Sequence record: MT446396.1
Reading direction: 5' to 3' (one strand)
DNA length: 64,000 bases
Source of the DNA: Escherichia virus TH22
Shown: in pieces, positions 1-64,000 of the stretch
Layout of the letters: each line of letters starts with the position of its first letter
How positions within the stretch are numbered: the stretch's first letter is position 1
The notes under the pieces: model-generated
Database searches by the model: none
What the model was told of the DNA's origin: nothing
What the model saw: the letters and a program-made list of their open reading frames with translations, nothing else
Translations under genes and position numbers: made by a program

Positions 1-12
1 ATTGAACTCTAA

Positions 13-477
13 ATGATTGTTAACTATATTAAGGGCGATATTGTCGCCCTTTTTCTCGAAGGAAACATCATAGCTCATGGCTGTAACTGCTTCCATACAA
101 TGGGTTCAGGCGTTGCTGGCCAACTGGCAAAGGCTTACCCAAAAATTTTAGAAATGGATAAGACAACAACTGAATACGGTTCCCGAGAAAAACTCGGTGA
201 TATGTCTATTGTTTTTAAACATAAGCCAACTGGATTTGGTATGTGCTATAACCTTTATACCCAGTATGAACCGGGTCCAAATCTGGATTATGGCGCTTTA
301 GTAAATTGTATGATAGAATTAAATCTACAAGCAGAAACCCTTTTGTTTAAACCGGTAATTTATATTCCCAGGATTGGCTGTGGTATTGCAGGTGGTGATT
401 GGGATAAGGTTTCCCGGTTAATTGATATGTTTACTCCTGATATTGATTTGATAGTGGTGGATTATGAGTCAAACTAG
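13..477 (+). CDS. macro domain (ADP-ribose binding/hydrolase-like) protein
   Basis: 154-aa ORF; Gly-rich loops HGCNCFHTMGSGVAGQL and RIGCGIAGGDW resemble macro-domain ADP-ribose binding motifs. Confidence 0.65.
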   Translation: MIVNYIKGDIVALFLEGNIIAHGCNCFHTMGSGVAGQLAKAYPKILEMDKTTTEYGSREKLGDMSIVFKHKPTGFGMCYNLYTQYEPGPNLDYGALVNCMIELNLQAETLLFKPVIYIPRIGCGIAGGDWDKVSRLIDMFTPDIDLIVVDYESN

Positions 478-670
478 TATTCTTAAAAATGCTCACTGTG
501 AAAAGTGTAAATGGCCAGTTGTTTTTGCTTTATGCAACGATGAAATGATATGTGATTTTGATTATTGGTGCTATTGTTCTAATAAAGGGTGTGTGAATCA
601 TGCAGGCGCCGGTTTCTATTCCGGGTTTCAACCGTATCCAGACTTTGTAAAACAAGGTGAACCGAAATGA
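464..670 (+). CDS. hypothetical Cys-rich small protein (possible Zn-binding)
   Basis: 68 aa with multiple Cys pairs; start overlaps upstream stop (coupled). Confidence 0.35.
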   Translation: MSQTSILKNAHCEKCKWPVVFALCNDEMICDFDYWCYCSNKGCVNHAGAGFYSGFQPYPDFVKQGEPK

Positions 671-852
671 GTTTAAGTATTAGTCAGAAAAGTAGATTGT
701 TTGAGCTTATCCATGAGCTTTTGGACGAGCATACGGAAGCGAACGCTTTTTATGATGAATACGGCCCGATAGATGCCGAGCATCAGGAAGAATTTGCTAA
801 TCGGTTTGATGAGAAAGAAAACGAATTAATTGCTTATGTGAATACTCTTTAA
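667..852 (+). CDS. hypothetical acidic small protein
   Basis: 61-aa ORF overlapping neighbours; acidic composition. Confidence 0.35.
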   Translation: MSLSISQKSRLFELIHELLDEHTEANAFYDEYGPIDAEHQEEFANRFDEKENELIAYVNTL

Positions 853-861
853 GAAGGTGAT

Positions 862-1434
862 ATGGCGAGTTTAATTTATCATTACGCGGCAATGAATGCA
901 GGCAAAACAGCTTCATTGCTGACTGCAGCTTATTCCTATAAAGAGCGTGGAATGAGTGTGCTTTTGCTAAAACCTGTTATTGATAATCGGGACTCGGAAT
1001 CTGAAATTAAATCACGTATTGGTATTAGCCAGGAAGCAAACCTGGTAACGGCCGACATGAACCTGTTTGAATTCTATAAATGGGCCGAGTCTCAAAAGGA
1101 TATCCATTGTGTCCTGGTCGATGAAGCTCAATTTTTGTTACCAGAGCAAATTGACCAGTTAGCACGAGTGGTTGATAATTATAATATCCCCGTTATGTGT
1201 TACGGGCTAAGAACAGATTTTCGGGGTCAGTTATTTCCCGGTTCGGCCAGACTTCTGGCTATTTCGGATAAACTGGTTGAATTAAAGGGCGTCTGCCATT
1301 GCGGCCGGAAAGCAACCATGACCGCTCGAGTAATCGACGGTGCTGCTGTAAAGGTCGGCGAGCAAGTATTGGTCGGTGGGAATGAATCGTACGTATCTTT
1401 ATGCAGGAAACATTGGCTCGAATTGACAAGCTGA
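862..1434 (+). CDS. tk: thymidine kinase
   Basis: 190 aa; P-loop AMNAGKTASLL, Zn-ribbon CHCGRKA...C; closely matches T4 Tk. Confidence 0.95.
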   Translation: MASLIYHYAAMNAGKTASLLTAAYSYKERGMSVLLLKPVIDNRDSESEIKSRIGISQEANLVTADMNLFEFYKWAESQKDIHCVLVDEAQFLLPEQIDQLARVVDNYNIPVMCYGLRTDFRGQLFPGSARLLAISDKLVELKGVCHCGRKATMTARVIDGAAVKVGEQVLVGGNESYVSLCRKHWLELTS

Positions 1435-1441
1435 GGTCCTT

Positions 1442-1717
1442 ATGATATATAAGATTTGGACGTATATCTCTATTTTTGTTATTGCTGGAATTGCATTTAT
1501 CCCCACACAAACAGATAGCGAGAGATATGAAAGGGAAATTGAAATAGTAGCAAGCACGTACCATTCTGTTAATAAAGAATGCCCGAATAAAAATGGAATA
1601 AATTTACAAAAAGCACATTATATGCTGACTGTTACTAGCCCAGTGCAAAGAATATGGGTTGATAGACATTTTTCTGATTTATTTGCAATATATTGTTTCA
1701 AGTTTAAAAGATTATAA
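1442..1717 (+). CDS. hypothetical membrane protein
   Basis: 91 aa with N-terminal hydrophobic segment. Confidence 0.35.
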   Translation: MIYKIWTYISIFVIAGIAFIPTQTDSERYEREIEIVASTYHSVNKECPNKNGINLQKAHYMLTVTSPVQRIWVDRHFSDLFAIYCFKFKRL

Positions 1718-1720
1718 ATA
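1713..1720 (+). promoter_or_regulatory. T4-type late promoter core TATAAATA
   Basis: exact TATAAATA about 70 nt upstream of the rI-like start. Confidence 0.45.
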
Positions 1721-1791
1721 CAGTTACTAACTAGTATTCCGCTATGTTAAGGCTGCAAAGCGTAATCATGACCAACAATAAGGAGTCCTTT

Positions 1792-2088
1792 ATGGACCTT
1801 ATTCGAGGACTTTCTCTAAGTCTATTACTAATGGGCTGTTTAGGCCCAAATCTGTCCTCTGCTACAGATGGTAAATTTACCCAGTACGCAGATAGTGCGA
1901 TGCAAATCTATTCGCAATTCAAAGAACCCAGCGTCGAGCAGTCCGAACAATTTTGGGCTTTTATTAAAACCGAATGGAACAATAAGAGTCAATGTGTAAA
2001 TGAAATCACATGTCAAATTGATGGCCGGGCTGCTGCAGTCGAATACGCTAAATTAATGAAGGTAAAATTGGAAGATGAAATTCGATGA
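1792..2088 (+). CDS. rI: RI antiholin (lysis inhibition)
   Basis: 98 aa from ATG with AGGAG SD; N-terminal signal/SAR-like segment; C-terminus (SVEQSEQFWAF...C...C...KVKLEDE) resembles T4 RI; downstream of tk as in T4. Confidence 0.55.
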   Translation: MDLIRGLSLSLLLMGCLGPNLSSATDGKFTQYADSAMQIYSQFKEPSVEQSEQFWAFIKTEWNNKSQCVNEITCQIDGRAAAVEYAKLMKVKLEDEIR

Positions 2089-2458
2089 TTTCGTAACAGG
2101 TCGTGGGTCTGAGGTGGATTCATACATTGGGTGGCTATTAGTCTCTTTAGCATATTTTAAGTCCGCCCATCTTGAAACCAAAAGTTACGCCCGCCATAAA
2201 GCTTATGATTTCTACTTCACAGAAATCCAAGGTCCACTCGACCAGTTCAGTGAGCAATGGTTAGGTTACAGCGGGAAACAATACAAAGCTGCATTACCGT
2301 CCGCCTCGGACTTGCCGAAAGATACAATTTTGTTTTTAGATGAAATGATTAAAAGCTCTGAAAGAGTCTATAAAGTTGTGCCCAAGGCTATTCAATCGAC
2401 TCTGGACGATATCGTTGGCGTTTTCTTTCAAACCAAGTACCTGTTAACATTAGAGTAA
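2075..2458 (+). CDS. hypothetical protein
   Basis: 127-aa ORF, coupled to rI. Confidence 0.35.
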   Translation: MKFDDFVTGRGSEVDSYIGWLLVSLAYFKSAHLETKSYARHKAYDFYFTEIQGPLDQFSEQWLGYSGKQYKAALPSASDLPKDTILFLDEMIKSSERVYKVVPKAIQSTLDDIVGVFFQTKYLLTLE

Positions 2459-2462
2459 TTCA

Positions 2463-2492
2463 AAAGGTCTGCCTTCGGGTGGACCTTTTTTC
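2463..2492 (+). terminator. stem-loop + T-run terminator
   Basis: GGTC..TTCGG..GACC hairpin followed by TTTTTT. Confidence 0.5.
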
Positions 2493-2497
2493 ATTTA

Positions 2498-2558
2498 GGG
2501 GTTTACATCCTCATCAAAAGGGTGTACTATTATCCCATCAACTACTGAGGAGAATACA
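2498..2558 (+). promoter_or_regulatory. early promoter with conserved leader (family A: CATCAACTACTGAGGAG)
   Basis: GTTTACA -35-like, TACTAT -10-like, then conserved leader and SD before ATG 2559. Confidence 0.5.
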
Positions 2559-2762
2559 ATGAGAATTAAAAATATCAAGATTGATGCAGTTAATACTGGT
2601 GATGAGGTTGTTATCTATCTTAATGATTATGCAATCTTTATGGACAGTGCCACTGATGAAGAAGTGGTTGAACTCTTACAGAAAGCTCCATTTGAACTGT
2701 GTGAAGAAGATGCTACCCATCTTTCATCAGCAATTTTCTCATTATCATATGTGGTGGAATAA
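2559..2762 (+). CDS. hypothetical protein
   Basis: 67-aa ORF directly after family-A leader. Confidence 0.35.
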   Translation: MRIKNIKIDAVNTGDEVVIYLNDYAIFMDSATDEEVVELLQKAPFELCEEDATHLSSAIFSLSYVVE

Positions 2763-2998
2763 TGAAACTTACAAATACCATGGTTTCATTGGAATATGAA
2801 ACCAATAATCATATTCTTGAAATTAAGATATTTGATGACGGAAGCATATTTGCTGATTACCGCGGATATAGAATTCGCCTGGAAAAGGAACAGCTTAAAG
2901 ATGTTGAGCTTTTTAAAGAAACATTAAAAAGTTGTGGGTGTAAACTGAAAAATACTCAAGTCCAAGAATTAATTTCTACCATCAACAAATACTGGTGA
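2762..2998 (+). CDS. hypothetical protein
   Basis: 78-aa ORF, coupled. Confidence 0.3.
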   Translation: MKLTNTMVSLEYETNNHILEIKIFDDGSIFADYRGYRIRLEKEQLKDVELFKETLKSCGCKLKNTQVQELISTINKYW

Positions 2999-3002
2999 TA
3001 TT

Positions 3003-3185
3003 ATGTTAACTACTGAACAAATTGAAAAAATTATTAAACTCGCCTGGCATATTGAAAATGCATCTAATGACCTGGCAGTGGAATTATGTGAAGGCTATTC
3101 ATATTCTGGAATAGAACAGTGTAAGCGTGATTTGAATAGTTCTAAAGCTAATTTGGTTGAATATCTGAATGGGTTGAAAGCATAA
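3003..3185 (+). CDS. hypothetical protein
   Basis: 60-aa ORF. Confidence 0.3.
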   Translation: MLTTEQIEKIIKLAWHIENASNDLAVELCEGYSYSGIEQCKRDLNSSKANLVEYLNGLKA

Positions 3186-3442
3186 TGGCTGTTGGATTTG
3201 CAAAAGATGGCGCTGAACAGTTAGAGATGGAAGCGGTTGTACAAGCCGCTATCACCCATGCGAGAGCACAGGTTGCAGTTGAAAGGGAGTCTGCTGAATT
3301 CTGTTTTGACTGCGACGAAAAAATTCCTGAAGCGCGGAGACAAGCGATTAAGGGTGTGATATATTGTGTTGGTTGTCAATCAATGCATGATGAAATTTTT
3401 AAACGTGAGCCACGTAACTGTTGGCATAGGAGCATGAGATGA
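3185..3442 (+). CDS. DksA/TraR-type C4 zinc-finger protein
   Basis: CFDC-x17-CVGC spacing typical of DksA/TraR C4 zinc fingers. Confidence 0.55.
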   Translation: MAVGFAKDGAEQLEMEAVVQAAITHARAQVAVERESAEFCFDCDEKIPEARRQAIKGVIYCVGCQSMHDEIFKREPRNCWHRSMR

Positions 3443-3533
3443 TTTACTATCTTGAACCTTGGGCTTGGTTAATAATGGCTGTAGGGCCTGTTTTAATTGG
3501 TTTATTCTTTTCATGGTTAGCGAGGAAACTGTA

Positions 3534-3749
3534 ATGTTATACGACCCAAGTGGTAATTCTGAAAATGGTGTGATTGTTCTGGAGCCTGAGCATCCGACTG
3601 GTGAGGTGTACCGTACCGTTGAAGTGTGTGAATGTAATTTCGTTGAAGGAAATACCGGTGGGATTTCCATTGAGCAAGATGATGATGTTATTTACCTGGA
3701 TGCAAGCCAAGTAGAAGCTCTTTATAGTATTTTAAAACATAACCGTTAA
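3534..3749 (+). CDS. hypothetical acidic protein
   Basis: 71 aa from ATG with GAGGAA SD. Confidence 0.3.
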   Translation: MLYDPSGNSENGVIVLEPEHPTGEVYRTVEVCECNFVEGNTGGISIEQDDDVIYLDASQVEALYSILKHNR

Positions 3750-3761
3750 GAGGAAATTAAA

Positions 3762-4316
3762 ATGATTATTGAAAAATCTGGGTTGTTTGGTGACCTGACT
3801 GCCGATGTAATTGATAATGCAATCGTGCTTAAACAAGAAGATGATACAGTCGTTTTGACCATTCAAGATATTCAGAACCTGTACAAGTTGTCTGTTATTG
3901 ATGCAGAGCAGTATATTCGAACTCATAATCGTGTCTTTAAAATTAACGATGAAGTTGTGGCTTGGTTGTATCGAGGTGAAAATGGCTTTAATCTGGAAAC
4001 CGAATGGGCTTGTTTATCCATTAAAAACCGTTCAGAATTTTTAGAGAAAATTTTTAAACTGTTCCAAGAAGAGTGTGTACCTGAGCTCGAATGGAAAATC
4101 CATGGTTGTGATGCTATTATGCATTCAAGCGAAACCTTTGAAGGTGATGAAGAAGGTGATTATAATACTGAATTCAGTGTCCACCAACATCAAGGTCGCG
4201 ATATGTTATCTATCATCCAGACCCACGATGGTGAAGCTGAAGTAGTATTCACTAAAGACGAATTAAAAGTTCTGGTAAAATACCTGAACACTGTTATCCC
4301 AACTATGAACGCATAA
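3762..4316 (+). CDS. hypothetical strongly acidic protein
   Basis: 184 aa, rich in Asp/Glu. Confidence 0.4.
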   Translation: MIIEKSGLFGDLTADVIDNAIVLKQEDDTVVLTIQDIQNLYKLSVIDAEQYIRTHNRVFKINDEVVAWLYRGENGFNLETEWACLSIKNRSEFLEKIFKLFQEECVPELEWKIHGCDAIMHSSETFEGDEEGDYNTEFSVHQHQGRDMLSIIQTHDGEAEVVFTKDELKVLVKYLNTVIPTMNA

Positions 4317-4325
4317 GGAATTACA

Positions 4326-4778
4326 ATGATTATTAATGAAAACGCCTGGCACGTTAAATTACACGACCGTTTTTATGGCCATTATTCTCGCCCACACTCT
4401 TTGTGTGCTTACTTCTGGAAAATTGTATGGGTCTGCTTTATTTGTTCTGTGCTTGCAGGTAGTACAATCTTCGCCTTAACTGTTGCAGGTGCTGGTGTAT
4501 TGGAGCAGTTCTTTGTATTAAGTACTCCTGTTGGTTTAGGGTTAGGGTTTATTTTAGGACTAGCTACAATGGCTCTTATTTTGGCGGTAGCATTTGGTTT
4601 AATATATGGTCTAATGAATTTATGGGCCTGGTATGATTTACGTAAAGAAGAAAAAGAATGGGAACGAATTAAAGCCAAACGCGAAGGAAAGGAAATTAAA
4701 GAAAACGTTTTCATTCAATATATCAAAGCTCGTAAATCTAAGATGTGTCCGGTAATCCATTTTGAGGCGAAGAAATGA
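4326..4778 (+). CDS. hypothetical integral membrane protein
   Basis: 150 aa; 2-3 hydrophobic helices then charged KEEKEWERIKAKREGKE tail; stop overlaps next start (ATGA). Confidence 0.45.
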   Translation: MIINENAWHVKLHDRFYGHYSRPHSLCAYFWKIVWVCFICSVLAGSTIFALTVAGAGVLEQFFVLSTPVGLGLGFILGLATMALILAVAFGLIYGLMNLWAWYDLRKEEKEWERIKAKREGKEIKENVFIQYIKARKSKMCPVIHFEAKK

Positions 4779-5785
4779 GAACAGTTATGAAGGGATATTT
4801 TGGGTCCCATCTTTATGGAACAAGTACTCCGGAATCTGATGTCGATTTTAAGGAAATCTTTGTTCCACATCCACGTGATATTCTGTTAGGTACGGCAATG
4901 AATCATACAAACTTGAACACGAATAACACGGCATCCAAAAACACTAAAGACGATGTTGACCACGAGCTTTATAGCCTGAAATATTTCTTTAAACTGGCGG
5001 CTGAAGGTGAAACTGTTGCTCTGGACATGATTCACACTCCGGCTAACCTGGTAGTCAAATCCGATTTACCAGATGTATGGAAGTTTATCCAAGACAACCG
5101 TTCACGGTTCTATACGACCAACATGAAAGCATATTTGGGGTACGTCCGTAAGCAAGCTTCAAAATATGGTGTTAAAGGTTCTAGACTGGCTGCTTTACGT
5201 GGTGTACTGGCAATTGTTAACCAGATTCCTGAACAGTGGGTTGACTACCAAGAAGATGGTTCGACTAAACAACGTCGCACTAAAGTTGAAGATATTAAGC
5301 ATCGTCTCCCAGAGAATGAATTCTGTGAATGGGTATTCCATAACCATGAGAAAACCGGTCCTCAAACGTTTTATACTGTTCTCGGTCGCAAATACCAAAC
5401 TACTTTGTCATTAATCGAGCTTAAGCAATCTCTGAATAAACTTGATGCCGAATATGGTGAACGCGCTCGTAAGGCCGAAGCTAACGAAGGTATTGACTGG
5501 AAAGCTCTGAGCCACGCTTATCGTGCTGGATATCAGTTGAAGGAAATTTATATGACCGGTGACCTTCAATATCCTTTACGAACAGCCCCATTTATCCTTG
5601 AAATCAAACAAGGGCTACATGCTTTTAAAGATGTACAAGCTGAACTTGAAGCAATCGTCGATGAAGTCGAAACCAATGCCATCTGGGCGGCCAAGAACGG
5701 CATGCCCGATAAGGTAGACATGAAGTTCTGGGACAAGTTTGTTGAAGAGGTATATCTTGACAACCACAATTCCTATTATCGTTAA
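4775..5785 (+). CDS. Pol-beta superfamily nucleotidyltransferase (family unresolved)
   Basis: 336 aa; N-terminal GSHLYGTSTPESDVDF (GS...SDxD) nucleotidyltransferase signature, further Asp in VALDMIH; long helical C-terminal region. Confidence 0.6.
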   Translation: MRTVMKGYFGSHLYGTSTPESDVDFKEIFVPHPRDILLGTAMNHTNLNTNNTASKNTKDDVDHELYSLKYFFKLAAEGETVALDMIHTPANLVVKSDLPDVWKFIQDNRSRFYTTNMKAYLGYVRKQASKYGVKGSRLAALRGVLAIVNQIPEQWVDYQEDGSTKQRRTKVEDIKHRLPENEFCEWVFHNHEKTGPQTFYTVLGRKYQTTLSLIELKQSLNKLDAEYGERARKAEANEGIDWKALSHAYRAGYQLKEIYMTGDLQYPLRTAPFILEIKQGLHAFKDVQAELEAIVDEVETNAIWAAKNGMPDKVDMKFWDKFVEEVYLDNHNSYYR

Positions 5786-5980
5786 TGAAGAAATGAAGGT
5801 CTTCTTATCATATGGAAGACCCAATAAAGGTCGGCGCTGGTATCTCGAAGCAGTCTGTCGGAAAACTGGCAGACGAATCAACATTAAGTACACGTGTAAA
5901 CCAACTTCCAAACAAACCAGGCGTTTTGTTAACTGGGCTATCAATATTATAAGATTCCATAATTTTTGGAGTGCAATCTA

Positions 5981-6004
5981 AGGACCCTTCGGGGTCCTTT
6001 TTTA
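5981..6004 (+). terminator. intrinsic terminator
   Basis: GGACCCTTCGGGGTCC hairpin + T-run. Confidence 0.7.
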
Positions 6005-6084
6005 TTTTAAAAAGTAGTGTACAACAAGATGGTCATGAGGCATAATGATTCCATACTGAGTTACCAAATAAACTGGAGAATAAA
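6005..6084 (+). promoter_or_regulatory. early promoter with conserved leader (family B: CCATACTGAGTTACCAAA)
   Basis: AGTAGTGTACA, CATAAT -10, conserved leader, GGAGAATAAAATG. Confidence 0.55.
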
Positions 6085-6291
6085 ATGTTAGAATTAATCA
6101 AAGCTGCTGGTGAAAAAGGTCTGATGGTTAACACTCGTGACCCTGAACAACGTCAAGCATTTGGTGAGTTAAAAGCCAAAGGTCTGGTTAAAGCATCCCT
6201 TGGTATTGGTAATGCTTTGCGTGTGACTTTGACCCCTGCAGGTAAAGCAATGTTCTTCCCTAAACCATTACCAAAACGTCGTCGCAAGTGA
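6085..6291 (+). CDS. hypothetical basic-tailed protein
   Basis: 68-aa ORF after promoter cassette. Confidence 0.35.
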   Translation: MLELIKAAGEKGLMVNTRDPEQRQAFGELKAKGLVKASLGIGNALRVTLTPAGKAMFFPKPLPKRRRK

Positions 6292-6297
6292 GGAATT

Positions 6298-6600
6298 ATG
6301 AAAAAGTATGAAATTGACATGATTGATGCATGTCTGAAATCTGCTGACCATTTTAAATTGAAAATGCACAAGTTAAGAGGAATGGTCAAAACTCCAGAAG
6401 AGAAGAAACGTTATGCTCTGAAGGAGAAATGTAAAGCTCTTATCATGATGGATAAGCTGCAAATGGTCGCCGCAGAAGCTCACAGGACAAGAAAAGCAGA
6501 GGCTCTTGGTGTTTATATGGCTGAACAGATTCATCGCGCACAGCAAGCCGTTAAGAGCGCCTGGTTCAGTGGTGAAAATACTGAAAGAACTTTTAATTAA
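6298..6600 (+). CDS. hypothetical protein
   Basis: 100-aa ORF. Confidence 0.35.
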   Translation: MKKYEIDMIDACLKSADHFKLKMHKLRGMVKTPEEKKRYALKEKCKALIMMDKLQMVAAEAHRTRKAEALGVYMAEQIHRAQQAVKSAWFSGENTERTFN

Positions 6601-6602
6601 AT

Positions 6603-6670
6603 GTGTACACAAGTATGGGAGCGTGGCATAATGTTCCTATACTGAGTTACCAAACAAACGGGAGAATAAA
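6603..6670 (+). promoter_or_regulatory. early promoter with family-B leader
   Basis: GTGTACA, CATAAT, CTATACTGAGTTACCAAA, GGAGAATAAAATG. Confidence 0.55.
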
Positions 6671-7195
6671 ATGGAAGCCAAATCAATCTTTAATCTGATT
6701 AATTACAATAATGGTAATTTTAAATCAGAAGCACAAAGCAAGTTCTTTAATGATGTTGCTTGTGCAGGTGAGATTACAGTATCAGGTGGTCAAACTTATA
6801 AAAACGCCTGGAACTGGATTGTGACTGTTGATTCAGTTGGTATTGTTGATGTGTATAAAAACACTAACAAAAACCGCTCTTTGTTCTGGTCAAGAGAGAC
6901 TAATGCTGAGTATCAAGCGGCAAGAGCAAAGAAAAATATGCCAACTGAATCTGATATCCAAAACATCAAATCAGATATCCAATATTATGATGGTCTGATT
7001 GCTGAACAACAAGCAGTGCTTGATAAGTTCAATGAAATCAAAGCATGTAAAGAGATTCCTGAATTCATGCGGGAATCAGTTAATGAACAATACAATCTCA
7101 CTTCAGAGCGTATTGAAACCTATACCAAACAAAGAGCAGAGCGCCAGGTACTCCTTCAGAAGTTTGAAGAGCGTTTAAAGACGGTTCTCGCATAA
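6671..7195 (+). CDS. hypothetical protein with C-terminal coiled coil
   Basis: 174-aa ORF. Confidence 0.4.
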   Translation: MEAKSIFNLINYNNGNFKSEAQSKFFNDVACAGEITVSGGQTYKNAWNWIVTVDSVGIVDVYKNTNKNRSLFWSRETNAEYQAARAKKNMPTESDIQNIKSDIQYYDGLIAEQQAVLDKFNEIKACKEIPEFMRESVNEQYNLTSERIETYTKQRAERQVLLQKFEERLKTVLA

Positions 7196-7204
7196 ACGCT
7201 TTAT

Positions 7205-7258
7205 ACCAAGGATGGTATAATGGTTCTGACCTTTGATTAATCTATTGAGGAAATTATT
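7205..7258 (+). promoter_or_regulatory. early promoter (CCAAGGATGGTATAATGG type)
   Basis: TATAAT at 7216-7221 preceded by CCAAGGATGG; same motif recurs at 9222. Confidence 0.45.
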
Positions 7259-8107
7259 ATGTCACAAGCAATTAATGAAATTCGTTCTGAAGTTAAAAAA
7301 GTTGTTAAATTTAACAGTATTCCAAGCACTAAAGATGTGGTTTTAAATGTTCTATATATGATGTGGAATAAGTTCAATGTTTGTACTAATTCTGCTGAAT
7401 TCACTAAAATCTTTAATAAAACAACGGGCTTGCTTACATTAGAAGACCGAGTCATGAAATCTCTTCAACGTTCAGGTATGTTGTCTCGTGCTAATGTCAA
7501 AATTTTACTTAAAAATTATAATAAAGGTTATGACCTTTATGGTCGTGCGATTAGCACCATGACATTTGATGAAGTGGTCAAAGACCTTCATACTAACCAA
7601 CGACGTTTATTAGCTCTTGGTGCTCGTTTAGCAAGCGGTCAAGATAAACAAATGACCTTTAAAACCAATAATTCTTTAGATTATAAACTATTTAATGTTA
7701 TTAAAGGTCAAAATGAAGGCGAATACAGTATTTCTTCTTTTAGCGGATGTCAATACGAAAACTGGAAATTCCACCTCCGTTTGGCTTTGTCTGAACTCGA
7801 ACATCATGGGGTTCTTACCTTCTATGATGTTAAAACTGGAGGTGTCCAGCGCATTAAACTATGTCAAATTAAAGACCGAGTTGTAGTTGAGAGTCCTTCA
7901 GAGCAAGCTCCTAAAATGGAACCTGTTCCAGTGCGAAGCAATGAAAAATATTCAGAGCAAATTGAGCTTTTCACTAAACAGATTGAAGAACTTAACATCA
8001 CTATCCAGCAGCAAGATGATGAAATTTTCCGTCTGTCAGGACTGAACAATGCAGCGAAAGCCGAACGTCAGAAACTGATGAACGTTATTGAATTGCTTAA
8101 GGATTAA
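7259..8107 (+). CDS. hypothetical protein with C-terminal coiled coil
   Basis: 282-aa ORF. Confidence 0.45.
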   Translation: MSQAINEIRSEVKKVVKFNSIPSTKDVVLNVLYMMWNKFNVCTNSAEFTKIFNKTTGLLTLEDRVMKSLQRSGMLSRANVKILLKNYNKGYDLYGRAISTMTFDEVVKDLHTNQRRLLALGARLASGQDKQMTFKTNNSLDYKLFNVIKGQNEGEYSISSFSGCQYENWKFHLRLALSELEHHGVLTFYDVKTGGVQRIKLCQIKDRVVVESPSEQAPKMEPVPVRSNEKYSEQIELFTKQIEELNITIQQQDDEIFRLSGLNNAAKAERQKLMNVIELLKD

Positions 8108-8108
8108 T

Positions 8109-8324
8109 ATGACCATTTTGATTATCAGTATTATTTTTGGTTATCTTTTGACGGGATTTATTACTACCCTGTTGCTCCACAAGTTTGATAGTCCCTACGA
8201 AAGTGGGGACGAGTATGATGCGGTGTTCACAACATTTTGCTGGCCTATATTCTGGGTAGTCGCTGTTATAATGTGTGTGGCCTGGCCTTTTGCTAAACTC
8301 TATAAAAAATTATTTGGATTATGA
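8109..8324 (+). CDS. hypothetical small membrane protein
   Basis: about 72 aa, two hydrophobic segments; AAGGA SD. Confidence 0.35.
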   Translation: MTILIISIIFGYLLTGFITTLLLHKFDSPYESGDEYDAVFTTFCWPIFWVVAVIMCVAWPFAKLYKKLFGL

Positions 8325-8325
8325 T

Positions 8326-9207
8326 ATGAACATTAAAACACGTAAAGAATATTCTCGATTTGAACAGCGTGAAGGTCGTGCAACCCGTCTTATCGCGATG
8401 AATTCTCTGGTTAACTTTGGTAAAATCAAATCAGGTTCTGCCACCCAGGGGTATGGGCAACGTATTGTAAGAATTAACTCTCTGAATGATTACTGCCGCC
8501 GCCCTGCGTTTTTGTTTGGTGCCACAGTTCGTAAGAGCATTAAGGAAATCCTGGCTGGCGGGCTTCGTATTCGCAAGGCTCCGGTTAACATCAAGAACTA
8601 TAATTTTAACTCTGACAACTTGATTATCAATATCAAGAATGATGGTATACAGATTAAGTTCAAACCAACCACCAAGGGCGACGTTGCTCTTTGTGATACC
8701 TTTAAAGAGGTTATGGGTATCGCGCTGTTTTATATGCGCCATGCTGTTGAAGCATACACGTTTGAAGAAGATACAAATTATATCCACCAAACGGAAAAAT
8801 TCCTTAAAACTATAGTCATTGATATTAAATTAACTAAAGAATATCTTTTGTCTTATGCACCTTATCAAGAGAAAAAGGAACCAGAAATGGCAGAACATAT
8901 CCCTACTGCGACATATAACCCAGCAGTTACAGGTCAGTTTAAATCTTACGACCAGGCTAAAATTTCACCACTGGAAGTTAAAAATATGTATCAATGGAAA
9001 ATCCAGCCAAACAGCTCTCTTGAAATCTTTAACCCACCAATGAAGCCTATTGAGAGCTATCATGCTGATGCTATCCAGGAATCAGTCAACCGCTTAAACG
9101 GTCTGATTGAAGATGAGAAAAAGGGTATTCAGGATGTTCTGAATCGCATCAAGAATATGGAAACACAACGCAATAAATTGCAGGCGGCGATTTTAGCATT
9201 AAAATAA
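8326..9207 (+). CDS. hypothetical protein with C-terminal coiled coil
   Basis: 294 aa from internal ATG of track ORF 8275..9207. Confidence 0.4.
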   Translation: MNIKTRKEYSRFEQREGRATRLIAMNSLVNFGKIKSGSATQGYGQRIVRINSLNDYCRRPAFLFGATVRKSIKEILAGGLRIRKAPVNIKNYNFNSDNLIINIKNDGIQIKFKPTTKGDVALCDTFKEVMGIALFYMRHAVEAYTFEEDTNYIHQTEKFLKTIVIDIKLTKEYLLSYAPYQEKKEPEMAEHIPTATYNPAVTGQFKSYDQAKISPLEVKNMYQWKIQPNSSLEIFNPPMKPIESYHADAIQESVNRLNGLIEDEKKGIQDVLNRIKNMETQRNKLQAAILALK

Positions 9208-9208
9208 T

Positions 9209-9265
9209 GTTTACTTCCAAGGATGGAGGGAGTATAATGAATTCCTACTTTATGAGGAGAACACT
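9209..9265 (+). promoter_or_regulatory. early promoter
   Basis: GTTTAC -35, CCAAGGATGGAGGGAGTATAATG -10. Confidence 0.45.
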
Positions 9266-10255
9266 ATGACACGTAACGAATATATCCAGGCCTTTAACAC
9301 CACTATCGATGCAAAAGTAAAACCATTAATAGGTGAATCGGCTATCCTTTTAATTATCAATTACTGGTTAAATCAGATTGACTCGACGATTGTTGCATCC
9401 GGGCGCTTCAAGAAAGACATTGCGACTATTGCGAGCCGTGCCGGTAAAGATGATATCAAGAAAACTTTTAAAGGTTCCCGAGTCCTGGCATACCTGGTTA
9501 ATAAAGACCTTCTTAATAAGTTTGGCGTTGAATCCAGACATGGTAAAGGTACAATTGGATATCATTGGTTTGGTGATGTTGAAAAATACTACCTTGATAA
9601 ACAAGGCTATACTGTTTCTGAATTCGCAAATTGCTGGGCTCGTGAATTCAGAGATAACAAAATGTCTATCATCAAATCAGCGACAAAATTGATGGGTAGC
9701 GATTATCGCACTATCTCCCATTTGGCTGAGCACATGATAAATGTTAAAGAGTCTGGTGAAAACCAGGTAATTATTACAGTTAAGTATGAATTCTTTACGC
9801 CGGTAGCTACTCCAGAAAATGTCAAAAAGTATCTTGATGCCGCGAGCACGCTTACTTCACAGATGCAGTGCGCCCTTAACTATATGCGCACTGTTGAAAA
9901 AATTAAAGTAGACCCTATCACCAGTACTCATGGTTGGAAAGGTTGGAAAATTGTGGTGACATTACGCGAAGTTAAATGCGCAAAACAACCAACTGATGCA
10001 GAAATTTATAAAAAGAAAAGTGAGGAAATTATGAATGCTCCGCAAGAAACCACCCTTGAAGACCTGATTGATAATCTGAATAATGAGCCAGTGGAACAAA
10101 AAGCGCCTGAAATTGTTGCTCTGGAAATGGCGTATAATAAAGCTCTTGCTGTTAATAAAAAGGCAACTGAAGACTATACCAAAGCCAAGCGACTTTGGGA
10201 AGAATCAACTAATCGTCTGGATAAACTGGAACAGGCTCTGGAGCTACTGAAATGA
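9266..10255 (+). CDS. hypothetical protein with C-terminal coiled coil
   Basis: 329-aa ORF. Confidence 0.45.
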   Translation: MTRNEYIQAFNTTIDAKVKPLIGESAILLIINYWLNQIDSTIVASGRFKKDIATIASRAGKDDIKKTFKGSRVLAYLVNKDLLNKFGVESRHGKGTIGYHWFGDVEKYYLDKQGYTVSEFANCWAREFRDNKMSIIKSATKLMGSDYRTISHLAEHMINVKESGENQVIITVKYEFFTPVATPENVKKYLDAASTLTSQMQCALNYMRTVEKIKVDPITSTHGWKGWKIVVTLREVKCAKQPTDAEIYKKKSEEIMNAPQETTLEDLIDNLNNEPVEQKAPEIVALEMAYNKALAVNKKATEDYTKAKRLWEESTNRLDKLEQALELLK

Positions 10256-10545
10256 AACAACGTTTAGCTGAAGATATTGCAGAAACTGCATTTCCAGAAT
10301 GGACCCCCGCAGCGGGGTTTAATAAAGGTCTTATAAACTGGACTGATGATTATAGTCAGGTTCCCGATTGGGATATGGTAATGGCTATGGTTCGCCGCCG
10401 TGAACGTGCTTCTAAGAGCGTTCCTAACTGTCCAGAATGTGGAACTGAACAGGTCCAGTTAGTCCATTGGCAGACTAGTACTCTTCGTTACAAATGCAGA
10501 CATTGTAAACACAAATTTGAGCGAGACGAAAATGGCAAAGCGTAA
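10252..10545 (+). CDS. zinc-ribbon protein
   Basis: CPECG...CRHCKHKF (CxxC-x(n)-CxxC). Confidence 0.4.
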
Positions 10546-10774
10546 AGAATATCTTGAGACTGCTGATAAGGCGGTCCGTGAATTAACTCTGGCCTATTAT
10601 AAAGAACACGGTAAACTTCCGGATAGTTATTCAGTATTGAAATCTGCTTTAACTCGTTCATATAATAATATGCGTTCAGAAGTTTATGGTATTATGGTCA
10701 AACATAAAGAACAAACCGGTCAATACCCCGATTATACTGAGACCTTCAAACAAGTATTAGGAATTAAGGAATAA
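10517..10774 (+). CDS. hypothetical protein
   Basis: 85-aa ORF. Confidence 0.3.
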
Positions 10775-10775
10775 T

Positions 10776-11039
10776 ATGTTTAAAGTATATGGTTATGATT
10801 CATCTATTCATCGCTGTGTATTCTGCGATAATGCAAAACGTTTTTTGGATGTTAAAAAACAACCTTACGAGTTCATCAACGTTATGCCAGAAAAAGGTGT
10901 GTTTGATGATGAGAAGATTGCCCAACTCCTGGCTGCACTTGGTCGCGAATCTCAAATTGGTTTGACCATGCCGCAAGTATTTGCTCCTGACGGAAGTCAT
11001 ATTGGCGGCTTTGACCAACTGCGAGAATATTTTAAATGA
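10776..11039 (+). CDS. nrdC: thioredoxin/glutaredoxin (NrdC)
   Basis: 87 aa; active site CVFC; closely matches T4 NrdC. Confidence 0.85.
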   Translation: MFKVYGYDSSIHRCVFCDNAKRFLDVKKQPYEFINVMPEKGVFDDEKIAQLLAALGRESQIGLTMPQVFAPDGSHIGGFDQLREYFK

Positions 11040-11203
11040 TTGAATTATCGTTGGGTGTTTTGTATCTTATCATCGGTATTGGTTATGCTAAGACCCTAGC
11101 TAAATTAGATGATTTCGGTGCAGGTGACTTTTGCTGGTGGCTGACGTCTATGATTTGTTGGCCTTTATTTCTGGTTGGTGCTTCATTCTGGAACTTTAAA
11201 TGA
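11036..11203 (+). CDS. hypothetical small membrane protein
   Basis: 55 aa, hydrophobic; ATGA overlap with nrdC; below the ORF-track length cutoff. Confidence 0.3.
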   Translation: MIELSLGVLYLIIGIGYAKTLAKLDDFGAGDFCWWLTSMICWPLFLVGASFWNFK

Positions 11204-11376
11204 CCGAATTTGATATGGCTTATAAAACCTGCGCAAGAGAGTTTGATACTCCTGCGCCTAGTAAAGAAACCGTATTGGCAAATCTCCCGGATTGGTTAAA
11301 AGAAGAAGCCAACGAATGGGGTTGGACTGATACTTGTGTACGCGACCAGTTATTTGAATTTATGGTGGAATTATGA
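11200..11376 (+). CDS. hypothetical small protein
   Basis: 58 aa, coupled. Confidence 0.3.
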   Translation: MTEFDMAYKTCAREFDTPAPSKETVLANLPDWLKEEANEWGWTDTCVRDQLFEFMVEL

Positions 11377-11681
11377 GTGAATTAGACGGACAAACAATTT
11401 ATCTGGGCGATGGCAACGAAGACGACCTGGAATATAAACTATACGAATACATGGTCGCCCTGGCAAAGGAAGAAGGTATTGACTTTGCTGTGGCTAACCC
11501 GTATGGTGAGAACACTGTTGTAATTGGTGGCACTGCTTATGAAGTCCAATGGCAATACGTTGGGCTTGAATCTATAGAATATGAAGAAGATAAGCATGGC
11601 GATTGGCATCCGGTGGGTCCCTGGTACTGGGACGACGGCGAGCCTGATTTTGAAGTATCAAGCTATTGGAGTGACCAATGA
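11373..11681 (+). CDS. hypothetical highly acidic protein
   Basis: 102 aa, Asp/Glu/Tyr/Trp-rich. Confidence 0.35.
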   Translation: MSELDGQTIYLGDGNEDDLEYKLYEYMVALAKEEGIDFAVANPYGENTVVIGGTAYEVQWQYVGLESIEYEEDKHGDWHPVGPWYWDDGEPDFEVSSYWSDQ

Positions 11682-11998
11682 CTATTGAAAATGAATTAGA
11701 TGTTGATGCTGTTTTAAGCGAAATCATTGAAGACCATGATGCGTTTACTGAATCATACGAGTTTGAATTTTCGGACTACCTGGTTCCGGTTGAATTAGGC
11801 GAATGGACACAAACCGGCAAATACCAATATCGCCAGGCAATTTATTTCAGCAAAAAACATAATGTGCATGTGGCTGTAAACGAAACTCGTACCGGTTCTT
11901 ATCATACCGACTGGGACCATATGGTCCCGACTGTTGAACTGGTTAAGCTCCAAGAACGTGTCGTAACCCAAACTATCAGAGAATGGATTACGCTATAA
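11678..11998 (+). CDS. hypothetical acidic protein
   Basis: 106-aa ORF. Confidence 0.35.
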   Translation: MTIENELDVDAVLSEIIEDHDAFTESYEFEFSDYLVPVELGEWTQTGKYQYRQAIYFSKKHNVHVAVNETRTGSYHTDWDHMVPTVELVKLQERVVTQTIREWITL

Positions 11999-12115
11999 AA
12001 CCATGGTATACCGCTCGATGGGAAACCGTCGAGCCAGAGGAACCTGTTTACAACGATTCCGAAATAGATTATAATGAACCTTCAAACAATGATTTAATCG
12101 ATATGGAGTTTGGAT

Positions 12116-12289
12116 ATGAGTACCAAAATTGAAATTGGCCGTCATAAAGGCCGCCTGATTGAAAAATCACTTTATGAACTGTCGGATTCCCGTAAGTTAC
12201 CTGATGAAGAATCTGCTTTAATTTTTGCCGCGGCGGATTATATCCATTGGCTTGAAGCTCAACTTCGCTTTGCTGATGAGGCCTTCTGA
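12116..12289 (+). CDS. hypothetical small protein
   Basis: 57 aa; below track cutoff. Confidence 0.3.
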   Translation: MSTKIEIGRHKGRLIEKSLYELSDSRKLPDEESALIFAAADYIHWLEAQLRFADEAF

Positions 12290-12591
12290 TGAATTTATTT
12301 GAATTTGAAGGTAAAACTGTTCGTATTACTGAAGAAGATGTTGACCATTATGTTGACTGGCCTGAATTAAACGGCAATCGCGGTTTTGAGTCAGGCGAGC
12401 TCTGTGAAGGTGCTGAAGTTAAAATCTTGAAGGTGGAGATTTCTCCATGGGGCAATCCTGAAATCATTGGCGTAACTGCTATCGAATTCAATGGTAAGGT
12501 ATACGAATACACTAAAGAAATGTTTGAAGATACTAAAGCTTCATTCTGGTGTTTTTGGACTAACGATGATAATGAATTTGAGGTCGCATGA
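12289..12591 (+). CDS. hypothetical acidic protein
   Basis: 100-aa ORF. Confidence 0.35.
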   Translation: MNLFEFEGKTVRITEEDVDHYVDWPELNGNRGFESGELCEGAEVKILKVEISPWGNPEIIGVTAIEFNGKVYEYTKEMFEDTKASFWCFWTNDDNEFEVA

Positions 12592-12764
12592 AAACTGCAT
12601 TAGTCTATACCGAAAAGTTAAATGGTGTCAAGGTCTGGAAACTTCTTATTAAAGGAAGTCCTACCGACCAGTTTATGGCCACCTGTGTAGGATTGTATAC
12701 TCGTCCTACTAAAAAGATGATTCGTCAATTTAAACGGTTACACCGCGCGTTTTATAAGATTTAA
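12588..12764 (+). CDS. hypothetical small basic protein
   Basis: 58 aa; below track cutoff. Confidence 0.3.
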   Translation: MKTALVYTEKLNGVKVWKLLIKGSPTDQFMATCVGLYTRPTKKMIRQFKRLHRAFYKI

Positions 12765-12799
12765 TAAATACCCTTATCTAATAATGGTAAGGGTTTATT
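12765..12799 (+). promoter_or_regulatory. hairpin-embedded -10 element upstream of gene 49
   Basis: CCCTTATCTAATAATGGTAAGGG inverted repeat containing TAATAAT. Confidence 0.35.
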
Positions 12800-13273
12800 A
12801 TGTTGTTGACTGGCAAATTATACAAAGAAGAAAAACAAAAACTTTATGATGCACAAGCTGGTAAGTGTCCAATTTGCCACCGTGATTTGGACTCCGATGT
12901 TCAGGCCAACCATCTTGACCATGACCACGAATTGAACGGGCCAAAAGCTGGTAAGGTTCGCGGGTTACTATGCAATCTGTGCAATGGGACAGAAGGACAA
13001 ATGAAGCATAAGTTCAGCCGTTCGGGTCTGAAAAGTCGCGATGTTGACTACCTGGAATGGTTAGAGAGTTTGCTTGTCTATCTGAAATCTGATTATACCG
13101 AAAACAATATTCACCCCAATTTTGTAACAGACAAAGCCAAAGAGTTCGGTCGTCTGGGGAAAGAAGAAATGATTCGGGAAATGCTTTTGAATGGTATGAC
13201 TTATAATGAATCTGACACCAAAACACAATTAATGGCTTCATTTAAGAAGCAGCTTAGAAAGAGTTTAAAATGA
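12800..13273 (+). CDS. 49: endonuclease VII (Holliday-junction resolvase)
   Basis: 157 aa; Zn site CPICH...CNLCN, HLDHDHELNGPKAGKVRGLLC; near-collinear with T4 gp49. Confidence 0.9.
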   Translation: MLLTGKLYKEEKQKLYDAQAGKCPICHRDLDSDVQANHLDHDHELNGPKAGKVRGLLCNLCNGTEGQMKHKFSRSGLKSRDVDYLEWLESLLVYLKSDYTENNIHPNFVTDKAKEFGRLGKEEMIREMLLNGMTYNESDTKTQLMASFKKQLRKSLK

Positions 13274-15087
13274 CAATTGAAAACGAAATTGAAGGATTGA
13301 TTCATAAAACTAATAAAGACCTTTTAAACGAGAATGCTAATAAAGATTCTCGTGTTTTTCCAACTCAACGGGACCTTATGGCTGGTATTGTATCTAAACA
13401 CATTGCCAAAAATATGGTCGCGTCTTTTATTATGAAAGCACATGAAAGTGGAATTATTCATTTCCATGATATTGATTATTCCCCTGCTCTTCCATTTACT
13501 AATTGCTGTTTAGTAGATTTAAAAGGAATGCTTGAGAACGGATTTAAGCTTGGTAATGCACAGATTGAAACTCCTAAATCAATCGGTGTTGCTACTGCAA
13601 TTATGGCACAAATTACTGCACAGGTTGCTTCTCACCAATATGGCGGAACGACTTTTGCTAATGTAGACAAAGTATTTTCTCCTTATGTTAAACGTACATA
13701 CGCAAAACATATTGAAGATGCAGAAAAATGGCAAATCACTGATGCATTGAATTATGCCCAATCTAAAACAGAAAAAGACGTATACGATGCATTCCAAGCT
13801 TATGAATATGAAGTAAATACGCTCTTTAGTTCAAATGGGCAAACGCCTTTTGTGACAATTACGTTTGGCACGGGAACTGACTGGACTGAACGAATGATTC
13901 AGAAAGCAATTCTGAAAAATCGTATCAAAGGTCTTGGTCGCGATGGGATAACTCCTATTTTCCCTAAACTTGTTATGTTCGTTGAAGAAGGTGTTAATCT
14001 TTATAAAGACGACCCGAACTATGATATTAAGCAGCTTGCTCTAGAGTGTGCAAGCAAAAGAATGTATCCTGATATTATTTCAGCTAAGAACAATAAAGCT
14101 ATCACTGGTTCATCTATTCCTGTTTCTCCAATGGGTTGCCGTAGTTTCTTGGGCGTATGGAAAGATTCGACTGGTAATGAAATTCTTGATGGACGTAATA
14201 ATCTTGGTGTTGTAACACTGAATCTTCCTCGCATTGCGTTAGATTCTTATATTGGAACACAGTTCAATGAACAGAAATTTATCGAATTGTTCAATGAGCG
14301 AATGGATTTGTGTTTTGAAGCTTTGATGTGTAGAATTAGTTCTTTAAAAGGAGTTAAAGCGACTGTTGCTCCTATTCTTTACCAAGAAGGTGCATTCGGG
14401 GTTCGTCTTAAACCTGATGATGATATAATTGAGTTATTTAAAAACGGTAGAAGTTCAGTGTCTTTGGGATACATTGGTATTCACGAATTGAATATTCTTG
14501 CCGGTCGTGATATTGGGCAAGAAATTTTAACTAAAATGAATGCTCGTCTTAAGCAGTGGACTGAAAGAACCGGTTTTGCTTTTAGTTTGTATTCTACACC
14601 TGCTGAAAACCTTTGTTATCGCTTCTGTAAACTTGATACTGAAAAATATGGAAGTGTAAAAGATGTTACCGATAAAGGATGGTACACTAACAGTTTCCAC
14701 GTTTCAGTAGAAGAAAATATTACTCCGTTTGAAAAGATTTCTCGCGAAGCCCCATATCATTTCATTGCGACAGGTGGTCACATTTCTTATGTTGAACTTC
14801 CTGATATGAAAAATAACTTAAAAGGTCTTGAGGCTGTATGGGATTATGCCGCGCAACATTTAGATTATTTTGGTGTTAATATGCCAGTAGATAAATGTTT
14901 TACGTGTGGAAGTACCCATGAAATGACTCCTACTGAAAACGGATTTGTTTGTTCTATTTGTGGAGAAACTGACCCTAAAAAGATGAACACAATAAGAAGA
15001 ACTTGCGGTTATTTGGGAAATCCGAACGAACGTGGATTTAATCTCGGCAAAAATAAAGAAATCATGCATAGGGTTAAACACCAATGA
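13270..15087 (+). CDS. nrdD: anaerobic ribonucleoside-triphosphate reductase
   Basis: 605 aa; C-terminal Zn ribbon CFTCG...CSICG and glycyl-radical region RTCGYLG. Confidence 0.95.
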   Translation: MTIENEIEGLIHKTNKDLLNENANKDSRVFPTQRDLMAGIVSKHIAKNMVASFIMKAHESGIIHFHDIDYSPALPFTNCCLVDLKGMLENGFKLGNAQIETPKSIGVATAIMAQITAQVASHQYGGTTFANVDKVFSPYVKRTYAKHIEDAEKWQITDALNYAQSKTEKDVYDAFQAYEYEVNTLFSSNGQTPFVTITFGTGTDWTERMIQKAILKNRIKGLGRDGITPIFPKLVMFVEEGVNLYKDDPNYDIKQLALECASKRMYPDIISAKNNKAITGSSIPVSPMGCRSFLGVWKDSTGNEILDGRNNLGVVTLNLPRIALDSYIGTQFNEQKFIELFNERMDLCFEALMCRISSLKGVKATVAPILYQEGAFGVRLKPDDDIIELFKNGRSSVSLGYIGIHELNILAGRDIGQEILTKMNARLKQWTERTGFAFSLYSTPAENLCYRFCKLDTEKYGSVKDVTDKGWYTNSFHVSVEENITPFEKISREAPYHFIATGGHISYVELPDMKNNLKGLEAVWDYAAQHLDYFGVNMPVDKCFTCGSTHEMTPTENGFVCSICGETDPKKMNTIRRTCGYLGNPNERGFNLGKNKEIMHRVKHQ

Positions 15088-15554
15088 ATTATGATAGATT
15101 TTATCCTTGTGATTTTGTGAATGGCCCTGGATGCAGGGTCGTTCTTTTCGTTACAGGTTGTTTGCATAAATGTGAAGGGTGTTATAATAAATCAACATGG
15201 AATGCTAGAAATGGGGTTCCATTCACTGGTGAAACACTAGAACAATTAATTGAATGTTTGAATAATGATTATATAGAAGGATTAACTATAACTGGAGGAG
15301 ACCCTCTCTATCCTGATAACCGAGATGTTATTCACTCTGTGGTTCAAACTGTTAAAAATCTTTATCCAAATAAAAGCATTTGGATGTGGACAGGATATAA
15401 GTTTGAAGATATTAAACAACTAGAAATGCTTAAATATGTTGATGTTATTATTGATGGGAAGTATGAGAAAAATCTTCCGACCAAAAAACTGTGGCGAGGG
15501 TCAGATAATCAGCGACTTTGGTCAAATACCGATGGGGTGTGGAAACATGATTAA
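15084..15554 (+). CDS. nrdG: anaerobic RNR activating enzyme (radical SAM)
   Basis: 156 aa; CxxxCxxC-type cluster CLHKCEGCYN; coupled to nrdD. Confidence 0.9.
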   Translation: MNYDRFYPCDFVNGPGCRVVLFVTGCLHKCEGCYNKSTWNARNGVPFTGETLEQLIECLNNDYIEGLTITGGDPLYPDNRDVIHSVVQTVKNLYPNKSIWMWTGYKFEDIKQLEMLKYVDVIIDGKYEKNLPTKKLWRGSDNQRLWSNTDGVWKHD

Positions 15555-15668
15555 ATTTAATTATATTATGGATACTATAAATGATATGATTTTTCATTTT
15601 GGTCCAGAATTTTATTCGCAGTATAGTTTAGTGCTTATCAATGCTTGGTTAATCAATTAAGGGTAAAT

Positions 15669-15884
15669 ATGAATAAATTTCGTAATGCTGTTTCTGATAT
15701 CCTGGCCAATATTACATTTGTCCTGTTTATTGTGTGCCTTTTAATCCTGGTTATCCCATTTGGATTGCTGTTTGTGATGATTGGTGCCCTGAGTACTGAA
15801 AAGGGCCTTGAAGGGTCTGAGTTCGACAAACGAATCCAGGCTGTCCATAGTGTTATTGCTAAAATGATGAAGGTGAAAGAATGA
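15669..15884 (+). CDS. hypothetical membrane protein
   Basis: 72 aa, one long hydrophobic segment. Confidence 0.4.
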   Translation: MNKFRNAVSDILANITFVLFIVCLLILVIPFGLLFVMIGALSTEKGLEGSEFDKRIQAVHSVIAKMMKVKE

Positions 15885-16180
15885 AACGTTTCGAAGAATA
15901 TGTAGCTACTAATTGGACCGCATGGGACAAGTTCGGTGATGAATGGTACTTCCATGACTGTGACTTGGACCCGAAATTCTTTGCTGATAAAGAAGAAGAC
16001 CTTAAAGATATCTATGCTCTATCTGAGATTCATGGAATCAAACCGACGGTTTATTTCTCTTTCGATGACACAGGTTTCCTTATTCAGGTTTATGTCCCGT
16101 ATGCAACCGCCAGCGATGAAGAAGTTATTAAAACCTGGAACTACCAAGGAGTGATTTCCTGTGGGCCAAAACTCGACTAA
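15881..16180 (+). CDS. hypothetical protein
   Basis: 99-aa ORF. Confidence 0.35.
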   Translation: MKRFEEYVATNWTAWDKFGDEWYFHDCDLDPKFFADKEEDLKDIYALSEIHGIKPTVYFSFDDTGFLIQVYVPYATASDEEVIKTWNYQGVISCGPKLD

Positions 16181-16478
16181 GATTGAAATCTATGGTATCC
16201 CCGAAGAAGTCGGTCGATGCCCTGGTTGTATGCACGTCAGGAGCCTTCTGGGCTCCTTAAACCTTCCTTATACATTCTATTCAGTCCTTAACAAACAAGG
16301 CTCTGAAATCGCTTATGACAGGCCTTTAATCGTGTCTTTGGCTAAGCGTGGTGGATATCCTACTCTTAACATTCGTTACCCGGTGATTTTTGTCAATGAT
16401 GAAAAAATGACCAATATTCCTGCCTTTAAAACAAAACTGATATCCCTGGGGTACGACCAGGACTTAATTGAAGATTAA
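16161..16478 (+). CDS. thioredoxin-fold redoxin (NrdH-like by position)
   Basis: 105 aa, GTG start with AAGGAG SD; CPGC redox motif; lies between nrdG and gene 55 as nrdH does in T4. Confidence 0.45.
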   Translation: MGQNSTKIEIYGIPEEVGRCPGCMHVRSLLGSLNLPYTFYSVLNKQGSEIAYDRPLIVSLAKRGGYPTLNIRYPVIFVNDEKMTNIPAFKTKLISLGYDQDLIED

Positions 16479-16480
16479 AA

Positions 16481-16545
16481 AGGGGTGTACAAGCCCCTTT
16501 GAACGGTGTATCATTATCCCATCAACTACTGATGAGGAAAACAAA
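16481..16545 (+). promoter_or_regulatory. stem-loop + early promoter with family-A leader
   Basis: AGGGGTGTACAAGCCCCT hairpin, TATCATTAT, CCCATCAACTACTGATGAGG. Confidence 0.5.
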
Positions 16546-16722
16546 ATGGTTATTGAAGATAAAGAAATTAAAGTCAACCAGTATTATTCAATCAACGGCA
16601 AAGCTGTTTTAGTAACTGAAATATCTAGCCTGGATGTGTGGTATACCATAATTGACCTTGGTATTAAAATGATTTGTGACCGTGGAGTGTTTTGTTCGAT
16701 AGCTAAGGAAATTAAATTATGA
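16546..16722 (+). CDS. hypothetical protein
   Basis: 59 aa from ATG after family-A leader. Confidence 0.35.
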   Translation: MVIEDKEIKVNQYYSINGKAVLVTEISSLDVWYTIIDLGIKMICDRGVFCSIAKEIKL

Positions 16723-16973
16723 GCCTGAAATTACACTCAATGAAAAATATCATTACCCTTAATCTGGATGATGAGCGCCTAATTTTTCTCACCGTCACTG
16801 ATAAGAATATTGAAATTGCAAATGGTCCTAAGACTTATTGTTGCCCAGTGAAGAATTGGAAGCATGTAACCTTTTTGACCCTGTGCGACCGTCTGAAAGA
16901 CCTTAAGTTGGATTTGGATGTCAAAGATATTCAGTACATTAAAAATCTTATTGGATACAAACTGTTGAGGTAA
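16719..16973 (+). CDS. hypothetical protein
   Basis: 84-aa ORF. Confidence 0.3.
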   Translation: MSLKLHSMKNIITLNLDDERLIFLTVTDKNIEIANGPKTYCCPVKNWKHVTFLTLCDRLKDLKLDLDVKDIQYIKNLIGYKLLR

Positions 16974-16975
16974 CT

Positions 16976-17269
16976 ATGGGTAAAACTATTCGTCGTAAAG
17001 ATTTGTCTTCTAAAGATTTTAATTGCATAGCTAGACGTAAAGCGCCTGATGGTGTATCAGAAGAAACTTTAAACGAAAATATCTTCCGTTCAGACAAATG
17101 GAAGCGTATGCGTGGCGTTGATTCAGAAGTCAAGAATGAGATGAATCGTCAACTGCGTAAAGAAGTTCGTCAGTTGAAAAAAGATGTATACGTTGAGGAT
17201 GATTTGGATTATAATACTTCTCATCTTGTTGCAAAACGTAAATCAAACGAGTGCTATCGTTACAGCTGA
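16976..17269 (+). CDS. hypothetical basic protein
   Basis: 97-aa ORF. Confidence 0.3.
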   Translation: MGKTIRRKDLSSKDFNCIARRKAPDGVSEETLNENIFRSDKWKRMRGVDSEVKNEMNRQLRKEVRQLKKDVYVEDDLDYNTSHLVAKRKSNECYRYS

Positions 17270-17276
17270 GGAAAAC

Positions 17277-17408
17277 ATGAATATCAAACGAATGCTTTTT
17301 AAACAAGGATTATACGCTTTAAATTCTGCTCCAAAAGGCGATACAACTAAGTGGTCAGTAAATGACTGGATTAAATTTATTGATGAAAACGGTAACTGGA
17401 AAATTTAA
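17277..17408 (+). CDS. hypothetical small protein
   Basis: 43 aa from ATG with GAGGA SD. Confidence 0.25.
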   Translation: MNIKRMLFKQGLYALNSAPKGDTTKWSVNDWIKFIDENGNWKI

Positions 17409-17606
17409 ATGAATCCTGAATCTAAATTATCACAGCGAATTGTTGAATCTCGTCGTCAGTTCTTTGAAAATATGATAGCTCAAGGTATTGATGATGAAGT
17501 TTTTCTGAACTGGTTTTGGAATCTCTATTATTCAAAATGTGCAGGAACAATATTATTATCGGCCGCATTGATGTACGAAGGCTGGAAAGGCGCTAAAGCG
17601 CAGTAA
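17409..17606 (+). CDS. hypothetical protein
   Basis: 65-aa ORF. Confidence 0.3.
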   Translation: MNPESKLSQRIVESRRQFFENMIAQGIDDEVFLNWFWNLYYSKCAGTILLSAALMYEGWKGAKAQ

Positions 17607-17611
17607 AAACC

Positions 17612-17678
17612 AACGGGGTCATGGTATAATGACCCTAGGATAATAAAATTTTAATTTAATGAGACTGAGGAATATATC
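17612..17678 (+). promoter_or_regulatory. PeSL-type element (-10 inside a stem-loop)
   Basis: GGGGTCATGGTATAATGACCC hairpin with TATAAT in the loop. Confidence 0.5.
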
Positions 17679-18005
17679 ATGACTGCATCTATCACTAACA
17701 TCATCGCTAATTTCGCATTTGCTAAAGTTAACACTCTGATGAAATCTGGTTTTGTTACTCCTGAGATTCTGGACCAGTGGGAAGGCGATGTACAGAAACT
17801 GATTATTGCAGAAGGTCAGACAATGGGCAAAGCGCGTATTCGTGAAAGCCTTGTCCAGTATATCCTGAATGAATTTGATGTAGTAGCGTTTGGTTTACCG
17901 CTTCTGCGTGAAAACAAAGAAGTTTCTGATAAAGCTATCAAGCGTATGAAGGCCCAGCGCAAGAAGGGGTTTGTTGACCTGAAAATTGTTAAGGGTGCGA
18001 AATGA
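17679..18005 (+). CDS. hypothetical protein
   Basis: 108-aa ORF. Confidence 0.35.
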   Translation: MTASITNIIANFAFAKVNTLMKSGFVTPEILDQWEGDVQKLIIAEGQTMGKARIRESLVQYILNEFDVVAFGLPLLRENKEVSDKAIKRMKAQRKKGFVDLKIVKGAK

Positions 18006-18259
18006 TGTGTCCTGCTATTGAATTACCTGAAGGTGTTGCGGTAATAGTATCTTACAAGTATGCTAATGGAATTCGCCGAGCTCATAAAATTAGTCACGGT
18101 TACTATTTACAAAGGATTTTAAATTATTTCATTTCAATGGGATATGAATTCAGAATCTATCCTATGTGTACTAAAACCAAGTACACTAAAATCGATGCTT
18201 GGGAAGCTTGGGGGGAAGGTATGACATTAGACGAATTCCTGGACTACTTAAATGATTAA
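18002..18259 (+). CDS. hypothetical protein
   Basis: 85-aa ORF. Confidence 0.3.
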   Translation: MMCPAIELPEGVAVIVSYKYANGIRRAHKISHGYYLQRILNYFISMGYEFRIYPMCTKTKYTKIDAWEAWGEGMTLDEFLDYLND

Positions 18260-18518
18260 AATTAAACTCTCTCATTATGAGAAAAACCTGGAAATGATTG
18301 CTATGAAAGAAGAACTCCTGAATGATGTACGTCTGGCAGGTTATGCTGTTTGTGTCAATGATGTTGGTGTCCTCCAGATTGAAGGTGACCACTTTATTAT
18401 TGAATATGAATTTCATCAGTATTGGTTGTATGCTAAAGATGAAGTAGGTGGGATTGATTATGTTGACCAGTTTGATAAGCTTGACGATGTTTTAGAAGCT
18501 GCTCAGATGGTGTACTGA
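18252..18518 (+). CDS. hypothetical acidic protein
   Basis: 88-aa ORF. Confidence 0.3.
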   Translation: MIKIKLSHYEKNLEMIAMKEELLNDVRLAGYAVCVNDVGVLQIEGDHFIIEYEFHQYWLYAKDEVGGIDYVDQFDKLDDVLEAAQMVY

Positions 18519-18784
18519 TGCACATCAATCATACAATGATATCCGTCCAGGACCTGGGAACGTTTTGGGTGGATGAATTTATGAAAATAACATTCTTCCC
18601 GCACGCAGAAGGGTACGGCTCTTGGGAGTCCCATATTAGTATGCTGAATGAAGGGCAATACCGCAACGAACATGACCGCCTGATGGAATTCATTAGCGAT
18701 GCCGAGGTTATCCCTTATATTGACATTCATGAATTTAAGGCAATTATGGAGAAGGTCTTTCAGGCTTACTGTTTACTTCGCTAA
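18518..18784 (+). CDS. hypothetical protein
   Basis: 88-aa ORF. Confidence 0.3.
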   Translation: MHINHTMISVQDLGTFWVDEFMKITFFPHAEGYGSWESHISMLNEGQYRNEHDRLMEFISDAEVIPYIDIHEFKAIMEKVFQAYCLLR

Positions 18785-18794
18785 TGCTTTGTAT

Positions 18795-18832
18795 TAAGGA
18801 TGATATAATATTCATATACTAAGCGAGGCGAT
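18795..18832 (+). promoter_or_regulatory. promoter upstream of gene 55
   Basis: AAGGATGATATAATATTC; TATAAT at 18809-18814. Confidence 0.4.
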
Positions 18833-19390
18833 ATGAACGAAATTAAATTAACCAAGAATAACTATGTAAATAATAAAGAGCTTCTGAAAGCTATTTCGGA
18901 GTGGAAACAGAAGCTGAATGCGAACACCGACCCGAATAAAATTATTCGCCAGAACGACGTTATTGGTCTGGCAATTATGCTTATAGCCGAAGGTCTTAGC
19001 AAACGTTTCAACTTCTCCGGATATACCCAATCCTGGAAGCAAGAAATGATTGCAGACGGAATTGAGGCCGCAATAAAAGGTCTTCACAACTTCGACGAAA
19101 CAAAATACGATAATCCACATGCTTACATAACAATGGCTTGCTTCAATGCTTTCGTTCAGCGTATCAAAAAAGAACGTAAAGAAATGGCAAAGAAATATAG
19201 CTACTTCGTCCATAACGTGTATGATTCACGTGATGACGATATGGTGGCTCTGGCTGATGAAACATTTATCCAGGACATCTATGACAAAATGACACAGTAC
19301 GAATCCTCTTTAGTTAAAGCGCCAGGGTCTGATAAGAGCGCCAAAGATAAAGAAGGTGATTTGGATTTTTTATATGGAACATCAATTTGA
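18833..19390 (+). CDS. 55: late-transcription sigma factor gp55
   Basis: 185 aa; near-collinear with T4 gp55 (NYVNNKELL...[36 protein letters not shown]). Confidence 0.9.
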
Positions 19391-19607
19391 TATTACCGAT
19401 TTTTTAGATAAAATCGAGGAAGACTTTACTGCGCTCCCATATTTCATTAAACTTTATCTGCGAGACATAAAAGGTCTTCCAATTGATATCGACCCTTTAA
19501 ACGTCCGGAATCTGGAATTTACTTCACCGGATAATAACGTTGATTACCGTTATCATGTAGATAATGCTAATCTATATTTTACAATTGAGTTAACTCCCAA
19601 GGATTAA
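19374..19607 (+). CDS. hypothetical protein
   Basis: 77 aa; occupies the T4 alpha-gt interval. Confidence 0.3.
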
Positions 19608-19608
19608 T

Positions 19609-19920
19609 ATGCAAGCTCCAGATATTTCTCAACTGACCGATAAGCAGATTGAAGAAGCACAGGAACGTCTCGAAGAAGCGAACGCACTCGAAGCACAGAG
19701 TCAAGCGGCAAAGATTCTGAAAAAGAATGCTCGTGAAATTGCACGACTGAATAAGCATGCTCAAGGGGCAGTGCTGGAAAACAATTTTGAAGCATACAAA
19801 TATGCTTTAGTTAAACTGCGTGGAATTTACCGCCAACCAGTTACGGAAGACCTGATTAAGTTGATGTGGGAAACTACTCGCAAACAAATTTGGGAAATCG
19901 TAAATGGCATTAGTAAATAA
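19609..19920 (+). CDS. hypothetical protein
   Basis: 103-aa helical ORF. Confidence 0.35.
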   Translation: MQAPDISQLTDKQIEEAQERLEEANALEAQSQAAKILKKNAREIARLNKHAQGAVLENNFEAYKYALVKLRGIYRQPVTEDLIKLMWETTRKQIWEIVNGISK

Positions 19921-20104
19921 ACCTTTTAAACGGCTTCTTGTTGGAGCCGCTTTCAGACTTCGCTCATATGGTAATATCTGTATCAAGCAGACTGAAACCG
20001 AATATAAAATGGTTGGGCAGTATTCCGATGAAATTTTTCGGATTGAGCCTGTAGCCAAGGTTTGGGTGGATTCACATCAACTTAAGAAGTGGTGGCAACG
20101 ATGA
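19904..20104 (+). CDS. hypothetical protein
   Basis: 66-aa ORF. Confidence 0.3.
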   Translation: MALVNKPFKRLLVGAAFRLRSYGNICIKQTETEYKMVGQYSDEIFRIEPVAKVWVDSHQLKKWWQR

Positions 20105-20259
20105 TAACATGGACTGCCGGTTAATGAATGACGAATACGAAAAAGTTTAAGAGGTGTATTATGACTATTGATGATGTAAATATTCTTACTTCCGACGAAT
20201 TAAAACGATTGGGTAATATATTTCAAGACGAACATCCTGATTTTTAAGAGGTCATATGA

Positions 20260-20433
20260 ATGACGAATTCGACGGATTTTGATAAGATTAAATCTGATAA
20301 AAATGAGATGATACTTCAATTTGAAGCCGCTCGTATTAAAGCAGAAAATGAAGGTACTATTACCCATAAGAAAATCAAGTTCAAGTCTAATCGCGAACCT
20401 CTGTATGGTGTATTAATTGGAAAGGAAGCCTAG
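20260..20433 (+). CDS. hypothetical small protein
   Basis: 57 aa; below track cutoff. Confidence 0.3.
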   Translation: MTNSTDFDKIKSDKNEMILQFEAARIKAENEGTITHKKIKFKSNREPLYGVLIGKEA

Positions 20434-20446
20434 TGCTTCCTTTTTG
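20423..20446 (+). terminator. intrinsic terminator
   Basis: GGAAGCCTAGTGCTTCC hairpin + TTTTT. Confidence 0.6.
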
Positions 20447-20629
20447 CTTTATATTCGGGATGATAAAATGAACCAACTGAGGAGATTATATGGAATTATT
20501 TTTAGGATATGTTGTGTTATTCATGGCATTCTACACATTCACACGAGCTTGTTGGATAGGATTCTTTTCTACTCCTGACGGGTTCATTTCAATAATTTTA
20601 TTTTGCACTGCGATAACGGCGCTTGGCTT

Positions 20630-21649
20630 ATGAAAATTTTAAATTTAGGTGATTGGCACTTGGGTGTCAAAGCTGACGACCCATGGGCTCAAAACATTCA
20701 ACGTGATGGTATTTTACAGGCGATTGCATATTCCAAAGCAAATGGAATTAAAGTCTGGATTCAATATGGTGATATTTTTGACGTCCGTAAGGCTGTAACG
20801 CATAAGACAATGGAATTCAGCCGCGAGATTATGGAACTCCTTCGTGAAGCAGGAATTACTATGCACACGATAGTCGGGAACCATGACATGAATCTGAAGA
20901 ATAAGATTCATCCTAATGCTATCACCGAACTCCTGAATAAGTATGACCATGTTAAAATCTACGACAAGCCAACGACTGTTGATTTTGACGGTTGTCAGAT
21001 TGATATGATTCCATGGATGTGTGACGAGAACGCGACTGACATTCATCAACACATCAAAACTTCTGGTGCCGAATATTGCATCGGTCACTGGGAATTAACC
21101 GGGTTTTATTTCTATAAAGGATTGAAATCCCACGGGCTTGAGCCTGATTTCCTTAAGAAGTACAAGCAAGTTTGGTCTGGGCACTTCCATACCATTTCGG
21201 AAGCTGCGAACGTTAAGTACATAGGAACGCCATGGACATTAACAGCAGGTGATGAGAATGACCCGCGCGGATTCTGGGAATTTGATACAGAAACCGAAGA
21301 GATGAAATTTATTCCGAATGAAACCACTTGGCATCGGAAGATTTTCTATCCAAACGAAACTATTAACTACGACGACTTCAAAGACTTATCAGTCCGTGTT
21401 ATTGTAGAAAAAGTCGATAAAGACCTGACCAAGTTCGAATCTGAATTAGAAAAGCGTGTACATGAATTGCGTGTTGTCAATAAGGTTGATAACAGTGTTG
21501 ATACGACTGACTCCGAAGAAGAGTTAGACATAAAACGCTTAACTGATATGATGGCAGAATATATTGATGCATTACCTGACACCAATGAGAAAGAATCAAA
21601 AGCTCTTAAAGCATTGGCCAACAAATTATATCTTGAGGTGCAACCGTGA
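20630..21649 (+). CDS. 47: recombination endonuclease subunit gp47 (Mre11-like)
   Basis: 339 aa from ATG; phosphoesterase motifs LGDWHLG, GDIFD, GNHD; collinear with T4 gp47. Confidence 0.9.
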   Translation: MKILNLGDWHLGVKADDPWAQNIQRDGILQAIAYSKANGIKVWIQYGDIFDVRKAVTHKTMEFSREIMELLREAGITMHTIVGNHDMNLKNKIHPNAITELLNKYDHVKIYDKPTTVDFDGCQIDMIPWMCDENATDIHQHIKTSGAEYCIGHWELTGFYFYKGLKSHGLEPDFLKKYKQVWSGHFHTISEAANVKYIGTPWTLTAGDENDPRGFWEFDTETEEMKFIPNETTWHRKIFYPNETINYDDFKDLSVRVIVEKVDKDLTKFESELEKRVHELRVVNKVDNSVDTTDSEEELDIKRLTDMMAEYIDALPDTNEKESKALKALANKLYLEVQP

Positions 21650-21909
21650 GACTTTATGATTTTAATGAAGCGGGGCTTGAACATATCCGCGAATGTGATG
21701 TGGTTGACGACGATAATCAACCGAATACTATTAAGTATTGGTTTGAAGCTATCACTGACCGGGAAACCGGTCAACTTATCAAAGTCTATGTAGTCACCGA
21801 TTGGGCCGTAGAATTTAGTTTTAATGTAATGGAAGATGATACTCCAGAGACATTAATTCATATGGCTGAATCATGCATCAAGGATGCTTATTACGATGAA
21901 GACTTTTGA
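21646..21909 (+). CDS. hypothetical acidic protein
   Basis: 87-aa ORF. Confidence 0.3.
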   Translation: MRLYDFNEAGLEHIRECDVVDDDNQPNTIKYWFEAITDRETGQLIKVYVVTDWAVEFSFNVMEDDTPETLIHMAESCIKDAYYDEDF

Positions 21910-22102
21910 ATTTAATCTTGATGATGAATTTGTAGCAAATATTGATTATACCGAAGAAGATTCTAGATATGTCGGAATAATTTATATCACATCAAAAACG
22001 GCGCAGGGAGTGGTTTGCATGGCTGAATTTGATGAATGCTTTTTAGATTATGATGATATGATAGAATGGTCTAAAAGATACATTAAAAGGAATCTTTTGT
22101 GA
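21884..22102 (+). CDS. hypothetical acidic protein
   Basis: 72-aa ORF. Confidence 0.3.
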   Translation: MLITMKTFEFNLDDEFVANIDYTEEDSRYVGIIYITSKTAQGVVCMAEFDECFLDYDDMIEWSKRYIKRNLL

Positions 22103-23781
22103 AGACTTTTAAGCTTAAGAAAGTTATCTATAAAAATATTATGTCGGTTGGTGCTCAACCGATTACTGTTGAACTGGATAAAGTCCAGAAAACTCTTGTA
22201 ACTGGCAAGAATGGCGCAGGTAAATCTACGTTCCTTGAAGCGGTTACCTTTGCTATGTTCGGTAAGCCTTTCCGTGATGTAAAGAAAGGTCAGCTGATTA
22301 ACTCGAGCAACAAAAAAGATATGCTCGTTGAATTGTGGATGGAATATGATGGAAAAGAATACTATATCAAACGCGGGCAAAAACCCAATGTTTTTGAAAT
22401 CTCTTGTGGCGGTAAACGTCTTGATGAATCTGCCAGCAGTAAAGACTTCCAAGCGGAATTTGAACAGCTTATCGGAATGTCCTACGCAAGCTTCAAACAA
22501 ATTGTCGTACTCGGCACAGCTGGATATACCCCTTTTATGGGCCTATCCACTCCTGCAAGAAGAAAACTCGTCGAAGACCTGTTAGAGGTTTCTGTACTGG
22601 CCGATATGGATAAGCTGAACAAATCTCTTATCCGCGAAGTCAATAGTCAAATCCAGGTAATGGATGTGCAGCATGATGGTATCGTTCAACAGATTAAAAT
22701 CTATCAGGACAACGAAGACCGTCAAAGAAAATTGTCAGGTGATAATCTGTTGCGGCTGCAAACGATGTATGATGAACTTGCTACAGAAGCACGTGGAATC
22801 AAGGCAACTATCGAAGAAGCAACAACAAGACTGACCGAGATAATTTTGGGAGAAGACCCCGAGCACGAACTCACAAAGTTAAAGCAGGAATCATTCCTGA
22901 TTAAATCGAAGATTGACGATTACCGAAAGGTTGTTGGTCTGTACGAGAAGGGCGGTTGTTGTCAGACTTGTGCCAGTCAGTTGCATCCAGGAGACCCTAT
23001 TGTCGCCAGGATTGAGTCAAAGATTGAAGAATGTAATGCATCAGCTGATAAGCATAAAGCTCGCCAGAATGCTGTTCAAGAGCAATTTGATGCGTATACC
23101 AAGGCAAGACAAAACCAGCGTACAATAGCTCAAGACATTCAAACTAAGAAACAAACCTTAGTCCAGACTGTCGAAAAAGCTAAAAAGGTTAAAGCATTAA
23201 TCGAGCAAGCTAAGTCAGAATTTATTGACCATGCAGCAGACATTAAAATGCTTCAAGACCAGCTTGATAAAATAGTCAAACAGAAATCCGACCTTGTGAT
23301 GGAAAAATATCAACGTGGTATCCTAACGGATATGCTGAAAGATTCTGGTATTAAGGGCGCGATTATTAAGAAATATATTCCTATCTTTAATAAGCAGATA
23401 AACGCTTATCTTAAAGTTATGGAAGCTGATTATAGCTTTACGTTAGATGAAGAGTTCAACGAAACGATTAAATCTCGTGGTCGTGAAGACTTTAGTTATG
23501 CATCATTTAGCCAGGGTGAAAAAGCTCGTATAGATATTGCATTGCTGTTTACATGGCGCGATATTGCTGCGAAAGTATCTGGTGTTAATATTAACACATT
23601 GATTCTGGATGAAGTTTTTGACTCGGCCACTGACGTAGAGGGTGTTAAAGCAATTGCTACCATCCTGAACAAATTGGAAGACACCAACATCTTTATCATC
23701 AGCCACCGAGACCATGACCCGGAAGCATACGGGCAACATCTCCAGATGAAAAAAGTTGGTCGATTCACTGTTATGGAATAA
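22099..23781 (+). CDS. 46: recombination endonuclease subunit gp46 (Rad50/SbcC-like ATPase)
   Basis: 560 aa, GTG start; Walker A GKNGAGKST, central coiled coil with CxxC hook (CCQTC), signature/Walker B region LILDEVFD. Confidence 0.9.
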   Translation: MKTFKLKKVIYKNIMSVGAQPITVELDKVQKTLVTGKNGAGKSTFLEAVTFAMFGKPFRDVKKGQLINSSNKKDMLVELWMEYDGKEYYIKRGQKPNVFEISCGGKRLDESASSKDFQAEFEQLIGMSYASFKQIVVLGTAGYTPFMGLSTPARRKLVEDLLEVSVLADMDKLNKSLIREVNSQIQVMDVQHDGIVQQIKIYQDNEDRQRKLSGDNLLRLQTMYDELATEARGIKATIEEATTRLTEIILGEDPEHELTKLKQESFLIKSKIDDYRKVVGLYEKGGCCQTCASQLHPGDPIVARIESKIEECNASADKHKARQNAVQEQFDAYTKARQNQRTIAQDIQTKKQTLVQTVEKAKKVKALIEQAKSEFIDHAADIKMLQDQLDKIVKQKSDLVMEKYQRGILTDMLKDSGIKGAIIKKYIPIFNKQINAYLKVMEADYSFTLDEEFNETIKSRGREDFSYASFSQGEKARIDIALLFTWRDIAAKVSGVNINTLILDEVFDSATDVEGVKAIATILNKLEDTNIFIISHRDHDPEAYGQHLQMKKVGRFTVME

Positions 23782-23815
23782 TGCTTTAAACAAGGATGTT
23801 ATAATAGAGGCTATT

Positions 23816-24007
23816 ATGGCTGACTTCTTAACCGGGCAGCATTTACTGGCTGTCCCTGAAATTAAACGGTATGTGTTAGTTAATACCTTTTCGAAAGATG
23901 AACACCTTGTCACTGAACGTGACTTGCAAAACGCTTTCGGTGAAGAATATGTTAAAATAATCGCGAACAGACACAATGCCTGGTTCGCATATGAATACTT
24001 TGATTAA
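23816..24007 (+). CDS. hypothetical protein
   Basis: 63 aa from ATG after CAAGGATGTTATAAT promoter-like element. Confidence 0.3.
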   Translation: MADFLTGQHLLAVPEIKRYVLVNTFSKDEHLVTERDLQNAFGEEYVKIIANRHNAWFAYEYFD

Positions 24008-24031
24008 TTGATAATGAATAGAGAGAATATT

Positions 24032-24439
24032 ATGAACAACGTAACTGCTAAAGATATCCAAGTTAAAACCATCCGCACCGACGCTAACCCACATAACCAA
24101 AACCGTGTGCGCAAATCCTGGGTTCTGGCCTGTGATGAAGCATCTGCTACCCGTCTGCAGTCTCTGCCGCAAGAAATTAAATTCATGCTGTACGGTGTGA
24201 TTGATACTGATGTATCTGATAAGTGGATTGAACTGATGCGTAATCACTACAACGATTCACTGGCTGCTGGTGCTAAACTGGTTATCGACCGTGACGGTTC
24301 CGAACGTCTTGAAGATGATTATTGTGTTAATTCTGACGACCATCTGGTGCAAGCTGGTTCTATTATTGCTGCGCAACTTCCAGAGTATATTGAATCTCTT
24401 CCGGAAGCTATCCGCAAACAAATGGCAGTTGTTGCTTAA
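24032..24439 (+). CDS. RpbA-like protein (by position only)
   Basis: 135 aa between genes 46 and 45 where T4 rpbA lies; no motif support. Confidence 0.3.
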   Translation: MNNVTAKDIQVKTIRTDANPHNQNRVRKSWVLACDEASATRLQSLPQEIKFMLYGVIDTDVSDKWIELMRNHYNDSLAAGAKLVIDRDGSERLEDDYCVNSDDHLVQAGSIIAAQLPEYIESLPEAIRKQMAVVA

Positions 24440-24469
24440 TTAATTTTGATTTGAATAAAAGGTAATTAA

Positions 24470-25165
24470 ATGAAATTCTCTAAAGACACTATCACAGTTC
24501 TGAAAAACTTCACTTCCATTTACTCTGGCATTATGCTTAAGCCAGGTAATACCATCCTGACTCGTTCCGTAACTGGAGCGTCATACGGCGAAGCCGAAAT
24601 CAATGATACAATTGACTTTGAAGCTGCAATTTATGACTTGAACGGCTTCTTAAGTATTCTTAGCCTGGTAACTGACCAAGCTGAAGTATCTCTGGCTGAA
24701 GACGCATCAAACATCATTATCAAAGACCAACGTTCAACGATTCACTGGCCTGCAGCAGACCCGAGCACTATCGTGTTCCCTGCTAAGAAGATTCCTTTCC
24801 CGGTAGCTAAGGTTATCTTCGACCTGAAAGGTAGTGACCTGCAGCAGCTTCTGCGTGTGGCTGGTGGTTTGTCTCTGGATACTTTTGCAATCACCAACAA
24901 AGACGGTAAGATTGTTATCCATGGTTATAATCAGCTCGAAGATAAAGAGTTAGCGCGTCCATTGTATTCCCTGGTGTGCGGCGACTACGAAGGTGATGCA
25001 GCGTTTAAATTTATCATTAACAAACTGAACATGAAAATGATTCCGGCCGATTACCGTGTTATGCTTTGGGCGAAAGATGATAAATTTGCTACGAAGTTTG
25101 AAGGCACACAAGCAAGCTATGTGATTGCAATGGAACAAGGCTCTAGCCACGAATTCCAAGATTAA
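24470..25165 (+). CDS. 45: sliding clamp gp45
   Basis: 231 aa; collinear with T4 gp45 (LKNFTSIYSGIMLKPG..., FKFIIN). Confidence 0.95.
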   Translation: MKFSKDTITVLKNFTSIYSGIMLKPGNTILTRSVTGASYGEAEINDTIDFEAAIYDLNGFLSILSLVTDQAEVSLAEDASNIIIKDQRSTIHWPAADPSTIVFPAKKIPFPVAKVIFDLKGSDLQQLLRVAGGLSLDTFAITNKDGKIVIHGYNQLEDKELARPLYSLVCGDYEGDAAFKFIINKLNMKMIPADYRVMLWAKDDKFATKFEGTQASYVIAMEQGSSHEFQD

Positions 25166-25221
25166 TAAATGGGGCTTCGGCCCCATGGAGTACAAAGTAG
25201 AAACTAATATGAGGAAAATAT

Positions 25222-26181
25222 ATGTTAACGGTTAATGACAAAGAATTCATGTGGGAACAAAAATACCGCCCAGGTACATTATCAGAGTGTATTCTTCCGG
25301 CTCATGATAAAGAAACATTAGAGGCGATTGTTAAAAAAGGTTTGATTCCCAACTTGATTCTGGTCAGTAGTTCCCCTGGTACTGGTAAGACAACAGTTGC
25401 GAAAGCTATGTGTGCGGATACAAATTCCGATATGCTGTTTGTTAACGGCTCCGATTGCCGAATTGACTTTGTGCGTAATGAATTGACTCGCTTTGCATCA
25501 TCTAAATCAATCGAAGGTCGCCGCAAGGTAATCGTTATCGATGAGTTCGACCGCGCGGGTCTGGCTGAATCACAACGACACCTTCGTAGCTTTATGGAAG
25601 CTTATTCGAGCAACTGTTCAATCATTATGACCGCGAACAATATCGATGGCATCATCACTCCGCTGCAGTCTCGTTGTCGCGTAATTAAGTTTGGTGAAGC
25701 AACTCCAGCTGACCAGACCACTATGATGAAAGAGATGATTCATCGTGCAGTCGCGATATGTAAAAACGAAGGCGTTGAAATCGAAGACCTGAAAGTTGTT
25801 GCTGCTCTGGTTAAGCATAATTTCCCGGACCTGCGTAAGACAATTAATGAGCTTGACCGTTACTCCGCAAAGGGTGTTATCGATTCTGGTATTCTAAGCA
25901 TCGTGACAAACAATCGCACACCAATTGATGATGTGATTGATGCCCTTAAAGACCGTAACTTTAAAGTTCTCCGTGGCCTGGCTCCTAAGCATGCAAATGA
26001 TTATTCAAGCTTCATTGCAAAGCTGGCTGATGAAATGTATGGCAAACTGACTGGTGCAAGCATCATCCGTATGTATGAGATTGTGGGTGAGAATAATCAG
26101 TACCATGGCATTGCAGCCAATACCGAAGTTCACTTGACTTATCTGTTTGCTCAACTGGCTGGGGAAATGAAATGGCTGTAA
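25222..26181 (+). CDS. 44: clamp loader large subunit gp44
   Basis: 319 aa; AAA+ Walker A SPGTGKTT, Walker B VIVIDEFD. Confidence 0.9.
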   Translation: MLTVNDKEFMWEQKYRPGTLSECILPAHDKETLEAIVKKGLIPNLILVSSSPGTGKTTVAKAMCADTNSDMLFVNGSDCRIDFVRNELTRFASSKSIEGRRKVIVIDEFDRAGLAESQRHLRSFMEAYSSNCSIIMTANNIDGIITPLQSRCRVIKFGEATPADQTTMMKEMIHRAVAICKNEGVEIEDLKVVAALVKHNFPDLRKTINELDRYSAKGVIDSGILSIVTNNRTPIDDVIDALKDRNFKVLRGLAPKHANDYSSFIAKLADEMYGKLTGASIIRMYEIVGENNQYHGIAANTEVHLTYLFAQLAGEMKWL

Positions 26182-26750
26182 GTCTCTTTGATGATGACGT
26201 TCAATTAAACGAACATGAGGTTGCGTGGAAATCACGCGACTTTAACAAAATTCAGGAATTGTCCGATTCATACAAAGAGAAAGCAGAAAATGAATTGTTC
26301 GCGATTCTTAATGACATAACCGTTAGTAAAAAACCACGAAACCTGATTCAATCGGAAAACTACAATAAATTCTGGTTAGAAAACGCATTGAGCCAACATG
26401 TCGATTGCATCATGCAGGTGAACGTGATGAACTTAATCGGTTCCGGGTTAACAGACCAACAGCATTATAATTATTTGCTGCATGCGGTTCCACAAGGCAA
26501 GCGTTATGGCAAATGGGCTAAGGCTGAGCCGGATGTAGTCAGCGTCCAGCTTGTGTTAAAGCTTTTAATGAAATATTATACAATTAATGCAGATGATGCT
26601 TTGATGTATATGGAAACATTGAAAGTCAAAGGTAGTCTTAAAGATGTTTTGAAAAAGACAAAAGGTCTGGTGACGGATGAATTCTTAAAGACCGTTACCA
26701 GTAATGTGAAAGAACAAAAAGAAATTAAAAAACAAATATTGGAATGGTAA
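26172..26750 (+). CDS. 62: clamp loader small subunit gp62
   Basis: 192 aa; overlaps 44 stop; synteny 44-62-regA. Confidence 0.8.
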   Translation: MAVSLFDDDVQLNEHEVAWKSRDFNKIQELSDSYKEKAENELFAILNDITVSKKPRNLIQSENYNKFWLENALSQHVDCIMQVNVMNLIGSGLTDQQHYNYLLHAVPQGKRYGKWAKAEPDVVSVQLVLKLLMKYYTINADDALMYMETLKVKGSLKDVLKKTKGLVTDEFLKTVTSNVKEQKEIKKQILEW

Positions 26751-26751
26751 A

Positions 26752-27120
26752 ATGATTGAAATTACATTAAAGCAACCTGAAGACTTCCTGAAAGTTAAAG
26801 AAACTCTGACCCGTATGGGCATCGCAAATAATAAAGACCGTGTACTTTACCAGAGCTGTCACATCCTCCAAAAGCAAGGCCGTTACTATATTGTTCACTT
26901 CAAAGAAATGCTGCGCATGGATGGCCGCCAGGTGGATATTGATGGTGAAGACTATCAGCGCCGTGATTCCATCGCTCAACTGCTCGAAGACTGGGGCTTA
27001 ATCACTATCAAAGAAGAAGAGCATAATGAATTGTTTGCAGTAACAAACAACTTCCGTGTTATCTCCTTTAAACAAAAAGACGACTGGAAGCTCGTAGCCA
27101 AATACACAATTGGCAATTAA
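26752..27120 (+). CDS. regA: translational repressor RegA
   Basis: 122 aa; near-collinear with T4 RegA (MIEITLK...NNFRVISFKQK...KYTIGN). Confidence 0.9.
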   Translation: MIEITLKQPEDFLKVKETLTRMGIANNKDRVLYQSCHILQKQGRYYIVHFKEMLRMDGRQVDIDGEDYQRRDSIAQLLEDWGLITIKEEEHNELFAVTNNFRVISFKQKDDWKLVAKYTIGN

Positions 27121-27129
27121 TTTAAAGCA

Positions 27130-27151
27130 AAGGGACTTCGGTCCCTTTTGT
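27130..27151 (+). terminator. intrinsic terminator
   Basis: AGGGACTTCGGTCCCT hairpin + TTTT. Confidence 0.6.
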
Positions 27152-27209
27152 AGTATAATAACATCAAGTCATAAACAAAAGTCAATCACTCGACTATAAA
27201 GGAAACCAA

Positions 27210-29924
27210 ATGCAAGAATTTTATTTAACTATCGAACAAATCGGTGACAACCTACTCGAACGATACATTGACAAGAATGGTCATGAACGTGTTCGTGAAA
27301 TCCCCTATGCCCCGTGCCTGTTTATGCATGCCCGCGAAGACCAAGCTGCAAAATATACAGACATCTATAATAAAGGTTGCGTGAAAAAAGAATTCGATTC
27401 CATGCGTGATGCATCCCAGTGGATGAAGCGAATGAATGACATGGGTCTCGAAGCTATGGGTATGGATGACTTTAAACTCGCATACTTGTCCGACCGTTAC
27501 CCGCACGAAATCAAATACGATTCAAGTAAAATCCGTGTGGCTAACTTCGATATCGAGGTGACATCTCCTGATGGGTTCCCTGAGCCGTCTGAAGCACGTC
27601 ACCCTATTGATGCCCTGACGCACTATGATTCGATAGACGATAAATTCTATGTCTTTGACCTTTTGGGCTCACCATACGCCACTGTGGAGCAATGGTCTAT
27701 CGATATTGCTGCTAAGCTGCAAGAAGATGGCGGTGATGAAGTCCCTGAAGAAATCCTGGAAAAAATTGTTTATATGGCTTTCGATTCAGAAGAAGAAATG
27801 CTCCAACAGTATTTGGTATTCTGGAACGAGAAAACTCCGGTTATGTTAACTGGTTGGAACATCGAGAAGTTTGATATTCCATATATCTACAACCGCCTTA
27901 AAAATGTATTTGGTGAAGCTACGGCAAAACGTTTGAGTCCACATCGTCGTACAAAAGTTAAGGTCATTAACAACGGTTTCGGTGAAGAACAAGAAATCGT
28001 TCAGATTCTGGGTATCTCTGTTCTGGATTATCTGGACCTGTATAAAAAGTTCAGCTTCACAAACCAACCGTCTTATTCGTTGGATTATGTTGCGGAATCT
28101 GAGCTGGGTGTTGGTAAACTCCCGTATGATGGCCCGATTTCTAAACTGCGCGAATCAAATCACCAACGGTATATTTCTTATAACATCATCGATGTTTATC
28201 GTGTTGTACAGATTGACCGTAAGCGTCAGTTTATTAACCTTAGCCAGTCAATGGGTTATTATGCAAAAATGCAGATTCAGTCTGTATTCAGCCCAATCAA
28301 AACTTGGGATGCGATTATCTTTAACAGCCTGAAGACTCAAAATAAAGTCATTCCGGAAACCAAATCACATGTTCGTCAATCGTTCCCAGGTGCATTTGTT
28401 AAGGAACCGATTCCGAACGCATACAAATACGTTATGAGCTGTGACTTAACATCTCTGTATCCGAGCATCATCCGACAGATTAACATTAGTCCAGAAACGA
28501 TTGCCGGGTCATTTACACCAGCGCCAATGTACGAATACATCGCAGGAACTGCTGACCGTCCATCTGATACATTTAGTTGTGCTCCAAACGGTATGATGTA
28601 TTTTAAAGATGTTGCGGGTATTATTCCAACAGAAGTCACCAAGGTGTTTAATCAGCGTAAAGAGCACAAAGGTTATATGCTTGCGGCTCAACGTAATGGT
28701 GAACTGATTAAGGAAGCCCTGCGTAATCCAGGAACTGGTACAACCGAGCCTGAAGTTGATTATCGTTATGACTTTGATGATAATATGAAAACAACCTTGC
28801 ATGGTCTGAATCAAACAGTTCTGAATGGTATGTTGTACAAAGCGCAGATGGAAGAAGTTGCAGGCATGACCGCACAGATTAACCGTAAACTGCTTATCAA
28901 CAGTTGTTATGGCGCTCTGGGTAATATCTGGTTCCGTTACTTTGACCTGCGAAATGCAACCGCGATTACATCTTTCGGACAACTTACATTGCAGTGGATT
29001 GAGCGTAAAGTTAACGAATATTTTGATAGTGTTTGTGGTACAAGTGGTGAAACATATGTATTCTATGGCGATACTGACTCCATTTATATCCAGTGCGATA
29101 ACCTGATTAAAAAGGTTGGTGGCGAATCTAAATTCCGCGATACAAACCACCTGGTTGACTTCATGGACAAGTTTGCGAAAGACCGTCTGGAACCAGCAAT
29201 CGATAAAGCTTTCCGTGAGCTGGCTGAATACATGAACAACAAACAGCACCTTATGTTTATGGACCGTGAAGCGATTGCATGTCCTCCGTTGGGTTCTAAA
29301 GGTGTTGGTGGATTCTGGACGGCGAAGAAGCGTTATGCTCTGAACGTGTACGATATGGAAGGCACCCGATATGCTGTTCCGAAACTGAAAATCATGGGTC
29401 TGGAAACTCAAAAGTCGAGTACGCCAAAAGCATGTCAGAAAGCCCTGAAAGAATGTATCCGTCGCATGCTGCAAGAAGGTGAAGAATCTCTGCAGACATA
29501 CTTCAAGGAATTCAATAAGGAATTTAATGAGCTTAACTACATGACAATCGCAGGTGTATCATCGGTTAACAACATCCAGAAATATAATGAGGGTGGTTTC
29601 CCTGGATTTAAGTGTCCGGCTCATATCAAAGGCGTGCTCGCTTACATGCGTGCAACCAAAGGGTTGAAGACTGTTCCACAAATCATGGAAGGGGAAAAGG
29701 TGTATGTGCTTCCTCTTAAAGTTGGTAACCCGTTTGGCGAAACTGTGATTGCATGGCCATCAGGGATTGAACTCCCGATTGAAATTCGTGACCAGGTTCT
29801 GCAGTGGATGGACTACAACACACTGTTCCAGAAGACTTTTGTCAAACCGTTAACGGGGTTCTCTGAAGCAGCAAAGGTTGATTACGAAAAGAAAGCAACT
29901 CTTTTTGATATGTTTGACTTTTAA
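27210..29924 (+). CDS. 43: DNA polymerase gp43 (family B, 3'-5' exonuclease)
   Basis: 904 aa; exo motif FDIEV; polymerase motifs YPSII, YGDTDS. Confidence 0.95.
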   Translation: MQEFYLTIEQIGDNLLERYIDKNGHERVREIPYAPCLFMHAREDQAAKYTDIYNKGCVKKEFDSMRDASQWMKRMNDMGLEAMGMDDFKLAYLSDRYPHEIKYDSSKIRVANFDIEVTSPDGFPEPSEARHPIDALTHYDSIDDKFYVFDLLGSPYATVEQWSIDIAAKLQEDGGDEVPEEILEKIVYMAFDSEEEMLQQYLVFWNEKTPVMLTGWNIEKFDIPYIYNRLKNVFGEATAKRLSPHRRTKVKVINNGFGEEQEIVQILGISVLDYLDLYKKFSFTNQPSYSLDYVAESELGVGKLPYDGPISKLRESNHQRYISYNIIDVYRVVQIDRKRQFINLSQSMGYYAKMQIQSVFSPIKTWDAIIFNSLKTQNKVIPETKSHVRQSFPGAFVKEPIPNAYKYVMSCDLTSLYPSIIRQINISPETIAGSFTPAPMYEYIAGTADRPSDTFSCAPNGMMYFKDVAGIIPTEVTKVFNQRKEHKGYMLAAQRNGELIKEALRNPGTGTTEPEVDYRYDFDDNMKTTLHGLNQTVLNGMLYKAQMEEVAGMTAQINRKLLINSCYGALGNIWFRYFDLRNATAITSFGQLTLQWIERKVNEYFDSVCGTSGETYVFYGDTDSIYIQCDNLIKKVGGESKFRDTNHLVDFMDKFAKDRLEPAIDKAFRELAEYMNNKQHLMFMDREAIACPPLGSKGVGGFWTAKKRYALNVYDMEGTRYAVPKLKIMGLETQKSSTPKACQKALKECIRRMLQEGEESLQTYFKEFNKEFNELNYMTIAGVSSVNNIQKYNEGGFPGFKCPAHIKGVLAYMRATKGLKTVPQIMEGEKVYVLPLKVGNPFGETVIAWPSGIELPIEIRDQVLQWMDYNTLFQKTFVKPLTGFSEAAKVDYEKKATLFDMFDF

Positions 29925-29925
29925 G

Positions 29926-29996
29926 TGTTTACAACGGCAAAGGATTGCCGTATGATTACTCCATCAACTACTGATGATTAAATTAAGGATATTAAA
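29926..29996 (+). promoter_or_regulatory. early promoter with family-A leader
   Basis: GTTTACA, TATGATTACT, CCATCAACTACTGATGA. Confidence 0.5.
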
Positions 29997-30239
29997 ATGG
30001 AAACATTAATTGCAGGTACTGTTGTTCTTGGTGCTGGTTCTTTCTTCCTGGCTGCACTGGCATATTTTCTGCCGTGGATTATCGCGCTACTGCGAGGAAC
30101 CAAAAGTAATTGCGGAATCTTCTTTGTTAACCTCCTGTTAGGTTGGACAATGGTCGGGTGGTTTATTGCATTTATCTGGGCACTCGTTGCTGAACGTAAA
30201 TCAAACGCACAAGTAATTATCATCAAGGAAACCAAATGA
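29997..30239 (+). CDS. imm: superinfection immunity membrane protein (Imm-like)
   Basis: 80-aa two-helix membrane protein immediately downstream of gene 43, as T4 imm. Confidence 0.45.
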   Translation: METLIAGTVVLGAGSFFLAALAYFLPWIIALLRGTKSNCGIFFVNLLLGWTMVGWFIAFIWALVAERKSNAQVIIIKETK

Positions 30240-30379
30240 AGATGATTACAATTATTGTACTGATTGCATTTTTTGGTATGTCAATCTATTGGGCAATAAT
30301 GACTCCACATATGATTCCAACTTTAATTTTGGGTTGGGTATTTTTGGGGCTCCAAGCCCGCTATGAATGTTTTAATTGA
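30236..30379 (+). CDS. hypothetical small membrane protein
   Basis: 47 aa hydrophobic; ATGA overlap with imm; below track cutoff. Confidence 0.3.
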   Translation: MKMITIIVLIAFFGMSIYWAIMTPHMIPTLILGWVFLGLQARYECFN

Positions 30380-30389
30380 GGAAAATACA

Positions 30390-30893
30390 ATGAAAAAGTT
30401 AGCTATCGCAGCTGTTATACTGTTATCTGGTTGTGCTTACCAGGGTGATGTAGTTAATGCCAGTGAGATTGGTAAAGCGCGAATTGCTGCAGACCGTCAG
30501 GTGCATAATGGTTCCTTTGATTTCAAAGGTGGTACTGGACTTATCTACAAACGCGACAACAATCAATGTGGAAATAACTGCGCGAAATATGCTCAACAAG
30601 AAATTGAGTACAAACGCGAGCAAGCTGCGAAGCATGATGAAGTAATCGCTAAATTAGAAGCAGAAACTAAGCGACAAAATGACTTGGATACTGTTAACCA
30701 GATTTCACAGGTCTGTATGTCATACATCAATATGCAGATAAACATCATGCGCGCGGAAGCTTATCAGGCAGCAGAGGCTGGTTCTCCAAAAGCTAATGAG
30801 TATCGCGATATGTATCAGCGTTCTGCTCAAAACCGTCTGAGCTATATTAATAAATGTGTAGCTAAAGAGAAAGCACGCCAAGGTATTAACTAA
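30390..30893 (+). CDS. putative lipoprotein
   Basis: signal peptide with lipobox LLSGC; coiled-coil-like C-terminus; occupies the interval where T4 has 42/beta-gt. Confidence 0.5.
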   Translation: MKKLAIAAVILLSGCAYQGDVVNASEIGKARIAADRQVHNGSFDFKGGTGLIYKRDNNQCGNNCAKYAQQEIEYKREQAAKHDEVIAKLEAETKRQNDLDTVNQISQVCMSYINMQINIMRAEAYQAAEAGSPKANEYRDMYQRSAQNRLSYINKCVAKEKARQGIN

Positions 30894-30978
30894 CATTAAT
30901 TGCTCTAAAAATACAGTGATATAATTATCCTATCTTAAACCTGTGAGAAAAATATAATGGTGCCTATGGAAAAAATGA

Positions 30979-32157
30979 ATGTCTATTGCAGATTTGAAAT
31001 CCCGTTTGATTAAAGCTTCTACATCCAAAATGACTGCGACTCTTACTAAGTCCAAGTTTTTTAATGATAAAGATGTAGTTCGTACAAAAATCCCGATGCT
31101 GAACATTGCAATCAGCGGTGCACTAGATGGTGGTATGCAGTCAGGTTTGACTATTTTTGCTGGTCCGTCAAAACACTTTAAATCCAATATGGGTTTAACG
31201 ATGGTCTCTGCATATATGAACAAATACCCCGATGCAATCTGTTTGTTCTATGATTCAGAATTTGGTATCACAGAAGCATATCTTCGTGCAATGAAAGTTG
31301 ACCCGGAACGTGTTATTCACACACCAATCCAGTCGGTTGAACAATTGAAAGTTGATATGGTTAACCAGCTTGAAGCAATTGAGCGTGGTGAAAAAGTCAT
31401 TATCTTTATTGACTCAATCGGTAACATGGCGTCTAAAAAAGAAACAGAAGATGCGATGAACGAAAAAGTCGTTGGCGATATGACTCGCGCTAAATCCCTG
31501 AAATCTCTATTCCGTATTGTTACCCCATATTTTAGTATCAAGGATATCCCTTGTGTCGCGGTTAACCATACAATTGAGACGATTGAGATGTACAGCAAAA
31601 CCGTTATGACCGGTGGTACAGGTGTTATGTATTCTGCAGACACCGTATTCATTATCGGTAAACGTCAGATTAAAGAAACTGGTAAAGAACTTGAAGGTTT
31701 CCAATTTGTTCTGAACGCCGAAAAATCTCGTATGGTCAAAGAGAAAAGTAAATTCTTCATTGATGTAAAATTCGATGGGGGTATTGACCCGTATTCTGGC
31801 CTGCTTGATATGGCAATGGAAATTGGATTTGTGGTGAAACCGAAAGTTGGTTGGTATAACCGTGAATATCTTGATGTTGAGACCGGTGAAATGGTCCGCG
31901 AAGAAAAATCATGGCGTGCAAAAGATACTAACTGTACCGAATTCTGGGGTCCATTGTTCAAGCACGAACCTTTCCGTGATGCAATCAAACGACATTACCA
32001 GCTGGGTGCAATCGATAGCAATGCTGTTGTTGACGCCGAAGTTGATGCGCTTATTGCCTCCAAGGTTGAAAAATACTCTGCCCCTGAAGGTAAGGCAAAA
32101 CCATCTGCGGCAGATATCGAAAACGATTTAGATATGATGGAAGACCTTGATGAATGA
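30979..32157 (+). CDS. uvsX: recombinase UvsX (RecA-like)
   Basis: 392 aa; Walker A GPSKHFKS; collinear with T4 UvsX. Confidence 0.95.
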   Translation: MSIADLKSRLIKASTSKMTATLTKSKFFNDKDVVRTKIPMLNIAISGALDGGMQSGLTIFAGPSKHFKSNMGLTMVSAYMNKYPDAICLFYDSEFGITEAYLRAMKVDPERVIHTPIQSVEQLKVDMVNQLEAIERGEKVIIFIDSIGNMASKKETEDAMNEKVVGDMTRAKSLKSLFRIVTPYFSIKDIPCVAVNHTIETIEMYSKTVMTGGTGVMYSADTVFIIGKRQIKETGKELEGFQFVLNAEKSRMVKEKSKFFIDVKFDGGIDPYSGLLDMAMEIGFVVKPKVGWYNREYLDVETGEMVREEKSWRAKDTNCTEFWGPLFKHEPFRDAIKRHYQLGAIDSNAVVDAEVDALIASKVEKYSAPEGKAKPSAADIENDLDMMEDLDE

Positions 32158-32491
32158 TATCGATTTATCTGATTTAGATAATTTCGAGAAAGATGCGGAG
32201 GGAGCTAAGGCTCCTTCTGTGCCTTACTACGAAAAAAGTTTGGAGATTATCCGGCAATCCATGGGAACCGTACGACAGGAAATTCTGTTATCACTCCCTG
32301 ATGGGTCCAATCACATTGTGTACGTAACCGGAATTAAAATTGAACCATCTGGAAAAGTTTCAGTTGATTTCGGCACCCCTTCTGAAGACCGCAAAGCGGA
32401 GCTTGCAGTGCATGTAGAAAAGTGTGTTACAATGCAAATACAAGATGAAATTGATAAGATTAAAATGAAAAAGAGGTGGTGGAAGTGGTAG
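32147..32491 (+). CDS. 40: gp40-like head vertex assembly protein (by synteny)
   Basis: 114-aa ORF between uvsX and 41. Confidence 0.5.
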   Translation: MMNDIDLSDLDNFEKDAEGAKAPSVPYYEKSLEIIRQSMGTVRQEILLSLPDGSNHIVYVTGIKIEPSGKVSVDFGTPSEDRKAELAVHVEKCVTMQIQDEIDKIKMKKRWWKW

Positions 32492-33915
32492 AAACTATTT
32501 TATCCCAGCTACTCTTTAACAAGGAATATTTTGTTAAAGTCTGGCCATATCTGAATAGCACATATTTTGAAAAGGGTCCCGCGAAGACCCTTTTTAATAC
32601 GATTAACGAACACGTAAAAGAATATCAAGCTGTACCAACTAAGACTGCACTTGATATTGCACTTGACAACTCTGACCTTTCTGAAGTCGAATATGAAGGC
32701 ACAAAGAAACTTTTAGGAGTCCTGGCCGATACTCCAGAAGACCAGGAATGGTTGGTTAGAGAAACCGAAAAGTATGTACAGAAGTCTGCGATGTTCAATG
32801 CCACATCCAGGATTATCGAAATCCAGAGTAATGCCGAACTTCCTAAAGATAAACGTGATAAACGAATCCCGGATATCGGTGCTATCCCTGACATCATGCG
32901 TGATGCATTGTCCATCTGTTTTGATTCTGCCCTTGGTCATGACTGGTTAAACGATTACGAGGCTCGATTCCAGACTTATCTGAACAAATCGAAGAAAGTT
33001 CCGTTCCGCATTAACATCCTGAATAAAATTACGAAAGGCGGGGTTGAGTACGGTACAGAGAACGTTTTACTAGCCGGGACGAATGTCGGTAAATCTCTGG
33101 GGCTTTGTTCGTTAGCGGCTGACTATCTTCAGACTGGTCATAACGTTCTTTATATAAGCATGGAAATGGCCGAAGAAGTATGTGCCAAACGTATTGATGC
33201 CAACTTGCTGGATGTATCTCTGGATGATATTGATGAAGGTCATATATCATGGGCGGAATATAAAGCTAAGATGGAAAAATGGCGTGCTTCCGGGACTCTC
33301 GGGACTCTGAAGATAAAACAATATCCAACTGGTGGTGCTCATGCGGATACCTTCCGTGCATTACTGAACGAGTACAAACTGAAGCAAGGGTTTGTACCGG
33401 ATGTGATTATTGTTGACTACCTGGCAATCTGTGCAAGCTCAAGACTGAAAACGTTTACCGAAAACAGTTACGGCCTGATTAAGATGGTTGCAGAAGAACT
33501 TCGTGGTCTGGCAGTTGAGAAAAATGTGGTCTTGTGGACTGCAGCGCAGACAACCAGGGGCGCGAACGTTGCAGCCGAGATTGATATGGCTGACATTGCA
33601 GAATCCTTTGGTATTGCTCACACGGCTGACTTTATGCTGGGTGTTGTTGAGACCGAAGAATTCGCTCAAATGGGGCTGCAGTTAATCAAACAGCTTAAGT
33701 CTCGTTATGGTGATAAGAACTACTATAATAAATTCAAGATGGGTGTTAAGAAAGGTAATCAGCGCTGGTATGAGGTTGATGATGATTCGGCTCCTAAACA
33801 AGGCCCTACGGTTAAAGAAGCCACCGGTGAGATGAATCGCCAGGCCGAAATGAATCGACAAACCAGGGTCAACAGGAGCGACCTGGATGACCTTGCTGCT
33901 CAAATGAAATTTTAA
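32485..33915 (+). CDS. 41: replicative DNA helicase gp41 (DnaB-like)
   Basis: 476 aa from GTG with AAGAGG SD; Walker A GTNVGKS; collinear with T4 gp41. Confidence 0.9.
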   Translation: MVETILSQLLFNKEYFVKVWPYLNSTYFEKGPAKTLFNTINEHVKEYQAVPTKTALDIALDNSDLSEVEYEGTKKLLGVLADTPEDQEWLVRETEKYVQKSAMFNATSRIIEIQSNAELPKDKRDKRIPDIGAIPDIMRDALSICFDSALGHDWLNDYEARFQTYLNKSKKVPFRINILNKITKGGVEYGTENVLLAGTNVGKSLGLCSLAADYLQTGHNVLYISMEMAEEVCAKRIDANLLDVSLDDIDEGHISWAEYKAKMEKWRASGTLGTLKIKQYPTGGAHADTFRALLNEYKLKQGFVPDVIIVDYLAICASSRLKTFTENSYGLIKMVAEELRGLAVEKNVVLWTAAQTTRGANVAAEIDMADIAESFGIAHTADFMLGVVETEEFAQMGLQLIKQLKSRYGDKNYYNKFKMGVKKGNQRWYEVDDDSAPKQGPTVKEATGEMNRQAEMNRQTRVNRSDLDDLAAQMKF

Positions 33916-33925
33916 AATATTTTAA

Positions 33926-33949
33926 AAGGGGCTTACGGCCCCTTTTTCT
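33926..33949 (+). terminator. intrinsic terminator
   Basis: GGGGCTTACGGCCCC hairpin + TTTTT. Confidence 0.65.
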
Positions 33950-33986
33950 TATGTTATAATGACCCTATCAACTACTGGAGAATAAA
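33950..33986 (+). promoter_or_regulatory. early promoter with family-A leader
   Basis: TATAAT 33955-33960 then CTATCAACTACTGGAG. Confidence 0.5.
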
Positions 33987-34304
33987 ATGAAAACTATTGA
34001 TTGCAAGGCGGAATACAAAGTTTATTATCATGGCTCAAGCTCTAATGCTGGAATCCAAAATATGCTTTGCCCTCCTGATGCAACTGGTGTTCTGTCAGAA
34101 GTTGGGCGTAAGAAAAATTTAGGGCGTGTGTTTTTTACTGAAGATATTGGTTTGGCGCGTATCTATGCAGGAAGAGCAGCTCGCTCATATGGAGGAGAAC
34201 CCCGTCTTTATCGTGTGATTGCACCTGTTGACGTGGTTTGTTTAAATGATACTAAAGGCGCAACCGTTTATCACGCCGCCTGGGCCTTCTGTGAGGAAAT
34301 CTAA
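33987..34304 (+). CDS. hypothetical protein with PARP-like HGS / G-x-[VI]-[FY]-F-[AT]-[DE] motifs
   Basis: 105 aa; YYHGSSSNAGI ... GRVFFTEDIGLARIY resembles the NAD-binding signature of H-Y-E class ADP-ribosyltransferases; too short for a full catalytic domain. Confidence 0.4.
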   Translation: MKTIDCKAEYKVYYHGSSSNAGIQNMLCPPDATGVLSEVGRKKNLGRVFFTEDIGLARIYAGRAARSYGGEPRLYRVIAPVDVVCLNDTKGATVYHAAWAFCEEI

Positions 34305-34508
34305 ATGTATAAATTAGAGAACGTAGTGTTTATTGGTTGGTTTGAAAATGGTAATATGTTTACCAAAGAAACCGCGCTGGATGTTAGTGACCAAAATATG
34401 ATTGAATGGGTTACAGTGCAGTATGCAGAAGTGAATAATGCGCTGGTTAAAGCCTTTGTTAATGACAATAAAGTTTTTGAATATGATGCCCGCATTGAGG
34501 AAATTTAA
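34305..34508 (+). CDS. hypothetical small protein (Dmd-like by size/position only)
   Basis: 67 aa in the 41-61 interval where T4 carries dmd. Confidence 0.25.
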   Translation: MYKLENVVFIGWFENGNMFTKETALDVSDQNMIEWVTVQYAEVNNALVKAFVNDNKVFEYDARIEEI

Positions 34509-34748
34509 ATGAATATCACATTAATGAAACCTACCCCTAGTTCTTTTTGGAATAAATCTTTTGGTAAGCATAATATGTTTATCCAACGCACCGTAAGCAG
34601 CTGGGAACTAGTTCTTTCGGAAGACCATGGCGGTTATGAACAAGAATACGTAGAGTTCTTCGAATTTCCTGTGAAACCTACCAAGCGTCAGATTCGTCAG
34701 ACAAAACGCAAATTCCGTAAAATTTATCTGGAAGATGCATTAAAATAG
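34509..34748 (+). CDS. hypothetical protein with basic C-terminal tail (PTKRQIR)
   Basis: 79 aa; tail motif shared with ORF 35901..36122. Confidence 0.3.
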   Translation: MNITLMKPTPSSFWNKSFGKHNMFIQRTVSSWELVLSEDHGGYEQEYVEFFEFPVKPTKRQIRQTKRKFRKIYLEDALK

Positions 34749-34805
34749 TGTACAACAAAGGGATAATGCTGTATATTATCCATATCAACTACTGAGGAGA
34801 TTGAA
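34748..34805 (+). promoter_or_regulatory. early promoter with family-A leader
   Basis: GTGTACA, TATATTAT, CCATATCAACTACTGAGGAG. Confidence 0.5.
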
Positions 34806-35099
34806 ATGAAAAAGTTATTAATCGCGGCAATTCTTACCGTAGCATCATGTGGTACAGCTCCAGTTACTGCTGGACTTGATAAAAACCTTTGTGAGTGGTC
34901 TATGACTGCGGACCAAACTGATGTTGAAACTCAAATTCGCGCTGACATCATGAATATTACTAAACGTGACCGCCCTGATATGGTTAAAGAAGTATCTGAC
35001 CAATTGACTTCTGGTGACGTTATGCAGTATAACTATGTTCTGTATTGCGATGCTTCATTTGACAATAGCAAAATTGTTCAATGGGTTACAGGTGAATAA
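34806..35099 (+). CDS. sp: Spackle-like periplasmic superinfection-exclusion protein
   Basis: 97 aa, signal peptide (LTVASCG); size and position (61.3 slot between 41 and 61) match T4 Sp. Confidence 0.5.
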   Translation: MKKLLIAAILTVASCGTAPVTAGLDKNLCEWSMTADQTDVETQIRADIMNITKRDRPDMVKEVSDQLTSGDVMQYNYVLYCDASFDNSKIVQWVTGE

Positions 35100-35100
35100 A

Positions 35101-35538
35101 ATGATTAACAGAAATTTGGTTATCAAAAAACTTCGTTGTAAAAATCCAAATGCGCAGGCATACAGGGTGTTTTGGAGCGACGAAATTCAATATCTGGGTT
35201 ATTTTCTTGTTGATAGTGATGATAGAATTACGTTTGCTCATAAACTTCTTAACAAAGAATTAAACCATTGGAAAGAACTTATTGCAGTCAAGTCTAAATT
35301 ATTTTCGCGCAATACAATGCACCAATTGGTTTATTTTTTCGCTGATGGTATTCCTGACAAGGTTGAGTTTGAAGGGTTTGAATTTAAAGACATCAACCCT
35401 GACAATGAATTGAATGACAGTATTGTTAATATGGGTATCCCTGGCAAGTACATCAAAAACAGTCTTTTGAAAATTCTGGAAAATCCTGTTTATTCAGTTG
35501 ACGACCAGATTTTTAATGCCTTCATGAAGCGAGATTAG
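35101..35538 (+). CDS. hypothetical protein
   Basis: 145 aa; C-terminus DDQIFNAFMKRD repeated in next ORF. Confidence 0.35.
   Translation: MINRNLVIKKLRCKNPNAQAYRVFWSDEIQYLGYFLVDSDDRITFAHKLLNKELNHWKELIAVKSKLFSRNTMHQLVYFFADGIPDKVEFEGFEFKDINPDNELNDSIVNMGIPGKYIKNSLLKILENPVYSVDDQIFNAFMKRD
35499..35536 (+). repeat. 36-38 bp direct repeat, copy 1
   Basis: GACGACCAGATTTTTAATGCCTTCATGAAGCGAGATTAG; near-identical to 35860..35897. Confidence 0.8.
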
Positions 35539-35539
35539 T

Positions 35540-35899
35540 ATGAGTTATTATAATTTTCTGAATTTTGAACTGGTGAGCAATAATAATGGTAATGCTCACT
35601 ATGAATTTCGTGAGCCCCGTTATAATCAGGCGATTGGTTATATCATCGTTAAAGATGGTGTTATCATAAAGGCTCGTTCGTTTATGACAATGAATGGGCC
35701 TTGTGAAGATAATCGTGGTTATCCATTTGATAAAAAGAACGTACGCGATTGTGCAGTATGGATAACCGGAAACCCTGAAATTGGGGTCATGATATCTACT
35801 GAAGCAAATGACATTCTGGAAGGGGCTTGGGTTAAAGCTCAAGAACCGCCTACTGATATTGATGACCAGATTTTTAATGCCTTCATGAAGCGAGGTTAA
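35540..35899 (+). CDS. hypothetical protein (bracketed by direct repeats)
   Basis: 119-aa ORF ending DDQIFNAFMKRG. Confidence 0.35.
   Translation: MSYYNFLNFELVSNNNGNAHYEFREPRYNQAIGYIIVKDGVIIKARSFMTMNGPCEDNRGYPFDKKNVRDCAVWITGNPEIGVMISTEANDILEGAWVKAQEPPTDIDDQIFNAFMKRG
35860..35897 (+). repeat. 36-38 bp direct repeat, copy 2
   Basis: GATGACCAGATTTTTAATGCCTTCATGAAGCGAGGTTAA. Confidence 0.8.
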
Positions 35900-35900
35900 T

Positions 35901-36122
35901 ATGTTTGTTTTGACCCAATTCTCTAAAGCAATATATAGTTACTCTTGTCAGTGGGAAGTCTTTATTGATACTCCGTCTCCCAAGTATGGAGTTTTTGGAC
36001 GAGTAACTACTCAAGCTTATGTTGCACGACCGACCAAACGTCAGATTCGTAAACTTAAAAAGGCACATCGTCAATTGATTAAAAGAAGGGAACAATATGA
36101 GTGCAATGTGTACGGGCTCTAA
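35901..36122 (+). CDS. hypothetical protein with basic C-terminal tail (PTKRQIR)
   Basis: 73-aa ORF. Confidence 0.3.
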   Translation: MFVLTQFSKAIYSYSCQWEVFIDTPSPKYGVFGRVTTQAYVARPTKRQIRKLKKAHRQLIKRREQYECNVYGL

Positions 36123-36288
36123 GATTTCGGTCTTCCAGATTTTTGAAGAATATGAAATCGTGTCGCAAGACCAAGAAGCAATCCATGTTATCGCTGATGA
36201 TGGTGTTACCTGGATTATTCCGTTGTATCATGAAGACACTTATGAAGTGACTGATGCAAATGGTGATAAAGCTATCTTCGTTGTATAA
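36097..36288 (+). CDS. hypothetical acidic protein
   Basis: 63-aa ORF. Confidence 0.3.
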   Translation: MSAMCTGSKISVFQIFEEYEIVSQDQEAIHVIADDGVTWIIPLYHEDTYEVTDANGDKAIFVV

Positions 36289-36291
36289 ATA
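36284..36291 (+). promoter_or_regulatory. T4-type late promoter core TATAAATA
   Basis: exact TATAAATA 17 nt upstream of a small ORF. Confidence 0.4.
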
Positions 36292-36307
36292 GCGGAAAGG
36301 GGGTGTT

Positions 36308-36475
36308 ATGAAAACATTCAAAGATTTTATCAACGAAGATATGGCTGCCGGTGATGCAGGTGGAAACCCAACTAATATCGCAACAGGTACCACTTCCGGG
36401 GCAGTTGTCAATAAAGGCCCTGAACAAATCCCATCAAAAAAGCGTAAGAATAAAGACGATAAACCTACAGTATAA
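36308..36475 (+). CDS. hypothetical small Gly/Lys-rich protein
   Basis: 55 aa with GGGGTG-containing SD; followed by hairpin; below track cutoff. Confidence 0.3.
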   Translation: MKTFKDFINEDMAAGDAGGNPTNIATGTTSGAVVNKGPEQIPSKKRKNKDDKPTV

Positions 36476-36507
36476 TGGTCCTTCGGGGCCATTGAAATGA
36501 GGAAACT

Positions 36508-37536
36508 ATGTCATATATTGATAGAGAATTTGCAGTCAGAGCTTTATCGTATCAACCACGTTATAGAGAAGTCACCGGGAGCACATTTAAGGCAAACTGT
36601 CGTTGCAAGGTTTGTGGTGACTCCCAGAAAGATTCGCACAAGGCTCGATTCTGGGCGTATACCAATCCGTCTGATGGTGCGGTTTACGTGAAATGTTTTA
36701 ACTGTGACTACTCCACGCATATAAGCAAATACATAAAAGAGTTTGAGCCGGATTTGCACCGGGAATATATGGTTGAGAAGTACAAGGAAAACGCCTTCGG
36801 TCGACAACGTAATGAAGTTGCAGAAGCTCCGAAAGAACAAGAAAAAACTCCGGTTATTGAAGAGCTTGCTTTTTGCGAAAGAATCGATACTTTACCAGAA
36901 GCGCATCCGATAGTTAAGTATGTGAAAAGTCGGTGTATTCCGAGCAATGTTTGGAACCGGTTATGGTTTACAAACAAATGGCCTGCATTAGTTAACTCCG
37001 TTAATCCTGGGACGTATAAGAATGAAACGAATGAACCACGCTTGGTTATTCCTATCTTCAACGGCAAAAAAGAAATCGAATCTTTCCAAGGACGAGCTCT
37101 TCGCAAAGATGCACCACAAAAATATATCACAATCAAAGCTCACCCAGAAGCTTCCAAAGTCTATGGCGTAGACAAGATTGATGAGCGCAAGCGCGTGTGG
37201 GTAATGGAAGGTCCGATTGATAGTTTGTTTATCCCTAACAGCATTGCGATAACCGGTGGAACATTAGCATTGGAAGCCGTTCCTTATGCTGAAACCCGAG
37301 TATGGGTAATGGACAACGAGCCAAGACATCCGGATACGATTAAACGTATGAAGAAGCTCGTTGAAGCGGGTGAAGCCGTTATGTTCTGGGACAATGCACC
37401 ATGGCATACGAAAGACATAAATGAGATGGTTAAATCGGAGGGCGCAACCCCTGAACAAATCGAATCATATATGGCCGATAACATTGCTCAAGGGTTGATG
37501 GCGAGAATGCGACTTTCGAAGTACGCAAAAGTTTAG
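36508..37536 (+). CDS. 61: DNA primase gp61
   Basis: 342 aa; N-terminal Zn ribbon CRCKVCG...CFNCD, TOPRIM-like EGPIDSLF / VMDNEP. Confidence 0.9.
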   Translation: MSYIDREFAVRALSYQPRYREVTGSTFKANCRCKVCGDSQKDSHKARFWAYTNPSDGAVYVKCFNCDYSTHISKYIKEFEPDLHREYMVEKYKENAFGRQRNEVAEAPKEQEKTPVIEELAFCERIDTLPEAHPIVKYVKSRCIPSNVWNRLWFTNKWPALVNSVNPGTYKNETNEPRLVIPIFNGKKEIESFQGRALRKDAPQKYITIKAHPEASKVYGVDKIDERKRVWVMEGPIDSLFIPNSIAITGGTLALEAVPYAETRVWVMDNEPRHPDTIKRMKKLVEAGEAVMFWDNAPWHTKDINEMVKSEGATPEQIESYMADNIAQGLMARMRLSKYAKV

Positions 37537-37654
37537 GAAGGGATTCCGGTAAGTTCCACAGAAAAACATCAAGAGCTAAAAAGCCCATGATGTTTCTTGT
37601 CTTTCTTACTGGTTAATTTCCAAATCCGATGGAATAATATTCACATTATTCCAT

Positions 37655-37852
37655 CTATATAAGGCCGATTAATGCCAGTAAAATATCTACAACTGATTCG
37701 AGTGCAATGACTGGTAATATAACACCATGTGTCAATGCAACAGGGGCAACAACGAAGTTCCAGAGTAGAACTAAACAGAGTATCGAAAGGACCAGAATCG
37801 TTCGCTTACGACTGCCTTTGATGGCTTGAATTAGACTAGATAGTTTGAGCAT
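37655..37852 (-). CDS. hypothetical small membrane protein (opposite strand)
   Basis: 65 aa from ATG with GGAGGA SD (track ORF 37655..37882 -); two hydrophobic helices; CATAAATA late-promoter-like element upstream on the - strand. Confidence 0.4.
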   Translation of the reverse strand: MLKLSSLIQAIKGSRKRTILVLSILCLVLLWNFVVAPVALTHGVILPVIALESVVDILLALIGLI

Positions 37853-37879
37853 ATATCCTCCTTCCGTGTATTTATGCTT

Positions 37880-37937
37880 CAAACCAATATGATATAATTA
37901 ACATACAAAATAACATGAATTGATAAGGAAAAATATA
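37880..37937 (+). promoter_or_regulatory. promoter upstream of gene 56
   Basis: TATAAT at 37893-37898. Confidence 0.4.
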
Positions 37938-38456
37938 ATGGCTCATTTTAATGAATGTTCACAACTGATTGCCGGTGTTGATAAAGCTGAAGAAGCTTAT
38001 GACAATGCAATTACAAAAGGTACTGACCCGCTGCAGATTATGCTTGATATGCAGAAATCATTGCAAGTTCGTCTGGCTACTGAAAAACCAGAATATAACT
38101 CACATCCAGATGAATTGGCTACTGCAGGTGATGTTGTTGCATGGCTTCGTAACCAGAAAGATTATGTCGACGACGAATTCCGTGAACTTCTGACTTCTCT
38201 CGGTGGTATGTCTAATGGCGAGAAAGCTGCATCTAGTGTATGGAAACCATGGAAAGTCCAACATGCTGAATTCCGTAATCGTCGTATTGATGAGTTGTCT
38301 CCCGAAGACCAGCTCGAAATTAAATTTGAGATGATTGATATCCTGCACTTTGTTCTGAACATGTTCCATGGCCTTGGACTGACTGCAGAAGAAATCTTTA
38401 AATTGTATTACCTGAAAAACGCTGAGAACTTTGCTCGTCAGGACCGGGGTTATTAA
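37938..38456 (+). CDS. 56: dCTPase/dUTPase-type NTP pyrophosphatase gp56 (MazG-like)
   Basis: 172 aa from MAHFNEC; collinear with T4 gp56 (EFRELLTSLG, MIDILHFVLN, FARQDRGY). Confidence 0.8.
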   Translation: MAHFNECSQLIAGVDKAEEAYDNAITKGTDPLQIMLDMQKSLQVRLATEKPEYNSHPDELATAGDVVAWLRNQKDYVDDEFRELLTSLGGMSNGEKAASSVWKPWKVQHAEFRNRRIDELSPEDQLEIKFEMIDILHFVLNMFHGLGLTAEEIFKLYYLKNAENFARQDRGY

Positions 38457-38458
38457 GT

Positions 38459-38466
38459 TATAAATA
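38459..38466 (+). promoter_or_regulatory. late promoter TATAAATA for soc
   Basis: exact TATAAATA about 30 nt upstream of the soc start. Confidence 0.55.
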
Positions 38467-38497
38467 CACCCGTAATTAAACAACAAAGGAGTTAATT

Positions 38498-38731
38498 ATG
38501 GGTGGTTTCGTTAATATCAAAACCTTTACGCATCCAGCTGGTGAAGGTAAAGAAGTTAAAGGTGTTGAAGTATCTGTTCCGTTTGAAATCTATTCAAATG
38601 AGCATCGTATTGCAAATGCACACTATCAGACTTTTCCTTCCGAAAAGGCCGCTTATGTCACCGTAGCGTCTAGTGCAGCTGATTGGCGAACTAAGAACGC
38701 GGCGATGTTTACGCCTACCCCAGTAGTTTAA
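38498..38731 (+). CDS. soc: small outer capsid protein Soc
   Basis: 77 aa; GFVNIKTF...AHYQTFPSEKAAY matches T4 Soc. Confidence 0.75.
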   Translation: MGGFVNIKTFTHPAGEGKEVKGVEVSVPFEIYSNEHRIANAHYQTFPSEKAAYVTVASSAADWRTKNAAMFTPTPVV

Positions 38732-38735
38732 TTAT

Positions 38736-38759
38736 AGGGACTCTTCGGAGTCCCTTTTT
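38736..38759 (+). terminator. intrinsic terminator
   Basis: GGGACTCTTCGGAGTCCC hairpin + TTTTT. Confidence 0.7.
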
Positions 38760-38807
38760 GCTTTTAATAGAAGCGGTATAATTATTTCAATTACAGAGGA
38801 GAATACT

Positions 38808-39005
38808 ATGTTAAACCGTTGGATTAAACCAAACAAAGCTTTAGATGAAATTATTGCGCATGATGTCCATTTTAAGTATGGTCTGGGTGTGTTTGATGAA
38901 GTTATCGTACATTCATTCATGATGCATGACGATGACTCTTTAGAATTCAATATTGAAATCAGTTATGATGATGGTCAAGTTGAATTTAAACGAGGTTTCC
39001 TATGA
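38808..39005 (+). CDS. hypothetical protein
   Basis: 65-aa ORF. Confidence 0.3.
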   Translation: MLNRWIKPNKALDEIIAHDVHFKYGLGVFDEVIVHSFMMHDDDSLEFNIEISYDDGQVEFKRGFL

Positions 39006-39343
39006 TTAGTTGGCTCAAGAATTTATTCAAGACTAAACCAAACGAGGGCGTGGTTCCAGTTAGCCCGCCAGATGTTAAGCTAAGAGAATATGCTTACATG
39101 GGTGATGGTATGATGGAAGAAGTGGTCAAATCGAAATCAAAAGACCTATATTCTACAATGTCAGAAGAAGACTTACAAAAACGTTTAACTCGACTGCAAG
39201 AACAAAGAGCCCAAGCGCAAAGCAGTATCGATACTACTTCGATTGTGGTCACCGCTGCCGCAGTTAGTTCGTGGACCGGTGATTCGTCTTATTCCTCCTA
39301 TGATTCGGGAAGCTGTGATTCGTCTTCCAGCTCGTGTGATTAA
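39002..39343 (+). CDS. hypothetical protein with Ser/Cys-rich low-complexity C-terminus
   Basis: 113 aa ending SSYSSYDSGSCDSSSSSCD. Confidence 0.3.
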   Translation: MISWLKNLFKTKPNEGVVPVSPPDVKLREYAYMGDGMMEEVVKSKSKDLYSTMSEEDLQKRLTRLQEQRAQAQSSIDTTSIVVTAAAVSSWTGDSSYSSYDSGSCDSSSSSCD

Positions 39344-39538
39344 ATGAGAATTACAAGTTGGCTTAAAGATTGGTTGGTTACTCCAGGGATTGATGATTCC
39401 TGGGTGGCCAGAGCCGAGGAAGAAATGCAGCGCGAAGCCGAAGAATGGGCCGTTAACGGGCTTAAAGCCATGCAGGAAAAGAAGACCGAACGAGCAGCGC
39501 TTAAACTGATGCGTGATATCTACGGAGATAAATCATGA
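39344..39538 (+). CDS. hypothetical protein
   Basis: 64-aa ORF. Confidence 0.3.
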
Positions 39539-39684
39539 CACAAGAAGATGCTGAACGCCGAGCAAAAGAAGCACTGGATTTGCTTTTGAAAATTGGCAGT
39601 AAAATGATGGAAGAAAACGAAAAGTACATCAAGGAAAATAAAGTTCCTGATGGTCCATTAGTCGGTAAGAGGAAAACATTATGA
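39535..39684 (+). CDS. hypothetical small protein
   Basis: 49 aa; below track cutoff. Confidence 0.25.
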
Positions 39685-40163
39685 AAGTATATGAATTAGA
39701 ATTCTATGTCCGTGATTCGGCAGGTCAAACACGACCTTACGATGCTACCGCATGCCTTATCATGGTTTACAATGGCATGGATTCGGTCACTGCATTGGAA
39801 ACAAAATTAATGAACTTGACGATGCCAGAAAACGTTATGCTGAAGGTATTTCATAGAAAAAACGTTGATGTTGCCGAAGGGTGTCCGTTTACTGTTTCTG
39901 AAGCTCTGCACATCAAAGGCTATCGTCACCCAGACCTTTATGGCGAAGATACCATTTTCTATAAAGATAGAGATAAAATGGCCACTGAACGTCTTCAAGG
40001 TCGCACATATCTGATTTCCACTACCGACGACCTTGCTGAAGTCGAACGTCAGATTTGGAAACACTTTGATATTGGTCTGCGCTTTACTTTAACAGAAGAA
40101 GCTCTGCACGATACTAAAGTCCGAGCTCGTATGTATGGTTACGGCCCTATCGGTGGTTACTAA
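39681..40163 (+). CDS. hypothetical protein
   Basis: 160-aa ORF upstream of the mod genes (T4 mrh region). Confidence 0.35.
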
Positions 40164-40340
40164 TGGATTTATTTGAACTTTTTGAAGAGCCTAAAGCTCC
40201 TACGGAAGCCCGTGTGGACCTAGTTGACGAACTTGATGCGATTATACAGAAGCACGGTTTTAGCCTCCCAATGGAAGTTCTACGCGACCTGGCCTCATAT
40301 TACGATGACCCACCTCCATGGGCACCATGGGTGAAACAAT
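40164..40340 (+). CDS. hypothetical acidic protein
   Basis: 58 aa; below track cutoff. Confidence 0.25.
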
Positions 40341-40587
40341 GAACTGGTTAACAAATATTCCCACATCGGCGCTGGATATCGACCGTAAACATGCTCATAA
40401 GGAAATCGAGCAACAAAAAATTAATCGTTTACAAAGGCTTAAGACTGAATCCGAGACAATTAAAGTCGAAACCCCGATAAAATCGAAAAGTTCTTACTCA
40501 TCATATCAATCTCCATCATACCAATCTCCGATTGGTATGGCCGTAGACATTGCAGTCTTTGGCGTTCCACTTGGAGTGTTTAAGTAG
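40339..40587 (+). CDS. hypothetical protein with Ser/Tyr-rich segment
   Basis: 82 aa; SSYSSYQSPSYQSP then hydrophobic tail. Confidence 0.3.
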   Translation: MNWLTNIPTSALDIDRKHAHKEIEQQKINRLQRLKTESETIKVETPIKSKSSYSSYQSPSYQSPIGMAVDIAVFGVPLGVFK

Positions 40588-40643
40588 TTTACTTACTCCC
40601 CTCCTAATGACATAATGGTCTTTCTTACAACAGAGAGACCATT
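40586..40643 (+). promoter_or_regulatory. promoter + hairpin abutting the modB-like start
   Basis: GTTTAC, CATAAT; inverted repeat AATGGTCT...AGACCATT ends at the ATG. Confidence 0.4.
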
Positions 40644-41204
40644 ATGAACATCATCAAATCTGATACCGAACCCAACCAGTTAAAATTTAGTGAAATGGAG
40701 ATAGCTTCATTATTTGAATGCCGTACATCAAAGGTTGATAAGACCTTGCATTCAAATGTCAACTCAATCATCAAGTCAAGGTTGTCTATACCCGATACAG
40801 TCTTGTGGCGCGGGGTAACCCAGCAAGAGATTGATTTGTTAGATGAAGCAAAAGAATCAATGCAACCTTTTGAATTTGGACGGATAACCTCCTTTACAGA
40901 AGACTATGGTATTGCCAGGGATTTTGCTGCAATGGAATATGTGACTAGGACTATCGTCAGATTGAATCAGACCAAAGCTTTTTGTTACCATGATGCGATG
41001 CGCAAAATCGCACTTGATGTTCCACTTGAATTCTTCAATACAGCTTCTGGTTCCGCACGGGCAGCTACATTAAGGCGTGAAGAATACATGGACATGATTG
41101 ATTCCGAGCTTGAATGGTTTGTTCCAGTTGACCAGAAATTCGTGGTAGTTGATGCTGGATTTATTGATGATTATTATGTTCTTGACTGTGTACAAGAGCA
41201 ATAA
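40644..41204 (+). CDS. modB: ADP-ribosyltransferase, ModB-like (R-S-E class)
   Basis: 186 aa; R in LWRG, S-x-T in SFT, E-x-E in ELEWFVP; upstream paralog as modB is in T4. Confidence 0.65.
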   Translation: MNIIKSDTEPNQLKFSEMEIASLFECRTSKVDKTLHSNVNSIIKSRLSIPDTVLWRGVTQQEIDLLDEAKESMQPFEFGRITSFTEDYGIARDFAAMEYVTRTIVRLNQTKAFCYHDAMRKIALDVPLEFFNTASGSARAATLRREEYMDMIDSELEWFVPVDQKFVVVDAGFIDDYYVLDCVQEQ

Positions 41205-41248
41205 GACACGTTAAGATGTTCCTATCAACTACTGATGAGGATAATAAA
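41182..41248 (+). promoter_or_regulatory. early promoter with family-A leader
   Basis: TTGACTGTGTACA ... CCTATCAACTACTGATGAGG. Confidence 0.45.
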
Positions 41249-41863
41249 ATGCTGTACACTGATGACGTTTTGAATGGAATTATTGACACTGCCGCTTCTA
41301 GTGAGTCTTTTCGTAACCAATGCCAAGCGGAGATTGATGCTCTTTATACAGATAATGAGCAATCAGTACTCTGGCAGTGTATGGAAAATAAACCTGACCT
41401 GATTCAAGAAGACTTGTCCAGGATTATCCGCAACAATCTGAATACTGCACCACCCCCGGCGTTGTTCCGTGGTATATCAAAGAAAACTATGGAATACCTG
41501 GAAGATTTAAGATATGTTGGTGCAACGATTGAATTCAATCGTGTAATGAGTTTTTCCAGGGACTGGCAGGTTGCAAGAAATTTCGCATCATACAGTTTCT
41601 ATGGAACAAGGAATATTTTCTGCATAAACAATGCACCATATGCGTATAACTATCAGGAAGCAATCTTCAAAATGATTTGTGGTGCTCCTCCTGAAGAGTT
41701 CAATGGTGCATATCCAGAAGCAACCAGGAAGTCAAACTTGCACCTGGTTAATGATGAAGATGAGTTTATGTTTCCCGCTGGGACTACGCTCCGCGTAGAC
41801 TTGATTGAAACACACCCATTGAATAACCTGTATACTGTTTGGCATTTGACTGTTTTGAACTAA
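41249..41863 (+). CDS. modA: ADP-ribosyltransferase, ModA-like (R-S-E class)
   Basis: 204 aa; LFRG, SFS, EDEFMFP; paralog of the upstream gene. Confidence 0.65.
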   Translation: MLYTDDVLNGIIDTAASSESFRNQCQAEIDALYTDNEQSVLWQCMENKPDLIQEDLSRIIRNNLNTAPPPALFRGISKKTMEYLEDLRYVGATIEFNRVMSFSRDWQVARNFASYSFYGTRNIFCINNAPYAYNYQEAIFKMICGAPPEEFNGAYPEATRKSNLHLVNDEDEFMFPAGTTLRVDLIETHPLNNLYTVWHLTVLN

Positions 41864-41922
41864 CCAAAGACCTTAGAACCATTATACACAGTAAAAATAA
41901 AAGCGTTAAAGGCGAAAAAGTG

Positions 41923-41998
41923 GTGTACATGAAAGATGAACGGTGTATAATAATTTCATACTGAGTTACCAAATCGTCCGTAAGATGAGAAAAATATC
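41923..41998 (+). promoter_or_regulatory. early promoter with family-B leader
   Basis: GTGTACA, TATAAT, TTCATACTGAGTTACCAAA. Confidence 0.5.
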
Positions 41999-42745
41999 AT
42001 GACTTTATCAAAAACCAAAACGCTGAAAGTTAAACGTCGCCTGGAACACACTCAAGCTTCTGCTAAACGTCGTGGCAAGGACTTTAACCTGGATTTCAAT
42101 TACCTGGTTAACATTCTTGACCAAAAAGTTTGTGCTTATTCTGGTGAAACATTTAATAACTCTATTGAAGGTGAGAAGTTATCATTAGAGCGTTTTAACA
42201 ATGACATTGGTTATATCAAAGGTAATGTTATTCCTGTTAAAAAGAAATACAACACCATGCGTTCTGATTGGTCCCTGGATGAGCTTAAACAACGTCGTGA
42301 TGATGTTGCTGTAAAAATTGCTCGTCCATCTGTCAAGAAGATTGAAAAGTTAAATCTGACTGCAGAGAAATGGGAACAGATTAAAAAGTCATATACCCAT
42401 ATCAAGAACATCCAACACAAACGTGAGAATCGCGTTAAGCATTATGCTCAAATGAGTAAATCAGAGCAGTCCAAAGAAAACCAATTAAAAATGGTTGCTC
42501 TGAAGGCTCGCATTGATGGTTCCCGTATTGCGGAAGGTCATGAGCTTACTAAATTGAACGTCTTGCTCAAAGGTAATGACTGGAAAGTTACCAAGAAATT
42601 AACTAATGCTGAAACGCTTTTTGATTGCTATGATAAAATCATTCAAGGTCTTGAGCGTTTTGAGAAGATTGGTTTTATTGGTAAATTAAAACTGAAACGT
42701 GGTCTGCCTTTGAACGCGTCAATTTTTAAACTGATTAGAGGTTAA
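41999..42745 (+). CDS. srd: Srd-like protein (by synteny) with degenerate HNH-like N-terminal module
   Basis: 248 aa between mod genes and dda; CAYSG...LSLERFNNDIGYIKGNV resembles an HNH motif lacking catalytic His; Lys-rich C-terminal half. Confidence 0.35.
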   Translation: MTLSKTKTLKVKRRLEHTQASAKRRGKDFNLDFNYLVNILDQKVCAYSGETFNNSIEGEKLSLERFNNDIGYIKGNVIPVKKKYNTMRSDWSLDELKQRRDDVAVKIARPSVKKIEKLNLTAEKWEQIKKSYTHIKNIQHKRENRVKHYAQMSKSEQSKENQLKMVALKARIDGSRIAEGHELTKLNVLLKGNDWKVTKKLTNAETLFDCYDKIIQGLERFEKIGFIGKLKLKRGLPLNASIFKLIRG

Positions 42746-42746
42746 T

Positions 42747-43046
42747 GTGATGTACTACGCATATGTGCTGGTCCACAAAGATAAAGATGGTTTTGAACAC
42801 CCATTGGAGTATGATGGAAAGGTTACCTTATACACCACAAAAGTGGGCGCAGAATATGAACTTGCCAACTATTCATATACTACAAGCCGCTATTTACGCA
42901 TGGGACGTATTGAAACAGTATGCACACCTAGAAAATGGTGGTTTGATAAGTGGGAAACAAAAACTGTTTTTCCTACTGAAGAACACGCACGAGAATTGAA
43001 ATTAATTTTAGATACTTTATATGTTAAGCGAGTAAAATTGGCATGA
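42747..43046 (+). CDS. hypothetical protein
   Basis: 99-aa ORF coupled to dda. Confidence 0.35.
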   Translation: MMYYAYVLVHKDKDGFEHPLEYDGKVTLYTTKVGAEYELANYSYTTSRYLRMGRIETVCTPRKWWFDKWETKTVFPTEEHARELKLILDTLYVKRVKLA

Positions 43047-44371
43047 TTAAATTTGAAGACTTGAACACAGGACAAAAAGAAGCTTTTGATTATATTACTG
43101 AAGCTATTCAGCGACGTTCAGGGGAATGTATCACTCTGAATGGTCCAGCTGGCACAGGTAAGACCACTCTGACAAAATTTGTCATTGACCACTTAGTGCG
43201 TAATGGAGTTATGGGAATTGTGCTTGCTGCACCAACTCACCAGGCGAAAAAAGTTTTATCTAAATTGTCTGGTCAAACAGCGAATACAATCCATAGTATC
43301 TTGAAGATTAACCCAACGACATATGAAGACCAAAACGTTTTTGAACAGCGCGAAATGCCTGACATGTCAAAATGCAATGTTCTGGTTTGTGATGAAGCAA
43401 GTATGTATGACGGGTCTCTGTTTAAGATTATTCTTAACTCTGTTCCTGAATGGTGCACTATTCTTGGAATTGGTGATATGCACCAGCTGCAGCCAGTTGA
43501 CCCGGGAAGCACACAGCAAAAGATAAGCCCGTTCTTTACGCATCCTAAGTTCAAACAGATTCATCTGACTGAGGTCATGCGAAGCAATGCTCCTATCATT
43601 GAAGTGGCGACAGAAATTCGCAATGGCGGCTGGTTCCGTGACTGTATGTATGAAGGTCATGGCGTGCAAGGTTTCACCTCACAAACCGCTTTAAAGGATT
43701 TCATGGTAAACTATTTCAGTATTGTAAAAGATGCTGATATGTTGATGGAAAACAGGATGTATGCATACACGAATAAATCAGTTGAAAAACTGAACAATAT
43801 TATTCGTCGCAAGCTCTATGAAACGGATAAAGCATTTTTACCGTATGAAGTCCTGGTTATGCAAGAGCCGCACATGAAAGAGCTGGAATTTGAAGGTAAG
43901 AAATTCAGCGAAACCATTTTTAATAATGGTCAGTTGGTTCGCATCAAGGATTGCAAATACACTTCCACTATTCTCCGCTGTAAAGGCGAATCGCACCAGT
44001 TAGTGATTAATTACTGGGACCTGGAAGTTGAGTCAATTGATGAAGATGAAGAATATCAGGTTGACCGCATCAAAGTTTTACCAGAAGACCAGCAACCAAA
44101 ATTCCAGGCATATCTGGCGAAAGTTGCTGACACATACAAACAGATGAAAGCCGCTGGTAAACGTCCAGAGTGGAAAGACTTCTGGAAAGCGCGCAGGACC
44201 TTCTTGAAAGTCCGTGCTCTTCCGGTCAGTACAATCCACAAGGCCCAAGGCGTTTCAGTGGACAAAGCATTCATCTATACTCCATGCATCCATATGGCCG
44301 AAGCTTCATTAGCGAGCCAGTTGGCTTATGTTGGAATCACACGAGCGAGGTACGACGCATATTATGTATAA
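43043..44371 (+). CDS. dda: DNA helicase Dda (SF1)
   Basis: 442 aa; Walker A GPAGTGKTT, DEASM; collinear with T4 Dda. Confidence 0.9.
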   Translation: MIKFEDLNTGQKEAFDYITEAIQRRSGECITLNGPAGTGKTTLTKFVIDHLVRNGVMGIVLAAPTHQAKKVLSKLSGQTANTIHSILKINPTTYEDQNVFEQREMPDMSKCNVLVCDEASMYDGSLFKIILNSVPEWCTILGIGDMHQLQPVDPGSTQQKISPFFTHPKFKQIHLTEVMRSNAPIIEVATEIRNGGWFRDCMYEGHGVQGFTSQTALKDFMVNYFSIVKDADMLMENRMYAYTNKSVEKLNNIIRRKLYETDKAFLPYEVLVMQEPHMKELEFEGKKFSETIFNNGQLVRIKDCKYTSTILRCKGESHQLVINYWDLEVESIDEDEEYQVDRIKVLPEDQQPKFQAYLAKVADTYKQMKAAGKRPEWKDFWKARRTFLKVRALPVSTIHKAQGVSVDKAFIYTPCIHMAEASLASQLAYVGITRARYDAYYV

Positions 44372-44609
44372 AGTACATAAAGAAGATTTAGATAATCTTA
44401 TCTATGGTATTCAGGACGCGGTTGAATTTTTCGAAGATAATCCGACTATCGTCGTGCAGGGTAATTACGTTTTGCTGGAACTGAATCTTATTCGGAAACG
44501 TATGGCCGCGATTGAATATTTTAACAATGAAGAGCCAGGGATTTTTATCTCCGACTATGTTGCTGGTGAAATTCAGAAATTAAAAGAGATGTGCGATGGT
44601 TGCTGGTGA
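44364..44609 (+). CDS. hypothetical protein (3' end extended by tandem duplication)
   Basis: 81 aa from ATG overlapping dda stop; C-terminus runs through the 40-bp duplication. Confidence 0.35.
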   Translation: MYKVHKEDLDNLIYGIQDAVEFFEDNPTIVVQGNYVLLELNLIRKRMAAIEYFNNEEPGIFISDYVAGEIQKLKEMCDGCW

Positions 44610-44640
44610 AATTCAAAAATTAAAAGAGATGTGCGATGAT
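44561..44640 (+). repeat. tandem direct duplication, 2 x 40 bp (38/40 identical)
   Basis: TGCTGGTGAAATTCAGAAATTAAAAGAGATGTGCGATGGT followed by TGCTGGTGAAATTCAAAAATTAAAAGAGATGTGCGATGAT; copy 2 carries the dexA SD and ATG. Confidence 0.9.
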
Positions 44641-45319
44641 TGATGCTATTATTGACTTTGAAACTCTGGGAAACGGCTCGAAGGGAGCCGTTATTGACCT
44701 GGCTCTGATTACATTCGAATCTGACCCTGCTATTGTGGAATCATTCGAAACCCTGGTTAATCGCGGCAAACGTATCAAGTTTAGCCTTGAATACCAAAAA
44801 GGTAAGCGTCTGTTCGATACAACAACCATGGGTTGGTGGAAAAAGCAATCAGCAGAAGCCCGTGTTAACTTGGCTCCTTCTGCGCAAGATGTTGATACTC
44901 TGACCGGTATCCAACAGGCAATTGATTATCTGAATGGTAATGGAATTAACAAATACGAAAGCCTTATGTGGTGTCGTGGAATGTCTTTTGACTTCCCGTT
45001 GTTTGTTGACCTTATCCGTGACCTACAGCGCAATGAGGGTATTCCCGAGCGTGAATTGAATACCTATGGCCTGGAGCCGGTTGTATTCTGGAACCAGCGA
45101 GATATCAGGACAGCAATCGAAGCCCTATCACTCGTCCGTAAGATGTGTGAAACTCCATTACCAAAGGGGACTTTAGATGGATTTGTGGCGCATGATTCGG
45201 TGCATGACTGCGCGAAAGATATTTTGATGCTTAAGTACGCCCAGCGCTATGCTCTTGGTTTAGATGAAGTTCCTTCCGAAGAAGATGCAGACCCGTTATC
45301 TTTACCGAAAAAACGATAA
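44636..45319 (+). CDS. dexA: exonuclease A (DnaQ/DEDD-like)
   Basis: 227 aa; exo I motif IIDFETLG, C-terminal HDSVHDC; downstream of dda as in T4. Confidence 0.8.
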   Translation: MIDAIIDFETLGNGSKGAVIDLALITFESDPAIVESFETLVNRGKRIKFSLEYQKGKRLFDTTTMGWWKKQSAEARVNLAPSAQDVDTLTGIQQAIDYLNGNGINKYESLMWCRGMSFDFPLFVDLIRDLQRNEGIPERELNTYGLEPVVFWNQRDIRTAIEALSLVRKMCETPLPKGTLDGFVAHDSVHDCAKDILMLKYAQRYALGLDEVPSEEDADPLSLPKKR

Positions 45320-45325
45320 AAAGTA

Positions 45326-45386
45326 GTGTACAAGGCCAATGGAAAGAGACATAATCATCTCATCAACTACTGATGAGGATAACAAA
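45326..45386 (+). promoter_or_regulatory. early promoter with family-A leader
   Basis: GTGTACA, CATAAT, CTCATCAACTACTGATGAGG. Confidence 0.5.
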
Positions 45387-45644
45387 ATGATTACTTCTTT
45401 TGAAATTGGCCAACAATATGAAATGTCTGCTCTTCAAGCTGCTGAAGCAGGTCTGACTGAAGCGTTTGAATGTGCATTTACAAATATTCGTGGTAAAATC
45501 TTTACTGTCAATAAAATTGCGGTATATGATAAAGAAACAGACATGAACAAAGGCATCTACCTGAACGTGTCAAACGCCAAAGGTCGTCGTGAAATTATGG
45601 TTGTACAACCTAATCAACTGGCGATGTTCAATAAGGTTGCATAA
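45387..45644 (+). CDS. hypothetical protein
   Basis: 85 aa from ATG after family-A leader. Confidence 0.35.
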   Translation: MITSFEIGQQYEMSALQAAEAGLTEAFECAFTNIRGKIFTVNKIAVYDKETDMNKGIYLNVSNAKGRREIMVVQPNQLAMFNKVA

Positions 45645-46396
45645 TGAAACCAGAATTTATTGACTTTGATGTTGTAAGTATGTATGTTCGCCCAATTAAA
45701 CCATTAAAACTTGAGAAACAAAATATGACTATTGAAATTAACAAAACTTATCATCTGGTTAAACCTATTACTCAAAACGCAGCTATGATTTCTGGGTATA
45801 ATACTCTGGCTGATGCTTTAGGTGAAGGTGAATTTATTGTTGAAACTTTTGTAAAAAGTAACTGGTTTTATAACGCATATATTCTGCATGCACGTCGCCT
45901 TGATACTAATGAAGTAGAAAAAATTATTGTTTATGAAGCTGAGATTGAGCTCTTCAAGGAAGTTGAAGAAACTCCTATCAAAGTTGGCAAAATCTATCAA
46001 CTTGTTGGATATGGTGATTTTGATAATACTAATGCATTGAATGCCGGTTGGCGCGTACTGAAAGGTATTTTTGGATTTGCTCCATTTACCGTTAAAACAG
46101 TTAAGTACCACAATCACCAAAGCATCTTTGAATTTACTGCGGTCAATGAATCAGGTGACAATCTTGAAGCTATCCTTTATCCGCGTGAATCTGTACTGCT
46201 GGAAGAAGTTAGCGAACTGGGTGACCCTATTGACTTGTTATGTAAACCAGTTCAAATCAAACGCCCATTTAACAGTTCCATTTGTGGTTGGGTAACAGAC
46301 CAGTGGATTGAAGATGGCGTTGAACTCCTGAACGTTGTTCATGCTGGTGAATTTACTGTTGTTCCACGTTCCATGGTTGTTGAAATTTTTAATTAA
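45644..46396 (+). CDS. hypothetical protein
   Basis: 250 aa; C-terminal about 40 aa paralogous to that of 46475..46966. Confidence 0.4.
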   Translation: MKPEFIDFDVVSMYVRPIKPLKLEKQNMTIEINKTYHLVKPITQNAAMISGYNTLADALGEGEFIVETFVKSNWFYNAYILHARRLDTNEVEKIIVYEAEIELFKEVEETPIKVGKIYQLVGYGDFDNTNALNAGWRVLKGIFGFAPFTVKTVKYHNHQSIFEFTAVNESGDNLEAILYPRESVLLEEVSELGDPIDLLCKPVQIKRPFNSSICGWVTDQWIEDGVELLNVVHAGEFTVVPRSMVVEIFN

Positions 46397-46402
46397 ATTT
46401 AA

Positions 46403-46474
46403 GTGTACAAACTCTTGGGGTCAGAGTATAATGACCCCACTGGAGAATAAACTTATTAACCAAGAGAGAAAATT
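46403..46474 (+). promoter_or_regulatory. PeSL-type cassette (family C)
   Basis: GTGTACAAACTCTTGGGGTCAGAGTATAATGACCCCACTGGAG; 43 nt identical to 57280..57322. Confidence 0.6.
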
Positions 46475-46966
46475 ATGAAAGTTGAAGCTGGTGATATTGT
46501 ACGTGTTTCTAAAGAATCTCGTTCTAAAGCTGCTGGTCGTTTTGTTGAGGTTGTGGGTCTTCGCACTAATTTAGTAGGTGGAATTAAAGAAGTTAAAGTG
46601 CGTATTATTCCTAAAAATGGTCAGACTGAAACTCAATTGGCTTATGTGCATCCTAAATTCCTGGAATCAACCGAATTTACTGGGTACATCGCTCCTGTGA
46701 CCGAAGAAGTTGAAACCATTGACCAGTCTCATGTTGGGGTTGATTTTAAATGGAAATTGGGCAAAGGTGTCTTTTTTGTTTCACCTAAACCGTTTGAATA
46801 TGTTGACGAACCTTTTGGTACTTATGAAACCACTAGCATGTCTGGTTACATCACAGACCAGTGGGTTGAAGAAGGCGTTAAGCTCTATAACATTGTGTTC
46901 CTTGGAACCTTTAAGGTGGTTCCTGAAAGCTTTATCGTTGAGTATGCTGATATTCATCGTGCCTAA
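46475..46966 (+). CDS. hypothetical protein
   Basis: 163 aa; shares C-terminal module with upstream ORF. Confidence 0.4.
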   Translation: MKVEAGDIVRVSKESRSKAAGRFVEVVGLRTNLVGGIKEVKVRIIPKNGQTETQLAYVHPKFLESTEFTGYIAPVTEEVETIDQSHVGVDFKWKLGKGVFFVSPKPFEYVDEPFGTYETTSMSGYITDQWVEEGVKLYNIVFLGTFKVVPESFIVEYADIHRA

Positions 46967-47014
46967 ATTATAAAAATGATAGGGTAATTTTGCCCTATCA
47001 ATGAGGAGAATATT

Positions 47015-47239
47015 ATGTTTAATGAAGATTGTGTGACCACTTCCCTGACCGCTGAAGAGTTTTGGGACACTGCTGAAAGTGATAAAGTGATTGTGAAGAA
47101 AAACATCAATGAATTTCTTTGCACCACTGATATCATTTATGTGTATGCAGACAAAGACGCAGAATTACCTAGCTATGCGCTGTTCCGCGAAGAATCAGAA
47201 GATGGTACAGATTTTTGGAAGGAGATTTATAATGTCTAA
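47015..47239 (+). CDS. hypothetical acidic protein
   Basis: 74-aa ORF. Confidence 0.3.
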   Translation: MFNEDCVTTSLTAEEFWDTAESDKVIVKKNINEFLCTTDIIYVYADKDAELPSYALFREESEDGTDFWKEIYNV

Positions 47240-47603
47240 ATTTGAAACTGATAAGTGGTATTATTTTAAAGATAATGTTGCTGAAAGCAGATTCCGTTTG
47301 TTATGCACAGATAATGATAATATAGCCAATGCTATAATCAATGGCGAGGGATTTAGACCAGTCAGAATTGAAGATGGTGATGTGTATAAAATGGAATTAT
47401 CAACTGGTGAATTTGTGAGTCTATTCATAAAGGAAGACGAATTCCGTTTCTTTGAAGAAGAAAAAGATGACGATACTGAAGATGAATGCGAAGACGCAGC
47501 TACATCTGAACCAAGCGAATTCCCTTTGACTAAAATCACCATTTCTAATAACTCTGAAGCCTGGACCGTTTACCAGATGTTGAAAGCACACTTTAAGGAA
47601 TAA
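47232..47603 (+). CDS. hypothetical protein with poly-acidic segment
   Basis: 123 aa from ATG with GGAG SD; EEEKDDDTEDECEDAATSE stretch. Confidence 0.35.
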   Translation: MSKFETDKWYYFKDNVAESRFRLLCTDNDNIANAIINGEGFRPVRIEDGDVYKMELSTGEFVSLFIKEDEFRFFEEEKDDDTEDECEDAATSEPSEFPLTKITISNNSEAWTVYQMLKAHFKE

Positions 47604-47604
47604 C

Positions 47605-47781
47605 ATGCCACTTTATGATTACAAATGCCAATCTGATGACTGCGCGAAAGAATACGAAAAAATCAAGAAAATCTCTGAAAGAGATAATGATGTTTGTCCT
47701 GATTGTCATCGGCTGGCTGTTCGGTTAGTCTCGGCTCCCAAACATGTTAATGGCGGTTTTTACGACCTGCTGACTAAGTGA
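47605..47781 (+). CDS. FmdB-like zinc-ribbon protein
   Basis: 58 aa: MPLYDYKCQSDDC...VCPDCH; below track cutoff. Confidence 0.45.
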   Translation: MPLYDYKCQSDDCAKEYEKIKKISERDNDVCPDCHRLAVRLVSAPKHVNGGFYDLLTK

Positions 47782-47787
47782 GAAATT

Positions 47788-48048
47788 ATGAAATACATTA
47801 ATCGTTCTATTGCTGCGCTGGTTCTGGCAGTTTCATTAGCTGGTTGTACTGATGCAGATAACGCCATTCGTGTATTAGATGCAAACGGCTATGAGCAAAT
47901 CCAAATCACCGGATATAATTGGTTCTCTTGTGGTAAAGATGATTTCCAACACACAGGCTTTACGGCCGTGGGTCCAACTGGTAAGAAAGTTGAAGGAACT
48001 GTTTGTTCTGGTTTGTTGTTCAAGAATTCAACCATCCGATTTGAATGA
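47788..48048 (+). CDS. putative lipoprotein
   Basis: signal peptide with lipobox SLAGC. Confidence 0.45.
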   Translation: MKYINRSIAALVLAVSLAGCTDADNAIRVLDANGYEQIQITGYNWFSCGKDDFQHTGFTAVGPTGKKVEGTVCSGLLFKNSTIRFE

Positions 48049-48055
48049 GGATATT

Positions 48056-48460
48056 ATGTTTAAAATTGGAAAGAGTTATTGCATTAAAGATTTAGATGGC
48101 TTCCTTAAACATGTCGGTATGCCCGGTTGCATTTTGAACCAGCAAGGAACCTCTATTATTGATTTGATTACTACCAAAGAGTTTTCAGTCACCAAGATGG
48201 AAGCAAATGTTGTGACGGAATTTAGTACTATCGATGGAACTGGATTTTCTTTCCATAGTCGTAATGGAACCGGTCTTATTTTTGGTGATGAATTTAAATA
48301 TTTTGAAGAAGCTCCGGTAAAGGAATGTGATTCTGAAATAACCGAACAGGAATCAAAAGAGGATATCGTTGTTACCGGTGGCGATGTTATTATTACGGTT
48401 AAAACTGAAGCCGGTCGCCTACAAGCTATTAAAATGTTAGAGCAGCTTCGATTCAAATAA
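48056..48460 (+). CDS. hypothetical protein
   Basis: 134 aa from internal ATG of track ORF 47879..48460. Confidence 0.35.
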   Translation: MFKIGKSYCIKDLDGFLKHVGMPGCILNQQGTSIIDLITTKEFSVTKMEANVVTEFSTIDGTGFSFHSRNGTGLIFGDEFKYFEEAPVKECDSEITEQESKEDIVVTGGDVIITVKTEAGRLQAIKMLEQLRFK

Positions 48461-48480
48461 AAGGCCTTCGGGCCTTTTTG
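48461..48480 (+). terminator. intrinsic terminator
   Basis: AGGCCTTCGGGCCT hairpin + TTTT. Confidence 0.7.
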
Positions 48481-48525
48481 CTTTAAAATATGTGACTTAT
48501 AATACCTCCATACACAAGAGGAAAG

Positions 48526-50358
48526 ATGATGATTAATAATGAAATTAAAGTACTCTCGGACGTCGAGCATATCAAAAAACGTTCCGGGATGTATATTGGT
48601 TCCAGTTCAAATGAAGCGCATGAGCGATTCTTGTTTGGTGAATATAAGTCCGTAAGCTATGTTCCTGGTATTGTAAAACTGATTGATGAAATTATTGATA
48701 ACTCTGTTGATGAAGCAATTCGCACCAGTTTTAAATTTGCCAATAAAATTGATGTTCAAATTAAAGACAATCAGATTTCGGTTTCTGATAATGGCCGTGG
48801 TATTCCACAAGCAATGGTTACAGACCAAAACGGTGAACAAATCCCTGGCCCTGTTGCAGCATGGACTATTCCAAAAGCAGGTGGCAACTTCGGTGATGAT
48901 GCTGAACGTAAAACTGGCGGGATGAATGGCGTCGGGTCTTCTCTGACCAATATTTTCTCTGTATTGTTCACCGGGATTACCGCTGATGGTGCAAATGAAA
49001 TCACCGTTAACTGCTCCAATGGTATGGAAAACAAAGGTTGGTCTACCAAGAAATCTAAGGGTAAAGGTACAACTGTTATTTTTGTTCCGGACTTCAGTCA
49101 CTTTGAAGAAAATAGTCTGTCCCAGATTTATCTGGATATTACATTGGACCGTCTGCAGACTCTTGCGGTTGTTTATCCGGATATTCAGTTTACCTTTAAT
49201 GGTAAAAAGGTTGATGGCAATTTCAAGAAGTTCGCCAAGCAATTCGGAACCGAAGTTGTTATCCAGGAAACTGATACAGTATCGATGGCCTTTACGACTA
49301 GCCCGGATGGTTTCCGCCAGTTGACTTATGTCAACAACATTCATACAAAGAATGGTGGGCACCACGTTGAATGTGTTATGGATGATATCTGTGAACATCT
49401 TCAGCCAGCCATTAAACGCAAATATAAAGGCATTGAGGTGACAAAGGCACGAGTTAAAGAATGCCTCACCATGCTTATGTTCATCCGCGATATGAGCAAC
49501 ATGCGATTTGATTCCCAGACTAAGGAGCGATTGACTTCTCCGGCTGGTGAAATTCGAAATCACATTAAGATTGATGCCAAGAAAATCGCACAAGCTATTC
49601 TGAAAAATGAACCGCTGATTATGCCGATTGTTGAAGCTGCATTAGCCCGTAAATTGGCTGCAGAGAAAGCAGCAGAGACCAAGGCGAATAAGAAAGCTTC
49701 AAAGGCCAAGGTGCAAAAGCATATCAAGGCTAACGAATGGGGCAATGATAAGCTGGAAACGACTCTGTTCCTGACCGAAGGTGATTCTGCAACCGGTCCA
49801 TTTATCAAGGTCCGCGACCGTGAATTACAAGGTGCTTATCCGTTACGTGGTAAGTTCAAAAACACATGGGGTCTGAAAGCTGTTGACGTTATGAAGAACG
49901 CCGAAGCCTTTGATGTTTGTGCGATTACTGGTTTAACGATTGGACAACCGGCCGAGAATATGAATTACCGAAACATTGCTATCATGACAGATGCGGATGT
50001 GGATGGTGTTGGTAGTATCTATCCATCGTTATTGGCGTTTTTCAGTAACTGGCCGGAGCTGTTCCATGAAGGGCGAATTCGCTTTGTGAAAACTCCTGTT
50101 ATTATTGCGCAGCTCAAAGATAAACAAGAATGGTTTTATTCTCTTCCTGATTATGAAGAAGCTAAGGATAAACTTCCGAAGCATACTATCAGATATATAA
50201 AGGGACTTGGTTCTCTGGAAGATGCCGAGTACAAACGCGTATTGCTCGAACCGGTATTCGAAGTTGTTCAATTGCCCGACAACTGGAAAGAACTGTTCGA
50301 AATGCTCTTCGGTAAAGATTCCCAGCAGCGTAAAGATTGGATGAATGCAACACTATAA
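48526..50358 (+). CDS. 39: DNA topoisomerase II large subunit (GyrB-like), fused 39+60 type
   Basis: 610 aa; GHKL ATPase and TOPRIM; single uninterrupted ORF covering the part T4 encodes separately as gene 60. Confidence 0.9.
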   Translation: MMINNEIKVLSDVEHIKKRSGMYIGSSSNEAHERFLFGEYKSVSYVPGIVKLIDEIIDNSVDEAIRTSFKFANKIDVQIKDNQISVSDNGRGIPQAMVTDQNGEQIPGPVAAWTIPKAGGNFGDDAERKTGGMNGVGSSLTNIFSVLFTGITADGANEITVNCSNGMENKGWSTKKSKGKGTTVIFVPDFSHFEENSLSQIYLDITLDRLQTLAVVYPDIQFTFNGKKVDGNFKKFAKQFGTEVVIQETDTVSMAFTTSPDGFRQLTYVNNIHTKNGGHHVECVMDDICEHLQPAIKRKYKGIEVTKARVKECLTMLMFIRDMSNMRFDSQTKERLTSPAGEIRNHIKIDAKKIAQAILKNEPLIMPIVEAALARKLAAEKAAETKANKKASKAKVQKHIKANEWGNDKLETTLFLTEGDSATGPFIKVRDRELQGAYPLRGKFKNTWGLKAVDVMKNAEAFDVCAITGLTIGQPAENMNYRNIAIMTDADVDGVGSIYPSLLAFFSNWPELFHEGRIRFVKTPVIIAQLKDKQEWFYSLPDYEEAKDKLPKHTIRYIKGLGSLEDAEYKRVLLEPVFEVVQLPDNWKELFEMLFGKDSQQRKDWMNATL

Positions 50359-50361
50359 ATA
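50354..50361 (+). promoter_or_regulatory. T4-type late promoter core TATAAATA
   Basis: exact TATAAATA followed by perfect 16-bp palindrome GGGAGAATATTCTCCC (50367-50382) and SD. Confidence 0.4.
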
Positions 50362-50400
50362 GATGTGGGAGAATATTCTCCCGTCTTATAGGAGAAGTCC

Positions 50401-50553
50401 ATGAAAAAGTGGTGGGTTACGTTGTCAAATGGCGAATACGGTTATCTGTGGGCCGAGACTAAACCTCTGTTTGCATCCTTTGTCACCATTATGTGCGAGA
50501 CCTGGGATGGTGAATACTATACCGCATATGGGCAAGTCTATAAAGTTGAGTAG
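50401..50553 (+). CDS. hypothetical small Trp/Tyr-rich protein
   Basis: 50 aa; AGGAGAAG SD; followed by terminator; below track cutoff. Confidence 0.3.
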   Translation: MKKWWVTLSNGEYGYLWAETKPLFASFVTIMCETWDGEYYTAYGQVYKVE

Positions 50554-50557
50554 CCAA

Positions 50558-50580
50558 AAGGACCTTCGGGTCCTTTTTTA
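50558..50580 (+). terminator. intrinsic terminator
   Basis: AGGACCTTCGGGTCCT hairpin + TTTTT. Confidence 0.7.
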
Positions 50581-50629
50581 TTATGTACAAGCCACAAAAA
50601 TTGTGTTAAGATATCCTTGAGGTGAACAT

Positions 50630-50914
50630 ATGATTATGTCTGACGGAAGTTTAGTTAATCTGCAGAATGTTGCACGTTGTATTATGGAAGCTGGTCTGAG
50701 GAAGGTACAGGAACTCCCAGATAGCGACAGGAAGCGAAGTTACTTGTTGGCTGTAAGAACAGCAGCCATGAGCATTAAGGCTGGTCAGAAGGTCCCTGAG
50801 GAGCGAATTGAAGCACTCCTTGCATTGATATACCATGGCCAAGAACATAAAGCTACCATGCGTAGTATGAGAAAAATATTGCAGGAGATTGGAAATGACA
50901 AACTTCAAAGTTAA
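50630..50914 (+). CDS. hypothetical protein
   Basis: 94-aa ORF. Confidence 0.35.
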   Translation: MIMSDGSLVNLQNVARCIMEAGLRKVQELPDSDRKRSYLLAVRTAAMSIKAGQKVPEERIEALLALIYHGQEHKATMRSMRKILQEIGNDKLQS

Positions 50915-51098
50915 TATGGAACTGTTTGATAAAGCTGTCCATAAAGAATACCGTGTTATCCAACGATTTTTTGATATAAGAGAAGCTGAAGAGTTTAAAG
51001 AACGCTTCAAAGAAATCCGTATTAAAATAGCTTCAGACACCGCAACAAAGGATGAACTTCTTGAAGTTGCAGAATTAATCAAACGTAACATAAAGTGA
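50895..51098 (+). CDS. hypothetical protein
   Basis: 67 aa from ATG with GGAG SD. Confidence 0.3.
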   Translation: MTNFKVNMELFDKAVHKEYRVIQRFFDIREAEEFKERFKEIRIKIASDTATKDELLEVAELIKRNIK

Positions 51099-51105
51099 GA
51101 AAAAC

Positions 51106-53340
51106 ATGATTTTAGAAACTGAAAAGGAAACAATCCTTGGTAATGGTGCCAAGGCATCAGCATTCACAATCCAGGCATCTCCAAAGGTGTTTAAGATTCT
51201 GACCAGTGACCTTTATACAAATAAGGTGCGCGCGGTTGTTCGTGAGCTGATTACCAATATGATTGATGCTCATATGCTCAATGGTTGTCAGGATAAATTC
51301 ATTGTTCAAGCTCCTGGTGAACTGGACCCACGCTTTGTGTGTCGTGACTTTGGTCCAGGTATGAGTGATTTCCAGATTCGTGGTGATGAAAACACTCCAG
51401 GTCTGTATAACAGTTTCTTTGCATCATCCAAGGCCGAATCTAATGATTTTATTGGTGGCTTTGGTTTGGGCTCTAAATCTCCGTTCAGTTATACAGAGAC
51501 GTTTAGCCTGATTTCGTATCATGATGGTCAAGTTAATGGTTATGTCGCTTATATGGACGGCGATGGTCCACAGATTAAGCCAACCTTTAGCGAACCAATG
51601 AAACCTGGCGACCGCACAGGGATTGAAGTTGTTGTCCCGGTTGATAGTAATGATTTTGGTAAGTTCCGCCACGAGATTGCATATATCATGCGCCCATTTG
51701 CTGGACTGGCTGAAGTACAAGGCGTAGGCGAAATTAATTATTTCCCGGAATTTGATGATTATTATGCTCCAGAGCGTATTAATTATAGCAGTCCAGAACG
51801 TTATGGGCTTTATGCAATTTACGGTGGAATTGTTTATCCAATTGCTGACGGTTATACAAAGAAAACCTGGATGACTGCCAAAAATGATGTTGTCTTTATT
51901 AAGTTCCCGATGGGTTCGTTGGATATTGCACCTTCTCGCGAAGCATTATCACTGGACAAACGTACTGTAGCAAATATCGTTGAACGTATTGAATCGCTTG
52001 ATAAGAAGGTCATGGAAGATGATTGTAAGAAATGGCAGGAAACAGAATGTATCCGCCATACGTATCGCGAATTGCAGAGTCTGAGTTATGAAGCTCGTAA
52101 TTTTCTGAAAGCTCGTAATGCTGAAACGAAATTTACGAAATCGCAATTGACCTTTAACCAGATGTACGAAATGTTCGAGCTGGATAAAGACCTTATTAAT
52201 GCCGGGGTTGTCTATGATATCTATAGCACTACCCGTCTGAAACGTCTGCGCAACTCAAGCTCGAACACGAATACTGCAAGTCTGACGAGCATGTTTGGTA
52301 TTCAGAATAATACCTTGAACATTGTTATTGACGATGCTAAAGGGCGAATTGCGATGATTCGTGGTATCAGTTCAATGCTATATGACACCAGCGCGAAAGC
52401 CAAAAAGCTCAAAGCATCTGGTAAAGTCCCGACTGTACAAGGTAGTAGTCTATTGTTCGTTGACCCAACCAGCGAAATTCAAACATGTCTGATGGTTCAA
52501 CTTCAAGAACGATTTAAAGGCGATACAGTTAATATCTATCGTACGTCTGAACTGACCGCCCTTGTAAAAGACTGGATTCCGGTTGCTGACCCGAAAGCGC
52601 GCGTTAAGTCAAAGACTCCATCATTGATTCGTTGGACTAAAACTAATGGCAAATGGCAGTCTGTTGAAGAATTTACATGTGCAGCTGATGCAGAGGAAAT
52701 CGATGGTTATGCTGTATTCATTAACCGCAGTAGCATTTCCCCGTTGAATCAAGAATATGGCACCACGACCTTCGGGACCCAGACATTGTGTAAACTGGCA
52801 AACCTGTTGGAAATCAATGAATTCTGTGTTATTCGTCCACAGCTTCAGAAAAAGATTACCAAGCTGGCGCAGTGTGATTGTCTGATTGAAGCTGCAGTCA
52901 ATCGTTATGTGGAATTGATTGATGCGGTTGATGCGGACCAGTACATTGCCGCTTCAAGCCGTTCACGTTATTATATTCCTATCCTGTCTGAATATGCAGA
53001 ACTGAATTTTATGTTCAAGTATTTTTATGCAAAAGATGTTCAGAAAGATGTGAATACTGACTATGCCGAACTAATGCAGTTCAATAAGTTCTTTGCTTAT
53101 AACGCATATAACAGTGGAACAGTTGATAAGACCATGCAGGAAACTCTGGTCCTTTGTAATAAGATTTATGACGACCTGACCAAAAACGCTTCGGTAACAA
53201 GCGATAAAATGGTTTTTGAATTTGAAAAGAATCACCCGATTGTTTCACACTTTTTATATAACCGTAACGCCATGTCAACTGAACAAGTACAGAACGTTGC
53301 TCAAATCATGAAGGCCGTGGAAGCGGCCAATAAGGAATAA
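51106..53340 (+). CDS. rIIA: rIIA (membrane-associated lysis-inhibition/exclusion protein, GHKL-like N-domain)
   Basis: 744 aa; N-terminal 300 aa near-collinear with T4 rIIA (TEKETILGNG..., RAVVRELITNMIDAH, GGFGLGSKSPF). Confidence 0.95.
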   Translation: MILETEKETILGNGAKASAFTIQASPKVFKILTSDLYTNKVRAVVRELITNMIDAHMLNGCQDKFIVQAPGELDPRFVCRDFGPGMSDFQIRGDENTPGLYNSFFASSKAESNDFIGGFGLGSKSPFSYTETFSLISYHDGQVNGYVAYMDGDGPQIKPTFSEPMKPGDRTGIEVVVPVDSNDFGKFRHEIAYIMRPFAGLAEVQGVGEINYFPEFDDYYAPERINYSSPERYGLYAIYGGIVYPIADGYTKKTWMTAKNDVVFIKFPMGSLDIAPSREALSLDKRTVANIVERIESLDKKVMEDDCKKWQETECIRHTYRELQSLSYEARNFLKARNAETKFTKSQLTFNQMYEMFELDKDLINAGVVYDIYSTTRLKRLRNSSSNTNTASLTSMFGIQNNTLNIVIDDAKGRIAMIRGISSMLYDTSAKAKKLKASGKVPTVQGSSLLFVDPTSEIQTCLMVQLQERFKGDTVNIYRTSELTALVKDWIPVADPKARVKSKTPSLIRWTKTNGKWQSVEEFTCAADAEEIDGYAVFINRSSISPLNQEYGTTTFGTQTLCKLANLLEINEFCVIRPQLQKKITKLAQCDCLIEAAVNRYVELIDAVDADQYIAASSRSRYYIPILSEYAELNFMFKYFYAKDVQKDVNTDYAELMQFNKFFAYNAYNSGTVDKTMQETLVLCNKIYDDLTKNASVTSDKMVFEFEKNHPIVSHFLYNRNAMSTEQVQNVAQIMKAVEAANKE

Positions 53341-53341
53341 T

Positions 53342-54313
53342 ATGTTTAATATCAAATGTATGTCTAAAGCCGAACAAGCTGATGTGGTCCAGATGTATTC
53401 AACGGGCAATTATACCCAGCCTGAATTGGCAGAATATTTTGCTGTGTCCGTTGACACCATTCGCCGCGTTTTGAAAAATGATAAAGAATCAAAATTAGCT
53501 AAAACCATTTCTGCATCACTGAAAGCAGCTGTTGGTGTGGCGATTAATGCTCCGGTGACAGTAACGGTTGAAGTCCCGGTTACTGATACAATCGGCGGAA
53601 GCCGACCGGAAATCGTATGGAATGCATCAAGCAAATTCGTTTCCATCACTGAAGGCCGTACAGTCTGGAACGCAACAAAAGACCATAAACACTTTGATGA
53701 TATTATTCAGGCACTCAAAGAATCTCGTTTTGACGATGCTATCGAGTTTATCTCAATCAAAGCTGCAGTACAAAAATATGTGAAAGGCGATGTGCGTATT
53801 GAAGGCGGTAGTCTGTTCTATCAGGGAATTGAACTGCGCTCTGGTCTGGTTACTCGTATCATCGATTCAATGCAAAATGGCGAAGACTTTGAATTCTATC
53901 TGCCGTTCCTTGAGAATCTCCTTGAGAACCCGAGTGAGAAAGCTGTGCAGCGTTTGTTTGACTTCCTGGTTGCAAACGATATCGAAATCACCGAAGACGG
54001 TCATTTCATCGCATGGAAAATGGTTCGTGCAACTTACAAAGATTGTCACTCAAACACATTCGACAACAGCCCTGGTCAATATGTTAAAATGCCGCGCTCT
54101 CGTGTGAATGACAACGACGAACAAACCTGTTCAACTGGACTGCACGTTTGTTCTAAAGGTTATATCGGAAGTGGTTTTGGTCATGGTGATGGACGCATCG
54201 TATCCTGTAAAGTTCACCCGCGTGATGTTGTAAGTATCCCGGTTGATTATAACGATTCCAAAATGCGGGTCTGTGGTTACTTAGTCCTTGATGATGTAAC
54301 TGAACAATTCTAA
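53342..54313 (+). CDS. rIIB: rIIB
   Basis: 323 aa; collinear with T4 rIIB (MFNIKCMSK..., SPGQYVKMPRSRVNDNDEQTCSTGLHVCSKGYIG). Confidence 0.95.
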   Translation: MFNIKCMSKAEQADVVQMYSTGNYTQPELAEYFAVSVDTIRRVLKNDKESKLAKTISASLKAAVGVAINAPVTVTVEVPVTDTIGGSRPEIVWNASSKFVSITEGRTVWNATKDHKHFDDIIQALKESRFDDAIEFISIKAAVQKYVKGDVRIEGGSLFYQGIELRSGLVTRIIDSMQNGEDFEFYLPFLENLLENPSEKAVQRLFDFLVANDIEITEDGHFIAWKMVRATYKDCHSNTFDNSPGQYVKMPRSRVNDNDEQTCSTGLHVCSKGYIGSGFGHGDGRIVSCKVHPRDVVSIPVDYNDSKMRVCGYLVLDDVTEQF

Positions 54314-54346
54314 ATTAATCGGGGCTTCGGCCCCTAATGAGGCTTT

Positions 54347-54544
54347 ATGTTAGGTTTCCAAGCACGTGCAGTTGAAGAACATGACCAGCTGGTTTTGAAA
54401 ATTAATGCTCTTGAAGAATTTATTAAGGGCGGTGTTTTTGAAACTCTCGATGCTCGTCAACAAGGTCTTTTGATTGCCCAGTTAGATGCGATGGGTGCTT
54501 ATGCTCATGTACTGGCAACTCGTATCTCTTATTTTGGTGAATAA
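54347..54544 (+). CDS. hypothetical protein
   Basis: 65-aa ORF. Confidence 0.3.
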   Translation: MLGFQARAVEEHDQLVLKINALEEFIKGGVFETLDARQQGLLIAQLDAMGAYAHVLATRISYFGE

Positions 54545-54547
54545 ATT

Positions 54548-54868
54548 ATGATTAACTATATGAACGTTGGCGATGAATCTATTAACGAAATTCGATTGCA
54601 TGGTAATCATGTTGCGGATATTGTTTATTGTGTTGATTGTCATTATGCTTCCACAAAGTCAACTGGCCGGTTATATGCGAGAGACATCATTCTTGCAACG
54701 AAAGAAGAACTTCGTAGTCTGGACCATTCTACTCTAGCCGAAAGTGCCAGAATTTATTATGGCGTCGTTCATGTAGACAAAGTTTATATTGGCAGTGATT
54801 ATCAAGAGCAAGCTGAGCAAAATTCTTTGGATGTTGTCGAAAAATCCGATATGTATTTTAAAGGATGA
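54548..54868 (+). CDS. hypothetical protein
   Basis: 106-aa ORF. Confidence 0.3.
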   Translation: MINYMNVGDESINEIRLHGNHVADIVYCVDCHYASTKSTGRLYARDIILATKEELRSLDHSTLAESARIYYGVVHVDKVYIGSDYQEQAEQNSLDVVEKSDMYFKG

Positions 54869-54872
54869 GCTG

Positions 54873-55466
54873 ATGATTCAGAAGAGTAAAACATGGGAGC
54901 ATCTGAAAAAGATGCCCTCCTTTCTTTATACAAAGGAAGACTTAACCCCCGAATCCCTGCAAAAGATTGTAGACACTGCCAGGTATTCATTGCGTAAAGA
55001 CCCAGGTCAGGACCGTGAGCAAGTCATGCAAAGATGTATGGTGGCTACAATGGCTGAACAAGCTATTGCTAAATGGACTTCAGGTTTTTTATGTGGTGGC
55101 GATGAAGATTACGATAATCCTTATTCCTTTGCATTTGATGTAGTTTCGAAGGAAGGGGTGAGAATCGAAGTCAAGACCCACCAGTCTGGTTCCAAATGGA
55201 TATCCGTGCATACTGGTCACCAGGGTGATTATCCGCATGGTTACGGGATTAATCTTGGTCCTTTTATGCAGCACAAGCTTGCCGACCTTATGATTATGCT
55301 CGATGTAAAAGAGACTCTCAAAGGTTGTAGATTTAAACCAAAATTCCTTGCTGGACCTGGTGCTTTCGTTCCTGAGTCTGGTCTTGTGCAGAAGTCACAA
55401 GGGGATGGTTGGTACCTCCGTTCTTGTTCAGAAGAAAAATTTCCCTATCACCGGTTTACAAGCTGA
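54873..55466 (+). CDS. hypothetical protein with PD-(D/E)xK-like motif (candidate nuclease)
   Basis: 197 aa; FDVVSKEGVRIEVK fits the D-x(n)-E-x-K pattern; in the interval where T4 has denB. Confidence 0.35.
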   Translation: MIQKSKTWEHLKKMPSFLYTKEDLTPESLQKIVDTARYSLRKDPGQDREQVMQRCMVATMAEQAIAKWTSGFLCGGDEDYDNPYSFAFDVVSKEGVRIEVKTHQSGSKWISVHTGHQGDYPHGYGINLGPFMQHKLADLMIMLDVKETLKGCRFKPKFLAGPGAFVPESGLVQKSQGDGWYLRSCSEEKFPYHRFTS

Positions 55467-55513
55467 ACCAACTATGTAATAATGTCCTCATACCAACAAA
55501 TGAGGGCATTATC

Positions 55514-55789
55514 ATGGAACACGTTACTACTCACAACATCAAACAAATTCTTATTCAAGCACTCAAAAACAATAACATCAATTTTCCAACCCATGAAATT
55601 TTTGATGTGGTATTCAACGAAGTTCAGGGTCAAGTTGCATATTATGACGTTATCGTTTATCTTTCAGAATTTGAAGTCTATCACCTGACTGAAATTGCTT
55701 TCTATCTCTATCGTGGGACTGCAGATTTCACTGGGGTTGTGAATGCAGTTGGTGCATATAAAGAAGTTAAAGAACAAATGCAAAATTAA
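55514..55789 (+). CDS. hypothetical protein
   Basis: 91-aa ORF. Confidence 0.3.
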   Translation: MEHVTTHNIKQILIQALKNNNINFPTHEIFDVVFNEVQGQVAYYDVIVYLSEFEVYHLTEIAFYLYRGTADFTGVVNAVGAYKEVKEQMQN

Positions 55790-55799
55790 TTAAAAAGTA

Positions 55800-55864
55800 G
55801 TGTACATCAGTATGGAGTCTATTGTATAATGATTCCATACTGAGTTACCAAACTGGAGAATAAA
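55800..55864 (+). promoter_or_regulatory. early promoter with family-B leader
   Basis: AGTAGTGTACA, TATAAT, TTCCATACTGAGTTACCAAA. Confidence 0.55.
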
Positions 55865-56020
55865 ATGAAACCTGCTCAATATGCAATGACTTTATACCTT
55901 GAAGTTAATGGCGATATTACTGAATTTTTTAAATTAATGCAACAACGCGGAAAAAGTTTTGCAGTTACTGAGCGTCAATTTTACGCTTGCCGTAAAAATA
56001 CATACAATCGTTATGCGTGA
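55865..56020 (+). CDS. hypothetical small protein
   Basis: 51 aa; below track cutoff. Confidence 0.25.
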   Translation: MKPAQYAMTLYLEVNGDITEFFKLMQQRGKSFAVTERQFYACRKNTYNRYA

Positions 56021-56030
56021 GGAAAACAGA

Positions 56031-56291
56031 ATGGATATTAAATTATACTACGCCAAACACAAAGTTACAGGTAAAGTTGTTGCCGCCATGTACGATGCAT
56101 CAGGTGAAGATGTTATTACGGAATTATCCCTTTCTAATTGTAGATTTCTTCGTCCTTTGCTAGCATCAAAAAAAGATTTACAAAAACTTATCGACGGTAA
56201 ATTAGATAATGTCGATGGTATAGATATTCATTATGAACTCCGCCATGCACTGAATGATGGGTTTATGGAAATAAAAGAGATAGTATTATGA
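56031..56291 (+). CDS. hypothetical protein
   Basis: 86-aa ORF. Confidence 0.3.
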   Translation: MDIKLYYAKHKVTGKVVAAMYDASGEDVITELSLSNCRFLRPLLASKKDLQKLIDGKLDNVDGIDIHYELRHALNDGFMEIKEIVL

Positions 56292-56381
56292 GTAGCAAAA
56301 CCTGGTGTCTTATCTGGATGTTGTGTATCCCAGTAATTTGCGTTTGTTTTAGTTTATTATTATTGAAACTTGCATAAAAGA

Positions 56382-56436
56382 GTGTACATCTCCAGTGGTT
56401 GTAGTATAATGAACCTATCAACTACTGGAGATGATT
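56382..56436 (+). promoter_or_regulatory. early promoter with family-A leader
   Basis: GTGTACA, TATAAT, CCTATCAACTACTGGAG. Confidence 0.5.
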
Positions 56437-56547
56437 ATGAAAAACTTACTTAAAGCAATTTGGAACATGTTTGTGTTGTTAATGGTATTGAGCATTTTCC
56501 CAATCGTTTTTATGATTGACCATGTACGTGTATTCTTTAACTTCTGA
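56437..56547 (+). CDS. hypothetical small hydrophobic peptide
   Basis: 36 aa, one transmembrane-like helix; GGAG SD. Confidence 0.25.
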   Translation: MKNLLKAIWNMFVLLMVLSIFPIVFMIDHVRVFFNF

Positions 56548-56557
56548 GGAAAATATT

Positions 56558-56704
56558 ATGGGTAATCGAATTTATAAAGTAAAGCTGCACGGTAAAGTGA
56601 TTGCAACCCTTAGCTTTAATGCTTATATCAGTGCTGATTGTGCTCGTGATATCCTCATTGAGGAAGGTTATAGCAAATACATCCAAATTGAAGAAATTCT
56701 TTAA
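56558..56704 (+). CDS. hypothetical small protein
   Basis: 48 aa; TTCTGAGGAAAATATTATG leader, the same leader repeated before 56722. Confidence 0.25.
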   Translation: MGNRIYKVKLHGKVIATLSFNAYISADCARDILIEEGYSKYIQIEEIL

Positions 56705-56721
56705 CTTCTGAGGAAAACATT

Positions 56722-56925
56722 ATGAAACTTTTTAAAGATGTTGCAGTTGGTGAGAGCTTTGTATTACATAATGGTCAACAACTGATTCGTATTTCTCCTT
56801 TACAAGTTGGCGGCGAATTACAGCCTGTAAATGCTACAGACCTTTATGATTCAACTAAGCGTTTTTGCGTAGGCCCTAGTGTACAGTGCCTTACCGTTGA
56901 TGAACTGATGGCTATTTCTGAATAA
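56722..56925 (+). CDS. hypothetical protein
   Basis: 67-aa ORF with the same leader. Confidence 0.3.
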   Translation: MKLFKDVAVGESFVLHNGQQLIRISPLQVGGELQPVNATDLYDSTKRFCVGPSVQCLTVDELMAISE

Positions 56926-56935
56926 GGAAAATATT

Positions 56936-57280
56936 ATGTCTAAAGTATTTTTTGGTAATCGCAACATTATGTTCTTTAAACAGATTAGCGTATCAGAAGC
57001 ATTTGATTTAAGTTATTCAGGTGGTACAAAAGCTGTTAACCTTAAAAATTTGATGTCTGCAGAATTTGCATTCTATCAGGACCCTGAAACTGGTTTCTAC
57101 AAATTTATTAAGTTCCGCATGACTATGGACCGAGATTATCGCGATGTTTATTATACAAGTTATGAGAGTGTTATCAATGCAATTCGCGAAGCTTATGGAT
57201 TGGATTCGTTGTCTCTTGACCGCTTGTATAATGCTACTTTTTATACGAGCGGATTTATTTTAGAACAACTTCAAAAATAG
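56936..57280 (+). CDS. hypothetical protein
   Basis: 114-aa ORF. Confidence 0.3.
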   Translation: MSKVFFGNRNIMFFKQISVSEAFDLSYSGGTKAVNLKNLMSAEFAFYQDPETGFYKFIKFRMTMDRDYRDVYYTSYESVINAIREAYGLDSLSLDRLYNATFYTSGFILEQLQK

Positions 57281-57353
57281 TGTACAAACTCTTGGGGTCA
57301 GAGTATAATGACCCCACTGGAGCACAAAACTTTAACTTACTGAGGAAATTAAT
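57281..57353 (+). promoter_or_regulatory. PeSL-type cassette (family C)
   Basis: 43-nt core identical to 46403..46445. Confidence 0.6.
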
Positions 57354-57803
57354 ATGACTACTTACATGACCCGTCGTGACGTACTGAATGCTGGCGCTAC
57401 CACTGTTGCTTACATCCATAATGGTAATTATGTCGCAGGGCGTCCAACTAAAGAAGCTATCACCCAACCAGGTTTTTATTTCGTGGTTAAAGGTGAAGGC
57501 GAATCACGTATTGTTGCTGCACGTTTTTACGTTGGTAACCAACGTTCACAACAAGGGTTTGACACTGTATTAAGTCACATCCGCAAACAGCGTTCTCAAC
57601 TGTCTCGCACAATGGCGAACAATGGTGTTATCTATGAAGTCCTGTTTGTTCCAGTTTCTAAAATGAAACCTCTGACAACTGGTTATGGTAAAGGTCAAAT
57701 TGCGATGGCGTTCACACGCTCGCATAGTTCTGATTGCCAGACCCTTTCAGAAATGAATCGCATGCTTGCTGATAACTTTAAATTCATTCTGCAGAGTTAT
57801 TAA
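57354..57803 (+). CDS. ndd: nucleoid disruption protein Ndd
   Basis: 149 aa; position upstream of stp/52 and recalled similarity to T4 Ndd ([31 protein letters not shown]). Confidence 0.55.
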
Positions 57804-57804
57804 T

Positions 57805-57978
57805 ATGAGACATTTCTTTGCAATGGGTTACTTATTTGTTTTAGCACTATTTGTTATTACAGGAGCCTTTATAGCCTTTGGCGCTCCATTTAATGATAAA
57901 GTTGCTGTTACTATGTGCTTTAGTGGTGGGTATATCTGTTTTGAACGCTTATGCAAAATGTGTGGTATATATGAGTAA
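57805..57978 (+). CDS. hypothetical small membrane protein
   Basis: 57 aa hydrophobic; below track cutoff. Confidence 0.3.
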
Positions 57979-58051
57979 TTTCCATAATGAACATGTGATG
58001 CAATGGCATCGTCATAATCTGAAATTAACTGGCGTCTTCGGGCGCCCTTGA
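57971..58051 (+). CDS. stp: Stp peptide (activator of host anticodon nuclease PrrC via EcoprrI)
   Basis: 26-aa [29 protein letters not shown]; length, position (ndd-stp-52) and sequence match T4 Stp as recalled. Confidence 0.6.
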
Positions 58052-58058
58052 GGAAAAT

Positions 58059-58220
58059 ATGATTATCCTAGTTTTTATTGAACTTATTATAGCTATTGTT
58101 TGTTCGGTTTGCTTCTTTTTAGGCGTGTGGACCCCTGGTCCGCTATTCTTAAGTTTTCTGTTTATTGGCTGGATTCTTTCTACTTTTGTCGGTTTACTTA
58201 AGATGATTAAAAATGATTAA
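58059..58220 (+). CDS. hypothetical small membrane protein (ac-like by position)
   Basis: 53 aa hydrophobic, between stp and gene 52; below track cutoff. Confidence 0.3.
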   Translation: MIILVFIELIIAIVCSVCFFLGVWTPGPLFLSFLFIGWILSTFVGLLKMIKND

Positions 58221-58361
58221 GAAAATCCTGGGCTACTCGTTAGCCCTTGCTGCCTTATTGGTAGCGCTGTATTATGGAGTTGTATTTGCATTAGTGCAGA
58301 TTGTGCTTTTTATTTCTGATGCTATAATGGCAGTACATTCGTTAATCTGGTAAGGTGATAT

Positions 58362-59741
58362 ATGTCTGACGTTTTAAGTATGATGTCCAAACAGTTCAGT
58401 GATTCCATGGGGACCCTTAACCCACGCAGTCTAAAAGACATTATTGATGTGGAAGCATTGTCATATGCTATCTACACTGTGGAAGGTCGTGCCATCCCAA
58501 ACATGATTGATGGTTTTAAACCAGTTCACAGATTTGTTATGGCGAGAGCATTAGACCTGGCACGCGGTGATAAGAATAAATTTCATAAGGTTGCATCCAT
58601 CGCAGGTGGCGTAGCTGATTATGGTTATCACCATGGTGAAGCATCAGCGGAAGAAGCAACTTCTGGTCTGGTTGCAACATATAAAAATGAATATCCTATG
58701 TTTGATGGGCAAGGTAACTTTGGTTCCAGAATGGTGCCAGAAGCATCATCAGCTCGTTATGTATTCGCAAGGGTTTCAAAGAACTTTTATAACTTGTTTA
58801 AGGATACAGAATATGCTCCGGTCCATCCTGATGAAGAACATAAGCCTCCTGCTTTTTATCTTCCTGTTATTCCTACTGTATTACTTAACGCCACTTCTGG
58901 GATTGCTGTTGGCTTCGCTACTGATATTCTGCCTCATTCGTTCCAGGACGTCAAGGAAGCTGTTAAAGCTATCGTGGAAGGTCGGGAACCGGTTGCTCCG
59001 AAAGTAAAATATCCAGAATTCCGCGGTAAAGTGGTTGAGCTGGAAGAGCCTGGCAAGTATGAGCTTCATGGCACATACAAAATGACTTCCAGGACCCAAA
59101 TGGAAATTACTGAAATTCCGGTCCAATGGAACCTGGAAAAGTATACAAGTAAAATACTTGACCCGTTGGAAGAGAAAGGTTTTATCACCTGGAAAGATAA
59201 CTGCGGTGAGCATGGTTTTGGGTTTAAGATTAAATTCCGCAAAGAATACAAGTTGGATGGTACTGAACAAGAAAATCATGAGAAAATCATGAAAGACTTT
59301 GGTCTGATTGAGAAGCTCTCCCAGAACTTAACGGTGCTTAATCACAAAGGCAAACTGGCCGAATACACCAACACGCTTGACCTGATTCGCGATTTCGTTG
59401 ATGTTCGTAAGACTTATGTTCAAGTGCGAATTGACAGTAAGATTAAAGAAACTGAAGCAGCGTTTAAACTGGCCCGGGCAAAAGTATTCTTTATTAAAGA
59501 AGTGATTGACGGTAAGGTTGTTATCCAGGGGAAACCTCGTAAGAAGTTGATTGAGGAACTCCAGGCGAGTGAAATATATGGCGATTATGCAGAGAAGTTA
59601 GTGGCGATGAACATCTACCATATGACCTCTGATGAAGCCAAGAAGCTTGCAGACGAAGCAAAGGCTAAGAAAGCTGAGCATGAGTACTGGAAGACAACTG
59701 ATGTTAAAACTGAATACCTTAATGATTTGGAGGCTCTATGA
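58362..59741 (+). CDS. 52: DNA topoisomerase II medium subunit gp52 (GyrA-like)
   Basis: 459 aa; collinear with T4 gp52 (AIPNMIDGFKPV.RF, active-site region SSARYVFARVS). Confidence 0.9.
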   Translation: MSDVLSMMSKQFSDSMGTLNPRSLKDIIDVEALSYAIYTVEGRAIPNMIDGFKPVHRFVMARALDLARGDKNKFHKVASIAGGVADYGYHHGEASAEEATSGLVATYKNEYPMFDGQGNFGSRMVPEASSARYVFARVSKNFYNLFKDTEYAPVHPDEEHKPPAFYLPVIPTVLLNATSGIAVGFATDILPHSFQDVKEAVKAIVEGREPVAPKVKYPEFRGKVVELEEPGKYELHGTYKMTSRTQMEITEIPVQWNLEKYTSKILDPLEEKGFITWKDNCGEHGFGFKIKFRKEYKLDGTEQENHEKIMKDFGLIEKLSQNLTVLNHKGKLAEYTNTLDLIRDFVDVRKTYVQVRIDSKIKETEAAFKLARAKVFFIKEVIDGKVVIQGKPRKKLIEELQASEIYGDYAEKLVAMNIYHMTSDEAKKLADEAKAKKAEHEYWKTTDVKTEYLNDLEAL

Positions 59742-59834
59742 GTTTTGGAGTGGAGTTTGCATTGCTTTGTATTTTTGCGGCAATCGCAGGTGTGATTGTT
59801 GGTATGTTTATTGGTAATAAGATAGATAAAGACT

Positions 59835-59858
59835 AGGACCCTTCGGGGTCCTTTTTTA
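59835..59858 (+). terminator. intrinsic terminator
   Basis: GGACCCTTCGGGGTCC + TTTTTT; same hairpin as at 5982. Confidence 0.7.
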
Positions 59859-59949
59859 TTTTAAAAAGTAGTGTACAATCCCCTTGACCCGCTGCATAAT
59901 AATTCCATACTGAGTTACACAATGAATCACAAAAACTTTGGAGAATAAA
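59859..59949 (+). promoter_or_regulatory. early promoter with family-B leader
   Basis: AGTAGTGTACA, CATAAT, TTCCATACTGAGTTAC. Confidence 0.5.
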
Positions 59950-60165
59950 ATGTTTACTGCACAACAGAATGAAGGTCAAGAATACATTAACATCAAATTC
60001 AAATCTAACAAAGAAGCTTGCTATTACTACTTTGACATGTTCAAACTGGCGAATTCTAAAGAAGAACGTAAACAAGCGATTGATGTGATTGTTTCTACTT
60101 CCCATATGAAACGTACTGTGGTACAATCATATGCATCAAATTACATGAAATCTATTAAGGGATAA
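59950..60165 (+). CDS. hypothetical protein
   Basis: 71-aa ORF. Confidence 0.3.
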   Translation: MFTAQQNEGQEYINIKFKSNKEACYYYFDMFKLANSKEERKQAIDVIVSTSHMKRTVVQSYASNYMKSIKG

Positions 60166-60167
60166 TT

Positions 60168-60776
60168 GTGAACAAGTTAAATTATATCGTTAAATGCTCC
60201 CAGAACGCGCTGCATGAGACTGATGTCAATGCTCTGGTGTTTGTATACAAAAACAACTTTGTGAGTCCAGAGGTTGTTTTAGACCAGCAGAACACATCAA
60301 TTGATAGTGTGCAGACCTTGTTGAATAACAACTATGTTGAAGCTTCTGGTGATGGTTTGATGATTACAGAAAAGGGTGTTGGCCTTATTCTGGATGCAGC
60401 TGAACTTTGGGCGAATGAAAATAATCCTGACCTTCTGGAAGTGAAGAAGACAAGAACAAAACGCGGTGTGACTGATGAAATGGAAGCGACTGCAGAATAT
60501 ATCAAAGAGCAATTGTTGTCTATTGATATTGACTTTAAGAGCATTTCAGAAGACCGCAGCAATCTGATTGTGAAGTTCAAGCGTATCAAGACATTAAAAC
60601 AGATTGATGTACGTCGTGATGGTCAGATTCGCGTACATGCGTATAATACTGAACAAAAGATAGTAAAACAGTTTACAGACGTGGGATTTAGCGTTAAAGT
60701 GGGTGGATTGAATACCTACATTGACAACGTTATGTCAACTGAAAACATTCAACATGTTATTAACATCTTAAAGTGA
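60168..60776 (+). CDS. motA: MotA-like middle-transcription activator (by synteny)
   Basis: 202 aa, GTG start with AGGGA SD; between gene 52 and asiA as T4 motA. Confidence 0.45.
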   Translation: MNKLNYIVKCSQNALHETDVNALVFVYKNNFVSPEVVLDQQNTSIDSVQTLLNNNYVEASGDGLMITEKGVGLILDAAELWANENNPDLLEVKKTRTKRGVTDEMEATAEYIKEQLLSIDIDFKSISEDRSNLIVKFKRIKTLKQIDVRRDGQIRVHAYNTEQKIVKQFTDVGFSVKVGGLNTYIDNVMSTENIQHVINILK

Positions 60777-60783
60777 GGAAATT

Positions 60784-61116
60784 ATGAATAAGCTGAATAT
60801 TGTTAATGAATTGCGCGCTTGTGTAGAACCTACTCAAGAGGGTTGGGATGTTTGGTATCATGGCGCTTACCTTGGAACTATTATCAAGGTCAAAGCTGGT
60901 CAGTATCTTATCCATCGTCAGGATGATGCAGTAGCTCCGTTTGGTGCACGCAAGAACTTCATGGCAGCGATTGGTGCCTTTGTTCCAGCAGCATATGAAG
61001 TATATAAAGCTGACTACAAAGAATACCAGGAATCACAACCAGTTATTCGCTCAATTGGTGTTAATAAAGCTCAACAGAAAAGTCTGTGGCAACGTGTTAA
61101 AGGTTGGTTCAAATGA
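60784..61116 (+). CDS. hypothetical protein
   Basis: 110-aa ORF. Confidence 0.3.
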
Positions 61117-61601
61117 ATCCATTAAAAGGTAAAGAATTATCCTTTAAAGACCGTATAGCTTTATTAGATAAAGCTCTTTCTCGCGAGACTCCAGAAAGCC
61201 TCGCTGCTAAATTACGGGCATATGGTGATTACACCGAATATAATGAAGAAGATGTCCTGGAAGAAGTCCCGGAAATCTGTTGGCAGATTGCTCATTGGAA
61301 CAACAATGAAAAATATCAGCGCCGGATTGTGTGCGCAGCCAACCGCTTCAGGTTAAAAGATGGTGGGACTCTGGTTATTCCTGGTGCCAGACATTATTCA
61401 AAAGATATGGCAGAAGTTCTTGACCAGGTAAGTGATAAACTTGTGTCAGACCATGTTTGTGGTGATAATCAAGGATTCATTGACCAATACAGCAATTACT
61501 GGACCCGCGAAGAAGCAATGATTATTGCGACTTATGCAAATCAGGTGCGCATTGAACGTGGCGGTAGTGAGAAAGAACTTTATTCAGAGGACCTTTACTA
61601 A
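61104..61601 (+). CDS. hypothetical protein
   Basis: 165-aa ORF. Confidence 0.3.
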
Positions 61602-61879
61602 TGAACCTTAAACAACTCCAAATTGATGCGATTGAAAACCATATTAATCATATCAAACGGCTGAATACCATGATGGAAGACAACTGGGGAACTTATGTTA
61701 ACCAGCCAGGTTGGGATGCCCTAGACCATGAATATATAAAGGATATTAGTGATAACACATATAGAGTTAGAGAAGGCCTGAAACCATTCCTGCGTGATAT
61801 GTATATTGCGACCAATAAAGAAATTATTAGTTCTCTTGAATACCAATTAAGGAAATTGTATGAACAACCTGGTAGCTAA
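61601..61879 (+). CDS. hypothetical protein
   Basis: 92-aa ORF. Confidence 0.3.
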   Translation: MNLKQLQIDAIENHINHIKRLNTMMEDNWGTYVNQPGWDALDHEYIKDISDNTYRVREGLKPFLRDMYIATNKEIISSLEYQLRKLYEQPGS

Positions 61880-62191
61880 ACACGATTTCAATAAGGCGTC
61901 TGTCCATAAGGACAAGAAGAAAACAGAAATGCAGTCCAAACGTAAGCAGAAGCACAAGGGGAATCACTATGAGTCATAACTTAGAGAATGCCATCACTGG
62001 TCAGCGTACACGCGAGCAGGCTTGCTTTGAGGAATTCCTTGGAGCTGATTTTAAGTTCCAGGAACCAGTTGAACAGATGTATCAGGAATATGTTGTACAG
62101 ATGGAAAATCATGTGTACAACCCAGAGGAATAATAGTACAATATCCTTACTGAATAATTGAATGTCTTATTGAATACTTGAGTAAATTAAA

Positions 62192-62467
62192 ATGACTAAA
62201 TTTGAAATCGTTTCTGAAATTGTTACTGTAACTTCAATTTTGATTAAAACCGACCGGGAAGATATTACGATGAAGCGTGATGTGTTTATCGCGTTTTTGA
62301 ATGAGTTGGGATTGAGGAATGAGAATGGTAATGAGTTAAACAATGTATCGTTTAACAAGTTGTTTAAAAGTTTATCTGAAGATGAAATTGAACAAATCAT
62401 TGAACAATTTAACGAAGGATTCGAAGATATACACCGTTATCTTATGATGTATACCTCCGGATTCTAA
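62192..62467 (+). CDS. asiA: anti-sigma70 factor AsiA
   Basis: 91 aa; EIVTVTSILIK..REDI...FIAFLNE.G...FNEGFE..HRYL.MYT matches T4 AsiA; convergent with t. Confidence 0.75.
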   Translation: MTKFEIVSEIVTVTSILIKTDREDITMKRDVFIAFLNELGLRNENGNELNNVSFNKLFKSLSEDEIEQIIEQFNEGFEDIHRYLMMYTSGF

Positions 62468-63117
62468 CGTGTACGCCCAAGCGTACGACCTGCTTGTCCA
62501 CACATAGCAGAAAGCCTATCAAAACCAAGGATAGGTTTTTGCTTATACCAGTACAGCGAGACTGTACCTGCATAAACGTTTTCCAAATTAAAGAATGGGC
62601 AGCTGAACATATATGAGAAGCTGCTTTTTTTCTTTGTTGGTAAGAATACAGATTCCGTACTGGATTCAAAATAATTACCATTAACCCCCGCCAAATATTC
62701 TGCTGAAGTTTTATCTATTGGAAACCCACCCAAATTTTTTTCGTCGACTGTATCAGGCAATATCCCCTCATATCCCACCATATCCACAAAGTAGTTAAGG
62801 TTAGTTGGTCTAAAAGAATATATTGCTGTAAAGTCTGCTCCACTTGACGAGTGGACTATCTGGATTTGCTCGATAGCTGCAATTTTAAATCTGTTATCCT
62901 GGTCTTGCCTTATCATTTCTGTGTACGAGGCATATGAAGCATCCCTGTACGCATCTAAAATTGCATCACCTTTATACCAGATTACCACCATTAAAAATAA
63001 TAGAACAATAACTAGTACCCGGGAAAAAACAACTTTCCCGGTCGCATTATCTTTAAAAATTCTATCAAGAAGTCCAAAAAGTAGATCGGGTATTGATATT
63101 CCTACTTTTGGTTCCAT
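62464..63117 (-). CDS. t: holin T
   Basis: 217 aa; single N-terminal TM; near-collinear with T4 T (DLLFGLLDRIFKDNATGKV..., YSFRP.NLNYFVD, YMFSCP.FNL.N.YAGT). Confidence 0.9.
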   Translation of the reverse strand: MEPKVGISIPDLLFGLLDRIFKDNATGKVVFSRVLVIVLLFLMVVIWYKGDAILDAYRDASYASYTEMIRQDQDNRFKIAAIEQIQIVHSSSGADFTAIYSFRPTNLNYFVDMVGYEGILPDTVDEKNLGGFPIDKTSAEYLAGVNGNYFESSTESVFLPTKKKSSFSYMFSCPFFNLENVYAGTVSLYWYKQKPILGFDRLSAMCGQAGRTLGRTR

Positions 63118-63139
63118 ACTTTCTCCTTAACTTTAAAGA

Positions 63140-63147
63140 TATTTATA
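63140..63147 (-). promoter_or_regulatory. late promoter TATAAATA for t
   Basis: - strand TATAAATA 20 nt upstream of SD AAGGAGAAAGT-ATG. Confidence 0.55.
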
Positions 63148-63152
63148 AGTTC

Positions 63153-63937
63153 TTAACTAAGCCAAGGACCATAAATCGTACCTGTCGCGCCCCATGCAGG
63201 AGCAGAAACGGCAACAGCAGCTCCAGAACCGCCACCGGCGCCGACTTTTAGAACTTTACCGCCATCGTGCCATGCGTTCTGGCCTGCACCACCGGCATCG
63301 CCGCCACGACCCGAGTGGGCATTACCATAATCGTATCCACTGCCAGGGCTTTCATAAGAAGCACCACCGCCGGAGTATGCACCACCACCACCTGGACCAA
63401 ATGGGCGTCCGCCTCCACCGCCGATATCTTGCCAGTTTGCACCCGAGTGAGGCCGATAAGCAATGGCACCGCCACCACCACCGCCGCCACAGATAACCCC
63501 ATAGTTCCAAATACGTAGTCTATGACCTATATGGTTGACTATACAATCACCACCCCATTGACCGTTACCGTCTCCACCTGAGTGGGTCCAACCACCGTGT
63601 CCACCACGTCCCCACATATGAACCCCGCCATGAATAGTCAAATTGACATATTCATTAGGTGTATCGCCGTTCATAAAGAACAATGGAACGTTACGGTCGT
63701 AAGATACTATATCGCCTACAATATTGAACACAATAGGCGCGCTACCAGCTTCAAAGCAGCGGTCTCATTAAAGTTATGGTTTGCCGTTATAGTGTGAATT
63801 ACTTCAACAGACCGACCTATCATATTGCCCATCCAAAACGGAGCACCCATTCTCAATCGCTGGGCGGCGCCGCCCATCCAATTTTGTCCAGTATTAACTA
63901 CTGCAGACCACCCTACCCACGGTCCTTCAACTGCCAT
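63153..63937 (-). pseudogene. 38: receptor-recognising adhesin gp38 (T2-type, Gly-rich motifs), split across two frames
   Basis: N-terminal part (63716..63937, ATG with GGAGG SD) and Gly-rich C-terminal part (63153..about 63764) are in different frames; the C-part frame shows TAA TGA directly upstream of [18 protein letters not shown]. Confidence 0.6.
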
Positions 63938-63949
63938 ATAAACCTCCAA

Positions 63950-63966
63950 GGGGCCGAAGCCCCTCT
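63950..63966 (-). terminator. GC hairpin between genes 37 and 38
   Basis: GGGGCCGAAGCCCC palindrome directly upstream of the gene 38 SD. Confidence 0.4.
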
Positions 63967-64000
63967 TATTATTTTAACAATGATTTAATTAATGCTTTAA

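Follow-up and report, generated by a model that had tools for sequence, protein, structure and literature searches.

Absence of known cytosine hypermodification genes and a candidate route to 5-methylcytosine DNA in Gaprivervirus coliphages

In the glucosyl-hydroxymethylcytosine system of T4, dCMP is modified by gp42. T4 gp56 removes dCTP and supplies dCMP, and T4 DenB cuts cytosine-containing single-stranded DNA. In T4 the set formed by DenB, Alc, DenA, gp56, gp1 and Cd is sensible only if the phage DNA lacks ordinary cytosine. RB69, JS98 and DLP3 have an arabinosyl-5-hydroxycytosine system (PMC13326640). In JS98, which belongs to the sister genus Dhakavirus and lacks the T4 glucosyltransferases, it is encoded at the junction between a lipoprotein gene and uvsX by a five-gene module of ~4.2 kb (orf42 to orf38). 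The module includes a thymidylate synthase (TS) homolog with Glu143, Asn169 and Asp177, a nucleotidyltransferase-kinase and a TMK-like kinase. Phages of the RB49/RB43 type have unmodified cytosine; gp42 and the glycosyltransferases are missing, gp56 and DenA are present, and DenB and Alc are absent (PMC12115623 Table 4). Complete substitution of cytosine by 5-methylcytosine (5mC) in the Xanthomonas siphovirus Xp12 and the Pseudomonas phage PaMx74 uses a dCMP methyltransferase that is a TS homolog.

Escherichia virus TH22 is a T4-like coliphage of the genus Gaprivervirus, whose type is VR7. The window analyzed here is a 64,000-nt stretch of its sequence (MT446396.1). The nearest complete relative is phage UPEC07, which is ~99% identical to window positions 4050-64000. 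Statements about whole genomes are transferred from close relatives that are 93-100% identical, and this includes td, which lies outside the window. Gaprivervirus and T4 have in common the gene order 45-44-62-regA-43-imm...uvsX-40-41 and 55...47 as well as gp56, the dNMP kinase, DenA, DenB, Alc, Cd and Frd, whereas segA, mobB and dam of T4 are absent from the Gaprivervirus lineage. The absence of modification genes alongside retained denB and alc has already been published (2021, 2025), with the base termed unknown. What is new relative to published work is an Asn177 to Asp substitution in td as a candidate explanation of the base.

Gene content of the two canonical loci

The interval between gene 43 and uvsX (29925-30978) carries three plus strand ORFs, which encode Imm, a 47-aa membrane peptide and a lipoprotein. 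The interval and its boundaries are as follows.

27210..29924, plus strand: gene 43 DNA polymerase, the left boundary (904-aa ORF; annotated DNA polymerase in UPEC07, SP18 and VR20)
29997..30239, plus strand: imm, superinfection immunity membrane protein of 80 aa (Pfam PF14373 Imm_superinfect, E=1e-17)
30236..30379, plus strand: 47-aa hydrophobic membrane peptide (phrog_3610, E=1e-26)
30363/30390..30893, plus strand: lipoprotein (lipobox LLSGC; phrog_1754, E=7e-46)
30894..30978, no strand: 85 nt separating the lipoprotein gene from uvsX, the site of the five-gene module in the JS98 annotation
30979..32157, plus strand: uvsX recombinase, the right boundary (392-aa ORF and annotations in matching records)

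Imm scores 64.2 bits against a Pfam gathering cut-off of 27.9, is 52% identical to T4 Imm and 68% identical to JS98 Imm, and adjoins gene 43 in synteny with T4 and JS98. The 47-aa peptide is a homolog of JS98 orf44 (59% identical) and RB69 orf054c, and a Pfam search with it gave no match. The initial annotation had described the interval as holding imm-like membrane proteins and a lipoprotein. This is borne out for imm and the lipoprotein, but the 47-aa peptide is not imm-like. The lipoprotein is a homolog of JS98 orf43 (52% identical) and resembles T4 Imm.1 in the signal peptide only; its start is probably the ATG at 30390 (MKKLAIAAVILLSGC). Scanning the interval for promoters and terminators gave nothing beyond shuffled expectation.

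Gene content between the polymerase gene and uvsX is identical in 32/32 phage records that cover the region at 95-100% identity, and JS98 has imm, the 47-aa peptide and the lipoprotein gene in identical order. These three genes would be ordinary early accessory genes with no role in modification. The nearest sister genus fills the interval with the arabosyl-5-hydroxycytosine module and not with T4 gene 42 and beta-gt. The interval is best explained as a T-even cytosine-hypermodification locus in its empty form, carried by a Gaprivervirus.

The slot that holds alpha-gt in T4 lies between genes 55 and 47 (19391-20629). As initially annotated, it contains small ORFs only.

19356..20633, plus strand: 55-47 interval (ORF list; tblastn with T4 a-gt.2 to a-gt.5 and 47.1; Pfam)
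19356-19607, plus strand: a-gt.5-like (tblastn with the T4 protein)
19609-19920, plus strand: a-gt.4-like, DUF2654 (tblastn with the T4 protein; Pfam DUF2654)
19904-20104, plus strand: a-gt.3-like (tblastn with the T4 protein)
20128-20247, plus strand: 39-aa ORF (ORF list)
20260-20433, plus strand: a-gt.2-like (tblastn with the T4 protein)
20490-20633, plus strand: 47.1 (tblastn with the T4 protein)

Neither a glucosyltransferase gene nor mobB was found in this interval.

Modification genes absent from UPEC07 and cytosine-exclusion genes retained

The proposed absence of gene 42, alpha-gt and beta-gt from both canonical loci was confirmed and extends by tblastn to the entire UPEC07 genome. With T4 gp42, alpha-gt and beta-gt as queries, the best match reached E=0.26 against the window and E=0.7 against the whole UPEC07 genome, and neither glucosyltransferase gave a match with E<0.8 in either sequence. 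The JS98 five-gene module, including its TS-like orf39, had zero significant tblastn matches in UPEC07, from which all five genes are missing; the homologs of sugar-nucleotide and transferase genes orf38, orf40, orf41 and orf42 are among them. No second TS gene was found in UPEC07, making td its sole TS-family gene. A divergent gp42 elsewhere in the genome was sought with both T4 gp42 and the far more divergent JS98 orf39, and neither query matched UPEC07. Thus the lineage, as represented by its nearest complete genome, has no dCMP hydroxymethylase/hydroxylase of the gp42 family and no DNA glycosyltransferase.

Other sources of modification were also considered. Post-replicative methylation was rejected, as no T4 Dam homolog and, in a crude regex screen, no C5-methyltransferase motif IV was found. 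Two matches to [DNS]PP[YFW] are due to chance, one lying within denA and the other in an antisense frame. A lineage-specific replacement enzyme was sought by comparing every UPEC07 ORF of 60 aa or more with JS98, excluding the structural genes at 90-120 kb of JS98. The comparison yielded only homing endonucleases, internal head proteins, NrdD/NrdG and ~10 small Gaprivervirus-specific ORFs of 91-147 aa without a Pfam domain. The larger window ORFs at 4775-5785 (RlaP/NrdC.11), 7259-8107, 8275-9207 (DUF7235) and 9266-10255 cannot explain the difference because all have T4 or JS98 homologs.

PHROGs profiles match DenB, Alc, DenA, gp1, Cd and gp56 over their full length. The genes for gp56 and DenB are in the window, and those for DenA, Alc, gp1 and Cd are elsewhere in UPEC07. 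The window also carries tk.

862..1434, plus strand: tk thymidine kinase (190-aa ORF; Pfam TK on a gene of identical length in the corresponding locus of a relative; UPEC07 annotation)
37938..38456, plus strand: gp56 dCTPase/dUTPase, MazG-like (68% identical to T4 gp56 over 171 aa, E=1e-78; phrog_173; Pfam dUTPase_2)
54831..55466, plus strand: denB endonuclease IV homolog, full length (phrog_1360 'DenB-like DNA endonuclease IV', E=1e-79, profile 1-203/203; mapped to UPEC07)

The retained MazG-like gp56 had been noted before and is upheld by these matches. The initial annotation had left a choice between unmodified and differently modified cytosine. Because DenB, Alc, DenA, gp56, gp1 and Cd are all full length, unmodified cytosine is unlikely, and VR7 DNA has been reported as modified; the second option gains support from td.

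The Asn177 to Asp substitution in td

The sequence LGLPFDIGSYG of UPEC07 Td corresponds to LGLPFNIASYA in T4 Td (PDB 1tis), JS98 and E. coli. Its alignment with the solved T4 Td 1tis is gapless around the site (E=1e-127, 65% identical). Among the 12 residues within 6 A of the C5 of dUMP (residue list from PMC13326640), only residue 177 differs (E. coli numbering; Asp187 of td). The protein is otherwise a canonical TS that keeps Leu143, His147, Asp169, the catalytic Cys146 and the C-terminal PMAV. Asp is present in all four Gaprivervirus clusters at 90% identity and in VR7, with the gene read in UPEC07, VR7 and P8, and 32/32 Gaprivervirus td records fall within the identity range of those four clusters. 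The other close Tevenvirinae Td proteins have Asn at this site in 114/114 cases. The gene is under purifying selection (dN/dS 0.03-0.13), and the Asp codon shifts synonymously from GAT to GAC. UPEC07 Td is 65-69% identical to the JS98 and T4 proteins, which are 84% identical to each other, and it has ~20 further lineage-specific substitutions including A179G, A182G and F149L. In UPEC07 td (32227-33087) adjoins frd, which overlaps it by 4 nt and is translationally coupled to it, whereas cd (44477-45058) is ~11 kb away and not within 3 kb of the TS gene.

In the active site of Td, which is otherwise that of a canonical TS, the single change matches N177D of E. coli ThyA and N229D of L. casei TS, either of which makes the enzyme a dCMP methylase (Liu & Santi 1992; Hardy & Nalivaika 1992, both cited through PMC8670742 and PMC13326640). 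Those enzymes are laboratory mutants, whereas the Gaprivervirus version is natural, fixed throughout the genus, under purifying selection and accompanied by further substitutions. Natural Asp-type TS homologs expressed with T4 gp1 made 5mdC in vivo in 5/7 cases, and the other 2/7 gave no 5mdC in this heterologous assay (bioRxiv 10.1101/2024.12.05.627091). Because td has undergone the Asn177 to Asp change, synthesis of 5-methyl-dCMP is predicted, and by analogy with the mutants and the 5/7 natural enzymes Td is predicted to be a dCMP methylase. Td would thus act on dCMP as gp42 does in T4, but the product would carry a methyl and not a hydroxymethyl group and would remain unglycosylated. The initial annotation had looked to a gene 42 homolog elsewhere in the genome as evidence against its reading. 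Loosely speaking td is such a gene, as a TS-family member predicted to act on dCMP, but it is no gp42 ortholog.

The Xp12 and PaMx74 enzymes resemble Gaprivervirus Td in having a TS fold with Asp177 and Asp169, a DHFR gene adjoining the TS gene and a dCMP-deaminase-family gene in the genome. Gaprivervirus Td also matches the features associated with a methyl product, namely a hydrophobic residue 143, Asp169, the TS C-terminus and a DHFR partner. The validated Xp12 enzyme is only ~31% identical to it and has Asn143, Pro147 and Leu165. Since it differs at 143 and 147, the residue rules are not absolute. In Xp12 the deaminase gene adjoins the TS gene, unlike cd here, and DenB, Alc or a gp56-type apparatus is not annotated. 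Gaprivervirus Td is a recent derivative of T-even td and not an ortholog of the Xp12 gene.

The DNA base of Gaprivervirus virions

Restriction digests of VR7 DNA are described as indicating 'modified cytosines' without glycosylation in the legend of Suppl. Fig. S4 of PMC6326788. This legend lists VR7 separately from the statement 'T4147 is hydroxymethylated', following a test with T4 beta-glucosyltransferase. The same paper reports that BREX blocks VR7 completely, as it does phages whose DNA is not glycosylated. The literature consulted contained no chemical identification of the base for any Gaprivervirus. We propose that cytosine is completely replaced by predicted 5-methylcytosine through the Asp-type Td, with gp42 and glycosylation absent and the exclusion apparatus kept, and assign this reading a probability of roughly two in three. 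The DNA is most likely to contain 5-methylcytosine and not plain cytosine because the sole TS gene of the relatives has the single residue change known to redirect such an enzyme to dCMP.

Ordinary cytosine would mean that the modification genes were lost, as in RB49 and RB43, and that the roles of gp56, DenA, DenB and Alc were relaxed or altered. The lack of gp42 and glycosyltransferases agrees with this, as do the gp56 and DenA genes kept by RB49-type phages with cytosine DNA (PMC8056088; PMC12115623 Table 4). However, both DenB and Alc, which the T4-like phages with cytosine DNA lack (PMC12115623 Table 4), are full length here, the VR7 legend reports modification, and RB49 Td has Asn where the Gaprivervirus lineage has fixed Asp under purifying selection. 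Plain cytosine is therefore very improbable. Unglycosylated 5-hydroxymethylcytosine or 5-hydroxycytosine, made by the Asp-type Td as a hydroxymethylase or by an unrecognized enzyme, is an unlikely reading. Asp177 is common to T4 gp42 and the 5-hydroxy-dCMP synthases, and towards BREX VR7 resembles T4147, which has hydroxymethylcytosine without sugar, in the PMC6326788 account. The rules of PMC13326640 speak against it. Gp42 combines Asp177 with Asp/Glu143 and itself has Asp143 and Thr147, and the 5-hydroxy-dCMP synthases, RB69/JS98 type included, have Glu143 and Asn169, but the only TS-fold protein here keeps Leu143, His147, Asp169 and the TS C-terminus. The translational coupling of frd to td also fits a reaction that yields dihydrofolate, and the VR7 legend sets hydroxymethylated T4147 apart from the 'modified cytosines' of VR7.

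A non-canonical base made by a Gaprivervirus protein yet to be recognized was proposed in PMC8056088 and PMC12115623, which both leave the base open; the td change would then be unrelated or auxiliary. The ~10 small lineage-specific ORFs without assigned function speak for this reading. Yet apart from homing endonucleases, internal head proteins and NrdD/G, the comparison with JS98 outside its 90-120 kb structural region found nothing but these Pfam-less ORFs of 91-147 aa. No methyltransferase motif was found, and the correlation with Td-Asp recurs independently in Acinetobacter phages. We regard such a base as improbable.

Under the 5-methylcytosine proposal, gp56 would hydrolyze dCTP and dCDP to dCMP, which the Asp-type Td would convert to 5-methyl-dCMP with methylene-tetrahydrofolate while the coupled Frd recycles dihydrofolate. 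Gp1 and the host NDP kinase would then make 5-methyl-dCTP. If gp43 incorporates this nucleotide, the virion DNA would therefore contain sugar-free 5-methylcytosine in place of cytosine, leaving host cytosine DNA as the sole target of DenA, DenB and Alc. A point against the proposal is that a Td acting as dCMP methylase leaves the phage without its own thymidylate synthase, an extra assumption. This loss is tolerable because T4 td is dispensable. The dTMP could come from host ThyA, from host DNA breakdown and Tk, or from Cd deaminating 5-methyl-dC nucleotides, as proposed for Xp12. Should td no longer supply dTMP, Tk could provide it by salvage.

The Acinetobacter phages 133 and ZZ1 are also positive for DenB, Alc and Td-Asp. 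No gp42-like gene was found in the 149.8 of 159.8 kb of phage 133 that were searched, and ZZ1 lacks gene 42 (PMC8056088). Acj9, which has gene 42 and an arabinose cluster, has Td-Asn, as does the cytosine-DNA phage RB49. It is fairly probable that Gapriverviruses and, independently, phages 133 and ZZ1 swap all cytosine for 5-methylcytosine using a dCMP methyltransferase derived from their own TS by a natural N177D equivalent. The gp42/glycosylation module would have been discarded, and the kept gp56, DenB, DenA and Alc would discriminate cytosine from 5-methylcytosine.

If true, this would add a third cytosine chemistry to those of the T4-like phages, and Gapriverviruses would be the first group of coliphages in which 5mC completely replaces cytosine. 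A single amino-acid exchange in a housekeeping gene, together with the loss of one gene module, would have switched the DNA chemistry, and dTMP may come from deaminated 5-methyl-dC nucleotides. Such DNA is predicted to be sensitive to McrA, McrBC, Mrr and BREX and resistant to 5mC-sensitive type II enzymes. In annotated Gaprivervirus records td would be mislabelled 'thymidylate synthase', with consequences for sequencing and annotation. Earlier authors refrain from recommending therapeutic use; the td reading offers a concrete, experimentally testable answer on the base.

Cytosine methylation relieves the action of Alc (Kashlev 1993, as cited in PMC8056088). If the proposal holds, these phages would be a source of T4-family DenB and Alc variants that should tell cytosine from 5-methylcytosine. 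Compared with JS98, gp1, DenB and Alc are 47%, 44% and 49% identical, against a median of 77%, and this divergence may reflect co-adaptation or simply fast evolution.

Gene content at the two canonical loci

The window phage is T4-like and belongs to the genus Gaprivervirus (Straboviridae, Tevenvirinae). Across pol-uvsX (27210-32157) it matches Escherichia phages UPEC07 and TH55 at 100% identity, and SP18, VR20 and ~30 further records at 95-98%. Window 4050-64000 is ~99% identical to UPEC07 (MW250787.1), which, assembled at 170,004 bp, was used as a proxy for the genome beyond the window in all whole-genome statements. The first 3.9 kb (1-3872) is mosaic, with 86-93% identity to UPEC07 and 98% to UPEC01, and the window genome is a recombinational mosaic of Gapriverviruses. 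Many product names in MW250787.1 are propagated errors: window 7259-10774 is labelled 'thioredoxin' and 39002-40163 'molybdenum ABC transporter', and the NrdC.x and ModA.x neighbours carry the names of adjacent genes. These names are no guide to function.

Gene order (45-44-62-regA-43, interval, uvsX-40-41) follows T4 along the direction of transcription. The interval, 29925-30978, contains three ORFs:

29997-30239, imm (Pfam Imm_superinfect, 1e-17; 52% identity to T4 Imm)
30236-30379, 47-aa membrane peptide
30363/30390-30893, lipoprotein with lipobox LLSGC

As the initial annotation had claimed, gene 42 and beta-gt are missing from this interval. Alpha-gt is likewise missing from the 55-47 interval, which holds only a-gt.5-, a-gt.4-, a-gt.3- and a-gt.2-like ORFs, one 39-aa ORF and 47.1, and gp56 is retained (68% identity to T4 gp56). 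Searches by tblastn with T4 gp42, alpha-gt and beta-gt were negative for both the window (best E=0.26) and the UPEC07 genome (best E=0.7), so that the proposed whole-genome search bears out the absence. This absence is correct, yet it has already been published (PMC8056088, PMC12115623).

In JS98, of the sister genus Dhakavirus, imm, the small peptide and the lipoprotein also form a trio, with five extra genes, orf42 to orf38, between it and uvsX. JS98 orf39 encodes a divergent TS-family protein (24.5% identity to T4 gp42, E=8e-8) with the signature Glu143/Asn169/Asp177 (E. coli ThyA numbering), which has been shown experimentally to define the 5-hydroxy-dCMP synthases of the arabinosyl-5-hydroxycytosine pathway; Dhakaviruses are named among its carriers (PMC13326640, NAR 2026). 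Homologs of all five module proteins were sought in UPEC07 and none was found. The JS98-type module is cleanly absent from the Gaprivervirus interval, leaving an 85-nt junction.

A lineage-specific replacement enzyme was sought by comparing all UPEC07 ORFs of 60 aa or more with JS98 outside its 90-120 kb structural-gene region, and no candidate emerged; the leftovers were homing endonucleases, internal head proteins, NrdD/NrdG and ORFs of 91-147 aa lacking Pfam domains. The anaerobic ribonucleotide reductase genes nrdD (605 aa) and nrdG (156 aa) lie at window 13270-15554 and gave no tblastn hit within the JS98 regions compared, where 55.8 runs directly to gene 49. Neither a Dam homolog nor a C5-methyltransferase motif was found in the genome. 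The T4 dam position, between genes 61 and 56, is occupied by a 75-aa ORF (window 37655-37882, - strand), annotated in UPEC07 as a hypothetical protein (159898-160095).

Exclusion genes and the state of cytosine

The initial annotation had left cytosine either unmodified or differently modified. Ordinary cytosine is unlikely because the UPEC07 genes for DenB, Alc, DenA, gp1 (dNMP kinase), Cd and gp56 are all full length, those for DenB and gp56 falling inside the window, and because digestion with restriction enzymes, in the presence or absence of T4 beta-glucosyltransferase, led to the report that the type phage VR7 'has modified cytosines' (Gordeeva et al. 2019, PMC6326788). Gapriverviruses are alone in the Tevenvirinae in having no hmC synthase yet keeping denA, denB, alc and 56 (Nikulin & Zimin 2021, PMC8056088), a paradox restated in a 2025 Viruses paper (PMC12115623). 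VR7 DNA is unglycosylated and is listed apart from the hmC-containing T4147, and BREX restricts VR7 fully, as it does non-glycosylated phages (PMC6326788). The second half of that earlier claim is the one supported, and the cytosine is very probably modified and non-glycosylated.

Asn-to-Asp substitution in thymidylate synthase

The td gene, which lies outside the window, is the sole TS-fold gene in UPEC07. It shares 4 nt with frd, and nrdA lies downstream of it. UPEC07 Td reads LGLPFDIGSYG where T4 Td (PDB 1tis), JS98 Td and E. coli ThyA read LGLPFNIASYA, a change of Asn177 to Asp. Among the 12 residues within 6 A of dUMP C5 (list of PMC13326640), residue 177 alone is altered; Leu143, Cys146, His147, Gln165, Ser167, Asp169 and the TS C-terminus are kept. 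With Asp in place of Asn177/Asn229, thymidylate synthase becomes a dCMP methylase (Liu & Santi 1992 and Hardy & Nalivaika 1992, as cited in PMC8670742 and PMC13326640), and T4 gp42 also has Asp at this position. Residue 143 correlates with product, Leu with methyl and Asp/Glu with hydroxymethyl, and Asn169 correlates with hydroxylation (PMC13326640). Five of seven natural Asp-type TS homologs made 5-methyl-dC in E. coli with T4 gp1 (2024 preprint, bioRxiv 10.1101/2024.12.05.627091).

Asp is present in 4/4 Gaprivervirus Td clusters (90% identity) and in VR7 itself, and the identity range of these clusters takes in every one of the 32 Gaprivervirus td records of the phage collection. Asn is found in 114/114 other close Tevenvirinae Td. 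Gaprivervirus td is under purifying selection (dN/dS 0.03-0.13), and Asp is encoded by GAT in UPEC07 and P8 but by GAC in VR7, a synonymous difference. JS98 and T4 Td are 84% identical, while Gaprivervirus Td is 65-69% identical to either, a pattern consistent with altered function or early divergence. A metagenomic sister lineage, P0060, has Asp177 and many Gaprivervirus-specific substitutions; therefore the Asp-type clade is broader than the named genus. P0060 is a 292-aa Td (67-69% identity to Gaprivervirus Td) from a T4-like frd-td contig, SRR24146912_91236.

Acinetobacter T4-like phages are a phylogenetically independent contrast, in which Td-Asp again goes with loss of a gp42-type gene. 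Phage 133 has DenB, Alc, gp56 and Td-Asp, and no gp42-like gene was found in the 149.8 of 159.8 kb searched. ZZ1, which lacks gp42 (PMC8056088), has Td-Asp and, in the part examined, DenB and Alc. Td-Asn is found in Acj9 (together with Gln165), which carries gene 42 and an arabinose gene cluster, and in RB49, a phage with ordinary cytosine in its DNA. These comparisons suggest that 5mC substitution arose at least twice among T4-like phages. The Td of 133 and ZZ1 also carry Gln165 to Met, as in gp42-type enzymes, and both phages are listed in the literature as having no base-modification enzyme.

td genes compared
UPEC07 32227-33087, td of UPEC07
L009:3953-4831, td of P0060
L011:30516-31463, td of phage 133
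L019:25346-26278, td of ZZ1
L021:24271-25233, td of Acj9

The validated dCMP methyltransferase of Xp12 has Asp177 and Asp169, as in Gaprivervirus Td, and its gene adjoins those for DHFR and dCMP deaminase. However, the two enzymes are only ~31% identical and Xp12 has Asn143/Pro147; therefore the Gaprivervirus enzyme is no Xp12 ortholog. It is a recent derivative of T-even td and amounts to a naturally occurring N177D. The rules for residues 143 and 147 are best taken as tendencies rather than as absolute.

Candidate route to 5-methylcytosine

We propose, with a probability of roughly two in three, that Gaprivervirus cytosine is 5-methylcytosine made by the Asn-to-Asp td product. The 'unknown base' of the genus thereby has a specific candidate that can be tested; no prior statement of it was found in the searchable literature, coverage of which is incomplete. 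dCMP produced by gp56 would be converted to 5-methyl-dCMP by Td-Asp, with Frd recycling dihydrofolate. Conversion to 5-methyl-dCTP by gp1 and host NDK would allow incorporation by gp43, while DenA and DenB would degrade, and Alc silence, host C-DNA. Alc action is reported to be relieved by cytosine methylation (Kashlev 1993, as cited in PMC8056088). Possible sources of dTMP are host ThyA, salvage (Tk, window 862-1434) and Cd, through deamination of 5-methyl-dC nucleotides; Xp12-type phages have been proposed to obtain dTTP via 5-methyl-dCTP deamination (bioRxiv 10.1101/2024.12.05.627091).

Among the least conserved orthologs relative to JS98 are three proteins that have to distinguish modified from unmodified cytosine nucleotides or DNA:

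UPEC07 103239-103916, gp1 (47% identity to JS98)
UPEC07 7161-7796 (window 54831-55466), denB (44%)
UPEC07 39279-39848, alc (49%)

The genome median is 77%, and gp56 is 85% identical. This divergence, uncontrolled for the general evolutionary rate of the three proteins, would fit co-adaptation. Directly 3' of denB, an ORF at window 55409-55789 (91 aa from an internal ATG) has no JS98 homolog or Pfam domain and matches only function-unknown PHROG families (phrog_17571). In UPEC01, a 92-aa gene (L015:5249-5527, ~2 kb upstream of the window start) lies between the ipIII-like genes and regB of Gapriverviruses and has a Pfam match to Acb2/Tad1-hairpin, an anti-CBASS/anti-Thoeris sponge family.

Follow-up and report, generated by a model that had tools for sequence, protein, structure and literature searches.

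A phrog_1754 lipoprotein encoded close to imm in Escherichia virus TH22: a candidate superinfection-exclusion factor

The gene, its neighbors and its promoters

The window analyzed here was a 64,000-nucleotide stretch of Escherichia virus TH22 (MT446396.1), and the gene under study lies on its plus strand at 30390-30893. The sequence-only reading had described a protein of 168 aa. The open reading frame (ORF), taken from the ORF list, was real, and it encodes 167 aa, codon 168 being the stop. The product is a member of the protein family phrog_1754. A Shine-Dalgarno sequence, GAGGA (30378-30382, plus strand), was read 7 nt upstream of the ATG at 30390. An alternative start at ATG 30363 is unlikely because of this position of the GAGGA and because the homologues all start at MK(K).

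All the genes of the region lie on the plus strand. Upstream are regA (26752-27120), the DNA polymerase gene 43 (27210-29924) and imm (29997-30239), which encodes a superinfection immunity membrane protein of 80 aa (PF14373, 1e-17; phrog_1039, 1.8e-30). Downstream are uvsX (30979-32157) and then genes 40 and 41. The lipoprotein gene had been placed directly downstream of imm, but a small hydrophobic 47-aa ORF (30236-30379; 42.1 or Phage_T4_Y02C; phrog_3610, 9.6e-27) intervenes. This ORF is named 42.1 in the VR7 annotation, and PF26865 was recorded on its identical-length neighbors in the comparison loci L012 and L013. The start of 42.1 overlaps the stop of imm in the sequence ATGA, and the GAGGA of the lipoprotein gene overlaps the stop of 42.1. 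This suggested that imm, 42.1 and the lipoprotein gene are translationally coupled.

Both classical T4 exclusion genes were present in the window. Besides imm, it encodes Spackle (sp; 34806-35099, plus strand), a known periplasmic exclusion protein (phrog_1586, 6.4e-43; PF25676 on the homologues in loci L010-L012). The lipoprotein had been put forward as a second exclusion factor; because of Spackle, it would be the third.

The segment 29900-31000 was 100% identical in Escherichia phages UPEC07 and TH55, as was the lipoprotein gene itself, and 92-98% identical in VR7, SP18 and other members of Gaprivervirus (Straboviridae, Tevenvirinae). No compositional anomaly was found over the imm-lipoprotein cassette, and no tRNA genes were found in the 64-kb window. 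At its far end the window reaches the holin gene t (62464-63117, minus strand) and the gp38 adhesin gene (from 63153, minus strand); it thus extends from the early genes of the nrdC region across the replication genes as far as the border of the tail-fiber module. In UPEC07, gp38 is an adhesin-type protein of 265 aa.

The interval from imm to uvsX (30239-30979) contained neither gene 42 nor genes for glycosyl or arabinosyl modification, which Dhakavirus, Karamvirus and Kanagawavirus carry there. A tblastn search of the 64-kb window found no homologues of gene 42, TAGT, NTP-transferases or glycosyltransferases. An indel hot spot separates the lipoprotein gene from uvsX: this spacer has 85 nt in the window (30894-30978) and about 190-240 nt, sometimes with a 35-aa ORF, in VR7, VR25, RZ, TH40 and MN01 (compared in loci L002 3998-4238, L009 5005-5195 and L010 5504-5611).

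A consensus scan detected a sigma-70 promoter of the T4 early type, TTTACA-17-TATGAT (29928-29956, plus strand; 10/12 match), directly 3' of the gene 43 stop. No other promoter-like site was detected upstream of the lipoprotein gene. The preceding G gives GTTTACA, and GTTTAC at -35 is the signature of T4 early promoters. The arrangement GTTTACA-N17-TATxAT followed gene 43 in six genera, both where imm came first and where the lipoprotein gene did. The late promoter motif TATAAATA was not found within 5 kb of the lipoprotein gene, and the terminator scan predicted no terminator between this gene and uvsX. With an early-type promoter, no late motif and no terminator, early expression together with imm is a well-founded prediction, and the lipoprotein gene would be co-transcribed with imm.

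Just past the lipoprotein stop is a MotA-box-like sequence, TTGCTCTA, followed after 12 nt by TATAAT (30900-30925, plus strand; read from the sequence). By comparison with the T4 middle-promoter consensus, it is likely to be a middle promoter for uvsX.

Two hairpins were observed upstream of the lipoprotein gene. One, with a 7-bp stem and an (A/T)GGA loop, lies inside the 17-nt promoter spacer (about 29935-29952, within 29925-29996). Its stem covaries from genus to genus, being ACGGCAA/TTGCCGT in TH22, TACCACA/TGTGGTA in PG7 and CHI14, and TATCACA/TGTGATA in PM2, and the hairpin was seen also in loci L002, L003, L005, L007, L008, L009 and L014. It may belong to the gene 43 mRNA as a 3' hairpin that overlaps the promoter. 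The other is a terminator-like hairpin with a T-run (30316-30338) within the 47-aa ORF. As one such site was found and 0.9 were expected by chance, it probably has no meaning.

Distribution of the family and its lipoprotein signal

The protein matched phrog_1754 (function unknown) over its full length (E=9.1e-46; residues 1-161 against positions 2-147 of the 148 in the profile). By tblastn, the family was detected in 124 of 50,697 phage records, and it was not found in T4-type or RB69-type phages. The records examined belonged to Gaprivervirus, Dhakavirus (orf43 of JS98), Karamvirus, Kanagawavirus, Winklervirus and Mosugukvirus, and the phages carrying the family infect Escherichia, Enterobacter, Serratia, Edwardsiella, Pectobacterium and Erwinia. 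When 1.84 billion representative proteins were searched exhaustively with HMMER, there were 29 matches, 28 of them true clusters and one spurious. A degenerate motif scan of IMG/VR gave eight matches, each on a contig of 148-178 kb.

Neither the motif scan nor a single-protein scan found a match in 185,579 species-representative bacterial and archaeal genomes (GTDB), and no family members were found in complete E. coli genomes or in plasmids. The family is essentially phage-only. Pfam, NCBIfam and PADLOC returned nothing significant for the lipoprotein, the matches to FerB and DUF553 being below the cut-offs. Searches of PDB sequences with the single sequence and with the profile gave no match, and a search of the accessible literature library found no publication on the phrog_1754 family.

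In every phage context examined, the gene was located just downstream of gene 43, ahead of genus-specific DNA-modification genes. Of all the genomic contexts examined, the only one other than a T4-like phage of Enterobacterales was a copy in Enterobacter kobei. In Gaprivervirus, Dhakavirus, Karamvirus and one metagenomic lineage, gene 43 was followed by imm, or an ORF in the imm position, and the lipoprotein gene, usually with 42.1 in between. In one metagenomic phage the order was reversed, the lipoprotein gene preceding imm. In Kanagawavirus, Winklervirus and Mosugukvirus, the lipoprotein gene came directly after gene 43 with no adjacent imm. Imm was found in 1248 phage records, compared with 124 for the lipoprotein family. 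From these numbers and the three genera without an adjacent imm, linkage to imm was frequent but not obligatory.

The gene had also been said to occupy the slot that T4 uses for gene 42 and beta-gt. This was loosely right as to position. In Karamvirus PG7, however, the homologue lies between the ORF in the imm position and gene 42 and coexists with both gene 42 and beta-gt, so that replacement of these genes does not apply. In another Karamvirus homologue (P0022; L022, 192-692), the gene caller had added 17 upstream codons (MLTTRMWYSKVTFNEEIN-MKRL...). Its true start is the MKRL methionine, the start seen in all the relatives.

The N-terminus of the TH22 protein, MKKLAIAAVILLSG followed by C (30390-30434, plus strand; Cys15 codon 30432-30434), passed a rule of the PROSITE PS51257 type. 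This rule calls for an N-terminal K/R, a hydrophobic h-region and a lipobox [LVI][ASTVI][GAS]C with the Cys within residues 15-35; here the lipobox is LSGC. The earlier description of a classical lipobox (LLSGC) was borne out for TH22, and all 35 family sequences scanned, ranging from 16% to 96% identity, passed the same rule. A distant member, P0044, has a signal of the SPase I type and is missing the lipobox Cys.

Cys15 would carry the lipid and form the N-terminus of the mature protein. The +2 position is Ala in the TH22 protein and A, Q or V in the homologues; Asp was never seen there among the 35 scanned. In Enterobacterales, the absence of Asp at +2 predicts Lol-dependent transfer to the outer membrane. 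From the Ala at +2 we infer that the lipoprotein is sorted, via Lol, to the outer membrane. The mature family proteins carry either two or four Cys (35 scanned), and these even numbers are as expected for an oxidizing compartment. On these sequence features, the ORF is confidently predicted to be a genuine exported lipoprotein of the phage.

Predicted structure, alleles and the Enterobacter kobei copy

The mature TH22 protein is 152 aa long, with 13% Ala, 9% Gln and 9% Asn. It is mostly helical by prediction, which agrees with the earlier view of an alpha-helical, Gln/Ala-rich body, Asn being as frequent as Gln. The AlphaFold2 (AF2) model, built from a 45-sequence alignment, had a mean pLDDT of 81.9, with values of 92-98 over residues ~80-160. 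In the model, Cys15 is followed by a flexible linker, and a short helix (residues 24-38) is missing in some of the subfamilies.

Next is a conserved beta-hairpin at residues 41-55 (FKGGTGLIYKR; 30510-30554, plus strand), which is seen in the alignments; both AF2 models place its strands at 41-46 and 50-55. Apart from the cysteines, G48 (kept in at least 90% of the family) and Y53 (invariant) rank among the best conserved residues of the alignments. The motif C60-x3-C64 (NQCGNNC; 30567-30581, plus strand) starts the long helix. In the larger subfamily it is invariant, in the form NQCGxNC, and the Karamvirus subfamily has lost it together with residues ~29-41. The helical body (30573-30881, plus strand) consists of a 68-residue helix (62-129) and two helices (135-147 and 149-164) that pack back on it as a small bundle. 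C109 (30714-30716) and C156 (30855-30857) were invariant in 45 of 45 sequences, and we infer a disulfide between them. The C-terminus is polar and helical, and it is not conserved as an Lpp-like Lys. No relatives of the fold were found for the AF2 model among the solved structures of the PDB or the viral structures of BFVD.

The hairpin residues K46-x-G48-x-x-L51-x-Y53 fit the beta-signal of outer-membrane proteins (polar-x-G-x-x-hydrophobic-x-aromatic). Being short, this pattern is expected by chance in about one in 10 proteins of such size. Docking of the hairpin on the BAM complex may be considered as a weak lead.

Alleles were compared among seven Gaprivervirus genomes or contigs, in which the polymerase, UvsX, gp40 and gp41 were 97-100% identical and the dS of uvsX was 0.05-0.22. 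Identity among the lipoproteins was 68-99%, dS reached 1-2.9, and dN/dS was 0.02-0.3. In some pairs the N-terminal half of the gene was nearly identical and the C-terminal half was saturated, which places recombination breakpoints inside the gene. With dN/dS well below 1, there was no signal of positive selection, and the pattern is that of old alleles being exchanged. The lipoprotein alleles are thus old, mosaic and shuffled under purifying selection.

Imm (64-100% identical) and Spackle (75-99%) were likewise mosaic in the same comparison. The three genes reassort independently: between the window and locus L012, imm was 98.8% identical, sp 99.0% and the lipoprotein 73.7%. In a comparison of 98 genes between VR25 and the window, the median identity was 95.3%, 21 shared genes were below 85%, and seven genes were absent. 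The lipoprotein, at 76.6%, ranked about 19th among the 98 in divergence. The mosaicism is therefore suggestive but not specific to exclusion genes.

The Enterobacter kobei copy (P0021), which is of the Karamvirus type, lies in a chromosome contig (GCA_032579055.1, ABNQQD010000001.1, 238301-246750; locus L020, gene at 4001-4450). Its surroundings form a low-GC island (0.33-0.44; the flanking amidase gene has 0.58) in which there are also genes for a large serine integrase, a DNA methyltransferase and an invertase, and one that is HTH repressor-like. The phage-like patch covers only 595 bp of the island and was 87.8% identical to a Karamvirus-like contig. It takes in 34 nt upstream (100% identical), with the ribosome-binding site region of the lipoprotein gene, then that gene in full length (85%), and finally the initial 111 nt of gene 42 (97%). 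The resulting 37-codon stump of gene 42 is fused into a 71-aa ORF.

Such an island, with an integrase and a repressor, is where conversion and exclusion genes are usually found. An element that holds this gene alone is as expected of a stand-alone protective gene, and we take it as a lead and not as evidence of selection. The intact ORF need not reflect selection, because this is a single recent capture, with flanks 97-100% identical to phage DNA. The match lies on a 346-kb contig, and a concatemeric phage assembly was ruled out by the gene neighborhood and the GC content. A 213-aa neighbor in the island was considered as DUF1311/LprI-like, which Pfam did not support.

Comparison with known systems and candidate functions

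The textbook picture of superinfection exclusion in T-even phages rests on two proteins, Imm and Spackle. T4 Spackle (Sp, gp61.3) is a periplasmic inhibitor of the gp5 tail lysozyme. Like it, the TH22 lipoprotein is helical, has a conserved Cys pair and mosaic alleles, and is predicted to be early and exported; the signal peptide of the TH22 Spackle is almost identical to its own. It differs from Spackle in being about twice as large and in having an added beta-hairpin/CxxxC module. In hhalign, the two proteins aligned over the 17-residue signal peptide only (probability 33%). The C-terminal bundle, with its similarly spaced Cys pair, had been a candidate for a Spackle-like domain; this was ruled out by hhalign, and Spackle was missing among the fold matches.

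With T4 Imm (PF14373), the lipoprotein shares allele mosaicism and, as predicted, the operon and promoter. Imm, on the other hand, is a small integral inner-membrane protein, unrelated in sequence and about 10 times more widespread. Searches by sequence, profile and fold found no similarity of the lipoprotein to any known exclusion protein.

The lipoprotein had been likened to Llp and Cor, which were said to block receptors or injection. The Cor lipoproteins of T1, phi80, N15 and HK022 and the Llp of T5 are, like the TH22 protein, phage-encoded, with an outer-membrane-type sorting signal and conserved Cys; they are made during infection in the host cell and face the periplasm, as is predicted for TH22. 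Llp and Cor have been described as small lipoproteins (PMC9586334). The TH22 protein, by contrast, is helical and has a mature length of 152 aa, and its gene is in the replication module between the DNA polymerase gene and uvsX. The Cor family (phrog_1119) matched it with E=0.014 over residues 1-17 only, which is the signal peptide, and no relation of the mature protein to Cor or Llp was found by PDB sequence search or by PDB/BFVD fold search.

The gp38 adhesins were used for a further comparison. In DK-13, TH15, VR26 and P479, the lipoprotein was about 97% identical to that of the window, and gp38 was only 79-89% identical or alignable over no more than the first two thirds. In the Dhakaviruses QL01, KIT01, WG01 and FB, gp38 was 95-96% identical and the lipoprotein 48-49%. 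The lipoprotein allele is thus uncoupled from the gp38 adhesin in both directions. This argues against a receptor-specific mechanism of the Llp/Cor type, since the allele does not track gp38; llp, by contrast, adjoins pb5, the gene for the receptor-binding protein, in T5 (PMC9586334). A target common to many Enterobacterales, or to incoming virions of the T-even type, fits these data better. The likeness to Llp and Cor thus failed on homology, size, gene linkage and co-variation.

Several explanations of the gene were weighed. Masking of the Llp/Cor type, in which the lipoprotein would bind the periplasmic face of an outer-membrane receptor, lock it, block adsorption and spare the progeny from debris, is very unlikely. 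The outer-membrane type of lipoprotein, the conserved Cys pairs and the probably early expression are consistent with it, and so is the precedent of Llp, a small lipoprotein that acts on its receptor FhuA from the periplasmic side (PMC9586334). Against it stand the uncoupling from gp38 in both directions, the position in the replication module and not beside an adhesin gene as for llp, the restriction of the Cor likeness to the signal peptide, and an N-terminal core conserved across phages of six host genera from Escherichia to Erwinia. The same conserved core suggests a conserved envelope target, and this is in line with a role in the infection cycle of the phage itself: bracing of the outer membrane and peptidoglycan against premature lysis or lysis from without, lysis inhibition or timing, or a periplasmic spacer. 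A lipid-anchored helical stalk, with a 68-residue helix of about 10 nm, and predicted expression with other membrane proteins also accord with such a role. We nevertheless regard it as doubtful. The protein matched no spanin, holin or antiholin family, no late promoter is nearby, and conservation of an Lpp-like Lys at the C-terminus was not seen. The gene is also missing in T4, T2 and RB-type phages, in which lysis and lysis inhibition are normal. The outer-membrane spanin subunits (T4 PseT.3, lambda Rz1) and the unimolecular spanins are, as is predicted for TH22, phage outer-membrane lipoproteins that reach into the periplasm. Unlike them, the TH22 protein has an early-type promoter, a helical globular end and no adjacent or embedded i-spanin partner; neither a late promoter, nor a C-terminal transmembrane segment, nor a match to a spanin PHROG was found.

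The lipoprotein might instead serve in counter-defense or competition, by neutralizing a host factor of the periplasm or outer membrane (a nuclease, a protease or a prophage-encoded exclusion lipoprotein) or an incoming toxin (a colicin or a T6SS effector) that would otherwise abort infection. The predicted periplasmic location and early timing and the mosaic behavior of an accessory gene agree with this, as does a weak match to NF045617, 'putative T6SS immunity periplasmic lipoprotein'. This match, however, is limited to residues 4-35, in essence the signal peptide, and reaches 16 bits where the cut-off is 43, and on these grounds identity as a T6SS-immunity protein was rejected. PADLOC and the anti-defense families gave no match, no result points to a specific target, and we consider the explanation distinctly unlikely. 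That this is no functional lipoprotein at all, but a cytoplasmic or decaying ORF with a lipobox by chance, is hardly credible: the lipobox is kept in all but one of the family members over 16-96% identity, dN/dS is 0.02-0.3, a Shine-Dalgarno sequence is present, the Cys counts are even, and the AF2 fold is confident.

Tentatively, we favor as the most likely role that of an accessory factor: after adsorption, it would condition the infected cell's envelope against later phages or the damage they cause. The early-type promoter, the predicted periplasmic location, old mosaic alleles like those of imm and sp, and the capture in the E. kobei island were counted for an exclusion or envelope role. 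Against exclusion were counted the fact that the phage already has Imm and Sp, the absence of the lipoprotein from most Imm-bearing phages, and the P0044 homologue without a lipid anchor. T4 manages with Imm and Sp alone. An exclusion role would be no surprise; for an ORF of unknown function it is a reasonable hypothesis.

In the mechanism that we propose for this accessory factor, the lipoprotein would be made early and tethered to the envelope, presumably at the outer membrane, with a flexible linker holding its periplasmic elements. These elements would be the beta-hairpin and CxxxC module, the long helical stalk and a helical bundle stabilized by the predicted disulfide. It would act after adsorption, alongside Imm in the inner membrane and Spackle in the periplasm, and would not mask a particular receptor. 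In a more specific form, the lipoprotein would be a third, structurally new and receptor-independent periplasmic exclusion factor of T-even-type phages. Its hairpin/CxxxC region would hold on to a conserved machine of the envelope or to the tail tip of the incoming phage, and specificity would come from the variable bundle. In this detail the proposal is speculative and more likely wrong than right.

The lipoprotein is conserved and phage-specific, and in several genera its gene is predicted to share a transcript with imm; this makes it a well-defined candidate for an envelope component that has been missing from the picture. It would be relevant to phage cocktails with Dhakavirus, Gaprivervirus and Karamvirus phages. 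If it is not an exclusion factor, it would still be a phage protein of the early period, directed at something conserved in the enterobacterial envelope.

The signal peptide of the TH22 Spackle was also inspected. It reads MKKLLIAAILTVASC followed by G, and its V-A-S-C fits a loose lipobox. This suggested that the Spackle of this lineage might itself be lipidated.

Follow-up and report, generated by a model that had tools for sequence, protein, structure and literature searches.

What occupies the span between helicase gene 41 and primase gene 61 of Escherichia virus TH22, and is it a hotspot of genes directed against host defences? In the 64,000-nt stretch of record MT446396.1 analysed here (the window), the span covers 33916-36507, from the gene 41 stop at 33915 to the gene 61 start at 36508. 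An earlier note, made from the letters alone, had read it as a hyperplastic anti-defence hotspot with nine small ORFs. We consider, with a probability of about 0.8, that it is the form that the T-even 'anti-TA / exclusion' island takes in this Gaprivervirus, with the model of expression and exchange given below. The phage belongs to Gaprivervirus (Tevenvirinae) and not to the RB49-like lineage that had been supposed, and its island is 100% identical to that of phages UPEC07 and TH55.

The nine ORFs are there as described, consecutive and spanning 33987-36475 (Table 1), although the fifth, first given a GTG start at 35014, is corrected here to the ATG at 35101. All of them match PHROG families (E ≤ 4.7e-26), and each of the six searched for distribution (O1, O2 and O5-O8) recurs in 69 to ~800 phage records. 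They are tightly packed on a single strand, with inter-ORF gaps of -26 to 71 nt and a purine-rich Shine-Dalgarno sequence ahead of every one. That some of them are chance open frames is therefore hardly credible, even though every ORF is short (55-145 aa) and several open frames of comparable length lie out of frame or antisense in the same stretch.

Table 1. Features of the island between genes 41 and 61 (positions in the window).
Feature	Position	Strand	Basis
GC-rich stem-loop, then T-run	33924..33946	+	directly 3' of gene 41
Early promoter P1, leader CTATCAACTACTGGAGAA, Shine-Dalgarno	33931..33986	+	cassette family member
O1, predicted 105-aa minimal ADP-ribosyltransferase, H-Y-E clade	33987..34304	+	fold search, conservation
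O2, Dmd, antitoxin-like inhibitor of RnlA/LsoA RNases	34305..34508	+	PF17587 (1.6e-20), T4 homology
O3, TifA (gp61.4), RNA-binding ToxN endoribonuclease inhibitor	34509..34748	+	DUF7279 (2.4e-19), phrog_2375
Early promoter P2, leader ATATCAACTACTGAGGAG	34748..34805	+	promoter scan, repeat, cassette family
O4, Spackle, periplasmic inhibitor of gp5 tail lysozyme of superinfecting phage	34806..35099	+	PF25676 (3.6e-43), PDB
O5, 145-aa AdfA-like cassette protein, tail VDDQIFNAFMKRD	35101..35538	+	phrog_8539
45-nt repeat, copy 1 (tail codons, stop, next ATG)	35498..35542	+	repeat family D1
O6, 119-aa AdfA-like cassette protein, tail IDDQIFNAFMKRG	35540..35899	+	phrog_4122
45-nt repeat, copy 2	35859..35903	+	93% identical to copy 1
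O7, second TifA-family paralogue, 73 aa	35901..36122	+	DUF7279 (3.3e-20), phrog_3272
O8, 63-aa acidic protein, pI 4.1	36097..36288	+	phrog_3249
Inverted repeat 36273-36290 / 36324-36341	36273..36341	+	family I4
O9, gp61.1, 55 aa	36308..36475	+	73% identical to T4 gp61.1
9-bp hairpin, UUCG loop	36473..36494	+	between O9 and gene 61

Most of these proteins had been described as without a recognisable motif. This was wrong: five of the nine fall into Pfam families, and beyond those five O1 has a clear ADP-ribosyltransferase fold and gp61.1 is a T4 orthologue. Mapping to the T4 61.x genes, the check that the earlier note had proposed, identified only four of the nine as T4 orthologues, namely Dmd, TifA (gp61.4), Spackle and gp61.1, which are 56%, 45%, 66% and 73% identical to their T4 counterparts. 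The other five (O1, O5, O6, O7 and O8) are absent from T4's island. The ORF singled out as Dmd-sized is Dmd itself, matching PDB 5i8j and 5hy3, and by homology to the tested protein would bind and block RnlA/LsoA-type RNase toxins. The Spackle-like ORF is a true Spackle; it matches PDB 6x6o, and its mature domain (residues 23-97) matches 7cn6. Like its tested homolog, it would be secreted to the periplasm and block the gp5 lysozyme of superinfecting phages.

The hotspot reading is thus right at its core, Dmd, TifA and Spackle all being present, but it is not new. The dmd-tifA-adfA region of T4 was named the 'anti-TA island' by Srikant et al. 2022 (PMC9391042), and hyperplastic regions with their promoter/stem-loop cassettes were previously described by Comeau and Krisch. 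The island is mostly familiar, with a few genes worth an experiment; the remaining candidates are O1, O5, O6, O8 and gp61.1. For O1, O5, O6, O7, O8 and O9, all of the roles discussed below are ones that we infer.

The two ORFs that had been noted for sharing a PTKRQIR tail, O3 and O7, both belong to the TifA family. TifA is an RNA-binding inhibitor of ToxN (PMC10853763), and in O3 this motif corresponds to the functionally tested TifA residues P53, T54, K55, R56 and R59; by homology, its PT-capped basic helix would bind RNA and trap ToxN. O7, with 69 close orthologues among phage records, is divergent in its N-terminal half and keeps PTKRQIR (the PT-KR-x-x-R RNA-binding helix). It may be a second TifA, and because it combines the same helix with a different specificity region, its target is probably another type III toxin. 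When TifA homologues of other phages were assayed, they frequently neutralised none of the ToxN proteins tested. Overlapping the end of O7 by 26 nt, O8 is 66% identical to RB69 ORF033c and occurs in 260 phage records.

O1 has no sequence-level match in Pfam, NCBIfam or the PDB. In a fold search, the majority of its matches were ADP-ribosyltransferases (ARTs). Among 29 sequences 52-87% identical to O1, there is no variation at H15, G16, F49, Y60 and R63, and conservation of E103 reaches at least 90%; the proposed triad is H15, F49/Y60 and E103. O1 would be an active minimal ART that, like AcrIF11, modifies a target belonging to the host or to a defence. Records with the ART number 609, and the hosts after which their phages are named include Klebsiella (116), Acinetobacter (68) and Aeromonas (62). 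A 'p0068-family ART next to Dmd' was already predicted from sequence by Iyer et al. 2022 (PMC9503650), and under their published proposal O1 and Dmd would be a phage-borne type II toxin-antitoxin pair, with the ART toxin checked by Dmd. Consistent with this, the O1 stop abuts the dmd start in the window (TAAATG; in RB69 the two overlap by 4 nt), the O1/dmd junction sequence recurs at dmd/tifA, and Mosig-, Dhaka- and Gaprivervirus phages show the ART-Dmd adjacency. However, the two distributions overlap only in part. Dmd is found in 797 records, with Klebsiella, Acinetobacter and Aeromonas absent among the Dmd-phage names listed, and Escherichia-phage records with Dmd number ~595 compared with 215 with the ART. 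In KP27, 44RR2.8t and an Acinetobacter phage the neighbour of the ART is not recognisable by Pfam as Dmd; in an SP18-like locus (L021; gp61 96% identical to that of the window) the ART adjoins a 188-aa secreted protein in an island without dmd, and T4 has Dmd without an ART in its island. We consider such a pair quite improbable, and prefer an ART directed at a host or defence target.

O5 and O6 lie in the slot of adfA, which in T4 encodes a direct-binding DarT1 inhibitor (gp61.2, PF23813). O5 is present in 85 phage records (Escherichia, Shigella, Salmonella and Yersinia phage names, Dhakavirus and Gaprivervirus included) and O6 in 332, as two subtypes. Both end in the AdfA C-terminal peptide DDQIFNAFMxRx, a tail carried by three body types, all in this island (16 IMG/VR loci). 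As a phmmer query against 1.84 billion representative proteins O6 gave only 7 matches and found no AdfA, and the AdfA Pfam model matches only its tail. With the tails trimmed, profile comparison (hhalign) gave a probability of 0.6% for O5-AdfA and a weak 10-22% for O6-AdfA. In the AF2 model of O6 (pLDDT 80) a disordered linker (101-106) joins the folded core to a terminal helix (107-117). Foldseek matched it to AdfA of fPS-65 (E 1.3e-4, TMq 0.55) and to a 145-aa VR25 protein (E 1.6e-4, TMq 0.61) that we take, solely from its phage and length, to be the O5 orthologue; TMq for such matches was 0.52-0.61, and the shared tail contributes amino-acid terms to the E-values (~1e-4).

The earlier note had also remarked on a duplicated 3' end, which is the 45-nt direct repeat of Table 1; its copies bracket O6, exactly the gene that JS98 lacks. 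The common 3' ends of O5, O6 and adfA might then be DNA-level recombination scars on genes with unrelated bodies and unrelated functions. The presence/absence difference lying exactly between the copies would fit, as would the 93% DNA identity of the copies in genes otherwise without similarity, the inclusion of the stop codon and next ATG in the repeat, and the lack of significant similarity between tail-trimmed profiles. Between T4 and the window, however, several third codon positions of the tail differ synonymously (CAA/CAG, GCT/GCC, TTT/TTC) while DDQIFNAFM stays unchanged, which points to selection on the peptide. Moreover, the AdfA Pfam model takes in the tail, the O6 model sets it apart as a helix attached through a flexible linker, and the O6 core gives TMq > 0.5 against the AdfA and O5 models. 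Mere scars are therefore improbable in our judgement. We favour O5 and O6 as occupants of the adfA slot that share the C-terminal helix of AdfA and, according to the predicted structure, also its fold; most likely they would bind toxins stoichiometrically in the way of AdfA, though with different targets. Because natural RB69 AdfA does not neutralise DarT1, and TifA homologues fare as noted above, membership of the TifA or AdfA family is no guarantee of activity.

The 55-aa ORF, O9, had been assigned a late promoter, and TATAAATA does lie at 36284-36291, 16 nt ahead of it. This motif shows no enrichment over chance in the window (5 copies, 4.7 expected), and the putative promoter rests on position and conservation: it is kept in a related JS98-type locus despite different flanking sequence. 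The inverted repeat around it also encloses the O9 ribosome-binding site and ATG, and its RNA fold (dG -23.6, z -3.5) was matched in stability by 0 of 200 shuffles. The protein itself, gp61.1, appears from its sequence to copy part of the major capsid protein gp23, namely its cleavage site and N-terminal arm. It aligns without gaps to gp23 residues 57-93 (19/37 identical), with E10 on gp23 E65, and gp23 was the only non-self match of the gp61.1 family HMM among 4,120 ORF fragments (E 6.5e-8). We did not find this copy, in a gene that here has a putative late promoter of its own, in the literature searched. A leader resembling the capsid-targeting sequence of internal proteins, the copy of the gp23 site and N-arm, and a Lys-rich tail make up gp61.1, which would be made late and cut between the E and D of I-N-E-D by the prohead protease, as happens to gp23 and the internal proteins.

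Three promoter cassettes had been marked in the island, and two of them, P1 and P2, stand, as members of an early promoter and leader family with 8 copies in the window against 0.02 expected by chance. The third, at 36471, is a hairpin: its TATAAT overlaps the O9 stop codon and is followed by the UUCG hairpin (RNA fold dG -12.8, z -2.55), it has neither a -35 element nor a MotA box, and the promoter scan did not call it. P1 has GCTTAC (-35, 33931-33936) and TATAAT (-10, 33955-33960) separated by 18 nt, and its region is a direct repeat of 34772-34812 (repeat families D2 and D6); P2 has GTGTAC (-35, 34748-34753) and TATATT (-10, 34772-34777). The stem-loop behind gene 41 (10 pairs in the terminator scan; RNA fold dG -16.0, z -3.45) acts as a terminator and as the stem-loop half of a PeSL-type cassette (PMC4122927). 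P1 would drive O1-O2-O3 and P2 O4 to O8, giving two blocks directly after infection, O1-Dmd-TifA and then Sp-O5-O6-O7-O8.

Gene content and architecture of the island differ among T4, RB69, JS98, VR25, the loci L019, L021 and L023 and this phage, and content varies even within one genus. The GC content dips over O5 and O6, and a junction repeat is found at both O1/O2 and O2/O3. Recombination would swap whole genes at the repeated promoter cassettes, and also where the 45-nt tail repeat and GAGGAAATYTAAATG form conserved stop/start junctions. Hyperplastic regions house many kinds of accessory genes, imm and imm.1 occupy this one in RB69, and O1, O5, O6, O8 and 61.1 could be ordinary accessory or morphogenesis genes with no counter-defence role. 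The five have no PADLOC match, gp61.1 looks capsid-related, and the 60-90% identity of O1 across very different hosts is unusual for a fast-evolving counter-defence gene. They stand, though, beside three or four genes with a proven role in counter-defence or exclusion, O5 and O6 share the tail and slot of AdfA, and turnover among phages within one genus is rapid. We find this explanation unlikely, if worth keeping in view, and retain the anti-TA / exclusion island.

Several known systems can be set beside these genes. O1 is small, as are AcrIF11, Arr, the NAD lobe of Tpt1/KptA and the p0068-family ART, and it shares with H-Y-E ARTs the HG[ST] motif, the aromatic pair and the C-terminal Glu; it is phage-encoded and adjoins counter-defence genes. 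Its 105 aa compare with 140 and 137 residues in the matched Arr/AcrF11 chains, and its conservation across hosts far exceeds that of known anti-CRISPR ARTs. Both O3 and O7 score above the Pfam threshold for TifA, and in both P-T-K-R-x-x-R opens the basic C-terminal helix. O7 differs in lying apart from dmd and in its PHROG (3272, against 2375 for O3), only ~20 residues match between the two, and two copies have not been reported from any T4-group phage studied so far. With AdfA, O5 and O6 have in common the slot, the stop/start junction and a near-identical C-terminal peptide (12/13 residues between O6 and T4 AdfA), and the predicted fold of O6 matches the AdfA model. They are shorter (145 and 119 aa against 208-216 aa) and below the Pfam threshold, outside the tail there is no significant profile similarity, and the critical His164 position is not alignable. 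Among the T4 internal proteins (IPI/IPII/IPIII), the leader MKTYQEFIAE is resembled by MKTFKDFINE of gp61.1, the [ILMV]-x-E site is conserved, and residues 2-38 align on gp23 across the cleavage site between E65 and A66. In contrast to the internal proteins and gp23, only ~45 aa would remain after the predicted cleavage, gp61.1 sits in an early-gene island, and RB69-type versions have a long, different N-terminal extension.

At the level of the locus, the island resembles PeSL cassettes (PMC2839356, PMC4122927) in the stem-loop and early promoter at its left edge, and in a dispersed cassette (8 copies here) that adjoins genes variable between close relatives. Here, however, the conserved part reaches through the 5' leader and Shine-Dalgarno, the stem-loop accompanies only 3 of the 8 copies, and coding tails and stop/start junctions form a second kind of joint. 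Compared with T4, nine genes stand here in place of five: the ART ahead of dmd, the second TifA and O8 are additions, and adfA is replaced by two shorter, tail-sharing genes. The T4 dmd-tifA-sp-adfA-61.1 set likewise lies between genes 41 and 61, with an early promoter upstream of dmd and the common order Dmd, TifA, Sp, (adfA slot), 61.1.

The 2,592-base island between genes 41 and 61 (flanked in the window by uvsX, 40, 41 and 61) is 100% identical to that of the Escherichia phages UPEC07 and TH55 and shares about 95% identity with that of a group of related coliphages. The earlier note had called the phage RB49-like, a label that is wrong: its relatives UPEC07 and VR25 are classified in the Tevenvirinae, genus Gaprivervirus. 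As had been described, nine plus-strand ORFs occupy the interval from the gene 41 stop (33915) to the gene 61 start (36508); for O5 the conserved start is the ATG at 35101 (MINRN...) and not a GTG further upstream. Neighbouring ORFs abut or overlap (gaps of -26 to 71 nt), with a Shine-Dalgarno sequence ahead of each. All nine match PHROG families, with E-values of 4.7e-26 or better, and the six that were searched for distribution each occur in 69 to about 800 phage records. The PHROG matches, the recurrence in phage records and the packing argue that the nine are genes and not chance frames. In the UPEC07 record (MW250787, 2572-5060) the GenBank product names misfit the small ORFs: "clamp loader subunit DNA polymerase", "DNA polymerase", "nucleotidyltransferase" and "periplasmic rIV" are found on what are truly the ART, TifA, the TifA paralogue and Spackle. 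Just downstream of gene 61, on the minus strand (37655-37882), there is a 75-aa hydrophobic ORF, a shorter version of which is annotated in UPEC07.

Coordinates (window positions) of the island genes and of the dispersed promoter cassette
Feature	Position	Strand	Identity or basis
O1	33987-34304	+	predicted minimal ART
O2	34305-34508	+	Dmd
O3	34509-34748	+	TifA/gp61.4
O4	34806-35099	+	Spackle
O5	35101-35538	+	AdfA-tail gene, 145 aa
O6	35540-35899	+	AdfA-tail gene, 119 aa
O7	35901-36122	+	second DUF7279
O8	36097-36288	+	63-aa acidic protein
O9	36308-36475	+	gp61.1
Dispersed cassette, 8 copies	2535, 16519, 33965, 34782, 38784, 41222, 45360, 56415	+	pattern count

The interpretation of this interval as an anti-defence hotspot was correct, Dmd, TifA and Spackle all being present. 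The ORF that had been described as Dmd-sized, O2, is Dmd (PF17587, E-value 1.6e-20, 73.6 bits against a gathering cutoff of 27); it shares 56% identity with T4 Dmd and matches the solved Dmd structures PDB 5i8j (1.1e-21) and 5hy3 (7.2e-17), the functional hallmark of the class being to bind and neutralise the toxins RnlA and LsoA. The Spackle-like O4 is Spackle (PF25676, 3.6e-43, 146.5 bits over residues 1-96), 66% identical to T4 Sp, with an N-terminal signal peptide and with residues 23-97, the mature domain, matching residues 1-75 of PDB 7cn6. O3 is TifA/gp61.4 (DUF7279, PF23945, 2.4e-19, 69.4 bits against a cutoff of 24.5), with 45% identity to T4 gp61.4. The complete content of the T4 island is dmd, 61.4, sp, 61.2 and 61.1, and mapping onto these T4 61.x genes succeeded for four of the nine ORFs (O2, O3, O4 and O9), the remaining five not being T4 61.x orthologues. 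Of the other five, one is paralogous to a characterised gene and another is an enzyme that had previously been predicted from sequence. Srikant et al. 2022 (PMC9391042) renamed T4 61.4 as tifA and suggested, of the region to which dmd, tifA and adfA (61.2) belong, that it "may be an anti-TA island". The hotspot interpretation is therefore already in print, the island is of the published kind, and it leaves that general picture unchanged. Two points seem to go beyond the literature that we searched, both resting on sequence and models: a portable AdfA tail that would be carried by three different protein bodies, and the apparent likeness of gp61.1 to gp23.

The basic tail shared by O3 and O7 had been noticed before, and P-T-K-R-Q-I-R is indeed exact in both. 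O7 is also a DUF7279 protein (3.3e-20, 72.2 bits against the cutoff of 24.5), belongs to another PHROG than O3 and diverges from it outside PTKRQIR; 69 close orthologues of O7 were found in phage records. The RNA-binding part of TifA is a basic helix at the C-terminus with a Pro-Thr cap (Guegler et al. 2023, PMC10853763); the motif P53 T54 K55 R56 R59 is needed for RNA binding and ToxN inhibition, both of which are lost in the P53A/T54A and K55A/R56A/R59A mutants, and a variable loop probably determines which ToxN is recognised (PMC10853763). The Pro-Thr cap and the basic residues of this motif are present in O3, with PTKRQIRQTKRKFRK, and in O7, with PTKRQIRKLKKAHRQLIKRR. We infer that O7 may be a second TifA (TifA2) with another specificity, and go no further than this because several natural TifA homologues are inactive on every ToxN tested.

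The duplicated 3' end shared by O5 and O6 is also real: a 45-nt repeat, 93% identical, occurs in two copies 361 nt apart and extends through the stop codon and the next ATG. It encodes the peptide [IV]DDQIFNAFMKR[GD], in which T4 AdfA ends as well. Both O5 and O6 carry the tail [IV]DDQIFNAFM[KN]R[GD] and lie between sp and 61.1, as AdfA does. At the level of the whole protein the AdfA family (PF23813) was not recovered, O6 reaching 20.7 bits against 27 and only over tail residues 106-119, and O5 giving no match. In a back-translated pattern scan of IMG/VR the tail was found in 16 loci, all of them in the 41-61 island. Three bodies carry it: AdfA, of 208-216 aa; the O5 type, of 145 aa; and the O6 type, of 117-119 aa, which has two subtypes. 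These occur as AdfA alone, AdfA with O6-type, O6-type alone, O5 alone, and O5 with O6; JS98 lacks O6, which is exactly the segment between the repeat copies. In every tail gene the last codons, which end in R-G/D, contain the Shine-Dalgarno sequence of the following gene, whose ATG comes directly after the stop. Between T4 and the window the tail shows several synonymous third-codon differences while DDQIFNAFM is kept, suggesting that the peptide is under selection and that the repeat is more than a DNA joint. GC content over O5/O6 (35000-35800) is 0.33-0.36, versus 0.42-0.46 in genes 41 and 61.

With the tail trimmed, hhalign gave 10-22% for O6 versus AdfA and 0.6% for O5 versus AdfA, the profiles not being significantly similar. 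We rejected O5 as a diverged AdfA by sequence, since the BLAST match (32% over 88 aa) was driven by the tail and the trimmed comparison gave that 0.6%; AdfA as an internal duplication with O6 as the repeat unit is suggestive by eye, hhalign gave only 5-22%, and we do not claim it. A phmmer search of 1.84 billion proteins with O6 returned its own small family and two repetitive giants only, and its fold had no meaningful match in the PDB. The O6 model (pLDDT 80) consists of a core of beta-sheet plus helices, a disordered linker (101-106) and the tail as a separate helix. Among viral models, the three relevant Foldseek matches were a 157-aa fPS-65 protein (E 1.3e-4, TMq 0.55), a 145-aa VR25 protein (E 1.6e-4, TMq 0.61) and a 212-aa protein (E 7.9e-4, TMq 0.52), all with scores to which the shared tail contributes. 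We take the first to be the product of the gene in the fPS-65 adfA slot, which is 98% identical to T4 AdfA residues 52-208, and the second, judged from phage and length alone, to be VR25_038, the orthologue of O5. These models suggest that O5, O6 and AdfA probably form a single family by fold, all ending in a common helix, with the tail being part of what is scored. The fPS-65 gene (1736-2209, minus strand) is annotated as 157 aa, AdfA without residues 1-51, which points either to a truncated N-terminus or to a misannotated start codon. AdfA binds DarT1 directly and requires the His at position 164, for which no alignable counterpart was found in O5 or O6. Our best guess, by analogy, is that O5 and O6 would act by AdfA-like stoichiometric binding of other toxins; they would then be two AdfA-like proteins that may cover toxins outside the range of AdfA.

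O8 encodes an acidic product of 63 aa (pI 4.1) and begins within the end of O7. It was found in 260 phage records and shares 66% identity with RB69 ORF033c. A 24-nt direct repeat, 79% identical, links O6 (35640-35663, encoding IIVKDGV) and O8 (36185-36208, encoding VIADDGV), a weak hint that O8 might share a motif with the AdfA-like proteins.

The term hyperplastic, which the earlier note had applied to the island, is borne out by the gene orders of five relatives.

Gene order from gene 41 to gene 61 in five islands
Phage	Order
T4	Dmd, TifA, Sp, AdfA, 61.1
RB69	041c, ART, Dmd, TifA, imm.1, imm, Sp, AdfA, 033c, 032c, 61.1
JS98	ART, Dmd, 46-aa ORF, TifA, Sp, O5, TifA2, O8, 61.1
VR25	100-aa ORF, ART, Dmd, 110-aa ORF, TifA (98 aa), Sp, O5, O6, TifA2, O8, 61.1
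SP18-like locus (L021)	100-aa ORF, ART, 188-aa ORF, Sp, O5, TifA2, O8, 61.1

Between dmd and sp, VR25 (3186-3811, minus strand) has a 110-aa ORF with a Dmd-like stretch, HNAKVEAFVNGK; its TifA, from the same genus as the window phage, is 98 aa long, with a C-terminal extension, versus 79 aa in the window. In the SP18-like locus (11522-12750, minus strand) a 188-aa signal-peptide protein replaces dmd and tifA, and a 100-aa ORF precedes the ART; neither of these two ORFs matched Pfam or PADLOC.

Three promoter cassettes had been proposed in the island; the promoter scan and folding upheld those at 33926 and 34748, and the one at 36471 is not a promoter, consisting of a -10-like hexamer that overlaps the O9 stop and is followed by a UUCG hairpin. 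The first has a stem-loop (33924-33946, dG -16.0) with the -35 GCTTAC in its loop, a -10 TATAAT at 33955-33960 and a conserved leader; the second (34748-34805) lacks the stem-loop and otherwise shares this promoter and leader. The corresponding pattern (GTGTACA, N17-18, TATAAT, CCATCAACTACTGAGGAG, N6-8, ATG) was counted eight times in the window versus 0.02 expected, and in three of the eight copies the -35 lies inside or beside a GC stem-loop, as in the PeSL type. The first cassette combines a stem-loop terminator with an early promoter, is repeated and borders variable genes. The eight copies fit the PeSL elements that Arbiol, Comeau and Krisch linked with the gain and loss of genes in hyperplastic regions (PMC4122927). 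The sequence GAGGAAATYTAAATG is repeated at the O1/O2 and O2/O3 junctions, and the Rfam search for structured RNAs in the island gave only a sub-threshold match on the terminator hairpin. For toxin-antitoxin-based immunity the T-even phages serve as the main model, and phage-therapy collections commonly include them. In this island several counter-measures are stacked within one small locus and exchanged gene by gene between near-identical phages, which helps to explain differences in host range.

O9 is gp61.1, with 73% identity to T4 gp61.1. In its leader, MKTFKDFINE, 6 of 10 residues match MKTYQEFIAE, the capsid targeting sequence of T4 IPII/IPIII, and its residues 2-38 align ungapped to residues 57-93 of the T4 major capsid gene product, gp23, with 19 of 37 identical. 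In T4, gp21 cleaves gp23 after Glu65 at L-x-E; the alignment places E10 of gp61.1 on E65 and I8 on L63. A gp61.1 family HMM, searched against 4,120 ORF fragments from the window and the fetched comparison loci, found only 61.1 orthologues and gp23 (E 6.5e-8), the next-best, non-significant matches being the IPII and IPIII leaders. Directly ahead of [DE][MI]VAGD, [ILMV]-x-E is present in 14 of 15 gp61.1 clusters, also where the leader is wholly different, and it is kept in the 92-aa RB69 version; the fifteenth cluster is a truncated sequence that begins at MVAGD and lacks the region. gp61.1 thus has the [LI]-x-E-type leader end of the T4 internal-protein/gp21-substrate class, to whose definition a cleaved form in virions also belongs. 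The 92-aa protein of RB69 itself has a different N-terminal half, and in two RB69-like loci (L014, 2700-3167, and L016) ORF032c is fused to 61.1 in a 155-aa protein.

The late promoter that had been noted ahead of the 55-aa O9 is present (TATAAATA) in window-type and JS98-type loci, and is absent in T4, where adfA abuts 61.1. An inverted repeat (dG -23.6, z -3.5) surrounds the ribosome-binding site, and its 5' arm contains the promoter. The arrangement resembles that of T4 e and soc, of whose transcripts only the late ones are translated, a point that is weak because the JS98-type sequence folds differently. In the literature searched we found no paper linking 61.1 to a capsid targeting sequence or to gp23; the UniRef name of the T6 homologue, "Major capsid domain-containing protein", indicates that automatic annotation has noticed the gp23 similarity.

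These results raised the possibility, which we consider unlikely (probability about 0.15), that gp61.1 would be a late-made mimic of the gp23 maturation site and N-terminal arm, with the AdfA tail, as a second strand, being a portable docking helix. The mimic could work in two ways, both possibilities read from the sequence. gp61.1 might enter the prohead, be cut by gp21 at I-N-E|D and be injected with the DNA as a small basic peptide; or it might be a cytoplasmic decoy for host sensors, or for the protease, recognising that gp23 segment. In either case, if true, gp61.1 would be a capsid-derived counter-defence or assembly-timing peptide in an anti-TA island. A mimic of the Gol peptide was rejected, since the similarity ends at gp23 residue 93, about where Gol begins. 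As for the docking helix, the AdfA tail may turn small bodies (AdfA, O5, O6) into inhibitors with one common partner; a clamp-binding or PIP-like motif was rejected for the tail, its hydrophobic residues being wrongly spaced for one. The candidates that the island offers are this capsid-protein mimic, the two AdfA-like proteins, the second TifA and a 105-aa ART present in about 600 phage genomes.

That ART, O1, had no match in Pfam, NCBIfam, the PDB sequence profiles or PADLOC. Its family occurs in 609 phage records, mostly at 60-90% identity, in phages named for Escherichia, Klebsiella, Acinetobacter, Aeromonas and Vibrio, among others. In an alignment of 29 sequences H15, G16, R41, N44, F49, T51, D53, Y60, R63, G91 and A92 are invariant, and E103 is near-invariant (at least 90% conserved). 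O1 shows the ART fold of the H-Y-[EDQ] clade, with its conserved His, aromatic pair about 11 residues apart and acidic catalytic residue. The 11 residues from F49 to Y60 equal the spacing of the two diphtheria-toxin tyrosines, the triad assignment resting on a comparison with H21/Y54/Y65/E148 of that toxin and not on a superposition. From its residues and fold matches, O1 is predicted to be a minimal ADP-ribosyltransferase, a class defined functionally by NAD-dependent transfer activity and a defined target.

Iyer et al. 2022 (PMC9503650) reported that in phages of Escherichia, Shigella and Salmonella Dmd is paired with an HY-[EDQ]-clade ART, the "p0068-family", and proposed that the two form a phage toxin-antitoxin system. 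A literature search on "p0068" found nothing relevant. O1 agrees with this family in position, host range and fold. The two genes do not consistently occur together. Dmd occurs in 797 phage records, and Klebsiella, Acinetobacter and Aeromonas are not among the phage names listed for them, which implies several hundred ART-bearing phages without a detectable Dmd. Dmd is not among the neighbours of the ART in KP27, 44RR2.8t and an Acinetobacter phage; in the SP18-like locus, whose gp61 is 96% identical to that of the window, the ART is followed by the 188-aa secreted protein and the island has neither dmd nor tifA; and T4 has Dmd and no ART in its island. Each gene thus occurs without the other, so the pair is not obligate. 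We favour the alternative that O1 would act as an independent enzymatic effector, for which the closest working analogy is AcrIF11.
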